A stretch of DNA of 64,000 nt, taken from assembly GCF_037042905.1 (NCBI RefSeq), contig NC_087245.1, positions 15,502,001-15,566,000 on the forward strand. The letters are read 5' to 3'. Each line of letters begins with the position of its first letter. Within the stretch, counting starts at the first letter, position 1. The DNA is from Lytechinus pictus (lineage: Eukaryota). Shown in pieces: positions 1-64,000 of the stretch. The notes beneath the pieces were generated by a model. That model searched no databases. It saw only the letters and a list, made by a program, of their open reading frames with translations, and was not told where the DNA came from. Position numbers and translations under genes: made by a program.

Positions 1-246
1 TGACATTTCATTTACTTTTTACCATAATTATATCCGATATAGATGCTCGCAAAGGCCTACGCCGTCACAAATAATTATTTTTAAAATCTCACCTTTAATT
101 TTTTTTTGGTGGGGGATGGATTTTTCCTGAACGCATACCAATTTTTCAAATTATTTTTTCTGCTATTTTCATAATTAACTTTAAATAAATTCACCTATGC
201 ACTACTTAATTTTTTCAAAGACAAAATAACAAAATTACATCTAGTC

Positions 247-383
247 TTCATCATCACCATCATCACCAACTTCATTCTCATCATCATCACCACTACCACC
301 ATCATTATCATCATCATCATCATCATCACCGCCACCATCACCACCACCATCATCATCACCAAGATAATTTTCATCATCATCAT
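247..383. repeat. (CAT/CAC)n trinucleotide microsatellite
   Basis: Imperfect catcat/caccat run. It explains the Met/Val-rich ORF 195..383. Confidence 0.9.
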
Positions 384-2285
384 CTTTCTTTTTTTTTCTT
401 TTTTTTTCCCCTTCCCTTCTTCTTTTTTTCCTTCCTATTTTCCTCCCTTTTTAGAGGGGCACACCACCAAATAAAAATGTTTGTTGTTGTTGTATATAAG
501 TTGGCGGATGCCTCATGAAATGAAATAAAAGAGAAAATAAGGAAATGGAAAAAGTAAGAAGGATAAGAAGAAAAAAAGAAAGCCAAACAAACAAGACAAT
601 ATAATATCAAAATTTCGTAATAAAGTCAGTCAGTTTAATAATTATGTTTTCAATGAAATGAGACATAAAAGAATTGAAACAAGTAAAATGGGCTACATCA
701 TAGTTAAAAAAAATAGAGGGAAGCTCCGAGACAATAAAAAGTGTTAAAAAAATCAGAAAAGACTTTGAAACACTCTGAACACGAGTATAATATAAAAAAA
801 AATTGGGAATAAGCGAGGACAAGTAGCTGAGGGACCCCCCCCTCTCTCTCTAGTTATTTACTCAAACTCGCATAATATATACAAGAGAAGAAATTCTTAC
901 TAATCAAAATATTGCGAGCAAAAAGCATGAGCTGACATTTTTTTAAATATTCAAAACTGATAGAGAGACACATTTTGAACAATTCATGAAACATAATAAT
1001 CATTCATTATAGCTACCAATCGGATTGCGACAAGATCTGAGAATTAGAAATTCATTAAAAGCATAAAATTGTATAACATTAAAATAAGACGGGCGCAACG
1101 CATGAGCTAAAGCTTTATATACCAATTAAAAATTTTGACATTTTTAGCGCTTTCGGTAGTCATGAAAAAGATTCATATTTCATGAAAGCTCAAATCCCGA
1201 GGAGGAATATTTTTTATTAATTGACTTAAAAAAGGCTGTTCTAATACAGCCCCATTTAATATTTGATTACAAGTCTCGTTAAACAGTAAAAGAGGAAAAT
1301 ATAAAGCATATTGTGTTCCTCAATTCTCTTTCTCTTTAACCCTATTTTTTTTATTTTTATTTTTATTTTTATTTTTTTTTGGGGGGGAGGTATTTTGGTT
1401 AAAAAAAAGAGAAAAAACTATAATTGCTGGCTAGTGGGTGTATAGTGGTAGGGACACCCCGCCCCCACCCCCCCCCCCCCCCCGTAGTTACGCAAACATG
1501 GGACCAAATGATCCTACTTGTTCCAAGGCGAAACTTGTGCAATCAATTAAATGTTATTTTTGAGAAAATTAAAGCTTGCGCTGTTTAAATTCAATCTCTT
1601 TTACCTAAATTTGCGATAAATGCTAGCATTATGAAATATATAATTATCAACGTCTGGCGAAAAGAATAACCAACCGATCAGCTGACGAGAACGCGTATCA
1701 CGTGATCTGCATATCAGCTTCGATCGCGAGTCAGAAGTGAAGAGCAACTGGCAATAAAATCTGGAAAAAGTCGTCAAAATGTAAGTTCCCCTTCATTTCT
1801 TTCAATTTTTTTTAATTGCTAACAATGCTTTAACTTTCTTAAACAAAAATTTAATGAATAGACAGTACGATAGCTCGTACTTGTGTTATAATACACAAAT
1901 AATCATCTTCACAAAGATTTCCGACACAAAATACTACAGATGTCGCCTAGTATAAGTATGAGGTCCATACATGTAATGTTTGGACCTCATTGGTACTACT
2001 ACAGTATACCCAGTTGTTGTGTGTCCGGACAGGTTGTGTGTCCGGACGATCAGTTTTAGAAAGTCATTTGGAAAAATTTACAAGCAAAGTTTCATAAAAT
2101 GTTTAGTACGAAATGTTAGGTAATATTATAGAGAACAAAACAGAAGATGATTACAACTATTGAATTCGTATTTTTAGTGTAATCCAAAGACAAAAAAGAA
2201 GGCTTCAAAAATATTAAGTGTCCGGACACCCCACCCCCCATCCTACTAGGAGTGCTCTCTAGAAGCCTCCTGGCTAGGTAACCCC

Positions 2286-2733
2286 TAGACCAAAAGCTTC
2301 GGTCTCTGTTATGTTGGTTGTTCAGCTGAACTCCGTTGGCTTCACTCACCAAATACAGAGACCGAAGTTCTAGCGCGATCTGTACAGGGGACTCAATGGC
2401 CATATGTTTATGTACTTAAGATCGGATAAAACGGGGAAGTGAATTTGTGCGACAGCCGAGGTAAGTCATTGTTTTTTTTCCTTTTAACTTGATTTTTCTC
2501 TGTTTTTTTGCAATTAATGCCAAGAGGGAATATTAATTTGCATTTTGGTCGCGTTAATTTTCAAAATTTTTATTCATTAAAGACAAAAATTGAAGAGCCC
2601 CGACGGGGGGATTTTGCATTGCAAGTCCCCTAATGGTGGCTGCACGCTAGCGAGCCGTCTGTGTACGAGGAGAAATTAAAAAAAAAAAAAAAAGTTAAAA
2701 AACTCCTCGAAACAGACGGCTGCCAGCTGTCTA
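2286..2733 (+). mobile_element. Non-autonomous DNA transposon with TAGAC...GTCTA ends and 9-bp TSD (Academ/AcademH-like or Mutator-like)
   Basis: TSD ggtaacccc at 2277-2285 and 2734-2742. The first ~70 bp match the copies at 59940 and 61100. Internal 13-bp inverted repeat at 2297-2309/2355-2367. Confidence 0.8.
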
Positions 2734-2767
2734 GGTAACCCCCCCTCATGATGACCCCGCCCCCATC

Positions 2768-2940
2768 CATAGGCGGCGGAAGCGGGGGGGGGGGGGACAG
2801 GTCCCGCCCCCCAAATTTTTAGTTGATGACCTTTTTTTTTTTTTTTTTTGCTTGTCAAAATTTTTATTTGTCACTGTTTGTGTACATTACTAAATTTCAG
2901 GTGGACCCCCCCCTAAATTTTTTGGCTTCCGCCGCCAATG
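2768..2940. mobile_element. MITE with 8-bp TSD (hAT-like)
   Basis: TIRs cataggcggcggaagc...gcttccgccgccaatg. TSD cccccatc on both sides. Confidence 0.8.
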
Positions 2941-3039
2941 CCCCCATCCCTTCTGGGTTCCAATAATTTTAATGCTTTAGTATTAATATTAGCATCCTAC
3001 CACGTCATGTTACTTGTTACGTTAGTGTTATTGACTTAC

Positions 3040-3243
3040 GTCCACAACTGTGCCAGATGTGCGGTCTTTCCAGCAAAAGTGCATGAGCGTATCGTCGGGC
3101 TGGTGAAGGAAGACAAGACCCTTTCTCTTGTCGGGAGTCACAGTCGTTCCTTTCAATTCCATTTTACCAGCTCGAAATTCCACCAGATTTTTACTGGATG
3201 GACGACCTCCGGTAGCGGAACTTCCAAATAATGCTCCAGACAT
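3040..3243 (-). CDS. ADRM1: Proteasomal ubiquitin receptor ADRM1/Rpn13, first coding exon (start of Pru domain); later exons not found in the window
   Basis: [68 protein letters not shown] closely matches the animal ADRM1 N-terminus (LVEFRAGKM...[10 protein letters not shown]...[10 protein letters not shown]). 68 codons, then a phase-0 GTAAGT donor at 3039. Confidence 0.95.
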
Positions 3244-3587
3244 GATTGACTTGGTTACAACAAGGCAAATATATTCACGTAAACTGTAAAAATTACGGCA
3301 GATCTCACTGATGATGAGAATTTGTAAGTGACAATGCGAAATTTCGATAAATGTGGTGTTTTTGATGGGCCAATGAAAAAGGAAAACACGGAGTTCTCGT
3401 GTTAACCCATCTCGTCGTTATCTTGAATTACATTTCTTATGTTTGAACCCTTTTCAAATTCCATCCATGTAAGAACAGAATCGTCGAAATAATGAATATC
3501 AAAAAGTAATATGTACCTTACACTTACAGGCCTTGTCATATTTCATCTGTAAAGAGAGGGAGAGAGAGAGAGAGAGAGAGCGGAGAG

Positions 3588-4147
3588 CCCGGGGGGGCCA
3601 CTTACATTGGCGAGTGGATACCATGCGCGACCAAAAAAACACGTAAAAAGGATGTCTTTTTCAAGATAGGGCACGTTACGTACGTAACGTAATAAGGGTG
3701 TCAAAAACACTAAAATAATGAAAAAACGGTATCTATTTTTGCTAGGAAAGCTTCGTGTTTAGGGTCAAATTTGCGAGGGTGTAAAAAAATTAAGACTAAA
3801 ATGTTTTATAAAGGATGTACTTTTTGCCCCAAGAGTCAACACTGTTTAGAGTATGATTTTGCGCGAGATGTGCAGGGGCTGTACTAAACCCAATCAGGTA
3901 AAACCGACGACAGTGCACATAACAATAAAAGTATCGTTGTACTTGTTTAGGGGGTCAATTCAGGGAATACTTGCCAAGAGTATTGTTTTGTTTCCAATAC
4001 TTGTTAAGAGTAGGGTTTCACACACCAATACTTGTTAAGGGGTGCATTTTCAGAATATGGAAAATACGTGTTTAGGGTGCTTTTCGAGACCCCATGGTCG
4101 CGCATGGTATCCACTCGTCAATGGAAGTGGCCCCCCCCCCCCCGAGG
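3588..4147. mobile_element. MITE with CCCGGGG termini and 8-bp TSD
   Basis: ~45-bp TIRs (ccacttacattggcgagtggataccatgcgcgacc / ggtcgcgcatggtatccactcgtcaatggaagtgg). TSD gcggagag. Confidence 0.85.
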
Positions 4148-4686
4148 GCGGAGAGTAACAAGTGGAACACCTCTGGCAGTCTCGACTGCATTACGCGATT
4201 CGAAGCAGTGCTGACTTTGAAAACAGCTATTGAATAATTATTCACAAAAGAAACATTCATATGATAATAAAATATATAGGTCCTTTGACCATGATGATGT
4301 GACCTATGACGTGTGAAAAACAATCATTCATATTTGATTACCCCTACGTCTATGTTTCATGAAGTAGATCCATAAAATTTCAACAAAATACAGATAAGGT
4401 GAAGAACTGACTTGGGTCCAGTCTCACCATTCCCTTGAGAATTTTGAACACTGTTATGGCATCACCTCTCCTTCTCCAATAGTGTAGGGATACATGGTTG
4501 CTCTTATGTTTAAGATTCATGAACTAGATCCATAAACTTCTAAAGTTATGATGAAAATTACACAAATAGGTCCTACCCCAACATTACCAAAGTTCGTCAA
4601 CCTATAACCTTGGTCTTGTGACCTGAAACTCGTACAGGATATTTAGAGATACTTGATTGCTTTTATTTCCAAGTTTCATGAACTAG

Positions 4687-4787
4687 CACTGGCGTAAATC
4701 CTTGCGTCACACCTGTTGTTCAGGGGGGATGATCTATTGTTCCGTCCCCCCTGAACAATAGGTGTGACGCAATGATTTACGCCAGTG
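4687..4787. mobile_element. 101-bp hairpin mini-MITE with 8-bp TSD (hAT-like)
   Basis: Near-perfect fold-back cactggcgtaaatc...gatttacgccagtg. TSD tgaactag. Confidence 0.9.
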
Positions 4788-4911
4788 TGAACTAGATCTA
4801 TAAAATTTCAAAGTTATGATGACAATTTCCACAAATGGCATAGCAAAAGTTCTTTGACCATATTGACCTTTGTCATGTGACCCGAAATTCAGTTAGGATC
4901 TTTAGAGATAC

Positions 4912-6616
4912 CACTGGCGTAAATCCGTGTTGATGGGTGGGGGATGACTGAAATATTTTGGGTTTTTTTTTGCAATCATGTTTTTAGATATGCAAGGAAT
5001 TGTCATTGATATGTCCACAGTGGCGTACCGTGGGTCACGGCATTGGGGAGGGGGGCACCAGCAAAATGTTTGAATCACTGAATGAGCGCGCTCAGTTGCC
5101 AGTTATACTGACCTAATAGATACATTTTCTGGACAATATCATTAAACGGATATGCATCTCACTGATCAAATAATGCGAGCGCGAAGCGCGAGCTGAATTT
5201 TTTAAAATTCACACCTAAAAAGAGACATTATAATCAAATTTGTGTAATCATGATAGGTACCTGTCTCGCTAAACAATACGAGTGCGAAGCGCGAGCTGAA
5301 GTTTTCGTATATTTTGACCCCAAACAGCGAGATTTTGAGGAATATATTTTAGGAATCCATTAAGAGTATGCACATCTCACCATCATGACCATATTCATCT
5401 AATGCGAGTGCCAAGCGCTTGCTGGTTTATAAGAATTACATCTGAACACATGAAACACTTTTTGTAGTCATTGCAATCATGATCATCATACGCATCTCAC
5501 TAATCAAATATTGCGAGCGCGAAGCGCGAGCTGAAAATTCAGATAATTCAGACCTGAAGTGGGGCATTCTAAGGTTTCTTTGTAGGAATTAACCAGGACC
5601 ATACGTATTTCAATATCCAAATGATGTGAGCGCGAAGCGCGAGCTGAAAATTTTTGATATTTAGATCAGAAGAAGGGACATTTTAAGGACTGATTTTAGG
5701 AATTCATGAAGAGCAGACATATCTCACCAATCCACTAATGCGAACGTAATCACGGACAGGAAATGTTTCATATATACGAAGACCTTAACATGGGGTAATC
5801 ACTTTTTGAGTCATGAAAAAGAAGCATATGTCACTACATAAAACAATGATAACTCAAGTGCTAGGAAATATATTTGGTTTATATTGACTTGAAAACGGGA
5901 TGTTTCAGTACAACATGATTATATATCTCGTTAACAGACAATGCAAGCACCAGGAACAATGAAGACGTAGGCCCTGGGCAAATTTTGTTTCATGAAGTTA
6001 TGATAAAAAAGTTTCTTATGTAATGTAACATAACATAATTATAATATAACATTATAATGAATAATATTTTCTTCTTTCCCACTATACGCTTCTCTTCCTT
6101 TCTCCCTCTTTTCTCCTTTTCCCCTTTTCCCCGTTTTTTATTGTCAGCCGATGGGGGGGCATGTGCCCCCATGCCCCCCCCCGTAGTTACGCCACTGTAT
6201 GTCCATATGGCAAATACCCCTCCAATATTATTATCTTTTTTACCCCATGATGGTTTAATGGTTTTATTAGAGATTACATTAAAAAAGAATTGACATTCCA
6301 TCTTAATCCCTTCCCAAAGACCCCAACATTGATGAATTGGAAGAAACGGGAGTTTCTCTTCAATGTTATAATAAGGACATAAGTATTTCGTTTGGAAATT
6401 GTGAACTGGCTCTTTATTTGCATTTTATGATTCAATAATATTGTTTTATTTGTTAAGCGGTATTTCAGGAAGAATTTTCACCAATAAAACAATTATCTCT
6501 TGTGATTTTTTTTTCATTTCTTTCGTAAAAAGTGGGGGGATGTTTGTACAGGCCACCCCCCCTCCTCGAAAAGTGGGGGGATATATCCCCCCACCCCCCC
6601 GGGATTTACGCCAGTG
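4912..6616. mobile_element. hAT-like MITE (cactggcgtaaatcc TIR) containing a nested element
   Basis: TIRs cactggcgtaaatcc / ggatttacgccagtg. TSD agagatac. Confidence 0.85.
5018..6197 (+). mobile_element. ~1.2-kb hAT-like MITE (cagtggcgta TIR; internal gcgagcgcgaagcgcgagctg repeats)
   Basis: TSD tatgtcca. Sister copies at 17480-18609 and 37027-38219, and a partial copy at ~38730-40958. Confidence 0.9.
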
Positions 6617-7208
6617 AGAGATACACCCTTATCCTTATGTCTAAGTTTCATGAACTAGGTCCATATACTTTCTGAGTTATGACGATATTTCAAAAACTTA
6701 ACTTTATTGGTAAAGATTTCGATGTTGATTCCCCCAACATGATCTTGACCCTAACAGGTAGGCCTTCTTTACAAAAAATGACCTTTGACCTTGGTCATGT
6801 GACCTATGTGACCTGAAACTCTAGCAGGATGTTCAATGATACTTGATTACCCTTATTTCCAAGTTTCATGAAATAGGTTCATACACTTTCTAAGTTATGA
6901 TGACATGTCATTATCTTAATCTTATACATGTATAGTTGGTTAAGATTTCAATGTTGACGACACCCCCGCCGTCGGAAAAGCGGCGCCTATAGTCTCGAAT
7001 GAAATGCCAGAACATGCATCGAGTAGACAGTAAAGGCTATCACGGTGCAGTATTGAGCCTATTACTTATTGATCACATTAAAAAAAGGGACATATCAAGA
7101 AAAGGCAAAGTACATTATGTTATATGAAGGAAAATAATTCGATATCATATAAGCTTGATCTCATGCATGGTTACATCGTATTGAAAGTTATTATTATTAT
7201 TGCCTATA

Positions 7209-7763
7209 CAGTGCGTATCAAAAAAAAATTTACACTTTGAAAAAGCCCTGGGAATTAAAAAAAAAAATACAACATGTGGGTAATTTCTTCACATATAATC
7301 TTGGGTTTGGGTCTCATCTATCCAATGAAAGTAAAAGTTTTGGCAGAATGTTACACTTGAGTGAGCACTGTCCATTTTTGTAAAGCTCGCAGAAATCTGT
7401 TTGCGCAGAAATGCTCGTTTTCACGCTGTGTCAAGGGGAAAGGGCGACATCAAACTTACCCTGCGAAACATTTCTCTTACATTTCCCTTGCACTCTAAGT
7501 CAATTGAATTAAAATGGATACATTCAAGCATTTTGTAACAACTTTGCCACCCAAATTGAAATTTCAACACTTAGTAAACACAACATTTACCCTTTTTGTG
7601 CCAGCTGGATCTGAGGACATAACTGAATCTGAACAAAAGTTTATATCAGACATCTCCAGCATTTTTCACTAAGTTTGTGTCATTTAAAGTGGGTTTACAT
7701 TTCATTTTTCATTTAATACTTGTTTCTTCACACTTTGTGTAAACTTTATTTTGATACGCACTG
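7209..7763. mobile_element. Tc1/mariner-like MITE (TA TSD)
   Basis: ta|cagtgcgtatcaaaa...ttttgatacgcactg|ta. Related copy in opposite orientation at 38802-39642. Confidence 0.8.
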
Positions 7764-10440
7764 TATAGAAACGTCCTCTCTTCGTCCCCTCGTTCACCCA
7801 GCCACTCTCTCTCTCTCTCTTGCTCCATTTTGCTATTTTAAAATGTTTTCTCCACTTGGGAACCCCTTTTCGACTCAATAATTCAATAGTTGAATAATTG
7901 AATATGTTATCTATTATTCTCAACTATATTCCAATTTCCAATACCCTTCTTCCCCCCTCTCTCACCCTCCTCTCCCTCTCATGATCTCTCCCTACCCCCT
8001 CCCCCCTCCAGCCTCTGATCTCTCTCAGTCTTTTCCTATCGTCTTCCCTTTATATATATTTTTTTTCTTAAAAGTAATTTTTTCCGGGGGGGGGGGTGAC
8101 AAGACGCATCTAAACAAAAATCGAAGATGGAGATGCTTATGTATTTCTCAAATGAAACTACATTTCGTGCACACTTTTGGTGAATTTTGTGAAAATGAAA
8201 TTTGCAAGTTTTCAGGGAGAGGGGTGGGAGTGAGAAAACTGCCCCCCCCCCCCCCCGCTGTGTAAGGCGCCATGTACTATTGATAATAACACACCTGACT
8301 CGAAACATGCCTTGGTTATATAATGATTTATTCTTTCATTAACATCACAATTACAAAATGCGATCCTATTACTTTGTACACATTATGGAGGGGGGGGGGG
8401 GGCTTGGGGGTACTGGACACAAAATGATTCACACAAAAAATAAAGAAAGAAAATGACAGAAAACTTTAATAAAATTTGTTTCATTTTTCGGGATATTATG
8501 TTCAAATCTAATACAAAGTAACATCTGCATTTTGAACAGGTATTTTTTTTCTCTCGCTCGTTTTTAGAAAACTTTGCACCATCTGCCATTTTGTGCCCCT
8601 CATTTTTTGTTTGTTGATTACGCTTCTGTCTATTTGAAACGAACGGTTCCGGAAAGGACAGTCCCTCGAACACTATATCCTCCTGACAACCCATCATGAA
8701 ACGTCCCCCGGGGACATCTGTCCATTACATCACGACTGATAATTATTGTATATGAAAAGGAAAGTATATCCTTGTTACAGAAGACCATGCATGTATGATT
8801 GGAAAAAAAAATGGTCCTTACGTTCGCATTACATAATTAAGCAAATGGCGGCAATTTCTTTTCAAAGGGGTGAAGTGCATTAGCATGGGAGGGAGCTGAT
8901 TGTCAGAGCGATATTTTTCAAGAGCAAAAAGGATGACATCTTCCACTCCCTAAATATTAATTCCATTTACTTAAAAGATCAAGAGTGTTTTTTTAATGCG
9001 TGATACAGAAAAATATTTTCACAGAAGGAAACTCAGATATTTCAAATCATTATATAATGGTATACAACAGGGTCATGAGATATTTGTTTAGATCGTACGA
9101 ATCTATTCAGTGTGCATGGCATCACAATGCTTAAAATGACAAAATTTTACATTCTATAAACACAATTTGCCCCTGAAAATTCCTATGAATGACATTTTTA
9201 TGCATTGAATCAAGAAAGTATGCTTATAAGTGACAATTATGAATTGTACGATTCCAAAAACTATATACTTGGTTATTTTGATCTCTATTTCATAAAATTG
9301 CGTAAAATACGTGGGGGTCCTGTTCACCTGTGGGGAGATGGAAGCGGTTTGGATGAAAATAAAACCGATGCTTCAGGGAAAATGTATAGTGATGAGTTCC
9401 TATTGTCGTTCATCTAAACTGTTCCATCAACATTTCCATATGTTTAAAGATTATACTACACTTAAAATAACACATTGACATGACAATATCACACCTATTA
9501 ATGACTGTTATTTCAAATGTTGTTATTACCTCAGCTCTAGATGTTACCTGCTTTCCGTTTTGCAATCTTTTCCATTTCATTTGCATCAAAGTAATCAATA
9601 TCGCGATAAATAAATATTTATTCATTCACGCAAACAAAGAGTGTTCCTCTGGAGGGCGAAGTTTGTCTACATCAAAATTATTTTGCGCTTATAATCTAAT
9701 CTTATACTAGTATACCTTGCTTTCGGTTTAGGGACTACTCCATTATTTCATGTGCTATTTCAAATTATAAAAAAATTATATAGTGGTCAAATATCAACTG
9801 TTTCATTCTCATCTAAAATCATTTTTGATGTTGAAAAAAGGATTAACTATAAAAAAGTCTTTTTGTCTTTTGCGATTTTACTTTTAGACTTGCATATCCG
9901 GAGCAGAATCTTTTGTTTAAAAATCATAACTGAATTTTTAAAACCACTGTGAATTGAAAGATAACAATTCAAGTTATGTTGTTCAGTTGAATTCCCGACT
10001 CTGAATCTATTATTGAAACGCATTATTATATTCTTTGCTTCTCTCCAGTGGTTGTTGTTTTATATATACATAGAAATAAATATTCGTTATATATATATAT
10101 TTTAGATTAATAAAGCTTATCCTTCAGACATGCCTAGAAAATAGGTTTCAAAGATTTATAAGCGTATTATTTATTGTTAGATAATCGAGAAAAGAAAGGA
10201 AACCTTTGTTTCGCATATCAAGATATACTGCAGTCTACATGGTGGTCTATGCACGGTTACAGAAATTTAAAAAAAATTCAATTTTCAATAAATTACAATT
10301 TATCTGACTGCTTGATAATATAATATTAAGATAAAACATTACCAAAATTGTGTTCAAGAACATCTTACATATTACGAAATACCATGCGGACATTACTATC
10401 ATATATACAGTGTAGTAGATTCTTTTTCCATGTGGTGATG

Positions 10441-12025
10441 GCATCATCGATTATTGGTTCTTGTTTCCTATGAAAAAAAGAGAGAATATTTTGAAAATAC
10501 GATTAATATGTTGACAGTGTTAAGTATTGTATAAACATAATGATTTCGATAGATTTATGACATAAAATGGGATTTCCGAGAAAGCTCTGCTGATTTTGAT
10601 TGTTTCATGTTTTTTTTTTATTTCGGGAAAAGGGCTACAACCCTCTTCGAATTTTCATAATCATATCGTTTTTTTAGCTTGGTGTATAATGCAATTGCTA
10701 ATCGCATTATGTTTACTTTTTATGTCTGACTCCAACTCTCTCAATGTTCATTTACTATATAAAATATATTGCTTGCCTGCTTGAAAACTTGACACCTTAC
10801 TCTTTTCATTCCTTCAGCTATATTCAAGCAGCCCAACACCAAGATTTTTTATACCGCAATAAAGCTACGTATTCAACCAGAAAACTCGACTCCAAAAAGG
10901 AAAGCTATATTTCGAATGGTATTTCATCAGTTTAGTTTGAAGGTGATTTTCGTTTATAACATGAACCTATTCTTATAAGCATTTCAATGTGAGAAAAGAA
11001 ATAAATATAATCCAATTTTCCCCATCACTCATCAGTAGGCCAAAGCAAATGGAATTATCATAGAGAACGATAAATTGTCCTTCTTGGTTCTTTTCGCAAC
11101 CCGTCTCCGATTATGTCTGAAAGGGATCTGCGCCGGCTTTGAGTCTTTGGAGGCGGACACACTGTAAAAAAATATTGGGTAAAATTTTTACAACCACGAG
11201 GCTAATTATGTGTCCAACCGATTTGGGGCAGGGAATGCTTACCTGCTTTATTCCCGGCTTTATTCTCTTCGACCTGCTGAGGCTTCTGACCACGTTGGTC
11301 AGGTTGTTCACCCATCTCCGAAATACCTCGCGCATGTCGCCGGCCTTCACATTCGTCATGTTGGTCTTCACGCTGGGAGTCATCGATACCTAGAATGAGC
11401 AAAATCACAAATACATTTAAAATAATTTTGATACTTTTTTTCTACTAAATATGTCAAAAAATTTGCTCGTCCGCATCTCTCGCTTGCTTTCAAGTGTTTA
11501 ATGCTCATGTGCCATTGAGGTCACTTGCAGAAAGTGCTCCCATGTAGCCTTATTATAGCTGTTATCAAGCATTTGGGTTTATGCGATATGAGGAGACTAC
11601 CCAAGCAAACGACAGTTTACTTGGAAAAATGTATCTTTAGATTTGACATCACGCCTTGATTGATTACCGGTACTGGCTGGTGAGTGAGATTTTGAAAGCA
11701 AAAATAAGTATGTGTGATATACGCCCATCTGTACCTAATTGTGACACAACGCCATCTTTTTAAAGGTTTGATAGGTAAAATTGAGAAAGGTCCAGGAGGT
11801 TCTGGAAATTAAACACGCATATTTTTTAGGATGATGACTTGTGTATCATCATCATCATCACCATCATCATCATCACCATCATCATCATCACCATCATTAT
11901 CATCATCATCATCATCATCATCACTTCGAGAACGGTATCTACTCCGTCGGCTTACCGTTTGCCTGTGTTGTTTGGAAGAATCCAATCAGTAGCAGTATCA
12001 GAGTACACGTGATTAGGGAAGACAT
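10441..12025 (-). CDS. Small secreted peptide precursor (orphan), 77 or 91 aa depending on the terminal exon
   Basis: Exon 11956-12025 encodes MSSLITCTLILLLIGFFQTTQAN (signal-peptide-like; phase-1 GTAAGC donor). Exon 11243-11389 (147 nt, phase 1-1) encodes GIDDSQREDQHDECEGRRHARGISEMGEQPDQRGQKPQQVEENKAGNKA. The terminal exon is either 11058-11116 (DIIGDGLRKEPRRTIYRSL*) or one starting at ~10477 (GNKNQ*). Confidence 0.6.
11845..11923. repeat. (CAT)n microsatellite in an intron
   Basis: ~26 cat/cac triplets. Source of the spurious poly-His ORF. Confidence 0.9.
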
Positions 12026-15000
12026 CTTGATCGCTAAACGAGTTTACAGTATATATTGATAATTGACTTCAGCAAGAACGATGTTATCTCCACGCCAGCT
12101 GCAATAATATTTGAATCCTTAGCTGATTTGGATGGTGATCTTAGAGGTGGATTAGAGTAAAGCTTTAATTTATCCACCTCTATGATGATGATCACTATAT
12201 AGTTTGCACATGCGCATTCCCTTTCTGCTGGCATATTTTGTCTGCCAGGACATCGATCTTTGATTTCAACTGTAAATAATATACCTGTAAATTATTTCAT
12301 TATTATGAAAACTCTAAACTTGGATTAGGAATTTGATTTATGGACGCTGTCTCTAGAGAACATGAATATGCCAGGACAACCCAATACAGTACGATTTGTA
12401 TTGTTTTATTATATAAACTAAGGCCAATACTACATAACAAATCATGATTTACTTTACTTCCCATCGAATTACGAGCATAAGTGTGCAGATTTTAAAACTT
12501 CCTCTTTTGAACTATTCTACTTCAAACTAAAGGTCTATACCAATTTGCACATGACATTGTATCCTGAAGTCAACTTTAACTTAGTCCATGGTCTGACTCT
12601 GTGCTAATATTATTAGAAACTGACAATGTCAAGATTTAGTTTAGATTTCAGGGCTTTTTGTGTTTACTGTGTTGTTTCCCAATCCTTTAATGACAAAGAA
12701 AACTGTTTTAGTTATTATTCCTAGACAACTTACGAATGATTTACGGCGTAAAATTAGCTGATAATTTGAGCCTGTATTGTTAAAGGACAAATGTACTCTG
12801 ACAAAAGTTGACTTGAATAAAAGGAGAAAAGTCCAACAAGCATATTAATAAGCAAACCTCATTTTCATGTCAAAGAAAATGTCAATTTCTCCCTGAGAAT
12901 GTGGATTACCATTGTCTTGACATAACGTGGTTCAGTCAAGTTGGTCACTATTGCCAAATCTGTAAAAAATGAAATCTTTTATAATTCAAACAATAAAAAA
13001 CAAAAGAAATAGTGAGTGAAGGACATCATCGACTCTCCATTTGCATATCACCGAGTTGTGCATATAACTGCTTTGTGAAAAATAAGCTTAATTTCAAAAT
13101 GTCATAACTTTCTTATTTTATATTCGATTTTGATGAAATTTTCAGTTTTGTGATTGTTTGATTTTCTCTATTTATTCAAATAAACATAACATCTGTCATG
13201 TCTGTCTCTCCGTAGATATTGCGATAAACGCTTCGTGATCGTACAATTATGGATAGACTGGCGGATTAAACACAAACTGTACGGAGATATCAAGGCGTAT
13301 TCACGATCTTCGCAGGAATGGGCTATCGACTTCGTACCATATCGTACATTATAGAGGCTGATGAGACTGCGGAGTAAACACAAGATGCCTGGCGATCTTC
13401 GTACAACCTCTGTACGTCCTATCCGTGAAGGTCCGTATATAGTAAATAATTCGCATGATACCCGAAGATGATAAGTAGGCCTACGCTCTAGACGTAGATT
13501 CGTGCTCGATTTTTCTCCCTATATTATATACGGTAGATTTACAGAGCTGTAAATTTCATAGTTATCCTGCTTGTATTTCATTCCGTTGCACACACTCTCT
13601 CTCTAAAAATATACCACAGGACAAGCTAACTGAAGTTCAAAGTTAGCATAAAAGCATTTTTATCATCATTATTAGTATTTATCTATGTCTATTGATACCA
13701 GTTTAAGTTAGATTGTTTGGGTGACTATCCTCATCCATGCCATGTTAATATATGACCTACTTTTGGGCTGTTCAAATAAATTTATTACTCATTCATATTT
13801 TGTCAAATGATCCTATTTAGAACTCTTCAACTTCAAAGGTCTATAAATACCTGTTTTGATTTACGGGTTGCAATTTCATTCATATACGGTGTCTTCTACA
13901 TTGCAAAATTTACGTTTCGGTAACTTATTAAAAATTAGGCCTAGCTATATAACTTAGCGTTATACAATAAAAAGATGAAGCCCTAAATTCCACTCCCAAA
14001 ATCAAAGTGAAAGGAATTGTCACAATGATTCTCTTGTTAGAATGCATTATCACATTATAAGTTTATGAAAACCAGAACTCTGTTTCCAGACTGCAGTATA
14101 CATTCATATTGACAAAACATTCAGTTGATATTAAAGCTTTGTATTTCTGGTTCTTCGGATGTCGTTATTTGTAAAAAAAAAAGATTTAGATTTGATCAAT
14201 TTTCGTTATCAAAATATAATCGAAGTATCATTACATAGTCAAATATCACAAAGTACAATGTAAATCGCCATAACACATCAAGGCCGTAAGCAGAAATTTG
14301 GAAAAACTCACATTTTTAATGAAAAATTTTCACAAAATTAACCAAAATATGCACGAAATCCTTCAATTTCACTTTACTAAAAACAAAAGTGTCCCAATTA
14401 CAAGCTTGGTCACTTTGCTCCCTCGCGTTCAGTTTTTTTTTTTCGAGAAAGTTTACGCGTCCTGCCCCCAGCAAAAAATTCTGCGTACGGCCAGGTAACA
14501 CATACAGAAGCTTAAACGAACTAAAGTGACTTTGGAAAAGAACGAAGGAGCCTGATAAGATTTAATGATATTTCATAAAGATCATTATATCTTATGAAAA
14601 CTTCAAATCAAGTTAGATTAATCCAATATTCAATCCACACAATTTGTGCAAAAAGACACACACGCCCCACCCCCTCTCTTTCGCTTACCCCCTCTTTTAA
14701 AACGAGTCACCATTTGATTTTCATTTTGGTACCTTAGATGTGCCCGTTGTATATGTTATTCTGATACATGCACACAGGCACATCCACGTGCACCCCCTCT
14801 CTCTCACACTTTTTTTTCAACACACACACACACACACACTCACTCACTCACACCCGTGTATTACGTATACATCATACAGCTGATCGATATGGAACCATCC
14901 CCCAGTTGAGAAAGTTCTTCTACGCCACTAAATTAAATATCACAGAATTTGTCTCATTTTTAGAGAGACTACATTTTACTCATACCCTACCACACCATCA

Positions 15001-16301
15001 ATATTTTTAAATAAGTTTAGGAATTTTCAGCATTTATTTGGGTGTATCATATAGTAACATTAAACGAGAATTCACACTCTCGCTCTAATTTCAAACCGAG
15101 TAATGTTTTCACCATACGTTTCATCCGAATTTATGATAATAATTGTCTTTATTGATACATCAAAAAACATTCGTTACAGCCAAAGGCTGAATTGCAAATG
15201 CTAGTACAAGGTAAACAAAAAATAACATATAAATTGACAAAAAACGCAAATATACAAACAAGGTATATATTATATATGGATAAAAAATACATATGAAATA
15301 GCCAGTCAATATACAATTAAGAGTGACCTCCATTCGACCTTGCAAAGGTAACAAGAAACATAAATGAGTGGCGATATGGAATTAGGCTGATCAAAAATCA
15401 ATAAGTAATAAACACGTGAAGAACGGAAACAGTAAGAACAACAGGGGAAAAGAAATGCGTAACAATTGGTATAATCATTGAGTAGCGTTGCGGATTATTA
15501 GATTACAAGAGAACGATAAATCGGTGTAATCGAACAAAAAGGCAGTTAACAAGGTCGAATGGAGCACTGAAACATATAATATATTGTTGGACATGCATCA
15601 AAGTTTTAACAAAAGTACAAGTCCGGCCCAGCAACGAGCCGACCCGAACGAAAAGAGAACCGACATAAGCATAGCAATTTACACTTTCAATTCTCCACTC
15701 ATTCAAATCAACCACAGTCGGGGCGGACTTGGCTTACAAGAAGAGAGAAGGGATAGGGAGAATAGAGAAACAGATAATTGGAAGACAGAAGAAAAAGATA
15801 TATGAAAGAGGAAGAGAAAGTAAAGATAGATGCAATGCCAACAATATTAAATTTTACATATAACGATTACAACATGCTATTAAAAAAAACCTTAAAAATG
15901 TAAAAATGCATAAAAAAATGTAAATTTACCTCTAGTCTGCCAGAGTAAACAAGTTTGAAATTCATCATTCTTAGGCCCCCATAATCATACAGTCTTGATA
16001 CATACGGTATTTTCCAAACCATAAAAAAAGAATCATAAGCATTTAAAATTTTATTTTTTATAAAACACCTAGCTACTGAGGTTCGTCGATTGAGAAAACC
16101 GCTATAACACACATACGCGCACAACACCCACCCACGCAATTTCCCCCAATTACAGATTTCATATATGTAATTCATTATTACTCGTTGTAACATGCAATGT
16201 AAAAAAAATCCATCATGAATGATTAAAAATATCTTTATTTTTTTATGTAAACATAAGACAGTAAAATTACTTATAAAATTGTGGGCAAATGAACGCATTA
16301 T

Positions 16302-17108
16302 CAAGGGCGTAGGCGGGGGGGGGGATGTGCACTGAGTGCACGAGCACCCTCCCGCTGAGGCAGAGGAGTTCCGACACTGGCAAGAAAAACAAAATTTGAA
16401 CTCCTTCTTCTGCTTTCAATAGCTGATTTCCCAAACTTAAATTCTACCACCCCAAGGTGTGAACACTTGTACCACTTTAGTTCCACCTCCCTAAGATGTG
16501 CACCCCCATATACCACTTTAGTTCCACCTCCCCAAGATGTGCACCCCCATATACCACTTTAGTTCCACCTCCCCAAGATATGCACCCCCATATACCACTT
16601 TAGTTCCACCATCCCAAAATGTGCACCCCCATATACCACTTTAGTTCCACCTCCATGAGATGTGCACCCCCATATACCACTTTAGTTCCACCTCCCTAAG
16701 ATGTGCACCCCCATATACCACTTTAGTTCCACCTCCCCAAGATGTGCACCCCCATATACCACTTTAGTTCCACCTCCATGAGATGTGCACCCCCATATAC
16801 CACTTTAGTTCCACCTCCCCAAGATGTGCACCCCCATATACCACTTTATTTCCACCTCCCCAAGATGTGCACCCCCATATACCACTTTAGTTCCACCATC
16901 CCAAAATGTGCATCCCCATATACCACTTTAGTTCCACCACCCCAAGATGTGCACCCCCATATACCACTTTAGTTCCACCTCCCCAAGATGTGCACCCCCG
17001 TATACCACTTTAGTTCCACCTCCCCAAGATGTGCACCCCCATATACCGGTTCAGTTCCACCACCCCAAGGTGTGCACTTCCCCATACTAAAGCCAGCCTA
17101 CGCCCTTG
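16302..17108. mobile_element. MITE (caagggcgtaggc TIRs) carrying an expanded 41-bp minisatellite
   Basis: TIRs caagggcgtaggc / gcctacgcccttg. Inverted sister copy at 24796-25215. Confidence 0.8.
16472..17086. repeat. 41-bp tandem minisatellite, 14 near-perfect units plus degenerate flanking units
   Basis: Unit ccactttagttccacctccccaagatgtgcacccccatata at exact 41-bp spacing (16472, 16513, ... 17005, 17046). Confidence 0.97.
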
Positions 17109-17479
17109 ATTGTGTGAAAATACTAAAGAATACTAGTAATACATTCAAATTCTTACATTAGTTCTAACCTTCAGCATTTCAGCAACCCATTTCATTCAAA
17201 ATGAAGGAAGGTGTAGGCCTGTATACCTAACTAGACAAACTCATATATAATGCAAACATTTCATAATAAATTAAAACAAGCAAAATTTGTAAACTTCACA
17301 CACACATACACACAGTTCCAAAGTGCCCTGACAAGATAAAAAAAAAGATATTACTATAAAATGAATATTATAAGTGCAAAAAAAGAAATATACACATTGA
17401 AACAGCAAACATTATGCTATACAGATTATCATAACTTACAATACACATAACTACAGAATAGGAGGATAGTAGTTGTAAG

Positions 17480-18609
17480 CAGTGTCGTACCGTGGGTCAC
17501 AAGCCATTGGGGGGGGGGGGGGCACCAGCAAAAAATTTGAGACATTTAGTGGGCGCGCGAAGCGCGCTCAATAGCCAGGTAAACTGACCTAATAGAGACA
17601 TTTCAAGGACTGTGCCATTAAACAGATATGTATATCACTGATCAAATAACGTGAGCGCGAAGCGCGAGCTGAAAATGTTTGATATTCAAACCTAAAATAG
17701 GGACATTATAAGCAAATTGTTGTAATCATGATACGTACCTGTCTCACTAAACAACAATGCGGAGCGCGAAGCGCGAGCAGAAATTTTTGTATGTATTGCC
17801 CCAAACAGGGACATTTTAAGGACTTTTTAAAAAGAAATTCATAAAGAGCATACATATCTCACCATAGTCATTTAATGCGAGCACCAAGCGCTTGCTGATT
17901 TTTTTTTAGAATTCCACCTTAACCATGAAGCACTTTTTGTAGTCATTGTAATCACGAACATGACACGTATCTGCGAGCTGAAAATATTTGACTTGTATAT
18001 AAAATATGAAAATATAAGACTTGTTTGTTTGTTGAAATTTATTAAGACCATACGTATATCACTATCCAAAAGATGCGAGCTGAAAATTTTTGATACTCAG
18101 AACAAAAAAGGGGACATTTTAGGACTGTTTTTTTAGGAATTGATGAAGAGCAGATATATTTCACGAATCCAGTAAGCACGACTAGAAATGTTTTATATTC
18201 AGACCTTAAAAGGGGCAATCACTTTTAAAAGTAATCATGAAACATAAGCATTTGTCACTACATAGAATAATAAAAACTTGAAGTGCGAGGAAATATATTT
18301 GGTGTATATTGACTTGAAAATGGGGGTGTTTTAGTACCTTTTAATCCCTTTTAATGAGATTATTCATCTCCTTAAAATGACAATACGAGTACCAGGAGTG
18401 ATGAACGCATAGGCCCTAAGCTAATTATGTTTCGTAAAGATATTAAAACTATATATAGTATAATTTATATAAAAAAGAAAATAATACACAATAAGTTCTT
18501 CTTCTCCCACTGCGTTTCTTTTTCTTTCTCCCTATTTTTCTCCTTTTCCCCGTTTTTTTTGCCAGCCGATGGGGGGGGGGGGGGACGTGTCGTCGTAGTT
18601 ACACCACTG
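17480..18609 (+). mobile_element. hAT-like MITE, same family as 5018-6197
   Basis: TSD gttgtaag. Colinear similarity to 5018-6197. Confidence 0.9.
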
Positions 18610-18898
18610 GTTGTAAGTTATTAATGTATGCAATCTCATTTGGATGGTTGAGACGCAAATTCTATTTTTTTAGGATTGTATCAAGACAAGCTCATACGAT
18701 TTGATTTTTACAACAAACCGTAAATCTACACAAACTATTAAAAAAAAATTCTACCCTGTTAGATAAAAGTGTAACCCTCGCCTGCTGGAAATGGGACAGT
18801 CCCTTTACGAAGATTGGGATTAATGATAATGAAAAAGTTTTGTTTTATTGGTATCAGAGTGTCCAATTACTGACTGCAATGCAATGCTGATCTAGAAG

Positions 18899-20487
18899 CA
18901 GTGGCGTAACAGGCGGGGGGGGGGGGGCAGGGGGCAAGCTGCCCCCCAGCTGCCCCCCCTGTCGGAGCTCACCGGGAAAATTAAAAAAAAAACGGGAAAA
19001 ATAAAAAAAAGGGAGGAAGAAAGGGAAAGGGAAAGGAAAGAAAAGAAAAAAGGGGAAAGGGAAGGGGAAAGGAAAAGGGAAAAGAAAACTAAGAAAAAAC
19101 ATAAAAAAGGGAAAACGGAAAGATAACGGGAAAAGGAAGGAAAAAAGAACAAGTGAGAAAAAACATTCGCCCCGATATAATACATTAGCATGATTAGTAA
19201 GACAGGGAAATAAATTAAAGATGGCAAAAAGGCAAACAAAAGCGGAAAATAAAGGCAATGGAATTAGCCAAAATCTAAATTGGAAAATAAAGAATAGGGA
19301 CAAGATAACGTACACTACCGGGCCGCCGAGGATTGAGCGGGAAGAAAAATGGATGGTATATAGCATAATGTCGTATGAAAGTCTATCATAAACTTGCTAA
19401 ATCTCCAAAGGCTCTGTCCTAGAGTCAAGACCCCGTGCAGTGGGGGCTCTTCATCTGTAACCTTTAATGGGTTCTATAACGGGCCCCTATATGGATCCTT
19501 CCTGCATTAAGCTTTACGTTGAAGCACTGGCGTACCGGGGGTGGTTCCACAGCCAAGGGGAAATAAAAGAAAACAAAGGAGGCAGCGAAATGAGATGAAT
19601 GAAAAAAAAAATACATGACATGATATTTGCTATAATGATGTAAAAATCTATCACATAATTAGAATTTCATTTTAACAGGCCTTTTTTTTCTGGCTCGCTT
19701 CGCTCGCTGGCGACTTTTTACAAATTTTCCCACATTTGCTATGGTGTGCCCCTCACAATATTTGGATGATTACGATACACAACTGCATTGAATTTATGTG
19801 TTGTGTTAAAACTATATAAATATACACGCAATTTGATTAAAATAAGTGGCCATCTGTAAGGTTTAAAATGGCTTTGATATCAAGAGGTTCCGGGGCTCTG
19901 CCCTGGACCCCACCAATAAAGCACTGTTACATGGATGAGTTGGACCATGGCCCCAAAAGTTCTACAACCAAAAAAAAAAAAAGAGGAAAGAAAGGAAAGT
20001 GTATTATATTTTTCTGAATATCACGTCAAAATCTATATTCATGTTAGATTCTCATGAAAAGGTGATTTTTTTTTATCTCGCTCGCTTCGCTCGCTCGGGA
20101 CCTATATTAAGCTACTTCTTGCCAGAAGCGCCATACTCGGCCCCCTCGAGCATATAGAGCTTTGCTCTGATTCTCACAATCATAACAAAAATCCTGTTCA
20201 CCGTGGCGTACAAAAAAAAGAGAGAAAAAAGGAAAGAGAGGAGGGTGAAATATGATATCACCTTTTTAACAGTATGTCAAAATCTATCACAAAATTGGAT
20301 TTTTGCAATAAAAATGTCAAAAAAATTTGCTCGCTCGCTTATATATGTATATATATATATATTTGCCCGATACGCCATATCGCCCCCTCAAAATTTTTGC
20401 CTTATGACGCCATTGCCTGTTCCATGATATGACCGGGAAATTTTTGGCTCTTGCCCCCCCTGGCCATCGACCCCTGTTACGCCGCTG
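18899..20487. mobile_element. hAT-like MITE (cagtggcgtaacagg TIR) with a purine-rich tract
   Basis: TIRs cagtggcgtaacagg / cctgttacgccgctg. TSD tctagaag/tctagaac (7 of 8 match). Confidence 0.75.
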
Positions 20488-20878
20488 TCTAGAACATCAT
20501 GGACGTACGCAGACATTTTTCCGGGGTGGGGGCAAGACGCGTAAACATTTTGAATAAACTCAAAAGCGTGGGAGCGGAGCGACTGAGCTTCTCATGGGGC
20601 GTTTATGCATTTTCTAGAGTGAAATTGAAGGAATTAGTTGCTGCATTTCGTGAAAATTTTCAGTAAAAACGGAGCGGTTGTCAGGGAGGAGGAGGGGGTA
20701 ACTTCCCCTGCCCCTTCCCTCGCTGCGTATGGCCATGATCGAGAAACTATGATCATACTAGTTCATCCTTTTCCTTTCCTTTTCTTTATTCTTCCTCCAT
20801 TTTCTTTTTTTTCTCGGTCGCTGAACTCCGATGCACAATCCGCACTCTCTTAAAAATGTTGGGCATATACTGTCCACA

Positions 20879-21404
20879 CCCGGGGGGGGGGGGCAGTCAA
20901 ATGTATTACTGTACACAAGCGTGGCCAAATTATTTCCAAACACCCCCTAAACGAGTTTTTCTCTGTGTGCAAAATAACCCCCTAAACAAGATTATCGCGA
21001 GCTTCATTAACACATTTTGGTTGTCGCCAGAATATGACCCCTAAACAAGTTTTGTCTTCTTGCTATCGATATATTTAGATATAGACATAACTATATTCAT
21101 GGATATTGCATACCCCCCCCCCCAGTGCAGTTAGTGTTAAAATGCCACAATCAGGAAGAACCTGAACACTTTTCAGAGGCGAGGAGGAAAAAGCCCCGGG
21201 GAAAAAGCTTGGGAAAAAAACATATCCTAAACACATTTGGCTAGTCTTAGAAAAAAAAAGCTTTTGAGAAAAAAAAACATACCCTAAATACGTTTGACCC
21301 CGCGATTGACCATTGACCAGTCTTTCAAAACCACCCTTATTTGTGAAAATCGGTGTTTTTGATACCCTTAACGAGTGCACGGCGCCCCCCCCCCCCGCCC
21401 CGGG
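20879..21404. mobile_element. MITE with CCCGGG termini and 8-bp TSD
   Basis: TSD tgtccaca on both sides. Internal ccctaaac repeats resemble those of element 3588-4147. Confidence 0.8.
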
Positions 21405-22865
21405 TGTCCACACAACAATTGGATAAAACTTTATCCAATTCTGGGTAGTATCAAACCAATAATGTGTGCTTTGGGTGAAAACTACACAGTATTGGTTGAA
21501 AACTACCATGCAGGGGCGGATCCATCCTTCGCCAATAGGGGGTGGGGGCGGAATTTTTTTCCAGCCATATTTTCCACGATCGGCCGCTCGAAGATGATTT
21601 TTGTTTGTTCCTTTGAAGGGGTAGTCCTAATAGTCACTTCTTAGCTTTATTCTTATAAAGCAACATATATACATATATTATCATAATCCTTATTTATGTA
21701 ATGCGAGCGCGAAGCGCGAGCGAATTTTTTTGTTATGTATTTTGTCCTAAAATTTGAACAATCTGGGCAATGCTTATTTTCTTGAAAAAGATGTGTATGC
21801 AACTAAATAATTACTACGAACGCGAAGCACGAGCAGAAATTTTAATACATGTTTTGAACTGATCGAATAGGAACATGTTAAGGACCGCTTGCAGTTAGTC
21901 ATGAAGACGTTACATATTTCAACAATCAAATAATGCGAGCGCGAAGCGCGAGCTGAAAATTTTTGACATTTCTACCTAAAGAATGGAAATTCTAAGCACT
22001 TTTGTAACTTAAGCAGGATAGCTATATTTAAAACAATTGATGCGAGCGCGCAGCGCGAGTGGAAAATTTCGACATGTAGACCTAAACGAGACACTCTATT
22101 CATTTTTTTGTGAATCATGAAAAGGATGAGTAATTGGGGACCTTCCTTACAATAATAATTCGAGTGCAAAGCGCGAGCATAAAATTTTTATATACGTTTT
22201 GAACTGATCAAAAAGAAAATAGCCATGAAGTCGTTACATATTTCAACAATCAAATAATGCGAGCGCGAAGCGGGAACTGATTTTTTTTTGACATTTCTAC
22301 CTAAAGAATGGAAATTCTAAGCACTTTTTGTAACTTAAACAGGATATAGCTATATATATAAACAATGATGCAAGCGCGTAGCGCGTGCTGAAAATTTCGA
22401 GATTTAGACCTAAAACCGAGACACACTATTCATGTTTTGTAAATCACGAAAAGGATGACTAATTGGGGATCTTCCTTACAATAATAATTCGAGCGCAAAG
22501 CGCGAGCTGAAAATTTTTGACATTTCTACATAAAGAATGGAAAATTTAATCAATTTTTGTTATCGTGAACAGGATAGCTATATAACCAAACAATTGATGC
22601 GAGCGGAAAAAAAATTGAGATTTAGACCTAAAAACGGGACACTCTATTCATGTTTTGTAAATCATGAAAAAGGTTAGTAATAGGGGATCTTCCTACATTA
22701 ATGATTAATTAATAAAGCACAAAGCACCAGCAGAATCTTTTTTGATATTGTGACCTGAAACTGGATAATGATATAAATAGAGAAAAAGTTGCGTATCTGA
22801 ATAAACATGCAAGGAAGTGTTTCAGATTTAGACCATTAATCTATGGATCGCTCTTAATAAAGAGC

Positions 22866-23021
22866 TGGGGTCCGTCTCATAAAGAGTTATAACTGTGTAA
22901 CTTTGACGCTATGTCAACTACCATGGCAACGTTGCTCAGCAGCCAATCACAATCAATGTTACCATGGTAGTTGCCATAATGGCGAAGTTACAAAAGTTGT
23001 AACTCTTTATGAAATGGGCCC
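22866..23021. mobile_element. Hairpin MITE (Harbinger-like)
   Basis: gggtccgtctcataaagagtta...taactctttatgaaatgggccc inverted repeats. Confidence 0.7.
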
Positions 23022-23059
23022 GTGATATTTTTCATTATTATTACTTTGAGTTTTGACTG

Positions 23060-23243
23060 ATCCACAATGTGCTGCGCTCAACCCAGGTGAGGTAAATGGG
23101 TACCGGTAGGAAGTAATTCCTTAAAAAGCTGTGTGCGCTATGAACGCCTAGCTTAGCCGGGTAATATAGGAGCGCCTTGAGCACCTAACAAGGTGGATAT
23201 GTGCGCAATATAAATACCCTATATTATTATTATTATTATATTA
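23060..23243 (+). mobile_element. SINE 3' half with (ATT)n tail
   Basis: ctcaacccaggtgaggtaaatgggtacc core-like motif, then agcgccttgag...gcgcaatataaat and tattattattatta, typical of SINEs with L2-type tails. Confidence 0.65.
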
Positions 23244-24277
23244 TATAGGACCGGGACATTCTAAGGACATTTTGTCATCATATTCCTATTCTTATTCCTA
23301 AGCGCGAGATGAAACTTGTCGATATTCCATTCTGAACAAAGGGACAATTTAATAATTAATCAATAACTTATTTATTATTCTACTAAGCATATTGAGAACG
23401 CGAAATTTGTTAATATTATGGCCTGAAAACTGGACATTTCAAGCATTTCTGAAAGTATGAATAGGATGCATGAGTTAATACATATTTTTAACAATTAATG
23501 CCAGCGCAAATCGGAGCCGAATTTTTTGATAAACTGTCATGAAACGGGGATTTCAAGTAATTTGTTAAAGAGTTAATATTGAGATAATTATAAATAACAT
23601 AAAATGTGAGCGTATAGCGCTAGCTGATACTATTTGACAATCAGACCTGAATGGGGATATTTTGAGAACTTTGTGGAATACACGAAAATGATAGGTATCT
23701 GACAATCAAACAGCGCGAGCAAAAAATGTTAATATGACATTTTTACAGAGCACTTTTTAAAAATAAAATGTTAATCAAACAAAATAATGAAAGTTCGATT
23801 TCCGAGGAGAAATATGTTTTGTATAATGACTTCAAAACCTGATATTTTAAGCTCCATATTGAGCAAGATATGTAAATCATTTAACAGGCAATGCGAGCGT
23901 GAGCGAAAATTTTATAGTAACATGCATTTTTTCCCCAAGTCTTCCCCTCATCTTATTTTTATCACTTGTCTTCTTTATCTTATTTTTTCCTTTTCTTTTT
24001 TCTCCTCTTTTCTTTTCATTTTCTTCTTTCTTTCCCCCTTTTTTTTCTTGTTTTTGCTCCGCCAATGGGGGGGGGGCCGGGCCCCTCGGGCCCCCCTCGG
24101 GCCCCCCTATGCCATGGACCTATTGTAATAGGTTCATGAAACTACCAAGAGTTCGATAATTTTTTTAACCAATTGTGTGCACAGTATGTTGCCCAACATT
24201 TTAAGACTGTACGCAAGTGTCATATTATGTCAAACCAAATCTTTGACGGATCACCAAAGACGTTGTAAATTTTGTTT

Positions 24278-24632
24278 TCACAGTTCGGGTATGACATAAT
24301 TGTGTTCATCGGGTTCCACTTGGGCTGTAATCGTTGTCCCTTGCCTTGCCTGTCGGTTGTGAACTTGATTGACCAATTCAGCGTATGAGCGAGCATGAAG
24401 GTGCTCTGGGTGAGGAGGTGGAACCACACCTTGGTTGGATCGAGGAGGACCAACCCCTTGATAGGAATGCTCAAGTACTGAAGACCTTCCATTAGGATAA
24501 TTCTGTTGATTGGGGCTAAGGTACATGCCCTGATAGGAATAGCGTTGATCACGAGTCTCTCTGTTTAGGCAGGAATAAGGTTTCTGGCGGCCATCTTGTT
24601 CTTTTGAATTCTCCAACGATCGCAGCGTACGT
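24278..24632 (-). CDS. WSC receptor last exon: cytoplasmic tail with multiple Tyr motifs
   Basis: Acceptor ttttcgtttcag, phase 2. RRTLRSLE...PYSCL...SYQGM...SYQGV...SYAEL...NYVIPEL*. Confidence 0.85.
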
Positions 24633-27600
24633 CTGAAACGAAAAGATAGCATGAACAATTGAACATGATAAAGCGAACTTCATGTTTTCTACAACAACAT
24701 ATTTTGTTGAATAAAAAAAAATAAAAAGTCTTCTTTAACTTGGTTGTGCAGTCCCAAAACACAATTTCTGTATGTAACAAAAATATATCAAGCAGCAAGG
24801 GCGTAGGCTGGTTTGAGCACCGGGGTTTGTGGGGGTGCACATCCTGGAGAGGTGGAACTAAAATATGGGGAGGGGGTGCACATCTTGGGGAAGTGGAACT
24901 AAAGTTTGGAAAATCAGTTGTTGAAAGCAGAAGAAGGGGTACAAAATTCGTTTTGCTTGCAAGTGTCGGAGCTCGATCTGCCTCAGCGGGAGCGTTGGTT
25001 GGTTGGTTTTTATTCACGATTAAAAATGCATAAATATAAACAAAATAAACATTACATGATCAAATAATTAAAAACAATATAACAGTAATCAAACTGAACA
25101 ATGCATGTAATACAAAATCGTAGGGATAGACCCGTTTCAGATTGGCTATTAATAGCCAACCTGTTCTTCCCCGGGGGTGCACCCCGCGTGCATGCACCCC
25201 CAGCCTACGCCCTTGAAGCGCGTATTTACAAGTGTAGATAAAATACTTTTATGTTCAGTGGGTGCAATGATGCAATAGTAGCATTGATATGTTTGATGAG
25301 GGCTTAGTTTTCATCACATCGGGTTATCGAGTCGGGTCGGACCCGACGTTTTGGAAATTTAGGGGACCCTTTTCTCGATTGACCGGGTAACACGATTACC
25401 CGACCAGACGCAATAACAATGATGGCACAAGTCGTTTTCGATATGTGTACTACGTTGGATCGTTGGATATATTTAAGTAGAACGAAGTAAGCTAACCCCA
25501 TTTTGTTTCAACTGATGATTTTTTTCTATAAACCAAATTGGATTGTAAAAAAACAATAGAAAAACAAAAACCAAAACAAACACGAATTTTGAGAAAACTG
25601 AGGAGCGGGGACAGCAGTCCTTCCCTATATCCCCAATTGATGGAAGTCCCGAAAGGTAGGTAGGCTTTATCCTACTAAATATTTTGATCAATCCTGTGAG
25701 CGAGATTGTAAATAGACCTACGATATTAATATGTATATTAATATGTTAATATTAATATGTATTAAGTACCCTTGATTGAACCTGGGTTTTCCTTTAAATC
25801 AATAGGCCTATCATCGATGGACGAATAAAATTTAAATCTAGAGAGAGATGTTTATCATTATCATGAAAGGTGATTTTAGAAGTATGTGGGTGGATGTGTG
25901 TGTGTGCACTCGTCTGGATACAAGAGTGGAAATAATTAAGATAGCTCATTTTTTCAAGCTTGATTCTTAATGCCCAAATTTGAACAAATTGGATTGGTAG
26001 TGCAGAACTGAATTTTGCAAATATGATGTATAGGCCTATGTATTTTTCCATTCCTTGTTTAGCCATTCGAATCTTCAAACGAAGTAGAAATTAATCATAT
26101 AGGTATACACTTATAGGGGTTTGAATATTTCGCCTGTCACGGTGATTCCGTATGTAGCCATTGTATTTGAGGCATTCCAACCCCATCCTTGACTAGAAGA
26201 ATTTCTTACTGGTTCAACTTCGGTTTAACAAAGGTTTAGTACATGTTTTTCGACAGGTCACGAGTATTACTCATACCTTGATAAGTATAGCAACGACGAA
26301 ACTACAATCCCATAGATGAGCAGGAGACCACAGATAGTACCAAGTACCACTGCCCATGTGCCTAGGTGAAAAATAAAAGATGAAAAAGATATGCTAACAT
26401 TACTGGCTGTGGTAATTATTTTTTTCATAAATTGTTTAATCTATTTTAGAAACCACTCGTTGGATCACAAGTAAAACACTACATGGAATGTATTATAAAG
26501 CTTTGTGTAAAAGAGGGTCATTGCCGGGGCGGGGGCTGACCATATACATAAAATCATTTTAAATACGAATATTGGCCCTTAGACCATCCATGCGATTCAC
26601 GAAATGCCTGCCAGACAAGACGAAGCCCCCGGAGGGAAAAAACAAAGAAGAAGAAAAAAACATATATCAATGCATTAATGGACATAGCATACACACTTAT
26701 GCAAATGTTGATTGAAATTGTATTAATAATCCTACCTGTTTTAGCAATGACGACCCGTTTGCCAGGGTTGTTGTAATATGTTGTTGACTGTTGAGTAACT
26801 GGTATGTGGGAATAATAATAATATTGGATATTAAAGGGTAACTCCAGGCTGAAAATAATACCAATTAAACAGATTAAACAAAATCAAACAAACAAAATAT
26901 TAAAAATTTCATCAACATTGGACAAGGAATAACAAATTTACGATACTTAAAACTTTGCGTTATTTCGGTGAAAGATGAATGTCTTTATGAATATGCAATG
27001 AGCACACTGATGACGTCATATCCCCGCTTATATATTTTATATATGAAATATTATATTGATTTGAATTTTGTCCTACAAGAATGAGCAAAACTTGGATTGA
27101 CAACTGGTTTAATGTGTAAGGTATTCACTGCTGCAACTTATTTTAGTTTTAAGGAATACGTAATACACTCGTATGAAAATAAAAAGTAGTTATGATATAA
27201 TGCAATAACATTAAAAAATCATCAAACCACCTCATGAATATTCATGCAAATATTGCTAAACTTTAAAATTCAATAGCTTCGTTATTTTGCTATCAGATTT
27301 TGATGAAAAATTCAGCGTTTTACTCGGTTAATTTTTTCTCTTTATTTAGACACGATTGTTTTCAGCCCTGAGTACCCCTTTAGGAAAACGAGTGGCATTT
27401 TACTTGTGCATGGCTCCATCAAAAAGGAAGATTATAAACTACATCATTACATGGAAGCGTTGACTAATGTTCTTGCTAAACAATCTGTAACAAAATCGGG
27501 GTTTCAAGTCAATAAACAGTCATTATAATTTGTATAAAATGTACAGACGCGGAAATCATTTGCTGTTATCTTGCAGTTGAAAATTAATGAGATCACAGTG

Positions 27601-30600
27601 GTCTTTAATTGTGTTTCATGATGATGAAATATAACCGATTTTAAACTGGAGCTAATGACACAGTCACATTTCCCCTTTGACCGCCGTACGGCAAGACGAA
27701 AACGGCCGTTTTAACATTTGTTTGTACCAGCTTCATATAGGTGGTTTAAATAAAAACGGAAAAACAAGCGGACGTTTTCGACTCATAGTACGGCCGCCGT
27801 AGGGGAAATGTGACAGCGCCATAAATCTTCAATTTCGGTTGGTCGTCAACAGGCAAACAATCTATTGAAACACATTGAGGGCAATAGAGCAGTTGAAAAT
27901 ATGAAATTACCCGAAATTGGGGAACTCGTTATCACCGTTGTTGAGTTTTCAGTCGGTTGTGGCCCTCCAGCAGCGTCTGAATCTTGATTACCAGGAAGAA
28001 CTATACATAAAAAAAGTGTTTAGCATTTATTAATGACACTGTTCAAATTCAATTTAATATCAAACTTAAAGAAAGCCGAGAATATCGTATAGACAAACGT
28101 TCTATGTGACACGTAATCCTACTTTGGCAATGATAGCACTCTTTTGATCATATATGGTTAAATCACTGTTATGGATCAAGCTTAATGCTACATACGAGTC
28201 TATACCAATGTGATTATCGAACTATTATCCATTTAGTTTCAGTCTATTATTTTCAATGAGGGTGATGACAGTATATAGGAAACGTACTCAAGCTTTCGTA
28301 AAACCATACACCTATGATGCGCCATCTAACGTTCAGGATGATACTCTTTTGGTCACATTTTGCTTTTTTTCTCATTGTGTGATTGATTGTATCTTTTTAT
28401 TTCCAATTTAACATAACTTGAAGGGTGAATGCAAATATAGAACACGAAACAGAAAAAAGAGCCCCTGACATAGGGAAAGCACAGCTTGTTTATGTGAGTC
28501 ATTATAATGACTCATTAAAATGTAACTTTTCTTCAATGAAATTTAGATTGTAATTAACAAGGTTCAACAGAATTTAAAGAATGCTAATTGAATACAGTTA
28601 AATTCTTTACGCTATACACTATTAAATGAAAATTAAAACAATGTATCATACCCCTGGTATATAAAATTAGAAGAAAAAAAACTTAAAAACGCATAAAATA
28701 AATTAGTTAGACAATGTGATATCATCAAGCTTTATACAAGCAATACATTGCTTCCATGAATCATGGTGATGGCATTGACAGTTTGTTATTTTCAAATTGG
28801 GAGGAGGCAGTGTATACCCATCAAAGCCAACATATTATTTACTTCAATCTGATACTGCGATGTTATGTTGGCAAGGTTGTTATTCCTTATAACATTTTGA
28901 TTTTATCAGGCCAATGCTATTTCATTGTTGTTTCCACCATCTATAGTTAATAATTTTTATTTTCTATTCAGCAGGTGGATGGGAGTGAAAACCCTACAAA
29001 CAATGTTACGCAATACATGACGTCCCATGTTTGGAGTTTTTTTTATGGCAGCGGTGGGATGCGGTATAAGTTCAAGCCGAAATCTTGTTGGTTTTTCATG
29101 TTTTGTTTTCTTGGGTTCGATTACAAGCAGTTGCATAAAATGAAATAATAAAATAATTGCGTATTATGATAATAGCAAATGTTTACATAGCGCTTTTCCC
29201 AGAACGGCTCAATTAAAGCGCTTTACAGCATATTATAACCCCGGTCATTGGATTCATTTCAATCCCGCACGAAAAGAGCACAATTTTCACTCCTTGGGGA
29301 GCATTCATCGCAGCCTCATTAAGGGAGTGCCCTAAGCTGACGGTACTTCGTGCAGGAGTCTTTAATGGGCATTATTATTATTATAATTTGCTCAGCACTT
29401 TTTTTTTGTTTTGAATAATATTTTTATTTTCTTCCTCTTTCAAATCAATAAGTTTACAATCATAATTCATACAAATAAAGATTCTGTGCATGTATACAAT
29501 AAATAAACAATCAAACAAATAAATATATCAATATCAATGAGATTACAAATATTTTAGAATGATTACAAATGAAGTTAAACTGCCAAATTTCTCTTCTATA
29601 ACAATGTGAAAGCGGAGGGGAAAACCCATATCAATCGACAAAGTAAAAAAACATACTTTGTAAAAAATGACTTTTTTCCCTGAATAGAATAGAAATAATA
29701 TCTTTTGCACAAATTAATTGTGCAAGAATAAAAAAGGATAAAGGATTATTTTAAAGGTTAATTAGAGGACTTTTGTTCAATTAGATGTCTTAAGGACGCC
29801 CTCAAGTAAAAAGAGCCGTCATTATTTTCATATAGTAATGTGTATCATAATAATAAGTCGGATACTTACGATCAAAAACAGAGAGATCCGCTACCCAGAT
29901 ACATGATGATGTTGTGTTTGTCGAACAATAGCAATTGGTGATATATCCACTTGCCCCTGTCAAGTTACTCGGGTCGGAAGTAGCATTATTTCCACAGAAA
30001 CATTTACGAGGCATTCCTTCGCAGTACATGGCGTAAGCATATTTACCAATTATATTACAGGTTACTTTACACAGTTCAATAGTCATATTTCTAGGATCAA
30101 TATCACAGGAATATCGATGTTCCTTAAGTGTTATTGATGTAACATGTTCCCCGATGTAACAACCATCTGTATATAAAAAAAAAGGTTTAGAAATTAGGAG
30201 AATCAAAAATAAAAGTAATAACCGTAAAACCCAACAACAACAACAACAAAGAATCACAGCCGACTCAAAACTCTCTTGTTGTTTTCATACATGTATCTTT
30301 ATATTATTTTTGTGCATGAGAATCTTGCAGTCAGGTTTATGTATCCTTCTCCGAAATAAGACAACTCTCCATAATAACATCAGGGTCGTCAGGTGCTCTG
30401 AAATCCAATATTTCACTGCACTGGTTTTGTTTCCATTCGGTTTCTTCAGCTCCCTCGCAATCTACGCCTGGCATCTCATTTCCATGAGCAATACACTATA
30501 GACAATGACCCGTTGTTCCAAGTTTCCTTTATTTCATTTCGACTAAACATATTGCACAAAGTGAAATAATAACCATACAAATCAATACAAAGGAATATAC

Positions 30601-33546
30601 TATATGTAAGCAATACGACCATACCAAGGATACGTTTTTCGGTAAGAAATAAACAATCATTATAATCATGCAATTATGATATTAACAATGAGGGGAAAAA
30701 TACATGTCGAACAATCCTCGATTAAACATCTGCAAGGCTATTTTTATTTATCTTTGTGATATAATAAAAGTTGAGGAAATGGAGGGATCCAATGAAAAGC
30801 AGGGCTTGTTAAATACAAGGCTTGTACATTAAAATCCTTTTCAAAACACATTTTCAGTAATTTACATTGTAATTGTTTAATAAACACATTTTAGTATCAA
30901 TTTTCATCTCGATTTCATTGAAAATCGATCAGCAAGATGTTCACTAACTCATGTAGGATTTTGACATCATTGATATCTGAATTCATTCGTTGCAGTCATA
31001 CCTTACTTTTCTTTTTTACACATTGTATGCATGCATTGAATTGCAAGCAGCACAAGTACATGAAGTTAGTAATTATTAATTATTTAAAGTTTGCTTCACG
31101 CTCCCAAAACAAAAGGAATACTATCAAAATATACTAATACTCATAGAAAATGAATTGCCTGTAATAATCGAGAATTTTCGTTGATAATAATATTCAATAG
31201 GCTCTAACCGATTTGTATCTTGAATAGTAAAATATAAATTATTGAGTACGCTAATTGCGAGGAAAAAATAGAGAATATACGTGTGATGTAATTTTTTTAA
31301 AGTTTTGTTAGTGTATGGCTTTCAATAATTTTAATTTAAATTCAATAATTTGCTCAGCTGCTGCGCAGAAACGAAAGTGAATGGACTGAATGGTACCCCT
31401 ATAACGAGGAATATCTCGCCATGCAATCTGAGTAAACGTATGAGCTTATTATGAGCATAAGAAAAAACATCATTTTCGTTATTTTCAACAGAATAATTGT
31501 CAATACTGAGTCGCTAATATGTGCATTCAATATAACTTTTGAAACGCGATTTACTGCTTTTGGCATAAAAGCAAATTGCATAATTTCAGTTTAATTGTCT
31601 GGGTATAACAACACTATTCGTATGCAGAGTCCTAAAGATAGTTTTACGATCAGAAATATTCGCCATATAGCTCTAGTTTTGAAATTTATGAATAAAAAAA
31701 CCCCACACATTTATGGAAAAAGCAATATCGAAAAATGCATTATGTAGAAAAACCGATGTCATTAATATAAGAATGCAACCATCTAACTTTGGCATCTGTT
31801 TCATAAAACTGTTCGTAGAGTTTATGAACGACTTGTATCCCTTATAAGAAAATACATCAACACCAATTAAAATCTGGTGTGCGTTATTTATCACAAGAAA
31901 GGATCACCAGTCGCTCGTAAAGTCACGTGAATACAAACAGTTTTATGAAACACCCATCCGGTATAAAGAAAGAGAGAAAATAATTTTTGGAATACCCATA
32001 TTTAAAACGATTCATTTTTATCATTCAGTCGTTAAATCATTATTGAAAATAAAACTCAAGTCTGGTTGGGTTTATCCATGTAGGAATTCATAATCATCAA
32101 TATATCAAAAGTTAAAAACAATATTGCATGATAATTGTATTTTAGCTATTCTATATGAAGAGTTTTATTCCATAAGGAGCTTAATCCACTTGTAGCGTTT
32201 TTCTGTAAATCAAGGTTTTTTCATTCACCACTTTTCCTTATCCATATAGCTTTTTTATTTTGACATAAACGATTGTACTATCATCTCAGATTAATTAAAT
32301 GGTTTTTTTTTATCTGGCATTCAATATTAATTTTTGATAATTTTGTGAAATTTTACTTTTCATGGATTTTAGCTCCTTTTGGAATAAACCCTTAATTGAA
32401 AGTCTATATTTTTGCCAATTTAAACATGCTCAATATTGGAAATTGAACACAAAACACATAAATATTGCTATAAGAGTACATCATATCTGATGTTTATCCA
32501 TTGAAAATTTTAAAAGGAAAACAAACCCGTCTTTTCTAAGGACGGTTACTTTTTGATGTTGAAGGTGCTAAATCCAAAAGATATTCAGAAAAATAGTAAA
32601 ATTATGTTATTTTCATCAAACTTGGCAAAAATAGTGTAAACTTGTATCCACAACATATACCTCAAAATCTGAATGCAAACTTCATGTAAAGTAGTAAAAT
32701 TAACAAATTTTAAATGACCCGGTAGCAGATTTAGCACCTTTTGGAATAAAACTGTTTTGAATTTAGCTCCTTTTGGAACAAAACTCAAATTTGCAATCAA
32801 TTTTTTACCAACCTTCACATTGTTTCTTTCAAATGCGATATGGTGCATTTGATTCCCAGGTCTAAGATACATAATTGTATTAAAAAAAAAAAAAATTTGG
32901 TCACTGGATTTAGCCCCTTTTGGAATCAAGCTCTTTATATGTACATGCATGATGCTCATGTGAAGGTATGCGAACAAACTTCCAAATGAAAACTTCGTTA
33001 GTCATAATGAAAGATTACACTCAGAACCGAAGTAAAACAATACAAAAAATAAGCCCTCATACTAGCCCGTACAACCATAATTATTGTCAAAAAAAGAATG
33101 TGATTATATGACAGAAATGGTCGACAATGAAGGTAGAATGGGTCTACATGTACCCCCCAAAAAGAAAAGAGTTGAATTGTTTTCAAAGCAGTAACATTTC
33201 CTTTTATATAATCTGAAAACAGGGTATTTTATCTTTATTTTCATTACTACTTTTCTAAGGTAGGGGTTCATACGAGCCCCCCGTATTACCCCCTGTTGTA
33301 TAGTAACAAAAGATCGAAACGTAGAATGTTTTTTATTTTTCATTTCTACAGGATATGTCGTGTTATCAAGTAATCTTATCATTTCGAAATGTGATCCTGG
33401 AAACCTAAAATATCTTGAAAAAATAAAAGAACATAATAACACTCAAATCAGAACATGATATTGTAAAACTTACCAATGTGAAGAACTTGGGGGGAAAAAC
33501 CCAGTATTATCATTATACTTATTAAATGTATATATACGAATATCAT
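24278..33546 (-). CDS. WSC-domain type I transmembrane protein, 320 aa, 6 coding exons
   Basis: Exons 33474-33546 (signal peptide MIFVYIHLISIMIILGFSPQVLHI), 29870-30166 (WSC-like), 27911-28000 and 26736-26798 (S/T-rich stalk), 26277-26361 (TM), 24278-24632 (tail). All junctions are GT-AG with phases 1,1,1,1,2, giving 963 nt open to the stop. Confidence 0.85.
24796..25215. mobile_element. MITE, inverted sister of 16302-17108 with only ~2 minisatellite units
   Basis: Same TIRs caagggcgtaggctg / cagcctacgcccttg and the same internal flank (ttgaaagcagaagaagg...gtgtcgga). Confidence 0.8.
26277..26361 (-). CDS. WSC receptor transmembrane exon
   Basis: GTWAVVLGTICGLLLIYGIVVSSLLYLSR. Acceptor tttttcacctag, donor GTATGA. 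Confidence 0.85.
26736..26798 (-). CDS. WSC receptor stalk exon
   Basis: 63 nt, phase 1-1, VTQQSTTYYNNPGKRVVIAKT. Confidence 0.7.
26835..27379. mobile_element. Kolobok-like MITE (TTAA target)
   Basis: ttaa|agggtaactccaggctgaaaa...ttttcagccctgagtacccct|ttag. Confidence 0.6.
27911..28000 (-). CDS. WSC receptor Ser/Thr-rich stalk exon
   Basis: 90 nt, phase 1-1, LLPGNQDSDAAGGPQPTENSTTVITSSPIS. Confidence 0.75.
29870..30166 (-). CDS. WSC domain exon
   Basis: DGCYIGE...MTIELCKVTCNIIGKYAYAMYC...CFCGN...CYC...C fits the WSC pattern (GCY...MT.E.C...C...Y.YA...C.CG). 297 nt, phase 1-1. Confidence 0.88.
33474..33546 (-). CDS. WSC receptor signal-peptide exon
   Basis: ATG, 24 mostly hydrophobic codons, then G|GTAAGT. 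An upstream acceptor at ~33590 implies a 5' non-coding exon. Confidence 0.75.
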
Positions 33547-36500
33547 CAAAAATGTTTTAATCAAACTTGTTAGCTAGCGGTTTATTGCTCTGAAAATTAT
33601 GACAAAGGTTTTATCACACTTACTTAATGGAGAATTTTCAGATCGAGAAATCTGAACTATCAATAAAATTGATGGTAAAAATCGGAACATCATGTAGATC
33701 TTTCCACTGCAGTGACACATAAAATTTTTTTATCATCGCCAACACTCCTTTTCTATGCCGATACTGCTTGCTAAATAGCGTCAATTGAATTCTTCAGAAG
33801 TAATGTCGTGCGATTATTGATACTTTTTTACTCAAGTATAAGTAAAACTGTAGTTTCGCTTTGGAATCTCCCGATTTTATATAAGTCATGAAGATAAACC
33901 TTGAATAAATAAAGCTAATAAACTAAAGTGATGCAGGAAATGACAAATCAAACAATCACGAATGAGGAAGAGCTTTTTGTGAAAGGGGAATATTTTATCT
34001 ATGAGGGAGTATGTCTGCGGATCATCAGGTACACACACACACAAACACGCACCCCCACACACGCACACCCTCACAAAATCGATCACATACTAAAAATAAA
34101 CCAGAAAATGTCAATTCGATATATTGCCATTTCATTGTGTAACAATATCTGTTTCTGGTCTTGTTTGTTGATGTTGCGTAGGATTCCATGATCCCCGGTT
34201 GGCGCACGTCAGTTTAAGGAATTACTTCCTAGCTAAAATTATAATGTAAATATTTGGCTTTCAAGAATGAATCTTCACTTCCTGAATTTAATTCAAGAAA
34301 GATCAGAGGTTAAATCTCTGATACCCCATTTTCCGTGATTAATTTTGTAATTTGATTTTCCTAGATTCTCGATATCAGAAGACAAAACATAGAGATAAAG
34401 AGATAGAGAACAACAACAAAAGATTCACCCAGACAAAAAGTTTGGTTTAAAACTAACAATTTTTTTTTTATTGATGCAGGTTTGGGGAAATTCCTTCAAA
34501 AACTATATATTTATTAGAATTTTAAGTTTTTATTTTTTTTAATCTTTGTGACGTCAAATACGAGCAGCTGCCCCTCCTGGCTACTGATGTTTCAAGCAGT
34601 TACCCGCTTATTAAAGCTGGCCCTGCACTTTTTTTTTTTACCCGACTTACCATTTAAATTGCTTTATTTATTACAGTTTTCAGCAAAAATGTACTCATTT
34701 ATGTTATTGTTATTGCATTTTAAGTTTTTCATTTGTTATTGATTTATGAATAAAATGCAGAAACTCCTAAAAAATGTTACGTTTTTTTTCACTAGCAGGT
34801 TGATATATTTTGTCTGTTGGTACAATAAAAACCATTTTCGATTTTTTGAGAAAATGAAATTTCACTGACTTTCTTTATTACATGATATGTTAGGAAGCTG
34901 CTTGAATATGACGTCACAAATGAGAAAATATTATTGTAATAACTTTTTGAAATCTTTGATGGATTTTCCTCAAACCTTCATCAATATTTGTTATCATATT
35001 TTTGCTACTTTTACAATAAACGTTTTGTCAGGGTGAAGTTCCCCTTCAAAAAGAAATCTACTTGGACTGTCATTACCCAAACCTTAGACTATTCTTAATT
35101 CCAATGAGAACACTGAACTTACTGACCATACATTTTACAAGACAAAGCAACAACAATAATTATAATTCCCACTTAAAATTTCGTGGTGTCAGCTTAATCT
35201 CAGACCCTGATTGAAACTTTGATTTACAAGTGGGTCTTCACACAAGACTAGCACTTATACAACTTTGCTGTTTCAATTTCACGAGGGAGGGAACTCCTGT
35301 GAAAAGGTCACTGTGCTAGGGACTTCAGACCATGGTGGAGGGTTTCCATAGCAAACTTGTGTCAACTAGGATTAAACTTTATTATATTCCAAATTAAAGC
35401 CGTTTTTGAAGTAAAATGGATACTGAATTTCAATTCTACTAAAAGGGTGAACCAAAAGCTGAGAAACGAATTTATGCATTTCCAGATTGTGCAACTACCA
35501 GGTCACTATGCAGTGGCATAAACTCGGTCTGAGGAGGGGGGGGGGGGGGGTGGTAGCAGGCATTGAGCTGAATACTTTATTTTGATTTATTTCTAAGGAG
35601 GGGTACCTATTTGGTGATTACAGTTTATACGTAACACGTATTTAAAAAATGAATTTCTTGATGGATGGTTCCATTGTTTTCTTGTAAATTCAACTTTTGA
35701 CTTTCAGTTGGGTTTGCTGACCCATGGTATTGATTTGCGAGAAAGTGATGCGAGCGAGCAAATATTCAGTAGTTGGAAGATATTTATGTTGATCAAAATC
35801 CTGTTATAGGGGGTATAAGTATATGATGTCTTTATATATAACTACATCTAAAATTGCTACAGAAAGTGCAGTGAGGGAGCCTTTGAAATGCTGCTATCAG
35901 TCGTATTTAATAATATGCACAAATACTGAGCGGAAATGATGAGCCACATCAAAATGGATGGGATCGTCAAAAGATAATTGGAAATGTTGATATTTAGTGC
36001 TTTAATGGTGAAACATTCACCTGTCCCTATAAAGTGATTTTCATCAGTAACTCATTGTATATATATCCTGAATCATGGGTTGTTATCATGCCTCCATCTT
36101 AGTAGCAGCACCAGGATTTTTAAGATAAAGGGGCAAAAGAACATTTCTTTATTGGGGGCAAAGACACACACAAAATTTTGTGCCTGTCTTACAACATCGA
36201 GAGCGAAGTGCGAGCTTAAGTTTTGAACATAGGCCCTACTGTCTTGAAAATGGACCTGTTAAGGACTGTTTACAGTGACTCGCGAAAAACGATACATCAC
36301 CAAATAAAATAATGCGAGCGCGAAGCGCAAGCTAAAAATTGTTAAACTCTTGAGATGATATACTTTTTGTAACCATGAACATGATGGGTATTTTGCGAGC
36401 GCGTAGCACGAGCTAATTTTTTTTTTTTTTATATTTAAGCACCCTTTTGTATAATGAACATGTGCAGGATATGTATCTTGCTAAAAACATATGATGATAA

Positions 36501-37026
36501 TTCGAATCACGAGATGAATAATTTGTGCATTTTGACTTGAACACTGGATTTTAAGCCCGGCCATGTTATCCTATTGATCATTTATTCATGTCAATCAAAG
36601 GCCAATGCAAGTGCAAAGCGCGAGTGAAATTTTGAATTTTTATATAATGATCTGATGTTGGTGACTAATATTGTTGGGGCTACCAGTGACTAATTTTTAC
36701 AAATTTTGAAGTGCGAAATATGCTGTTTTGGAGCACTTAATACCCTGAGTAGGATTTTCATAACTAAATTTAATATACATTTTTTTTTAGTTTTCAAACT
36801 TAACGACCTGACTGCCCCCTGGTGCCGCCACTGCTCATCTTCCCAAAAAGTGCTCTAACAGATAGAATAGCCCCCTCCATTTGAATCAATGTAACCATGA
36901 TATTTCAAAGTTGTTTGAATCATACTATCATGAAACGTGATGCAATAGATATAAGATTTGCATGAAAGCTATATTCGTCGAATTTGTCAGGGCAAAATGT
37001 CGAAATTTCTGAGCAAACGGGGGAGA

Positions 37027-38219
37027 CAGTGGCGTACCGTGAGTCACGGCATTGGGGGGGGGGGCACCAGCAAAAATTTTGAGTCACTAAGTGAGCGCGC
37101 GAAGCGCGCCCAGTTGCCAGGTATACCTAATAGAGACATTTTAAGGACAGTGCCATTAAACGGATATGTCTCTCACTGGTCAAATAATGCGAGCGCGAAG
37201 CGCGAGCTTAAAATTTTTGATATTTAGACCTAAAAAGGGACATTATAATCAATCTTTTGTAATCATGATATGTACCTGTCTCGCTAAATAATGCGAGCGC
37301 GAATCGCGAGCTGAAATTTTTGTAAATATTGACCCCCAAACAGGAAGATTTTAAGGACTATATTTTATTAATCCATTAAGAGTATACACATCTCACCATA
37401 GTCATCTAATGCGAGTGCCAATAAGCGCTTGCTGATTTTGTTAGAATTACATCTAAACATGCACATAAAGAACTTGTAATCCTGATTAACTTACCCATCT
37501 CACTAATCAAATCTTGCGAGCGCGAAGCGCGAGCTGAAAATTTAGGAAATTTAGACCTGATGAGGGGCATTTTAAGGCTTGTTGGTAGAAATTCACGAAG
37601 ACCATACGTAGTTCACTAACCAAATGATGCGAGCGCGAAGCGCGAGCTGAAATTTTTAGATATTCAGATTAGAAAAAGGGATATTTAAGGACTGATTCTA
37701 GGAATCCATGGAGAGCAGACATATTTCACCAATCCACTACTGCGAACGTAAGCACGGACAGGAAATATTTTATATCAAGACCTTAAAATTAGCCAATCAC
37801 TTTAAGTAATCATGAAAAAGAAGCATACTATTGTACATAAAACAATAACTCGAAGTGCGAGGAAATATATTTGGCAGTTTGGTGTATATCGACTTGAAAA
37901 CGGGAGGTTTTAGTATAACAGGATTATATATCTCGGTAAACAGACAATGCGAGCACCAGGAACAATGAAGACATAGGCCCTGAGCAAATTATGTTTCATA
38001 AAGTTATGAAAAAAAATGTTTCTTATGTAATACAACATAACATAATTATGATATAATATAACATTATAATTAACAATAATGTCTTCTTTCCCACTTCGTT
38101 TCTCTTCCTTTCTCCCTCTTATTCTCCTTTTCCCCGTTTTTTTTTTTTTTTTTTTTTGGTCAGCCGATTGGGGGGGGGGGCACGTGCCCCCCATGCCCCC
38201 CCCCGTAGTTACGCCACTG
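37027..38219 (+). mobile_element. hAT-like MITE, same family as 5018-6197
   Basis: TIRs cagtggcgta / tacgccactg. TSD gggggaga. Confidence 0.9.
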
Positions 38220-38726
38220 GGGGGAGAGCTTCCCGTTTAAAAAAATGTAAGATTTGACTGATTGAAGCTTTTTCATTGGCATTCAAAGATGAATTCACCC
38301 AACTTACACGAAGTATTTATTATTTGAAGCTACTTCTTTCCCTAAAAAAATAGAAGTGACTGCAGCCTGACCCCGATATAATGTCGTATTTGACTCCAAC
38401 GAAAAAGGTAAATACAAAAATGGAGAAAAGAAAACACGAGATACAACAAGGTGGTTCACGAACCACAAGTCTCGCCTGATATCGCTAGCGATAAATAATG
38501 CAATATGATCTTTTGAACTATCATCGTCATGGAGACACGTGTGGTTTTACCCAATGGTTATTTGTACCAAGTGTCATAATTGATACATAAATAAAGAAAT
38601 GGGAGCAATTAAAACAAAAGCTTGACCTTTTAACCCATAGATGACCCCATCACCCTCATGGACATACATTTGGTATTACCCAAGGATCATATGCACCAAA
38701 TGTCAACACAACTGATGCAGAAACAA

Positions 38727-40958
38727 ACAATGCGACCGCGAAGCGCGAGCTGAAATTTTTGTACATATTGACCCCCAAACAGGGACATTTTAAGGACTAT
38801 ACAGTGCGTATCAAAAAAAAAAGTTTACACTTAGAAAAAATCCTGTAAAATTATACATTTGTAATATCCTAAAGGTTTTTCCACATTTTAACATTGGTAC
38901 AGATCCATTTAAGCAAATGACGATATAACTGTCGAAAAATATTTCCGCTTGAGTGAGCACCACTTACTTTTGAAAAGTTAGTGAAAAATGATTTGCGCAG
39001 AACTTTAAAATAGTTATGCGAATAAAAGTAGACCTTAATCATGAAAAACACATAGAATTTAGCTAGTAAAATTGATTTGAAGATATCTTTTACCTTTTAA
39101 AACTTGTTTCCATGAACAAAACACTTCGAAGAGTGCCATTGCGCCCCACCCCACTCCCCCACACACCGAAGCCATCGTGACGATATTTGCTTTACACTGA
39201 GCTGTGATTTACATGAAATGGCTTAGGCTTGATTTTCATTTTGTTAATCATTGTCAAGCTTGGGAAAAGTGTGGAGAAACAAGTATTAAATGAAAAATGA
39301 AATGTAAACCGACTTTAAATGATAAAAACTTAGTGAAAAAATGCTGGAGATGTCTGATAGGGTAAAGGTTGTGCTTACTAAGTGTTGAAACTTTAATTTG
39401 GGTGGCAAAATTGTTACAAAATGCTTGAATGTATCCGTTTTATTTCAATTGACTAAAAGTGCAAGGGAAGTGCTTTGCAAATATGGACAGTGCTCACTAA
39501 AGTGTAACATTCTGTCAAAATTTTTGCTCTCATTGGATAGATGAGACCCAAGCCCAAGATAAATCGTGAAAAAATTACCCACATGTATATTTTTAATTCC
39601 CAGGGCTTTTTCAAAGTGTAAACTTTTTTTTGATAGGCACTGTATTTAGGAATCCATTAAGAGTATACATATCTCACCATAGTCATCTAATGCGAGTGCC
39701 AAGCGCTTGCTGATTTTGTTACAATAATATACATCTGAACACATGAAACACTAGTAATCATTGTAATCATGATTAACATACGCATCACACTCATCAAATA
39801 TTGCGCGGGCGAAGCGCGAGCTGAAAATTTAGGAAATCCAGACGTGAAGAGTGACATTTTAAGGCTGTTTGTAGGAATTCACGAAGATCATACGTATTTT
39901 ACTAACCTAATGATGCGAGCGCGAAGCGCGAGCTGAAATTTTTGTATATATTGACCCCAATCAGGGATATATTAAGGACCATTTTTTTAAAGGAAATCCA
40001 TTTTCAGTACCAATATCTCACCATAGTCATCTAATTCGAGTTTCAAGCGCATGCTGATTTTGTTAGAATTACATCTAAACACATGAAGCACTTTTTGTAA
40101 TCATGATTATCATACGCATCTCACTAATCAAATATTGCGAGCGCGAAGCGCGAGCTGAAAATTTAGGAAATTCAGACCTGAAGAGGGGCATTGTAAGGCC
40201 TGCTTGTAGGAATTCACGAAGACCATGCGTATTTCACTAACCAAATGATGCGAGCGCGAAGCGCAAGCTGAAAATTTTTGATATTCAGGGTCCCGTAACA
40301 CAAAGGTTAGCGATTGATCGTACGCTTGATTTCTACGATTGATTGTACATTATAGTCAATGCAATCAATCGTAGAAAAATGTTCTACGATCATAGCTAAG
40401 CTTTGTGTTACGAGGCCCTGATCAGAAAAAGGGACATTTTAAGGACTGATTTTAGGAATTCATGAAGAGCAGACATATCTCACCAGTCCACGAATGCGAA
40501 CGTAAGCACGGACAGGAAATGGTTTATATCAAGACCTTAAAATGGGGCAATCACTTTAAGTAGTCATGAAAAAGAAGCATATGTCACTAAAATACATAAA
40601 ACAATAATAATTCGAAGTGCGAGGAAATATATTCGGTGTATATTGACTTGAAAACGGGAGGTTTTAGTACAACGGGATTATATATCTTGTTAAACAGACA
40701 ATGCGAGCACCAGGAACAATGAAGACATAGGCCATGCGCAAATTATGTTTCATAAAGTTATGATTTTTTTTAAATGTAATATAACATAACATAATTATAA
40801 TATAATATAATATAACATAATAATTAACAATAAATTATTCTTTCCCATTACGTTTCTCCATCTTTTTCTCCTTTCCCCCGGTTTTGGGGGTTTGTTTTGG
40901 CAAGCCGATGGGGGGGGGGGGGGCACGTGCCCCCATGCCCCCCATAGTTACGCCACTG
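38727..40958 (+). mobile_element. 5'-truncated, internally duplicated copy of the same MITE family with nested insertions
   Basis: Colinear with 37290-38219. Interrupted by the Tc1-like element at 38802-39642 and a hairpin MITE at ~40287-40419. Confidence 0.75.
38802..39642. mobile_element. Tc1/mariner-like MITE (TA TSD)
   Basis: ta|cagtgcgtatcaaaaaa...ttttttgataggcactg|ta. Reverse-complement similarity to 7209-7763. Confidence 0.8.
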
Positions 40959-43629
40959 CACATGATAAATGACTACTACAGTTAAAAAGGGAATGTAGAT
41001 TTCGGTTTCATTCATGCCATCTTTTGCTGAATCATTTTCGTTTTTGTATCTCTTTCTGTTTCCTGTTGGCAATATTTTTAACCTTAATTTCCCAATGAGC
41101 GAATGCTATAAAATATAATTGCATTACCATGATTACAAAGAATAAATTATACCTTCACATATGCCGTTAACTTAGGGCCTTTTCACACGTGACTCTTCAA
41201 TCATTGTAATGATGATTGCAATTTGTCTTTACAATCATCGGACCTTTCACACGCTCACTCGAAAACTGTGATTTGAGTGAATTCACCTCCGGCGTAGAAT
41301 TTGAATTTGTGATTTTGATTAGCGTTCGTGATTCATGTTCTGGTTTGGTTTCACACGTGCTAAAAATTCGTCATTAGCCTTATTTTCCACTAGAATCACC
41401 ATTCAAATTACGATTTTTCTACCGTGTGAAAGGGTGGTTAGCCCCTCTGTTTTACTCTAAATTACAAAAATCAATCTGAGCAAGCTTAATTTGTTTGTGT
41501 TCATCAAATCTATAATTATGTTATATATGATATTATCTTTGTAATATCACTTTGTTGTGTTATGTTCATTATATTATTATGAACATTTTAATGGACACCA
41601 ATAAATGAAATGAAATATTAAAACTAAAATCATTCTGTCATTAAGAGTGTATATATACCAGGGGAGTGTTTCATAAAATGACTTGTCGGATTTCTGTCAA
41701 GTCTTGTTTTATACGACAGTTAACATAGTAACAGTGCTTCTCAGCTGAGAAAAAATTAGGGCATTTAAGCAATCACTAAGATGTTGAATAAATAGAAAAA
41801 TCAATTAACTAAACATCAAAAGCCAATCAAATCAATCAATAAAGGAGCAACTCAGTTAATCAATCAGTCAATCATAATAGTTGGTCACTTATCAACCACC
41901 TCATTCAATTCAACCATCAACCCACAAAGTGACATTTTTTTCCATTGGTAAAAATAACATTCAAGAGGGCACTTTCTACAAAAAATCCATAATACAAACA
42001 TCAATTACTATAAAATTTTATTGTTTTGCTTTGTTTTAATAGAAAAAAATAGTACTGATTTTATCAAAATACAATTTCATTTTTGTTTCAAAACGGCTTA
42101 AAATTGAACAATGAGTTTAAGCAAAAAGTATGACACAGTGAACTCCCAAGTACAAATTTTCTTACCACTCTGATAGGAAAATCTACATTTCAAAGTTATG
42201 ATAAGATTATATCACAATAGTATTTCATCTTTTATGTAAGAGTGTGCTATAGCTGGATAAATTGTATCAAGAATATGGGACATATACAGTTGACGTATTA
42301 TTGTGTCATTATTGCCATAAAAATGAAAGTCTATGATTAAAGTTATTGTACATGTACAATTATGATGTTTCCAGGCATAAGTGACATGATTTTCAGAATC
42401 GGTGATTCATAATTTACATGCATGTATATGAAATATGCCATTCACACATCTTGATGATATGAAATGTATGTACAGGGAAAATCCATATAACGCCAGTGTG
42501 CTTATCAATGACCATGACAAATAACATTTTGGGGTTAAAATTTCAAGGACATATTCATATTGATGCTGTAATGAAGGAGCTGCAATTAGGTGCTTTTAAG
42601 CCCTTGATGTATGTAATAACTTGATGAATTCTTGACTACACACAGGGCAAAATAAATATAACCAGATTCACTCAAGAGTGTTAACAGCACCAAATCGATA
42701 CAGTAGTTCACCGAAAGTATTCTTTTTATTTAGAATGCTTTTAACATGAATATGTATGATTTCATCATACTTAAATTATATAGGGCAATTTCATCAAATA
42801 ATCAACCCTTTTAGTTAGACCGACTGCCAATATCTCCATTCTTACTTCACTTTACACACGGCTCAAACCATGATCATTTTAGAGCATGACAACTTTTCAT
42901 TTGAACTAGAAAAAAAAATCATTTTTAGGATTGTCCCAGATATAGGAGTCAAGACATGTATACATACTTTTATGGAATAGAATATGTACTGTAGCAGAAT
43001 ATGCAATTCTTCATGTGAAAGATTCAATATGGCAGTCATTAATCATTATCATAGAAAACCTGTTAAAGAGTGAATACAAGGTTAGCTTACAATATCATGT
43101 TTAACGTTTTTCTTGGAATGCTGGCAGTTGAAAGAGAAAGTAGTACTGATTGCATATGTTTAACAACATGCATTTAAAGCAAATATAAACAATATATACA
43201 GTCACAACATGGTGGGATAAACATACATAATGCATTGAACAATTTATACAAATAAAAACTCTTGCGTATAGGCCTGTTCTTAATCATTATGGAACCAGTG
43301 ACTCATTAAAATATAGAAAATTGCATACTTTACACACACACACACACCATAATCCTGTATTGTAAACAAATATATGTAGTCAAAAAGTTTATCGCAAGTT
43401 AACCCCCCCCCCCCCCCTTTCATTAAACTGTCTTTCAGCTAAGTCACACATAAATTTTGCATAGATCAAACTTGTTTGAGAAGCCTATAAATTCGACATA
43501 ATATGCATGGGCTATGCATAGTATGTGAAAATCAATAATTTCATATTGCGGCATTAAGATTGCTATTGAACCAAAATGGAAGACTAATTCAAGGAGAAAA
43601 GGATTCTTCTGAGTTGTTCATATCTTAAA

Positions 43630-44189
43630 AGGGAATCCAGCCTTGGCCATAAAATGTTGTGTTGGGAAGGAGAAAAATAATTAAACAGAATGGTGAAAGT
43701 TTGAAAGAAATCGGACAAGCAATTAAAAAGTTACAGCTGCTTTAAAATTAAGATCACTAATACTATGTAGATTTCAAATTGGAAACTGGGTAAGTAACTT
43801 ATGACAAGGGGCAAGGACAACTTTCCCATAGGCCATGTACTTTATTATCAGGGATTTGTGGTTTTCTCCTAAGTACCCATTCCCCTGGGGAAGTAATCTA
43901 AAAAATAACCCAGGTAGAATATTGTTTTTATGTCCTCATGAAAGAAAAATATAATTTGAAATAAAACTTTTGGGAAAAATGACATTTTAGCCAAAATATG
44001 TATTGGAGTATATGGAAGAGTAGTCCTTGCCTTACATCACTATGACATCCCATATGCGGCCAATTTGAAGTCTCCATGGGTATAGTGATTACCAATATTT
44101 GTCCAATATTGTTCAAACTTTCACCTATCAACTTGTCTGATTTTTCTTTTCCTTGTAAAAACAAGTTTTTATTTGGGTTGGATTCCCCT
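43630..44189. mobile_element. Kolobok-like MITE (TTAA-type target)
   Basis: ttaaa|agggaatccagcc...ggttggattcccct|ttaa. Confidence 0.65.
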
Positions 44190-44729
44190 TTAATGAACAG
44201 TATGTATATATTTTTTTGTTCATGGCAAAGCTCAATTTCGCTTTAGCAGAATACAGAGAACTGCCCACGGAATGCTTAAAGTGGGTTAAAGGGGAAGTTC
44301 ACCCTGAACAAAAGTTTGTTGTAAAAAAAAATACTGGTGAAGGTTTGAGGAAAATCCAGTAAAAATTAATGAAGTTATCAGAATTTTAAGTTCTGGATTT
44401 GTGACATCATAAACGAGCAGCTGCCCCATAAGTTTTGTAATATAAAACGCTCGAATTTTTTTTTTTTTAATAGTTCGTAAAAACTTATTTTTTTTTTCTT
44501 ATAAGGAATGGGTGCGGAATGATTTGTGCATTGATATACTGAATGTCACAGTAAAAAAACATTCTCAATTTTCTGAGAAAATGACATTTAATTGATTATA
44601 TTTTTTTACCATTTGATATGTATGAAAGCTGCTCGCATATGATATCACAAATCGAATGATTAAAATTCTAGTAACTATTTATTCTTTGATGGATTTCTCT
44701 CAAACCTTCTGCAATATTTAAGTTGAAAT

Positions 44730-45099
44730 ACAAGGCAAAAGCGATTTTGTGTCTCGCCCACTTATGAAAATAACCAGAAATATCTTGATTTGCGAGGGCA
44801 CGCAACAGAATTGTAGCGAAACTTCATTGTGAAATGACTGGGATGGAATAACACTTGTCATAAGAGCCTTGCACGTAAACTTTAATGTTGACCTGAAAAT
44901 GACCTTTGACCTTACCATGTGACCTTTGATTGCAGCATAACATGCAGGTCCCCCAAGTCCCTCTATCATCCAAGTTTGGTTGAATAGCGACTTACGGTTG
45001 TGGAGTTATGTGTCATTAGGTTTGTGACGGACGGACGACAGACGACGGACAAAATTTGGATCCCTAAGTCTCGCCTTCACCTCTTGTTGGGCGAGACAA
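44730..45099 (+). mobile_element. Helentron/DINE-1-like non-autonomous element
   Basis: 5' gtctcgcc motif, internal (gacg)n microsatellite and 3' hairpin gtctcgcc...ggcgagac. Second copy at 50470-50822. Confidence 0.65.
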
Positions 45100-47328
45100 T
45101 AAGGTTAAGGGAACAAGTATAAGATGTTCATTGTGAATTTCAAAAAAAAGCCTGTATATGGCTTTAGTTGTAAGATTGGCATCAATGTCCTGACAAGCAT
45201 AATAACAAAACAAGGAAGTGAGTCTTAACTCAAAGCAAATTTGAGGAAGAATGCCAGACACATCTTAACTCATAGTCAACTAGAACAGGGCAAAGACCCT
45301 GTGCAAAGCCTATAAATTACAGAATTCACCAGTCAAAAGATTAAGATGTTTCTCCACATAGCATAAATGATGTCATTGTGGCTGATAAATGATTGTATTA
45401 AAGATAAATCTTTAAATTTTCATGGACCCCCCCCCCCCGGAAAAAATCCCAGTAACCATGAGAGCCAGCAGGTATATAGTGGTGGTAATGTCCATTAATT
45501 AAAGGTAAAAGACAGTAGTTGCAGCAAAGAATTATTTCATGAGAAAGTCTTTTAAATCAGAGTTAATTGTCAAAATATTATCATACATCTAGATCTGGTA
45601 CATTAATGTAAACTTATCTTTGTAAAATCATGAAATGTTAGCTCAAAATTGATAATTCTGATGCTCACTAACACGGAAAAGCATATGTGGGACAATGTAT
45701 CAATATTGCTTAAAAAAACACCTGACATTTGATGGAATTCCGTGCTTATTTTGCTAATTTCTCAGCAATTACGCATTTTCCTCTAGAGCTATTAGGCACA
45801 TATTTTTTATTTATACATACAAACACTATGGTGGTAATTTTATTGGATTCTGTTCGATCTCATTTTGAGATCTTTACCATAACTGGTGTTTATCTTTAAG
45901 CATTGAAAATTCATCCTTGTGAAAAGCCATAATTTGAAGCTACAAATTTTCAAATACCATCCCCACAAAAAAATACAAACTTCACTCATAATCTTGGGTA
46001 ATGAATAATTCAGGCATGTAAATGATTGCTAAATTTTATATTGAGATATCATTATTGAAAAAGGTAAACATATAATTTCATGAAAATTAAATGCTTTCAA
46101 ATATTTCTATTTAGTGCATTTTGGCAAAGAAAGAGCTATTCCCATTACAGGATAGATATGAAAACTTTTGTTACATATAGCCTTCTATTGCAAGTCAAAT
46201 AATGGAACTTTTGTCTCATATCATAGGTATTTAATACTTTTACATATATTGGATATTAATTTTTGTTAAACCTTTTAGAATATTTAAATATTAAAAGTAG
46301 GGTGTTTTATCCAATAAAGGTGTATTTGGTTCGCATGATTTACCTGTGCAGTATGCGATCATATTGCACGAAGCACGAAATATCTGATGAATATATATCC
46401 AATAGACTCAGGTAGACTACTGTATAAAACTTGACGTTCATTATGGTACCATATTGAACAGTCAAATGCAAAATATACAGTCATGTACAACACACACAAT
46501 AATCAATAAATTGTGAGGCACAGCTCAGACTGCATTGAAACTAAATGACGTCAAAAGAGCTCAATGTATGTCACATTTCTATGATCAAATTGATCTCATG
46601 AAGTGAGGCCATATTAACCGATTGAAGTGAGTGATATAATTTGCTCAATCAATTTCATGGAATACCAGAAATAATCCACTTGTTGAGGCCAATATCGATT
46701 TGTGCGATAACACCCCCAACTCTTGGAATATCTCTGGTATCTCATTCTGAGCCATCCAATATAATACAAATATTCTATTTCAGATTGGTTGCGAACTACA
46801 TGCTTACACATAATATTCCAATTTTTTAATAAAACTGTTCTGTGCACAAAGAATAGTGATCTCACAAGCAGGATATGGCCCCACAATAAGAAATCTTCAC
46901 ACTGATGAAAGCAAAAACATACACAAAGCAAAGGAATACCAGAATGAATACACATGCAAAAGAAACTTGACCTTTCTTCCCAAATTATATTCCATGACAT
47001 CTGCTCCTGCAACAATTGCTCCTATGGAAATGCTGTATTTACCCAAACATAAACACTACGCTCAAATCAAAGTATAATCTTAATCCTCACTATATTCTTA
47101 ACCAAAAACCCCATCACACCGCTAACTCTAACCCTATATCTTCAGAAAAATCAATGCAGGAGCAAGTGTCTCGGTTCAAGCGAATGTTAGATCGCCCCCA
47201 AAATGAAAAAAATGCAATTTAAATGTCTTGCAGTGATACGTATACATGTAAGTCATTACACATGTAGTGTTAGATGATCAATGTGACCTTGCAACTTCTG
47301 GCCAACTTCAAAACGAATCAACTTGGTA

Positions 47329-47754
47329 TCATAACTCATCATGCCTATCATCTCCACTGTCCTGAACCTTCTGCTCCATCTCTTTCTCTTCCACTTGATT
47401 CAGCTCTTCTTTCCTTCCCTCCTCCTTTTCCAACCGTGATTTCTTGTCACACACGTGGATGCTCTCCGGATCATTGACATACACAATTTCGTTATGCCCT
47501 ACATCCTCCACACTGTTACACTCTCCTCCCACGTCACTCTCTGCCATTATCCATCTCTCCTCTGGGTTGTCAAAATGGTTCACACCGAATTCCTGGAAGA
47601 TTCCTTTGGCTACAAACTGCTTGTACCAGAGTTTTTCGATGGTTGGGTCGTGTTGGTACCCTTTGTTGAACTTCTCAAAGGCCTTGTCACCATACTGCAT
47701 GATCATGCGGGAATCTATCTGATTGGTACCTTCTGGATCTAAAACATCGAGAAT
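47329..47754 (-). CDS. JmjC gene exon 10 (degenerate EF-like loop, acidic tail, HDEL)
   Basis: ILDVLDPEGTNQIDSR...DSGDDRHDEL*. Acceptor ccttaaaacag. Confidence 0.88.
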   Translation of the reverse strand: MLDVLDPEGTNQIDSRMIMQYGDKAFEKFNKGYQHDPTIEKLWYKQFVAKGIFQEFGVNHFDNPEERWIMAESDVGGECNSVEDVGHNEIVYVNDPESIHVCDKKSRLEKEEGRKEELNQVEEKEMEQKVQDSGDDRHDEL

Positions 47755-50700
47755 CTGTTTTAAGGAGAGATTTGGAGATGGACAAAAAATGATAAAATCA
47801 GATGGATTCTTCAATCTGACTAGTTGCACGCAGTCAAAAATCATACCTCAACCACAACCAAGATCAAAAACATATTGCATATTTAACTTATATTATTTTT
47901 GAAAACATTCATAATCTAAACAGTCATTTCTATATTCATTCATGAACCAAATTGAATCCTGTATTAATCTATTGGATATGTAGGTTAATGTGATGATCAG
48001 TGACCTTCAAGGGCTTTGATCTTCAGAAACCACAATCAGATAGAATCACATGACACTACCATATGCACATATAAGCCAAATTTGAAGTTTAAACATTAAA
48101 AGGTTCTTCATCTATTGCAGGATTACTTAGACATCTTTGAAAAGTAGATAACATTACCGGAACCATCTGAGGTAGCATTTAGAATCCATTCTTTAAAACA
48201 TAAATCACTATCCATGCTTTTTAATCATCACACAGTTCTAATGAACTATAATAGCTATGGGGAAGCTGATGCTTTAATACAGTACAAAGTTGGTAAGAAC
48301 AACAAGCATACAAAATTGATAATTTCCTCAAAAGAATATTATTTCTGTGATATATTTGGAAGGTTATTTCATTCCACATCGCTTGTTTTTGATAAAAGAG
48401 GTATATCATACAAGTTAGAGAACAAAATGGTTAATTTTGTTGTTGCTGTTGCAAAGTCCCAATTTTGCAACATCTCTTTATGAGGGAGTGGGTTGTCTTC
48501 ACAGAGCTGCCAAAATGTATTTTGCATTTTCAGTATTCTTATCCCCCAAAATCAGTATTTTGACAAAAAATCAGTATTTTTACCGTGTGAGATAAATATG
48601 CAGACCTGCCAACCTCTGGAAATGAATAACTGTATTCTGTGATAAGAAAAAATGTATTTTTCCCCAAAAAAGTGTATTTCATAATAAAATGCTTGGCGCA
48701 CTCGGTCATCGCGGCGCTCAAGCTGCATGCAAGCTAAAATGCGCACTGCTCTTGCAGATGAAAAAAAAACCCATTAAAACATGTGTATATCTTCACCCTG
48801 GTTTTAACAAAATGATAAAAAAAAACAAGTTACCTGAAATTACATTGATCTAATAACCATATTTGTGTACATTTTATGAAATAGAGACATATAGAGATTA
48901 TTTTTCTCAATAAATTACGATTTAGTAACAAAAAACGTAACGTACTAAATACGGCTAAAACGTACTGGTTGGCAGGTCTGTCTTCACCCTCACTACAGTG
49001 CGTATAAAAAAACCGGGACAGATTTGAAAAGTCTATAAAATTTTTGTTTCAAATAATGATGTCTATATTTTGGTGTTAATAGATGCTCTAAGGTCTTATC
49101 TTTGAAATGCAATTTAAACAAATAAATTTTATTCATGCTTGAGCGAACACGGGACCTTTTTGTTGGGGGTTCAAAAAGAGGCTTGCGCCAGAATTGCAGA
49201 ATATGTGTAATACAATGATCAGACTTCTTGCTAATCAGGAGACTTCCTCTTGACCTTTTCATTATCTGTGCCACAATTTTCGAATTATGCTGTCAAAATT
49301 CATTTACAAAGTTATTTATTTAATTGAATTATTTTGTTTTTTCATTTAAACTTCTCTTACCTTTAATTTTCCTTCATAAGTAACTGAGAAAAGAAGTTTT
49401 TTTTGTCAACCCAAGCAAGAAGATTTGAATTATTAATTGGGAAAACTTGTGATTATTCAAATCGTTTTATTATGTGAAACACATTATGTTATGTACCTTT
49501 AAAAGACATGAATCTATTTTTCAATGGGTCATTAATTCCTTGACCAAGTTTAATTGCTTGACAGGAAACACAGGAAGGGATTCATGTCTTTCAATGACAA
49601 TGGTGTATTGAGTCAATTTTGAAGGAGCTAGATATGGCAGATCAGGTAAAATGTATTAAAAAGTTGTGAGCGAGCGAAGTGAGCACGCAAATATTCCCAC
49701 TTTTTTTAATTACAATATCAAATTTTGTGATAGATTTTGACATAATAAATATTCAGAAAATAATATCATATTTTACTTTCTATCTTTCCTTTTATTTCCT
49801 GTCCACTTTTTTTCTTGGTCATGATTTTTTTAATTGAGGGGGGGGGGGGCAACCCGAGCGCCCGCCCATCTGTGTGGCTTTGTTCAAAAGGCATCATAAC
49901 CTTTGTGGCACATAATGAAAGGATTTGAATAAAAAATCCATGCTCTCCCATAATTCGGTTGAAGAAAAATAATTTTAGCTTGAAGAAGGAATATTCAAAG
50001 CTAACAGAGAGCATATTAAAAAGAAATAACAGAATAATTCAAGCAAATACATAGATCTGAAAATGAATTTTGACCGCATGATTTGAAAATTATGGCAAAG
50101 AAAATGAAAAGGTTAAGAGGAAGTCTGCTAATTAGCAAGAAATCCGATCATCATATTACTCATATTCTGCAATTCTGGCACAAGCCTCTTTTTTAACCCC
50201 CAACAAAAACGTCCCGTGTTTGCTCAAGCATGAACAAAACTAATTTTTTTTAATAATATTTGAAAGACAAGACCTTAGAGCACCTATTAACACCAAAATA
50301 TAGACATAATAATTTGAAACAAAAATTTTATAGACTTTTCAAATCTATCCCGTTTTTTTTTTATACGCACTGTAGTATGCCAGTCCATTTGCTCTAATTC
50401 ATATGAATATTAAAACTTTCATATATGCAGTTGTTAAATTTTGCACTAAAAACTGATTTCTTTTTAATGACAAGGCATTAGCGATGTTGTGTCTCGCCCA
50501 GTTGTGAAAATGACCAGAAATATCGCGATTTGCAAGGGCACGCAATAGGGATTGTATCAAAAGTTCATTGTGAAATAACTGGGATGGAATAACATTTGTC
50601 GTATGAGTCTTCCATGTAAACTTTAATGTTGACCTCAAAATGACCTTTGACATTAACATGTGACCTCCAGACACAATGCAGGTCTCCTAAGTACAGCTAC

Positions 50701-53700
50701 AATCCAAGATTGATATGAAATTGACTTACGGTTGCAGAGTTATGTGTCATAATGTTTGTGATGGACGGACGGATTATATTTGGATCCCCAAGTCTCGACT
50801 TAACCTCTGGTGGGAGAGACAAAAAGGGGTCCAATCAAATACTCACCTCTTTTGCAACCTCTGTACTCCCTCCCAAGTAGAAGGTGTAAATCTTAATGAA
50901 ATCAGATCCACTGAATGGTTGTGATGGATTGTGACCTCGGAGCATTGTGAGAGCGCCCCTACAGCAATTAAAAATAACAATAAATATACTTATGATCACA
51001 ATATCTTACACTTATTTCATCATAATCTTTCAACACAATATATGCAGCATCATTGTCCTGGCTTATTAAGCAGTGCATCTTGTGAGGCATGCACCTCATA
51101 CCACCCCAAAGATTTGTATTTGTGGAGCGACCGACTAGGGGAAGCTGTGTGAAGGGGACCCTATCCTCCAATGGTAGGATTTTTTTTGTATTTTAGATCT
51201 GTACGAGGGCCCTCAGTCGGCTTTTTGTTAGCTTTTCGACAATGTAACGTATGTTGTAAACAAAATGTAACTTATGTTGCAAACAAAATAGCTTACCAAA
51301 TAGCATCCTTGTCAATGTGGTGATATTCAAAATCTCCCTTGTTGGAGGCATCTGAAGGGTCAATGACCTCTACTAGATCCTTCAATGTTTGTAGAGGTAA
51401 GGAATCTAACTCTTTTACCGTGATGTAACCTTGTCCGTTGGTATCCAAAATCTCCATAAACTGTACAATGAAATGGAAGTAAACAATAGTAATTACCAGT
51501 AATATCTATGTTTCTTCATGAGATCTCTATGTACAAATTGAGACATTTGACAGTGATGTACTTTCATTCATTGGTATCCATTATACTCTTTATGAGATAT
51601 ATGGGAAATTTATTATGATTCATAAATATCATATATATTCACTTCTGAACACCCTATATCAAAAGATATAGAGAAAGGAATAATTCCTAGAAAAAAAAAA
51701 TGTGCAGTTCGAAGAAATCAGTGTTATATATAATAACATTCTTTTGAGATTACAGAGATGGTGAATTGACCCTATATTCCATGACATAACATTGTCCTTG
51801 TGAAAACTTGGGAGTAGGAGAAGCATGAGAGTAACATCACACACCTTCTGTAATAGCTCTATGGTCTAGCAGTGGCAACTTCACAGCTTTAATTTAATTG
51901 CAAACTTTATCGTAAGGTGTGTGATGGGATTAACAGAGGACACATATTTCATCTTTATAGCTCAGAGACCTTACCTCCAAACGTTGTTTTACAAGTAAGT
52001 CTTCATCATTTAGTTCTCCCTGCAGAAAATAACAATAAAATGAGTTATCAATATTTGAAATATTGCATTGTTTTCAGATTGTTTGATGTAATGTGCAATG
52101 TTTATCAGATCAGTCACCTTAAAGCATAAACCCTTTGAACAATAAATAAAATAAATAAATAAATAAGACAATCAATAAATCTGAAACAAAAAAAGATCGC
52201 GTTGCAACATTTACTTTTTCCTTCAAGTCTTGTGCAACTTTTAAGACTAAATTCGCAACACGGGGGGTATGCGGTTCCGAAGTTACATTACATTTTGTAA
52301 ATGCACGCAAGACCCAAAATTACTCAAAAACGTGATTTCATATACAAATCCAATGCAAATTCACTAGGTAGCCAAAATTCGCAAATTCATCATTTTCATT
52401 TTTACTGAATAAAAGCAATAGATTTCATGTTATTTATGACTGCAATAGTGTTGAAATTTGCACTATAATCTAAAAATAGCCCGGGATATATAGGGTTAAA
52501 CTGCAAAGATGGAGAGCATATACAAAATATACATACTTTTGAAATAGTAAGGTTATTAAGTCTTCATTGCATGATTAAAACATTTATTGTAGACTAATAG
52601 AATTTTTGAAATTAAAACAAAATTAAGCTGTCTTAGTCCCCAACTCTTATTAATTACAATAATGCACCAATAAAACAAATCACCATGGCAATTTTTAGAT
52701 GTTTTTAATTAGGTTTTTTTCATTGGGGGGGGGGAACATGTCATATAATAATCTAAAGTGCATTACAAATATGATAAACTATACCTGTATAAAGTTATCT
52801 GTGAATTCTCCCAACCAAATCTTGCCAGTTGTATCAGCTATGGTTTTCATGACAGTTCTGAAATAGAAGAAAGTTTATTGAATTATTTGGTAATAAGAAT
52901 GAGAAAATACATCCTTGAAAGCTCGGAAGTCGATTGATATAGTTATAAGGCTTGTGTAGTTATGACGCTGGCGGCTGCATAGGCCAGCATCAAAATTCAA
53001 TCAATAATTGATGGGTAAGCAGCAAGGATGCCACAGGCAGGAGAGTAGAAGGTACGGTAGGGGGGGGGGTATCTGTCACAGAATAATTTTTTTTTTTTTC
53101 AATTGATGTCAAATCAAAATTTGTGATTTTGTGCCAATATGTTTGTCATTTTCAGATCGTTCCATGCAAGCCTTGTGTGTGACTTGCGGGTGACTTTTTT
53201 TGTTCCCCGCAAGTCACCCACATCGACAGTATCTCGCACATATTTCACACACAGTTGCCTGCAGGAGCGCACGCAAGTACGATTAGCACACAGAAAAGTT
53301 TTGAACATGCTCAAACCTTTGTAGCAACAATTAGCCGCAAGGCTTGCACGGAATGATGTGACAGGGTCTTAGCGATATGAATCCCTGTGACTTCATTCTT
53401 GGTGTAAATTTCATCTTAAAGACACATTGACCAATGCATTATTTCACAAGAACAAATACCTCAACATGTGCACATCCATATGACCTTGTGAGAGCTCTCC
53501 GTGACCGCTGTAGCGCCACAGAACGGATGACTCGCTCATGGGTTGGAAAGTATTGCCTGAATCTTCACAGCCCGTAGGGTCAAAGGTCAAAAAGTGAGAG
53601 AACCAGATGGATACAGCACTGTTCATATACCCTCTTGATCTCACCTGATGTGTATAGCCTAGAATATTGAAATATCAATATGAGAATTAGATTGTACATT

Positions 53701-56700
53701 TTATCCATTATTTGTCTTATTTGGCACTGTAATAATATGTTACCCAGGTTGTACGTGTCAACATAAAAATCTCAATCTCATTCTATATATCATTTCTTGT
53801 CAAAGTGTGTGAAATGTGGGAATAAATTTAGAATAAGAAAAGATGTTAAGTACAAACGGATTGTGGTATACAGATAATGGTTGCCCTAAACCAAGTAAAG
53901 TGCAATGATTCAAGAAGATAGTCAGCAATGACAATTTGTCATTTTTTACAATTACCATAGTAATTGTCTGGAAAAAATGCATTCCAGACAATAACAGACA
54001 AGGATTTTCCTTTATTATCAGGAGGTGGCAATCTACTCAGTGCTAGCAACTTTCATCAGTGTGTAACAAAATCTGAAAGGATAATGCTGGAGCTTTTTAT
54101 AACTATTCCAAAGGTACTGTGCGTGTATAATTCTCACTAATGTGCTTAATGTGTATTGTTTGTATACTAGAAACTTACCGCTAGGCATGTAGATACAATC
54201 CCCTTTTTCCAGAATCACCCTGTCAAACACCAGGTCCTTGACGTTACTATGTATGTCATAGTCTACGTCATCTACATTGACACCCGAGTATCCTCCAAAC
54301 TCAAAGCGAGAGTCCTCAGACATATAAAGCCGTTCTTTCTGATATAAACAGGTGTATGGGGAAGAATGATAGGTATAAAGTACCTTTACCAGAAGTAAGA
54401 TGCGCATCTTTCATGAAGGAAAAAAAACACACCTTCATACAGGGATTCAAAATTGATGTTTCTTTCACAGGGGCTATCTTACATTTGTTCTCCACAGTTT
54501 TGTATATGATTAATGTAAGAAGAAAGCGATATTATTGGATTCCTGCACTAAGAGACAATACCGACTTTAGTAAGGTGCCTACTGAGAATGATGTAATTTG
54601 TCAACCATCAAAACTGCCATGATCATATAATAACACAGGTTTTTCTAATGCCCATTTTGAAATGTTTTTACCTGTAAAAAAATAAATACATTCACAACAA
54701 CTATCATTATTTCCCCTAAACAATAATTTGGCACACAAGGTGTTCAAGAAAATAGCGGGAAGAGAGGATTATTTCACAGAAAACTCAGAAACGCTTTATA
54801 TATTATTGACACTGGATGAGACCCAGTGTACAAGTTAATTGGAACTATCACTTCTTACATACCAGTGAAAAGAGGCAAACGTTTAAAGGGAGTGGAGTTT
54901 TGGATATGTGGCACAAAATGGAAGGGGCAAGGTGAGCAAAAATTCTCCTTCACCCCCCCCCCCCAAAAAAAAAAAATAGAAAAAAAAAAGTTATGAACAT
55001 CTGTTTAACCAAAATATCAGTTCCAAATATTCAAGGAAACTTGATAATTACAATGTTAAATAACATATTTGTAAGGTTTATAGTCATAAGTATCACCAAA
55101 CACCCCACCCCCAACCCACACCAGTGTGCTTACCTGGATAGGATCTGCAATAAGCCATTGCTTGGTCCCATTGTATACACAGTGGATGGAGCTGTATGGA
55201 TCGCGGTGAAGCAGAGTCTTCCCTCCTCGAGAACTCAGAAACAGGTGGACTTCCTTAGGATTCAAACACAACACAATCAAAGAAATCAAGGATTGTTGAC
55301 CATAGTGATGCTGCAGTCACATTTTCCCAACGTCGGCCGTAAGGCGAGTCGAAAACAGCCGCTTTATTCAATTTTATTCAAACCACCCATATGTAGCTGG
55401 TACAAAAAAAATTTAAAACGCCCGTTTTCAACTCGCCATAAGAGCAAATATGACTGAGGTATTAGCAACAGCATTGGCATACATGCTGTTTTCTGTATCA
55501 TTCAACTTTAAAAGTATGATCTTTTTTAAAAGCAAACATACATTTTTATAGCCTGTTTAAATTTCTCTTCACCAGGGGCCCGTTTCATAAAGCTGTTTGT
55601 AAGTTAAGAGCGACTTTAAGAATGACTGGTGATCCTTTCTTGTGGTAAATGACGTTCACCATTATTTGTTGGTGATTATTTAGCACATAAGAAAGGATCA
55701 CCAGTCATTCTTAAAGTCGCTCTTAACTTACGAACAGCTTTATGAAACACCCACCTGGTCTAAAGGCTTACGTTTGATGAGCAGTGAATTTTGAAGAGAA
55801 TAGGGAGGAAATTAGGTCATTAGGCTGGAAACATCCTAGTTATTAAAATTCTGTTGAAGATTTGTGCAACAAAGCACAGCACAAAGACTATAGATACAAT
55901 TAGGTCAAGTTCTCCACTCAAATCAACACACATTGCACAATACCAGAGACTGAAATATATTGTTGAAAATGGCAGACAAGCTTATAAAATTCTAATGATT
56001 TTATAAATGGTTTCAAGTGTCAGTTTTGTCTCAAGAAACATTTTTTTTCTCAAGAATTTGCATCCTTAACTTAGTTCAGGACCAATGGGGGCCATTTTTA
56101 AAAAATCTGTTACAAGAAGGTGAGATAGGAATCGGGTTGATCTCAAACCCGTGAGCTTTGCTTTCCTGGTAATTTGCATGAAAGAGGGGTGGACCATGTT
56201 ACCTAGAAATACCCAGGACTCAAAGCACAAAGCATAGCATAGCAATCGATCATAAGGCTGGTATTTACAATTGATTGCATTGGCTAAGATGTGCTATCAA
56301 TTGCACAAATTGTCTATACAATCAATTGCTACACTTTGTGTTACTGGGCACACGTAAAACCCTGTCCCTACCTGAACACCCTGTGCCAGGGATCCACAGG
56401 TTAGGAATGGAGGAAAGGCGATGTCTTTCTCCATGGGAGTAGGTATTTGTGATATGATGTAACCATCTAGGGTCTGGTAGCGATCCAAGAAGTTGCTGAT
56501 GGTGTCTCGTCCCATCCCTCCCACACCACTTGGTATCCTAGAGTTGTCCTCACTCCTACAACAGATATTCAAAAGAATGATTAATACTATTCACACTGTT
56601 AATTGAATAGACTCAGTAGTGCTCAATCATGAAACAATAACAGATTAATACTTTTATTTCTTTTCTTTATTTTATGATACCGGTAGTTAAAAAAAATAAA

Positions 56701-57655
56701 AATGAACATGGACATGGACATCAAATGAGGGAAAATGATATGAATTATGCCAATAAATTTGCATTTTCAGTGACTTAATTTTCTCAATAATATTTTAGAA
56801 AGAGTAGATATCAGAGTACCGTGTAGAGATGAACTTCAGTAAAATTGTCTTCTATTCATGAATTATTCCTAGTACTGTGAATTCGAAACAAATGTTAAGT
56901 ATGATTGTAAACATTCAGGACATATTAATAAGAGAGTAACTACAAAAACATTTTCTAATTTCTAAAGGAGACAGTGTATCTCTGTGGTCAGATGGCACAT
57001 TGCTATTTTGATACAAAAATATTAAACAAAATATCATCGGGTTTTGGGGCGTATTTCTCTTTAACATACTCTTCCCTGTTCCTCCATAATCATCATGTAT
57101 TGGTGGAAGCTCTCCACCCACAATGCCTAAATAACTTAGATGTAAAATGTTTTCTATGTAACTGGTTATATACCAGCTTGGCGTTATACCAGCAAAAGGC
57201 TATCTTTCTGCATTCCTATGGGAGTTACCATAACAGAATGATCATAAACATTTATCACAGAAAATATAATAATGTCCTTTTTACAACCTGCTCTCTTTGT
57301 ATTACCTGGCTTCAAGCCTGACTGAAAGACCTCCATACATTTCCTTCAAGTATTCTTCTGTCCAAAGATGATAGGCTGCAGAGTGTTTTGCTGCTCCCCG
57401 CAACACAACAGGTTTGTACTCTTTAATATACCTCTCATGGAACTCTACCGGTGTAGGGAAATGGTCTTCTGGACTTGCCTGTATTTCTTCAACGTAAGGT
57501 GTCGGCTCTGCATACTTGCCAAAGACATTGGCAGGCCGGCCCTTATAAAATGGATTCCTAGGGTCAAGATCAGGGACACTGAAATCTATTTCGGGCTTCA
57601 CAAAATGGAAGACGTTCACGGCGAACATGAATATGAAGAAGTGAGCCAGCTTCAT
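47329..57655 (-). CDS. ER-luminal JmjC (cupin-like) 2-oxoglutarate/Fe(II) oxygenase with EF-hand motifs and C-terminal HDEL; 610 aa, 10 coding exons
   Basis: Exons 57306-57655, 56372-56555, 55134-55253, 54179-54338, 53460-53658, 52785-52857, 51975-52019, 51297-51460, 50847-50958, 47329-47754. All junctions are GT-AG and phase-consistent, 1833 nt in total. JmjC-only hallmarks: F..RYI...KPVVLRGAA...W...YL, H-R-D, GTKQW, LEKGDCIYMPSGYTHQVRS. EF loop DTNGQGYITVKE. Ends RHDEL*. Confidence 0.92.
48601..48980. mobile_element. MITE with cagacctgccaacc TIRs
   Basis: cagacctgccaacc...ggttggcaggtctg. No TSD seen. Confidence 0.65.
48996..50372. mobile_element. Tc1/mariner-like element with long (~250 bp) TIRs and TA TSD
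   Basis: ta|cagtgcgtataaaaaaa...ttttttatacgcactg|ta. 48996-~49255 is the inverted match of ~50110-50372. Confidence 0.85.
50470..50822 (+). mobile_element. Helentron/DINE-1-like element, second copy
   Basis: Colinear with 44730-45099. Confidence 0.65.
50847..50958 (-). CDS. JmjC gene exon 9
   Basis: WGALTMLRGHNPSQPFSGSDFIKIYTFYLGGSTEVAKE. Phase 2-0, GTGAGT donor. Confidence 0.8.
51297..51460 (-). CDS. JmjC gene exon 8 (EF-hand)
   Basis: FMEILDTNGQGYITVKELDSLPLQTLKDLVEVIDPSDASNKGDFEYHHIDKDAI. Phase 0-2. Confidence 0.88.
51975..52019 (-). CDS. JmjC gene exon 7
   Basis: 45 nt, phase 0-0, GELNDEDLLVKQRLE. Junctions ttttctgcag / GTAAGG. Confidence 0.75.
52785..52857 (-). CDS. JmjC gene exon 6 (degenerate EF-like loop)
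   Basis: RTVMKTIADTTGKIWLGEFTDNFIQ. Phase 2-0. Confidence 0.8.
53460..53658 (-). CDS. JmjC gene exon 5 (distal Fe-binding His)
   Basis: GYTHQVRSRGYMNSAVSIWF... Phase 1-2. Confidence 0.9.
54179..54338 (-). CDS. JmjC gene exon 4
   Basis: KERLYMSED...SGVNVDDVD...ILEKGDCIYMPS. Phase 0-1. Confidence 0.9.
55134..55253 (-). CDS. JmjC gene exon 3 (HxD motif, 2OG-binding Lys)
   Basis: EVHLFLSSRGGKTLLHRDPYSSIHCVYNGTKQWLIADPIQ. Phase 0-0. Confidence 0.92.
55572..55758. mobile_element. Hairpin MITE (Harbinger-like)
   Basis: ~65-bp inverted arms gtttcataaagctgtt...aacagctttatgaaac. Confidence 0.75.
56372..56555 (-). CDS. JmjC gene exon 2
   Basis: RSEDNSRIPSG...TISNFLDRYQTLDGYIISQIPTPMEKDIAFPPFLTCG...VQ. 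Phase 2-0. Confidence 0.9.
57306..57655 (-). CDS. JmjC gene first coding exon (signal peptide and JmjC N-terminal region)
   Basis: MKLAHFFIFMFAVNVFHFVKP...PTPVEFHERYIKEYKPVVLRGAAKHSAAYHLWTEEYLKEMYG. A strong acceptor at ~57667 implies an upstream non-coding exon. Confidence 0.92.
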
Positions 57656-57776
57656 CGTGATAAATTCTGGAGGAGAAAAATAGAGATTGAATTTTTCGTA
57701 AATTTATTTGATGACATGATAAACTAATAGAGTTTTTTATTCAAGTTAATCAGCTCAGGTAAAGCTACATACCATT

Positions 57777-57947
57777 ATCCTGTTTTAGCTCAATAACAAT
57801 TTTCCTTCAAAAGTTATTTTACAAATCAATGAAACCTAGTTACATGTAGTTAATTAAATATAGATCCTGTTTTAGCTCAATAACAATTTTCCTTCAAAAG
57901 TTATTTTACAAATCAATGAAACCTAGTTAGTTACTTAAATATAGATC
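57777..57947. repeat. ~86-bp direct tandem duplication
   Basis: atcctgttttagctcaataacaattttccttcaaaag...gaaacctagtta occurs twice. Confidence 0.85.
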
Positions 57948-59939
57948 ACTCTTTGTCTGCAACCACCCTGTCTGTGTTGGGAGCCTATGCAACATAGTAC
58001 TTCTACAACATATTCTCAAAAAAATCTTTGTCTTACTCTTAGAAACATTTTCATTGCTACCCCCTAAAATAAGAATTAAAAATACATTCATTACTGTCTT
58101 TCGATATAATCCTGGTATTTTTTTTTGTCACCATAAGTGCTGAAATAATATCATGAGTTACCCACATAAAAGAAGAAGAGGAAAACATATACAGAAATAG
58201 GCTCATGATTATCTATAGTGAGTAATGTCATTTGAAGAAATCAATTTTCTTTAGCCTTGGGTTATATAACTGACTGATGAGCTGTGCCTCCCCCCTCCCA
58301 CACACACAAAAATAAATAAAATAAAAATAAAGAAATTAAAAAAATGAGCACTTATCAGTTAGATCAGGGGAAAATAAGCAAGAAAAGCTGTCTCAATATT
58401 GCCAACCTTAATTTCATCACTTGGGATGGGATTTAACTGCTCAGGACAAGGTCAAAGCCTTCTGCCTTTAGCTACACTGGATGTGTGACATACAAGTTGT
58501 ACTGCATACCACTCCCAGATATCACTCATCGTATGTATGAGGTTATTAACATCAATGAACAGGAATAAAATCATTTTGGGTTAAATGGTGGGCTCATGGT
58601 CGTTAGGTATCTTTAAATTTAAGTTGCTTACTTTATAAGACTTCCCTATAATACATGTATATGATTATCACCAGGCTAGCATGCATGCCAAGCTACATCT
58701 AACTAGATCCAAGTGACGTTTTAGTTTAGTTCAGTTTAGTTTACTCCAACGATGTTGCAGGACTAAGCCTGTTCATCGATCAAAGTAGAATGTCTATTGC
58801 TGTTCTCCTTCAGACAAAATTAGATGCGCTACTTATGTTGGCAGGGAGGGGTGGCAGGGGTATTGTAGACAGCAAAATATTCCATGGAAACACACGAGAA
58901 TCGAAAATCACTCAAAATCATAGGCAATCTTCTCCCAATGCTTAACCAGTCTATTCTTAAATGCAATCACTGAACAAGCAGTAACTACATCTTCTGGGAG
59001 ACTGTTCCACACATCTATCACTCGGTTAGCAAAGAAAAACTTACACACATCAAGACGTGAATATCTTTTCTCTAGCTTTAAGAAATGACCACATGTTTTA
59101 CCACCATTTCTCAGACAAAAAAGCTCAGAACTTGTATCATAGTAACCATGCAGATATTTGTACACGTCAATCATGTCACCTCTTTTACATCTGTGACTGA
59201 GTGATGGCAATTTCAGGAGGCGAAGACTTTCAGAGTATGATAGGTGCTTAATACCTGGGATCAATTTAGTAGCTCTACGTTGGACACTCTCTAACCACCT
59301 CTGCTCACCCAGTTTATACGGTGACCACGCAGCCTGGCCATATTCTAAGATTGGGTGAATAATACCCTTAAACAAAAGCTTAATAGAGGTCTTATCCAAA
59401 TGTACAAAAGTTCTTCTTGTAATACCAAGCAGTCTATTAGACTTTGACACCACTTTAGAAATGTGCTCCTTGAAAGAAAGACGTGAGTCTACCTGAACTC
59501 CTAAATCTCTCTCACATTCACGTAGAACAACCGATTGCGAACCTTTGGTCATATGATACTCAGAGTCAGACCTACTTCTTCCAATCTTCAAAACAGTACA
59601 TTTATCTGGGTGAAAACGTACCTGCCACTTCTCAGCCCAGGCCTCAAGCTCAGTCAAATCATCTTGCAATTTACCAGTGGCCCCTGGAACATCAGAACGA
59701 ACATACAACTTAGTATCGTCAGCAAACAGCTTGGCTGAAGTCTGCACTGAATCTGGGAGATCATTTACATACTTTAAAAACAAAATGGGGCCAAGAACAC
59801 TGCCCTGGGGTATTCCACTGCAAACTTCTGACCAGTGGGAGTGTTGACCACTGACAAAGACCCTTTTGATGTCTACCAAGCAGAAAGTCAATAATCCATG
59901 CATGCATTTTACCTTTGACTCCAAGAGCTTGTAGTTTAC

Positions 59940-60790
59940 TAGACCAAAAGCTTCAGTCTCTGTATTTTGGTTGTTCCGCTGAACTACGTTGGCTCCACTC
60001 ACCAATACATAGACTGAAGAGCTTGGAGGCCCAAACGTACAGCCAACGTATAAGTGAACTAACGTTTTATAGGTCGCGATTTAAAACTGTTTTTAAGCGA
60101 AATTTACAGTTTCATGGTTTCCATTATCAGGGAAATATAAATAACTTAAGTAATTGCGTACCTTGGACCGGAGTTATTGAAAAAATTCCTCTGGATGATT
60201 GAGAAATCTTTCATCAAAGACATTTTCACCTAAGCTGTCGAAGACATTTTCACCTAAGCTGACGGTTTTTCTTGCAAGTCGCCATCTTGAATGACGTCAT
60301 TATCCTTATTAACTTTTTAATGTCTCGATATATCGAATGTCGTCTGCTACCTCTGATCGTAGCGGTTTAGCTCGCATATGGAGCAGATCATATAATATTG
60401 AAAGCAATATCGATATCACATTCGTAAATTGTTGACGCCCTCTCCGTTCGTTGGTAAATATCTCATATTTTGGCTGCAATTTTGGGGTGATTCTCGAGAC
60501 CAAGACAAGTAAACATCGGTAAAGTACCATTTTCATACCTTTTGATCTATTTTGTGCATATTTCGTTATTTGTTATATATTCAAGACAGTAGTTAGGTAG
60601 TTTCTAAATCCTTAGACTGTAAATTCGATTTAAAAAAGAATATTGAAGTCTGGACAGTTAGTCAGAGAATTGGCGGAAGTGATAACACATGCGAGCTCAC
60701 ACTAACGAACTAACGTCGGTGAATGGGGATTATAGTGAAATGTCAGAAATTGTGAAGGAAATCCCCAGAAACGCCGTTTATTCCTGTCTA
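59940..60790 (+). mobile_element. 851-bp TAGAC...GTCTA DNA transposon with 9-bp TSD inserted in the LINE RT
   Basis: TSD gtagtttac at 59931-59939 and 60791-60799. Removing the element restores RT ...HRLLSKLQALG... Confidence 0.9.
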
Positions 60791-61099
60791 GTAGTTTACT
60801 AAGAAGTCGGTGATGGGGAACAGTGTCAAAGGCTTTCATAAAATCCATGAACACTACATCTACACTACCGCCATCATCCAAAATGCGGGTCCACTCATCC
60901 AGGACTTCTAAAAACTGTGTAGTACAAGAATGTCCAGCAATAAAACCATGCTGATGAACAGAGAGCAGGTCATTCTCCTGAAGATGACGAATAAGTTGTG
61001 TCCTAAGTCCTTACCAAGCTTTCAAGTAACTTACAAATATTAATACATGTCAGACTTACAGGCCTGTAGTTTCTAATTCTACTACTTCTACCTTCTGAT

Positions 61100-61242
61100 T
61101 AGACCAAAAGCTTCAGTCTCTGTATTTTGGTTGTTCCGCTGAACTGCGTTGGCTCACTCACCAATACATGGTGAATGGGGATTATAGTAAAATGTCAGAA
61201 ATTGTAGAATAAATCCCCAGAAACGACGGTTATTCCTGTCTA
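61100..61242 (+). mobile_element. 143-bp deletion derivative of the same TAGAC element with 9-bp TSD
   Basis: TSD ccttctgat at 61091-61099 and 61243-61251. Consists of the first ~70 bp and last ~73 bp of 59940-60790. Confidence 0.9.
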
Positions 61243-62353
61243 CCTTCTGATTTGCTACCCTTTTTAAATACCAGGGTCAAATTAGCACTCTTCCAATCTC
61301 AGGCAAAACTCCTTGTCCTACACGTTTCTGAAACATAATGGAAATAGGTAAGCAAAGTACACCAGCTAATTCCTTGCGTACACGTGGATGGACTAGGTCT
61401 GGTCCCACCCATGGGTTCATATCGTCTCGCGTGCGAAGGAATATCAGTCATATGCACGCGACACACACGACACATCCAAAATATACTGGGCTTTTGCCCA
61501 CATAAAATATCACGCATAATCTGGTATTTCACATTCTGCTATGACACTTACCGAATCATTTAGATCCTTCCGTGACTTCTCCTTGAAGTTTCTTTTAAAA
61601 AATATGTATATTTTCTTGATCTTTAGTGAAGATTTCACGGAGATCGAAATTGGTCAGCGTGGATATCAATTTTTGCCTAAAGAGGGCGCGCGATTTATAT
61701 TCATATCAAAGACACGACAAGGGAAAGACTAGGCACCTACACTATTTTACACGCAAATCGACGCAAGGCATTAAGCGAAGTCCGTGAAGTGTCCAATCTT
61801 TTCATTGTATAGACTTTGGTATACCGTATTATTGACGTACCTTCGTTAAAGCTTGTACTGCTGGTTTCGTTCCAGGCATGTGTATTTTTTCAATTTTTTT
61901 TTTATTAGTCATCGTTTTAAATTAATTGCAAAAAAGTGTTATCATCGCCAATAGTAATCTTGAATTATGTTTTTGAAGGTATTTCATTTATTGGTGCCCA
62001 TAATTAGTAAATTAATCATAAGAATTGCGCATTCAAAGAATTTAGACACAGTTATAAAATTACAGAGGAGCTGAATCAAGGTTGTGAAATTTATTAGCAC
62101 CACCAACGGTCTTCCTTGTATTTCCGTAGAAGAGACAAACGAGGTCACTTGCTAGGCCGAGGTAAGCGAAATTTGCTTTTTTTGTAATGAAATTATTTCC
62201 AAATCATATGTATAATTTTTTTATGTATTGCTAATGCTACTTACCGGAAAGAGCCCCGGTGCGTAGCGAGAAGGAGTTTCGGCAAATATTACTTCAGCAA
62301 TGAAGCGATGTTTGCCGACTACTTCGAAATCCAGGGTCAAACACGGTCCCTTG

Positions 62354-62383
62354 TACGAGGTTAGTATATATACTAACCTCGTA
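62354..62383. repeat. Perfect 30-bp palindrome
   Basis: tacgaggttagtatatatactaacctcgta equals its own reverse complement. Confidence 0.9.
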
Positions 62384-64000
62384 TTAGTCACTTGTTCACT
62401 GCAACCACCCTGCCTGTGGGGAATCTACAGGTTGGACTATGGCATGCCAATGCTGTACTGAGCACACACTTTGAAAAATGATTAAAATATCACTTTTGTG
62501 ACCAAAATTACTAATTTCCATACAGTTGCAATTTATTTTTCATTAGTAACTTGGGAATAATTTTTGTATTCATTAGAGCGCTAAAAAACTTGAATTTTGG
62601 GCATATTTTTGTGTACGCCCTCTATTGGTGGAAAATAATATGGCAAGAAAATTTTCATTTTTTTATCTCTATTTTTAATTAAGAAAAAAATAATTTAAAG
62701 AATCAAATTTATTTAAGGGCCAAGTTGTATGACGAATAGGTGTAATGGAAACTGTCAGTGTAAAAAAATCAAGCATTTTGTCCCAAAGAAAAAGAGAAAA
62801 TAAGCCAAACATTGCCATCCTTATTTTGCCACACATATAACTGTTCATTGAATGAGTGGTATTATTAGTGAGTGGTCTGGTCCAGCCTCCAGGGGATTTA
62901 CTTGGTTGCAGTTTTATACACAGAAGTCAGAAGATTGAATATATCATTATTTGGAGGATATCTCTATGTCATTAAAATTAAATTACAGCAGAAAATGACA
63001 GAAACGTATTGAAATAAATATCAACCTAAATGCACTCTCGTCATTTTCCATTCGTCAATGTCAATGACATTTTGACAACATCGTCGGTCAAGACACGAGT
63101 TGCATTGTAGAACAGCAGATTCGCAGGCCGACAGCTTAGCGTTCGCGGTGATGTGGCTGGCCGATATCTCGCCGCTCGGAACAAAATTCCGATTGAGAAT
63201 CGTATAATAATGCATTCTTAAAGAACTAAAGACGACATAGATGATATTTCATATGTCATAAATGACATGAAATAATAAATTTCTCATACCTGTGCTTCCA
63301 ATACGTGCATGCCACATCACAGGAAATCACTTCCGATTCAAAACAATAACAAGATATTCGGCTCCAACTTTGAACTTTTAATTTTACACGTGTACCGGAA
63401 CTTTTGTGTGTCTTTGGATAAGAGGGCGTGGTCGACTGGCAGAGCGGGGTCAATTTCGTACCTCTAGCTCTCCGATCGATCCGGAGCTCTGGGGGGTCAT
63501 CAAAGTTGTCAGCACTGACTAAATTGTCAGTGCTGACAATTTCAGTGAAATCCTTGGTTTTTATTGGCTGTGAGCACTTTCCTCTGACTGTTACTATGGT
63601 AACTGTCGGAGGAAGGCAACTTGTCAGTGCTGACAACTTTCATGAAATGCTCTGCCATATCTGAAATCTGCAAAGGTGCATCGTCTTATATATGAGTAAA
63701 CAAGATTACCAATTAGTTATTTGAAGAAAAAAACCCGGAAAAGAAACATTGCAAACATTCACTACATTTCAATTGGGGATAAGGTGAAATCAGACAAATA
63801 AAACGTTGAAAATTTCATCAAAATTGCAAGGAAAAAGCAAGTTACAACGTCTTCAGTGAAGTTTTGCATTATTTTGGTGAAACAGTTCTATGCACAGGCT
63901 CGTGAATATGCAATAAGCAAGCTGTTAATATAATATCACCATAAATTCTTTTGTACTTTATCAGGTTAAATTGTATGCAAGATCCCGGAGGGATATTACT

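Follow-up and report, generated by a model that had tools for sequence, protein, structure and literature searches.

The likeness of this Lytechinus pictus gene to yeast Wsc1 is one of outline only: its predicted membrane helix and tail resemble instead the signalling chains of vertebrate immune receptors. The gene lies in a window of 64,000 nucleotides (NC_087245.1:15502001-15566000), the whole stretch of DNA analysed here, and plain coordinates below count from its first letter. On balance, we think the product is probably a divergent single-chain, tyrosine-signalling innate receptor of an echinoid exon-module family. It is this immune-type signalling module, not the Wsc1 framing of an earlier note made from the sequence, that is the point worth following.

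Gene structure and transcription

The locus is a real, spliced gene, encoded on the minus strand, for a type I membrane protein. Five of its six exons, from the ectodomain to the tail, are confirmed by clean AG/GT ends and in-frame joins (phases 1, 1, 1, 1, 2). The features are as follows.

33624..33770, minus strand: favoured exon 1, 5' UTR and signal peptide (X1 contig, depth arithmetic, sequence)
33474..33546, minus strand: exon 1 of the earlier note, a hydrophobic frame with a good donor; probably intron
29870..30166, minus strand: predicted exon of a degenerate WSC/PAN-type domain with 10 Cys (297 nt, phase 1-1); an X2 contig stops at 29870
27911..28000, minus strand: stalk exon, 90 nt, phase 1-1, S/T/P-rich (splice sites; X1 and X2 depth arithmetic)
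26736..26798, minus strand: second stalk exon, 63 nt, phase 1-1; RNA depth fits with or without it
26277..26361, minus strand: transmembrane exon, 85 nt, phase 1-2, uncharged, YGIVVS, Cys six residues before the Tyr
24278..24632, minus strand: last exon, encoding the tail (8 Tyr, degenerate ITAM) and containing the stop; contigs of both X1 and X2 stop at 24632
24068..24277, minus strand: 3' UTR; RNA contigs reach 24068, first AATAAA at 23376

Four sequencing runs were compared, two of which (X1 and X2) are contig runs presumed to be RNA. Contigs from X1 and X2 stop exactly at 24632, 29870 and 33624, with 0 differences from the genome at the 24632 end, and depth is 0 in two repeat-free intron bins, as for spliced RNA. 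We infer co-splicing of the exons from depth arithmetic. A single X1 contig (448 nt, depth 8.98) accounts for the bin of the 90-nt stalk exon, where a depth of 1.51 was seen and 1.513 expected; this match implies that tail, helix and stalk lie on that one contig, which has 93 or 156 letters left over for the WSC exon. Similarly, one X2 contig joins the WSC exon to 81 stalk letters (depth 0.76, compared to 0.758 expected). The two raw-read runs (6% sampled, tissue not given) placed almost no reads on repeat-free exon bins.

The earlier note had proposed six exons encoding 320 aa. Five of these exons are reproduced, and joining its exon 1 to them gives exactly 320 aa, but the RNA contigs favour 33624-33770 as exon 1, and the exon at 33546-33474 is probably wrong. 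An X1 contig covers 33624-33770 plus 77 further letters. In the bin that holds both candidates, X1 depth is 1.04, compared to 1.045 predicted by 33624-33770 alone and 1.66 by both exons, which leaves no room for 33474-33546; X2 depth at the latter's bin is 0. The favoured exon encodes a hydrophobic leader and ends at 33624 with a consensus GTAAGT donor in phase 1; its start codon is the ATG at 33693 or, alternatively, an in-frame one at 33720, for a protein of 319 or 328 aa.

A scan from exon 1 to the helix yielded no in-frame phase-1 ectodomain exon beyond the three used, and no SRCR match. In Kremen, kringle and CUB domains flank the WSC domain. With only three such exons and no Cys-rich one of kringle or CUB size, the target is rejected as a Kremen orthologue.

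A degenerate WSC ectodomain

By sequence, the ectodomain is best classified as a fast-diverged, degenerate WSC domain. PF01822 is the best Pfam match of the exon at 29870-30166, at 16.3 bits (E 0.011), under the gathering cut-off of 27.8, and the exon is absent from the 139 PF01822 matches of the genome. Against a profile built from 30 WSC exons of this genome it scores 16.0 bits, a value that 0 of 5000 shuffles reached (reversed sequence, –2.8). In the ESM Atlas the first match was 0.92, and 10 of the 10 best family matches agreed on WSC.

WSC domains are marked by eight conserved Cys and a CGG motif (PMC9024836). In a 31-row alignment, seven of the eight canonical Cys of the target are in register, including both pairs that form the PAN core according to PMC9024836; the sixth is shifted by two, two Cys are extra, and CGG is absent. 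A structure model (pLDDT 57) was built on the WSC alignment and is hence circular as evidence for the fold. Its best fold matches, the Kremen1 WSC domain (Z 6.3, rmsd 3.1, 77 aligned) and then Wsc1 (Z 6.1), do no more than echo the sequence result, because the model is weak and built on that alignment. Foldseek with the same model returned nothing at E <= 0.001 (best E at least 0.72), and a single-sequence model (pLDDT 39) was unusable.

The exon also shows an excess of differences. Searches with the exon itself came back nearly empty: none of 17 candidates was a homologue, the PDB gave one chance match only, and the 812-Mb genome returned the exon itself only. The sole match among 1.84 billion representatives was an unrelated tandem-repeat protein, which we rejected as chance. 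On ligands, PMC9024836 states that no glycan binding has been shown for Wsc sensors, and mentions one beta-glucan lectin as well as binding of protein by Kremen. A search with a WSC profile was dominated by fungal multi-WSC proteins.

Single-WSC receptors are ordinary in this genome

A genome-wide PF01822 scan gave 139 WSC matches from 144 candidates, 123 of them over the cut-off and 98 on contig C17. In all 30 of the best 30 WSC exons, the domain is a single phase 1-1 exon. Tandem single-WSC receptor genes lie at C17:14.27-14.31M, each consisting of a signal peptide, a 297-nt WSC exon, a short stalk, an 85-nt helix exon and one tail exon (gene models read by hand, without RNA check); no SRCR match was found in 20 kb there. 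The target has the same WSC and helix exon sizes. Thus, single-WSC receptors are ordinary in this genome and the target is no lone oddity, and we reject the reading of it as a lone gene. The description of the target as a stand-alone WSC receptor is true of the protein, but such proteins are not unusual here, and the premise that WSC domains of animals occur within multidomain proteins alone fails in this genome. Regions between WSC exons at C17:25.1-25.2M gave no usable exon calls.

Annotated echinoderm WSC relatives are mostly of the form SRCR-WSC, stalk, helix and Tyr-rich tail; five are WSC-only, some of these models looking truncated. In Strongylocentrotus purpuratus, WSC belongs to the five domains that most often accompany SRCR (36; PMC10855680, a paper whose main text does not contain the term 'ITAM'). 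The sea urchin SRCR-WSC receptors share with the target the WSC domain, S/T stalk, helix and Tyr-rich tail, but the target has no SRCR. The S/T-rich stalk, helix and tail of ~118 aa described previously are borne out, as a stalk of 52 aa at 27% S/T, one helix, and 118 aa with 8 Tyr.

A zeta-like motif in the transmembrane helix

The target helix contains no charged residue and carries YGIVVS, that is, Y-G-x-x-x-S, the Ser variant of Y(small)xxxT. Relative to the Tyr, Cys lies at –6 and Leu at –10. Y(small)xxxT is the hydrogen-bond staple of the zeta-zeta dimer and is common to many immune receptors (PMC13107469), and a YxxxxT/S motif drives helix dimers of CD28, with Thr-to-Ser variants on record (PMC7378745). 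We lean slightly towards the view that the target's helix is a functional dimer helix of the zeta type.

Of 39 echinoderm-type rows, 24 are echinoderm WSC proteins with a helix (the 15 without a detected helix were left out), and in three of these only, P0127, P0159 and P0171, does an ITAM-like tail occur together with a [YF]GII helix. These are also the best three matches to the target's helix plus tail, with z of 6.9, 5.3 and 4.5, compared to 3.1 for the next. The helix plus tail of P0127 matched FcR-gamma in four of four PDB matches (E 0.073-0.74), and one of the other two matches PF11628 weakly (E 0.039). A search of the target's own genome with the P0127 segment found nothing, and its Atlas features included no FcR-gamma/zeta cluster among the matches listed. 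The three proteins are close kin, hence not three independent cases.

A second helix exon, C17:20908997-20909078, was found by a degenerate DNA pattern drawn partly from the target. Alone, it scores 26.4 bits against PF11628 (TCR_zetazeta), over the cut-off of 25, and 10 of its 10 PDB matches are FcR-gamma or CD3-zeta. It also ranks first in a genome-wide PF11628 scan (24 matches), at 23.9 bits in genome context, under the cut-off (E 0.045). The search pattern fixed YGI[IV]x[ST]; the downstream LLY-x-RL of this exon was unselected. Its gene appears to consist of a signal peptide, a mucin exon, the helix and a Tyr tail that has no ITAM. A third helix exon, C17:13312156-13312237, came from the PF11628 scan (20.5 bits); it has Phe for Tyr and is followed by a YMDL-x9-YETM tail, and a search of ~21 kb upstream gave no ectodomain exon. 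Like the target's helix exon, both of these have phase 1-2 and an Arg codon at their end.

A profile of six helices retrieved five FcR-gamma chains at E 0.0012-0.031, the next match having an E of 4. Against a profile of the other five, the target helix scored 19.7 bits, with 0 of 5000 shuffles as high and 11.6 for the best of 20 other helices. When the pattern-found exon was removed, the score was 14.4 bits, with 1 of 5000 shuffles and 12.8 for the best other helix, a thin margin. The target helix on its own matches neither PF11628 nor a chain in the PDB, and is absent from the 24 genome-wide PF11628 matches. Homodimer prediction, computed without alignment, scored 0.06.

The DNA patterns were not enriched genome-wide, with 52 matches for the degenerate helix pattern compared to 63 for its control, and 199 compared to 357 for a second pattern. 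One-mismatch matches to the helix pattern were inspected in 20 of 49 rows, chosen by look and one of them read on the wrong strand; one is a real exon and the other 19 are chance, without exon context. The same holds for exact matches on C11 and C20. Three of four further PF11628 genome matches that we checked are not exons.

An echinoid tail family with ITAM-type motifs

The target tail (118 aa, 8 Tyr, one exon) contains a degenerate ITAM, YSCL-x10-YQGM, at 24577-24524, and a C-terminal DEHNYVIP. Its first half-site is kept, with the KPY lead-in; the second ends in Met, not Leu/Ile. Eight further copies of the tail that follows the third helix exon lie on C17; they carry pairs of the KPYMDL-x9-10-YESL/YETL type and finish with a motif of the DEHxYE[LV]P type. 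At the seven family tail loci examined, the second half-site ends in L/I in six and in M in one, and the half-sites are spaced by 9-10, longer than the 7 of FcR-gamma.

Membership of the target in this echinoid tail family is quite likely. Its tail is collinear with family tails at 17-33% identity, with insertions that bring it to 118 aa, compared to ~70 aa in relatives. A local-profile test failed (1.1 bits; 282 of 2000 shuffles as high). A global exon-to-exon test against six family tails, run after that failure, gave a z of 6.1, with 0 of 1000 shuffles as high and 3.2 for the best of 13 control tails. The Pfam ITAM model matched none of eight tails, and an own-genome search with the target tail returned itself and three weak rows.

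Three of the C17 ITAM-type tails come after WSC exons and a helix that is plain and Gly-rich, indicating that helix type and tail are separate modules. The same tail family is found after helices of the plain and the zeta-like type alike, in proteins with WSC, SRCR-WSC or mucin ectodomains. This, together with the uniform 1-1 phase of the WSC exons, supports the proposal of a lineage-specific surface receptor built by exon shuffling. An immune role, also proposed, is plausible, although for a reason that the earlier note did not give, namely the ITAM-type tails.

Comparison with known receptors

FcR-gamma (FCER1G) and CD3-zeta (CD247), the chains of PF11628, share with the target the Y-small-xxx-T/S helix motif (PMC13107469, PMC7378745). 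YGIV of the target is identical to that of FcR-gamma, the ITAM-type tail occurs in the target's relatives, and the helix exon of FCER1G also ends just after the helix (PMC13668506). There are also differences. The target has a globular WSC ectodomain (the gene at C17:20.909M appears to have a mucin exon only). It lacks the acidic helix residue and the disulphide Cys one turn above it, with Cys replacing Asp at –6 and Leu at –10. Its tail occupies one exon rather than three, its ITAM is degenerate, and it has no PF11628 score.

CD28/CTLA-4 resemble the target in having one ectodomain, a short stalk, a YxxxxT/S helix and a Tyr-motif tail in a single chain, but the target has a WSC in place of an Ig domain, and there is no sequence match; what the motif does in dimers of CD28 is itself contested (PMC13107469). 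Among invertebrates, amphioxus BbLcLRR and ITAM-R and the Syk-signalling Ig receptors of oyster are likewise single-chain receptors with tyrosine motifs, and BbLcLRR has a WSC domain. Their ectodomains are otherwise LRR or Ig, and the portions of the literature cited here describe no zeta-like helix in them.

Proposed mechanism and alternatives

In the mechanism we propose, the WSC domain would bind a ligand. The helix, to go by its motif, would pack into dimers held by Tyr-Ser hydrogen bonds, as zeta-zeta does, and the Cys at the position of the FcR-gamma Asp may assist. Upon clustering, a Src-family kinase would phosphorylate the tail, which by analogy with ITAM biology could then recruit SH2 proteins: the ITAM-like pair might bind a Syk/ZAP70-type kinase, or its YxxM half PI3K, YxxM being a PI3K-recruiting motif. 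Because ligand binding and signalling would reside in one chain, the acidic residue with which vertebrate adaptors pair with partners would be dispensable. PMC13344425 lists SYK/ZAP70 sequences of two urchins and describes signalling through ITAM and Syk in both oyster and amphioxus.

The second half-site, YQGM, suggests that signalling may be weaker or may run through PI3K, and hence that the target could be a damped or decoy family member, with the dimer helix kept and the ITAM decayed. Such a protein might modulate or inhibit, for example via SYQGV/SYAEL or heterodimers with active members. The insertions in the tail, the failed local-profile test and the position of the target gene, alone on C1 and away from the tail family on C17, are all in keeping with this, and amphioxus has an inhibitory LRR-WSC-TM receptor (PMC8211107). 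However, the intact first half-site with its lead-in and the lack of a canonical ITIM among the 8 Tyr (by inspection) argue against it, and we consider it unlikely.

It is distinctly unlikely that the target is a Kremen-like, non-immune co-receptor, in which the WSC domain would bind protein, the Tyr would serve endocytosis or adhesion signalling, and the zeta-like helix would be coincidental. Kremen1/2 do have a WSC domain in a type I receptor, the Kremen1 domain binds Dkk1 (PMC9024836) and is the top fold match of the (circular) model, and the target misses PF11628. Yet the gene has no Cys-rich exon of kringle or CUB size, helix motif and ITAM co-occur in relatives, and no conserved homologue was found, contrary to expectation for a developmental gene. 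Most improbable is a functional analogue of fungal Wsc1, that is, a mechanosensor anchored in the matrix whose S/T stalk would act as a spring. The domain order is that of ScWsc1-3 (PMC9024836), as had been claimed, the predicted fold class (WSC/PAN) is the same, and Wsc1 is the second match of the same circular model, but the stalk is short, CGG is lost, urchins have no cell wall, and the intron-module build fits the urchin family. Searches with the WSC exon found no fungal homologue of the domain and no sequence affinity to fungal sensors; fungal origin is rejected. Given that single-WSC receptors are ordinary here, the likeness to Wsc1 is most readily explained by convergence on a common type I layout.

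Ancestry

For the tyrosine-signalling receptor that we favour, a further question is whether its module is related to that of vertebrates. A doubtful but possible answer is that the echinoid helix-plus-ITAM module shares ancestry with FcR-gamma/CD3-zeta and began in single-chain innate receptors of the deuterostome ancestor. Vertebrate adaptors would then, equally tentatively, have lost the ectodomain and gained an acidic residue pairing with separate ligand-binding chains, and the target would be a divergent living example. Convergence is likelier than descent, since the match is ~16 residues long and lies in a hydrophobic helix, where the same packing constraint applies. The helix-tail design may be older than vertebrates or have evolved twice. 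In the accounts of PMC6189171 and PMC4016189, FcR-gamma and zeta are traced only to bony fish, ~435 million years ago, and Syk-type kinases go back much further.

ITAM receptors of invertebrates have been described before, as have SRCR-WSC genes of urchins (PMC8211107, PMC10855680, PMC13344425). No zeta-like helix from outside vertebrates turned up in the literature searched (mostly titles and abstract starts, few subscription journals); in PMC11810900, the relevant terms occur in the references only. If the module is convergent, evolution joined an ITAM to the Tyr-Thr/Ser dimer helix on two occasions. The echinoderm family offers a testable route to the vertebrate adaptors, and its members with ITAM-type tails, some on a zeta-like helix, are candidate upstream receptors for urchin Syk.

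WSC receptors and putative signalling tails on C17

The chromosome-scale contig C17 of the L. pictus genome (G000) carries ∼98 WSC exons, with clusters near 11, 14.3, 22.4–23.4, 25.1–25.3, 27.3–27.4 and 29.3–30.0 Mb. A second class of tail is also found, with repeated LYA[MKI]PDK motifs. These data suggest that the receptors clustered here signal in more than one way.

Tyrosine motifs repeat inside the tails of L076 (a stretch at C17:9.676M) and of the echinoderm WSC proteins P0159 and P0171, giving two ITAM-like units in each, a likeness to multi-ITAM chains. The S. purpuratus gene model for P0159 joins NACHT to SRCR-WSC-helix-ITAM, and probably represents two adjacent genes merged by annotation. 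Two tail exons 53 kb apart (C17:6808784 and C17:6861760) are 100% identical, reflecting either recent duplication or an assembly duplicate.

Two further C17 loci encode helices resembling those of FcR-gamma or CD3-zeta:

C17:13.312-13.313M (L065:1657-2955), zeta-like helix, with Phe in place of Tyr, and ITAM tail
C17:20.904-20.910M (L061:5140-7014, L041:206-287, L062:809-1043), mucin-helix gene parts

For the former, no ectodomain exon was found in ∼21 kb upstream; the product could be adaptor-like, or the ectodomain could be distant. The parts of the latter apparently form one gene, comprising signal peptide, mucin exon, helix and tail, in which no globular ectodomain was seen. Its helix is the most FcR-gamma-like of the genome, its tail contains five Tyr without an ITAM, and its mucin exon is present in one copy in the genome.

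Sequence differences in the target gene and neighboring features

In a contig from sequencing run X2, 7 of 115 letters differ from the WSC exon of the target gene (window 29870-29984), a count based on one contig at depth 5, versus 0 of 531 in the X2 contig that covers the tail exon plus 3′ UTR (24102-24632). A search of the genome assembly for a close paralogue of the WSC exon found none. The differences may reflect a highly divergent ectodomain allele.

A short frame from an out-of-frame upstream ATG (33640-33738) overlaps the signal-peptide exon of this gene. Other features of the window are:

3028-3417, minus strand, Rpn13/ADRM1 exon (PF04683, E 1.8e-13)
46614-57703, both strands, exons of probable JmjC/cupin-like genes (PF13621, E 0.00055 at 54036-54410)
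57347-57700, leader-bearing exon within the probable JmjC/cupin-like region
58908-60080, minus strand, retroelement reverse-transcriptase fragment (PF00078, E 5.3e-13)

Follow-up and report, generated by a model that had tools for sequence, protein, structure and literature searches.

A sea urchin gene placed in the secreted JMJD5-like family is predicted to encode an ER-luminal JmjC oxygenase

Introduction

Can a JmjC-domain oxygenase of a sea urchin reside in the lumen of the endoplasmic reticulum (ER), and if so, what kind of substrate would it modify? The question is raised by a gene on the minus strand of a 64,000-nt window of the Lytechinus pictus genome (contig NC_087245.1, 15,502,001 to 15,566,000; coordinates below are positions within this window). 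Luminal Fe(II)/2-oxoglutarate (2OG) hydroxylases with secretory cargo as substrate include P4H-TM, which has EF-hands, collagen P3H1, which has a KDEL end, and ASPH, all from other double-stranded beta-helix branches outside JmjC/Cupin_8. The window protein would share their luminal Fe/2OG theme but carries a JmjC/Cupin_8 domain instead.

The original prediction, made from the sequence alone, treated JMJD8 as the sole luminal exception among JmjC-only proteins. This overlooks the 'secreted JMJD5-like family' of Iyer, Abhiman, de Souza and Aravind 2010 (NAR 38:5261, PMC2938197), and because that family fits the window gene, the novelty of the gene is lower than first estimated. As presented in the text of that paper, the family is defined computationally only, has conserved cysteines, a GHxxxhG motif and three subfamilies, and was lost in vertebrates, arthropods and nematodes; it is worded as 'secreted' and predicted to act on cell-surface proteins, and the terms 'endoplasmic', 'EF-hand' and 'signal peptide' occur zero times in that text.

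Results

Gene structure and transcription

The locus is confirmed as a real, expressed gene. Between 57655 and 47329 on the minus strand, ten CDS exons, every one with an AG acceptor and a GT donor and all consistent in phase, sum to 1833 nt, which encode 610 aa and a TGA stop (exons 1-5: 57655-57306, 56555-56372, 55253-55134, 54338-54179 and 53658-53460; exons 6-10: 52857-52785, 52019-51975, 51460-51297, 50958-50847 and 47754-47329), as had been proposed. The same ten pieces were matched by tblastn with P0001, a Lytechinus variegatus protein called 'uncharacterized' at NCBI that agrees with the window protein at 589/610 residues (96.6% global identity). Eight of the nine CDS introns were directly spanned by spliced, stranded RNA-seq reads (2-14 reads per run, three runs), the first mate always lying on the plus strand, which places the RNA on the minus strand. 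An intron-less RNA contig of 2735 nt runs from a 5' exon through the 3'UTR; in it 47754 directly meets 50847, which links the exon for HDEL with those for JmjC, a joint that the original prediction had left to RNA-seq.

Reads and contig together displayed the joints between all exons and revealed an additional, eleventh exon at the 5' end (63290..63417, minus strand, upstream end not fixed). Its 57666/63290 joint to the second exon (57306..57666, minus strand, acceptor at 57666) was seen in 2, 4 and 6 reads and in the contig, which has 127 nt there. The ATG at 63317 (63317-63315), before which the observed 5' exon has no other AUG, is in frame and adds 13 residues, MWHARIGSTEFIT, before the Met at 57655 with which the 610-aa model starts; P0001 begins here too. 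The product is therefore likely to be 623 aa long, matching the NCBI model, so that the ten predicted CDS exons stand and the predicted start probably does not (residue numbers below follow the 610-aa model). A second AUG in the 5' exon, at 63310, is out of frame and opens a uORF of 11 codons. The last exon (46563..47754, minus strand), covered by the contig, carries the TGA at 47331-47329 and a 3'UTR that reaches to at least 46563.

A JMJD5-like catalytic domain

The encoded protein consists of a hydrophobic N-terminus, a Cupin_8/JmjC domain, four near-invariant cysteines, a helical C-terminal domain, an acidic tail and a terminal HDEL. Against a Pfam gathering score of 27.4 bits, Cupin_8 scored 119.6 bits (2.8e-34) on P0001; CDS exon 3 alone exceeded this cut-off with 32.1 bits, and the second exon, where the domain starts, gave 26.3 bits. 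The catalytic motifs named in the original prediction are all present: CDS exon 3 encodes the Fe ligands H194 (55208-55206) and D196 (55202-55200) of H-R-D together with the 2OG lysine K209 (55163-55161) in GTKQW and a sequon, N206-G-T; exon 4 supplies JmjC beta-strands, and exon 5 the distal Fe ligand H275 (53650-53648) in YTHQVRS and the end of the JmjC fold. H194, D196, H275 and K209 align with JMJD5 H321, D323, H400 and K336, and the catalytic H, D, K and H are conserved in 145, 136, 140 and 142 of 147 family sequences in addition to the window gene. By sequence, the best solved relative was JMJD5 (1.2e-13), with Drosophila JMJD7, JMJD7 and FIH next, and the JmjC part of the AlphaFold model (pLDDT 78.5) superposed on JMJD5 with a TM score of 0.83 and an rmsd of 2.7 Å over 250 columns. 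We thus regard the product as a putative Fe(II)/2OG oxygenase of the JmjC fold.

JMJD5/KDM8, the human arginyl C-3 hydroxylase, holds its substrate arginine with E238, W310 and S318 (PMC5862942). The window gene has counterparts of all three in E115 (57313-57311, second exon), F183 and T191, and across the family these positions are E in 127/147, W/F in 140/147 and S/T in 145/147 sequences. The counterpart of JMJD5 Y243, however, is Asp in the window gene and mostly Glu, Lys or Asp across the family, so the pocket differs from that of JMJD5. Despite being the closest solved relative in both sequence and fold, JMJD5 shares only ~22% identity with the window protein, is cytosolic or nuclear, and is without a signal peptide, conserved disulfide cysteines, an EF-hand domain or HDEL. 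A JMJD5 orthologue was accordingly rejected, on the replacement of Y243 among the four pocket residues checked and on the putative signal peptide, cysteines and HDEL, all foreign to JMJD5.

Secretory N-terminus, cysteines and HDEL end

Residues 1-19 (57655-57599, second exon) form the sole hydrophobic 19-residue window of the protein (Kyte-Doolittle mean >=1.6), in line with the signal-peptide-like N-terminus originally described; a hydrophobic N-terminus occurs in 122/147 relatives. No obvious small -3/-1 cleavage site follows the hydrophobic core, so the window protein could stay membrane-anchored. Cysteines C170, C203, C266 and C302, encoded in CDS exons 2, 3, 4 and 5, are kept in 145, 144, 142 and 142 of the 147 sequences.

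KDEL-type retrieval signals follow the C-terminal pattern [KRHQSA]-[DENQ]-E-L. The window protein ends in RHDEL, its HDEL (47343-47332) directly preceding the stop and fitting this pattern, which also ends 82/147 relatives and 20/25 rows of the orthologue group defined below; the looser xxE[LF] ends 104/147. In orthologues from cnidarians to tunicates, a hydrophobic N-terminal segment is kept together with an [HKR][DE]EL end. The xxE[LF] end is missing from 43/147 relatives, some of which may be truncated gene models. These features predict ER residence. The urchin-specific acidic tail ahead of HDEL (47571-47344; 24 D/E in 76 residues) occurs in only three members of the orthologue alignment: P0001, P0002 and the window gene.

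An EF-hand-like C-terminal domain

In the P0001 model, DSSP assigned four helix-loop-helix units with short strands within the loops. Unit 1 lies in CDS exon 6, with a shortened loop (DTTGKIWLGEF); the entering helix of unit 2 is in exon 7, and its near-consensus loop, DTNGQGYITVKE (residues 383-394, 51445-51410), is in exon 8, with helices after it; unit 3 in exon 9 is degenerate, and unit 4 opens the last exon (loop 47739-47704). The loops other than that at 383-394 are mostly degenerate, so that of the EF-hands originally predicted, the helical region and one near-consensus loop hold up. Pfam scores stayed below cut-off, both for P0001 (EF-hand_1, 20.5 vs 25.4 bits) and for exon 8 (EF-hand_1, 18.1 bits; EF-hand_6, 18.4 bits), and a PROSITE-style loop pattern matched neither the window gene nor any one of the 18 orthologues scanned. 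When the pattern was relaxed, it did match DTNGQGYITVKE, positions 1, 3, 6, 8, 9 and 12 fitting and position 5 being Gln, where close orthologues have Lys or Arg.

The clade-A relative P0031 exceeds the Pfam cut-offs (EF-hand_7, 38.2 vs 30 bits; EF-hand_1, 35.2 vs 25.4 bits) in columns aligned with the loops of the window gene, which argues for a shared origin of the C-terminal domain with EF-hands. Structure searches with the C-terminal half of P0070 (pLDDT 80) gave weak matches: the top Foldseek rows were nearly all four-EF-hand proteins (best E 5.5e-3), and the best VIA match, among mixed helical folds, was an EF-hand protein (Z 6.5, 69 residues). The EF-hand-derived domain may bind Ca2+.

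Family placement

The family is a large one of marine invertebrates, with 307 cluster representatives at E<=1e-30, and we used 147 sequences for family counts and for a FastTree tree of 147 rows. The tree has three clades, and the window gene falls, within the long clade, into an orthologue group of 25 rows with support 100; the Lytechinus pictus genome holds at least three members, the window gene included. Relatives carrying organism names all come from sponge, placozoan, cnidarian, echinoderm, hemichordate, cephalochordate, tunicate, mollusc, annelid, brachiopod, nemertean or rotifer sources, and none of those found is from a vertebrate, arthropod or nematode. Databases label family members 'uncharacterized', 'TYW5-like', 'JMJD5/KDM8-like' or 'JMJD7-like', the kind of mislabelling that had been anticipated.

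By sequence, the window gene belongs to the family that Iyer et al. 2010 called 'secreted JMJD5-like', which is confined to invertebrates. As PMC2938197 describes that family, the two agree in being animal-only, in four conserved cysteines and JMJD5-shared features, and in three subfamilies with lineage-specific expansions, and the hydrophobic N-terminus of the window protein may be secretory as well. They differ in the strict GHxxxhG motif, which we did not find in the window gene, where R-P replaces G-H and the subsequent F-G-x-H is kept; membership thus rests on orthology. The motif is present in 107/147 relatives, in 14/25 rows of the orthologue group and at the two paralogue loci of the Lytechinus pictus genome, and we interpret its loss as a secondary decay of the motif in orthologues from echinoids and asteroids. 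An ER-retrieval tail across the family, the EF-hand-derived domain and the retained arginine-pocket residues of JMJD5 are additions made here, judged against the text of that paper.

The window gene is also not JMJD8, the ER-luminal JmjC protein of vertebrates. According to PMC5684140 and PMC2938197, JMJD8 has, as is predicted for the window protein, an N-terminal signal that takes a JmjC-only protein into the ER lumen, a signal peptide it retains (PMC5684140), but has HxH where others have HxD (both papers) and is a separate family in the table of Iyer et al. The window gene has H-R-D, and this candidate was rejected; for the HxH subclade, the count was 0/75 relatives labelled JMJD8. Compared by description, JMJD8 is also without an EF-hand domain, and the word KDEL is absent from the text of PMC5684140, whereas the window protein ends in HDEL. 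We found no orthology to a characterised enzyme, and the literature found holds nothing on localisation, activity or substrate for any family member, with no bench study turning up. The original description of a poorly characterised invertebrate JmjC hydroxylase of the secretory pathway, with an intact catalytic set and conserved ends, is thereby upheld.

Discussion

With gene structure, transcription, domain content, conservation and family placement established directly, we consider it probable that the window gene encodes an ER-luminal, JMJD5-like Fe(II)/2OG JmjC oxygenase that acts on secretory-pathway proteins. The hydrophobic N-terminus would direct ER entry, where disulfides are expected within the two pairs of conserved cysteines, and the C-terminal HDEL would be bound by the KDEL receptor, so that molecules escaping to the Golgi are brought back. 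The JmjC domain, closest to that of JMJD5, would hydroxylate a side chain, most likely of a basic residue, on proteins of the secretory pathway, and the four-EF-hand-derived domain and urchin-specific acidic tail may connect the enzyme with partners or with Ca2+ in the lumen.

Other readings of the N- and C-termini are open to weighing against this one. An uncleaved signal anchor would make this a type II membrane protein of the ER whose catalytic domain faces the lumen, an arrangement proposed for JMJD8. It would account for a hydrophobic core of ~17 residues without clear small -3/-1 residues after it, preceded by 15 residues if the upstream AUG is used, and has a precedent in the retained signal peptide of JMJD8 (PMC5684140). 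We judge it unlikely, since in Ciona, amphioxus and coral orthologues the core is short and the small residues after it are of the kind found in cleaved signals, and a soluble-type HDEL would be redundant on an anchored protein. That the enzyme is truly secreted or at the cell surface, acting outside the cell with a non-working HDEL, would suit the 'secreted' name and cell-surface targets given by Iyer et al. (PMC2938197) and the 43/147 relatives lacking xxE[LF]. Yet the strict retrieval pattern in 20/25 orthologue rows, from corals to tunicates, would be difficult to account for unless retrieval were under selection. A supply of Fe(II), 2OG and ascorbate is moreover usual for ER oxygenases and not for sea water, and we give this reading only a slim chance.

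Doubts about the chemistry of the proposed luminal protein hydroxylase carry still less weight. A small-molecule or glycan substrate of the secretory pathway is very unlikely in our view: tRNA is the substrate of TYW5, so the clade is not protein-only (PMC2938197), but the nearest characterised relatives, JMJD5, JMJD7 and FIH, are protein hydroxylases, three of the four arginine-pocket residues of JMJD5 are kept, and the glycans put forward in the original prediction found no support. We are equally sceptical, if slightly more so, of a catalytically silent luminal pseudoenzyme with a Ca2+-binding or chaperone-like role, as might be read from the acidic tail, the EF-hand-like domain and the altered ligands of relatives P0048 (R/D/S/Y) and P0049 (H/H/E/Y); the four Fe/2OG residues are intact in the window gene and in 136-145 of 147 relatives, and the tail is confined to three sequences. 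Nor, despite the long intron (3092 nt) with highly repeated sequence before the HDEL exon, does the model seem to fuse exons from two genes, an artefact made almost inconceivable by the single contig across that intron and by 18 aligned orthologues with the same architecture.

The kind of family was already defined computationally in 2010, and the urchin gene is a new member of it. A bolder generalisation, which we offer as a speculation with the odds well against it, is that the family comprises arginyl (or lysyl) hydroxylases acting in the ER lumen of marine invertebrates and that, within the long subfamily, activity is coupled to luminal Ca2+ by the EF-hand-derived domain. If true, such enzymes would make hydroxyarginine in secreted proteins, for example those of mussel adhesive plaques, and the urchin gene would be the first handle on a modification pathway missing from vertebrates, arthropods and nematodes.

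Results

Exons were called from stop-to-stop frames and their flanking sequence on the minus strand, where ten coding exons with AG/GT bounds lie at 57655-57306, 56555-56372, 55253-55134, 54338-54179, 53658-53460, 52857-52785, 52019-51975, 51460-51297, 50958-50847 and, for the exon carrying the HDEL end, 47754-47329. The phases of these exons agree, and their lengths sum to 1833 nt, or 610 aa plus a TGA stop. Exon 1 as a query retrieved a 623-aa NCBI entry at 96% identity ('uncharacterized protein LOC121424814 [Lytechinus variegatus]', hereafter P0001), and a tblastn search of P0001 against the window recovered the same ten pieces. The spliced product matches P0001 at 589 of 610 residues and shares 78% identity with P0002, which is also an urchin protein.

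Transcript evidence came from one contig run and three raw stranded RNA-seq runs (X21, X22 and X23) aligned to 45000-64000, and it bore out the predicted junctions. Spliced reads covered 8 of the 9 coding introns among the joints listed, with counts (X21, X22 and X23, respectively) of 7, 8 and 2 at 50957/51296; 2, 6 and 5 at 51460/51975; 2, 6 and 7 at 52018/52784; 3, 13 and 3 at 52857/53460; 10, 12 and 6 at 53657/54178; 5, 13 and 6 at 54338/55134; 6, 11 and 9 at 55252/56371; and 8, 14 and 4 at 56554/57305. At these eight joints the first mate lay on the plus strand in all spliced reads and on the minus strand in none, which fits a minus-strand transcript. A 2735-nt contig lacks the ninth intron, the one preceding the HDEL exon: its pieces 46563-47754 and 50847-50957 directly adjoin, which joins the HDEL exon to the JmjC exons as originally proposed.

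The transcript also includes an additional 5′ exon, reached through a joint at 57666/63290 (2, 4 and 6 reads) and a contig extending 127 nt beyond it. The first AUG of this observed exon, at 63317, lies in the reading frame and lengthens the protein by 13 residues, an extension also seen in P0001; the hydrophobic core stays N-terminal whichever start is used. Seven bases past it, at 63310 on the minus strand, a second, out-of-frame AUG begins an upstream frame of 11 codons, which terminates beyond the splice and could affect the choice of start. At 57628 and 57624, all RNA reads (9-12 per run) disagree with the window sequence, replacing Met10 by Leu and Phe11 by Ser within the hydrophobic core and thereby matching P0001; these mismatches are a polymorphism or strain difference inside the signal segment.

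Several other features were observed in and around the gene. The 5.6-kb first intron contains a 390-aa open frame (58908-60080, minus strand) with an RVT_1 reverse transcriptase match (5.3e-13), probably a retroelement remnant, while an open frame at 3028-3417 (minus strand) matches the Pru domain of the proteasome subunit Rpn13/ADRM1 (1.8e-13) and is probably an exon of a neighbouring gene. Two intronic stretches, 48170-49437 and 55569-55758, were covered by RNA 10-20 times as deeply as the exons; in the latter, coverage came from both strands with many loose ends, and a 53-nt skip at 48599/48653 recurred in all runs. Rfam and ARAGORN searches over 45000-64000 returned no match and no tRNA, indicating that no known RNA gene accounts for this depth; both stretches are probably multi-copy repeats with transcription from other loci.

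We then considered the fold and active site of the encoded protein. Pfam identified a Cupin_8 domain in P0001 (2.8e-34), with exon 3 by itself above the cut-off. The closest solved structures were JMJD5 (1.2e-13), Drosophila JMJD7 (7.1e-8), JMJD7 (3.7e-6) and FIH (5.6e-4), and placement relative to the JMJD8, JMJD7 and JMJD5 families is judged from such E-values against solved structures. An AlphaFold model with 18 orthologues as input reached a pLDDT of 78.5, and its JmjC part superimposed on JMJD5 with a TM score of 0.83 and an rmsd of 2.7 Å. In the HMMER alignment, H194, D196, H275 and K209 (numbered on the 610-aa product) fall on JMJD5 H321, D323, H400 and K336. The original call of ten exons encoding a JmjC domain with its Fe/2OG residues is confirmed. 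Residues 1-19 form the sole strongly hydrophobic 19-residue window of the protein, and a single N-glycosylation sequon, N206-G-T, adjoins K209. The last 76 residues ahead of HDEL contain 24 Asp or Glu; this acidic tail is predicted to be disordered and is present only in the window gene, P0001 and P0002.

The helical region following the JmjC domain had been described as bearing EF-hand loops. In the model of P0001, residues about 345-540 fold into four helix-loop-helix units whose loops contain short strands (pLDDT mostly 85-95). In the window gene, the second loop (DTNGQGYITVKE) alone comes near the EF-hand consensus, Pfam EF-hand scores are under the cut-off, and the strict EF-hand loop pattern finds no match in the protein. 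Canonical loops nonetheless occupy the same columns in aligned long-clade relatives, one of which, P0031, exceeds the Pfam cut-offs for EF-hand_7, EF-hand_1 and EF-hand_6; EF-hand_1 was detected at E ≤ 0.001 in 3 of 34 members. The isolated C-terminal half of another relative, P0070, was modelled at pLDDT 80, and a Foldseek search with it gave nothing at E ≤ 0.001, the best E being 5.5e-3 and the rows being nearly all four-EF-hand proteins. A VIA search with the C-terminal domain likewise gave nothing at Z ≥ 8 (best Z 6.5). Overall, we conclude that the C-terminal domain derives from EF-hands.

To place the gene in its family, we searched outward from P0001. A word-based search picked up orthologues, 500-530 aa long, from other urchins, starfish, Saccoglossus, amphioxus, Ciona, Clavelina, corals and anemones, nearly all with a hydrophobic start and an HDEL, RDEL, KDEL, HNEL or HEEL end. 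Among 1.84 billion cluster representatives, a profile search matched 5698 at E ≤ 0.001, of which 1565 reached 1e-10 and 307 reached 1e-30. From the best 150 profile hits and the earlier ones we compiled 147 sequences of 300-750 aa, leaving out shorter rows, longer rows and four cluster duplicates. A hydrophobic N-terminus is present in 122 of these 147, a C-terminus of the form [KRHQSA][DENQ]EL in 82 (xxE[LF] in 104) and the motif GHxxxhG in 107, while four cysteine columns are conserved in 142-145. FastTree resolved three clades: a long clade (57 rows, median 515 aa), in which the window gene sits in a 25-row orthologue group with support 100, a short clade of 19 rows and a third of 71. Loss of several ligands gives two members, P0048 and P0049, the look of pseudoenzymes. 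A search of the ESM Atlas returned the family's own clusters only, plus a lead to a Cupin_8 cluster from giant viruses (Nucleocytoviricota), whose score of 0.80 on language-model features is under the level treated as meaningful.

Names were found for 30 representatives, and those carrying an organism name were sponge, placozoan, cnidarian, echinoderm, hemichordate, amphioxus, mollusc or nemertean; a short-clade query added annelids, a brachiopod, tunicates and rotifers. These listings, in which several divergent representatives were of metagenome origin, contained no vertebrate, arthropod or nematode. Database labels included 'uncharacterized', 'TYW5-like', 'JMJD5-like', 'KDM8-like', 'JMJD7-like' and 'jmjC domain-containing protein D/E-like'. 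Members thus carry four different wrong or empty names from annotation pipelines, a mislabelling that had been anticipated. The genome of the window holds at least two further members on another contig, C14 (loci L003, 1381-2211, and L004, 1264-2211, both on the plus strand), which are 35-38% identical and have a hydrophobic N-terminus and GHxxxhG. In these paralogues a single large exon encodes most of the JmjC domain, whereas the window gene has ten exons.

Discussion

The features found independently here match the 'Secreted JMD5-like family' of Iyer, Abhiman, de Souza and Aravind (NAR 2010; PMC2938197), whose family description gives it as restricted to animals, lost in vertebrates, arthropods and nematodes, and bearing conserved, disulfide-bonding cysteines; the family was thus already known in silico. 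A term search of that text gave no occurrence of 'endoplasmic', 'EF-hand' or 'signal peptide', and to its family description we add the ER-retrieval end, the domain derived from EF-hands and the conservation of the JMJD5 pocket. Literature searches (JmjC with ER signals, EF-hand, sea urchin, secreted JMJD5-like) found no experimental work on the family, and a green-mussel byssus paper named no JmjC candidate. The window gene is a member of a family known by computation, for which we found no bench study. The original prediction of a little-characterised invertebrate JmjC hydroxylase of the secretory pathway is supported.

A lophotrochozoan subclade of the short clade (P0082, P0091, P0092, P0093, P0113 and P0140) keeps the signal and an xDEL end and has an HxH metal site, the mark of JMJD8 in the table of Iyer et al. 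(PMC2938197) and in a JMJD8 paper (PMC5684140). We considered whether this subclade is the invertebrate JMJD8; none of its 75 relatives was labelled JMJD8 or vertebrate, and the table of Iyer et al. keeps JMJD8 as a separate family. The small HxH subclade appears to be a case separate from JMJD8.

Judged from its sequence, the window protein would most likely be an Fe(II)/2OG hydroxylase of the ER lumen, retained there through retrieval by the KDEL receptor and using cargo proteins as substrates. JMJD5 is described as gripping its substrate arginine with E238, Y243, W310 and S318 (PMC5862942), for which the window gene has E115, D120, F183 and T191. Across the family, the first of these columns is Glu in 127 of 147, the third Trp or Phe in 140 of 147 and the fourth Ser or Thr in 145 of 147; at Y243 the family has mostly Glu, Lys or Asp. 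This pattern favours, without proving, a basic side chain as the substrate. Hydroxyarginine is present in secreted mussel adhesive plaque proteins (Papov et al. 1995, as cited in PMC11603075). A tie between that residue and the secreted JMJD5-like family is speculation on our part. To our knowledge, no enzyme has been assigned to the mussel hydroxyarginine.

ER-luminal 2OG oxygenases modify collagen, EGF domains and other secreted proteins, and the well-studied ones all lie, as far as we know, outside the JmjC branch. The window gene leads to a large JmjC family confined to invertebrates that was flagged computationally in 2010. Its ER-retrieval ends, the EF-hand-derived domain of one subfamily and the kept arginine-holding residues of JMJD5 turn the vague label 'secreted' into testable predictions of where these enzymes would act, what may regulate them and which residue to seek.
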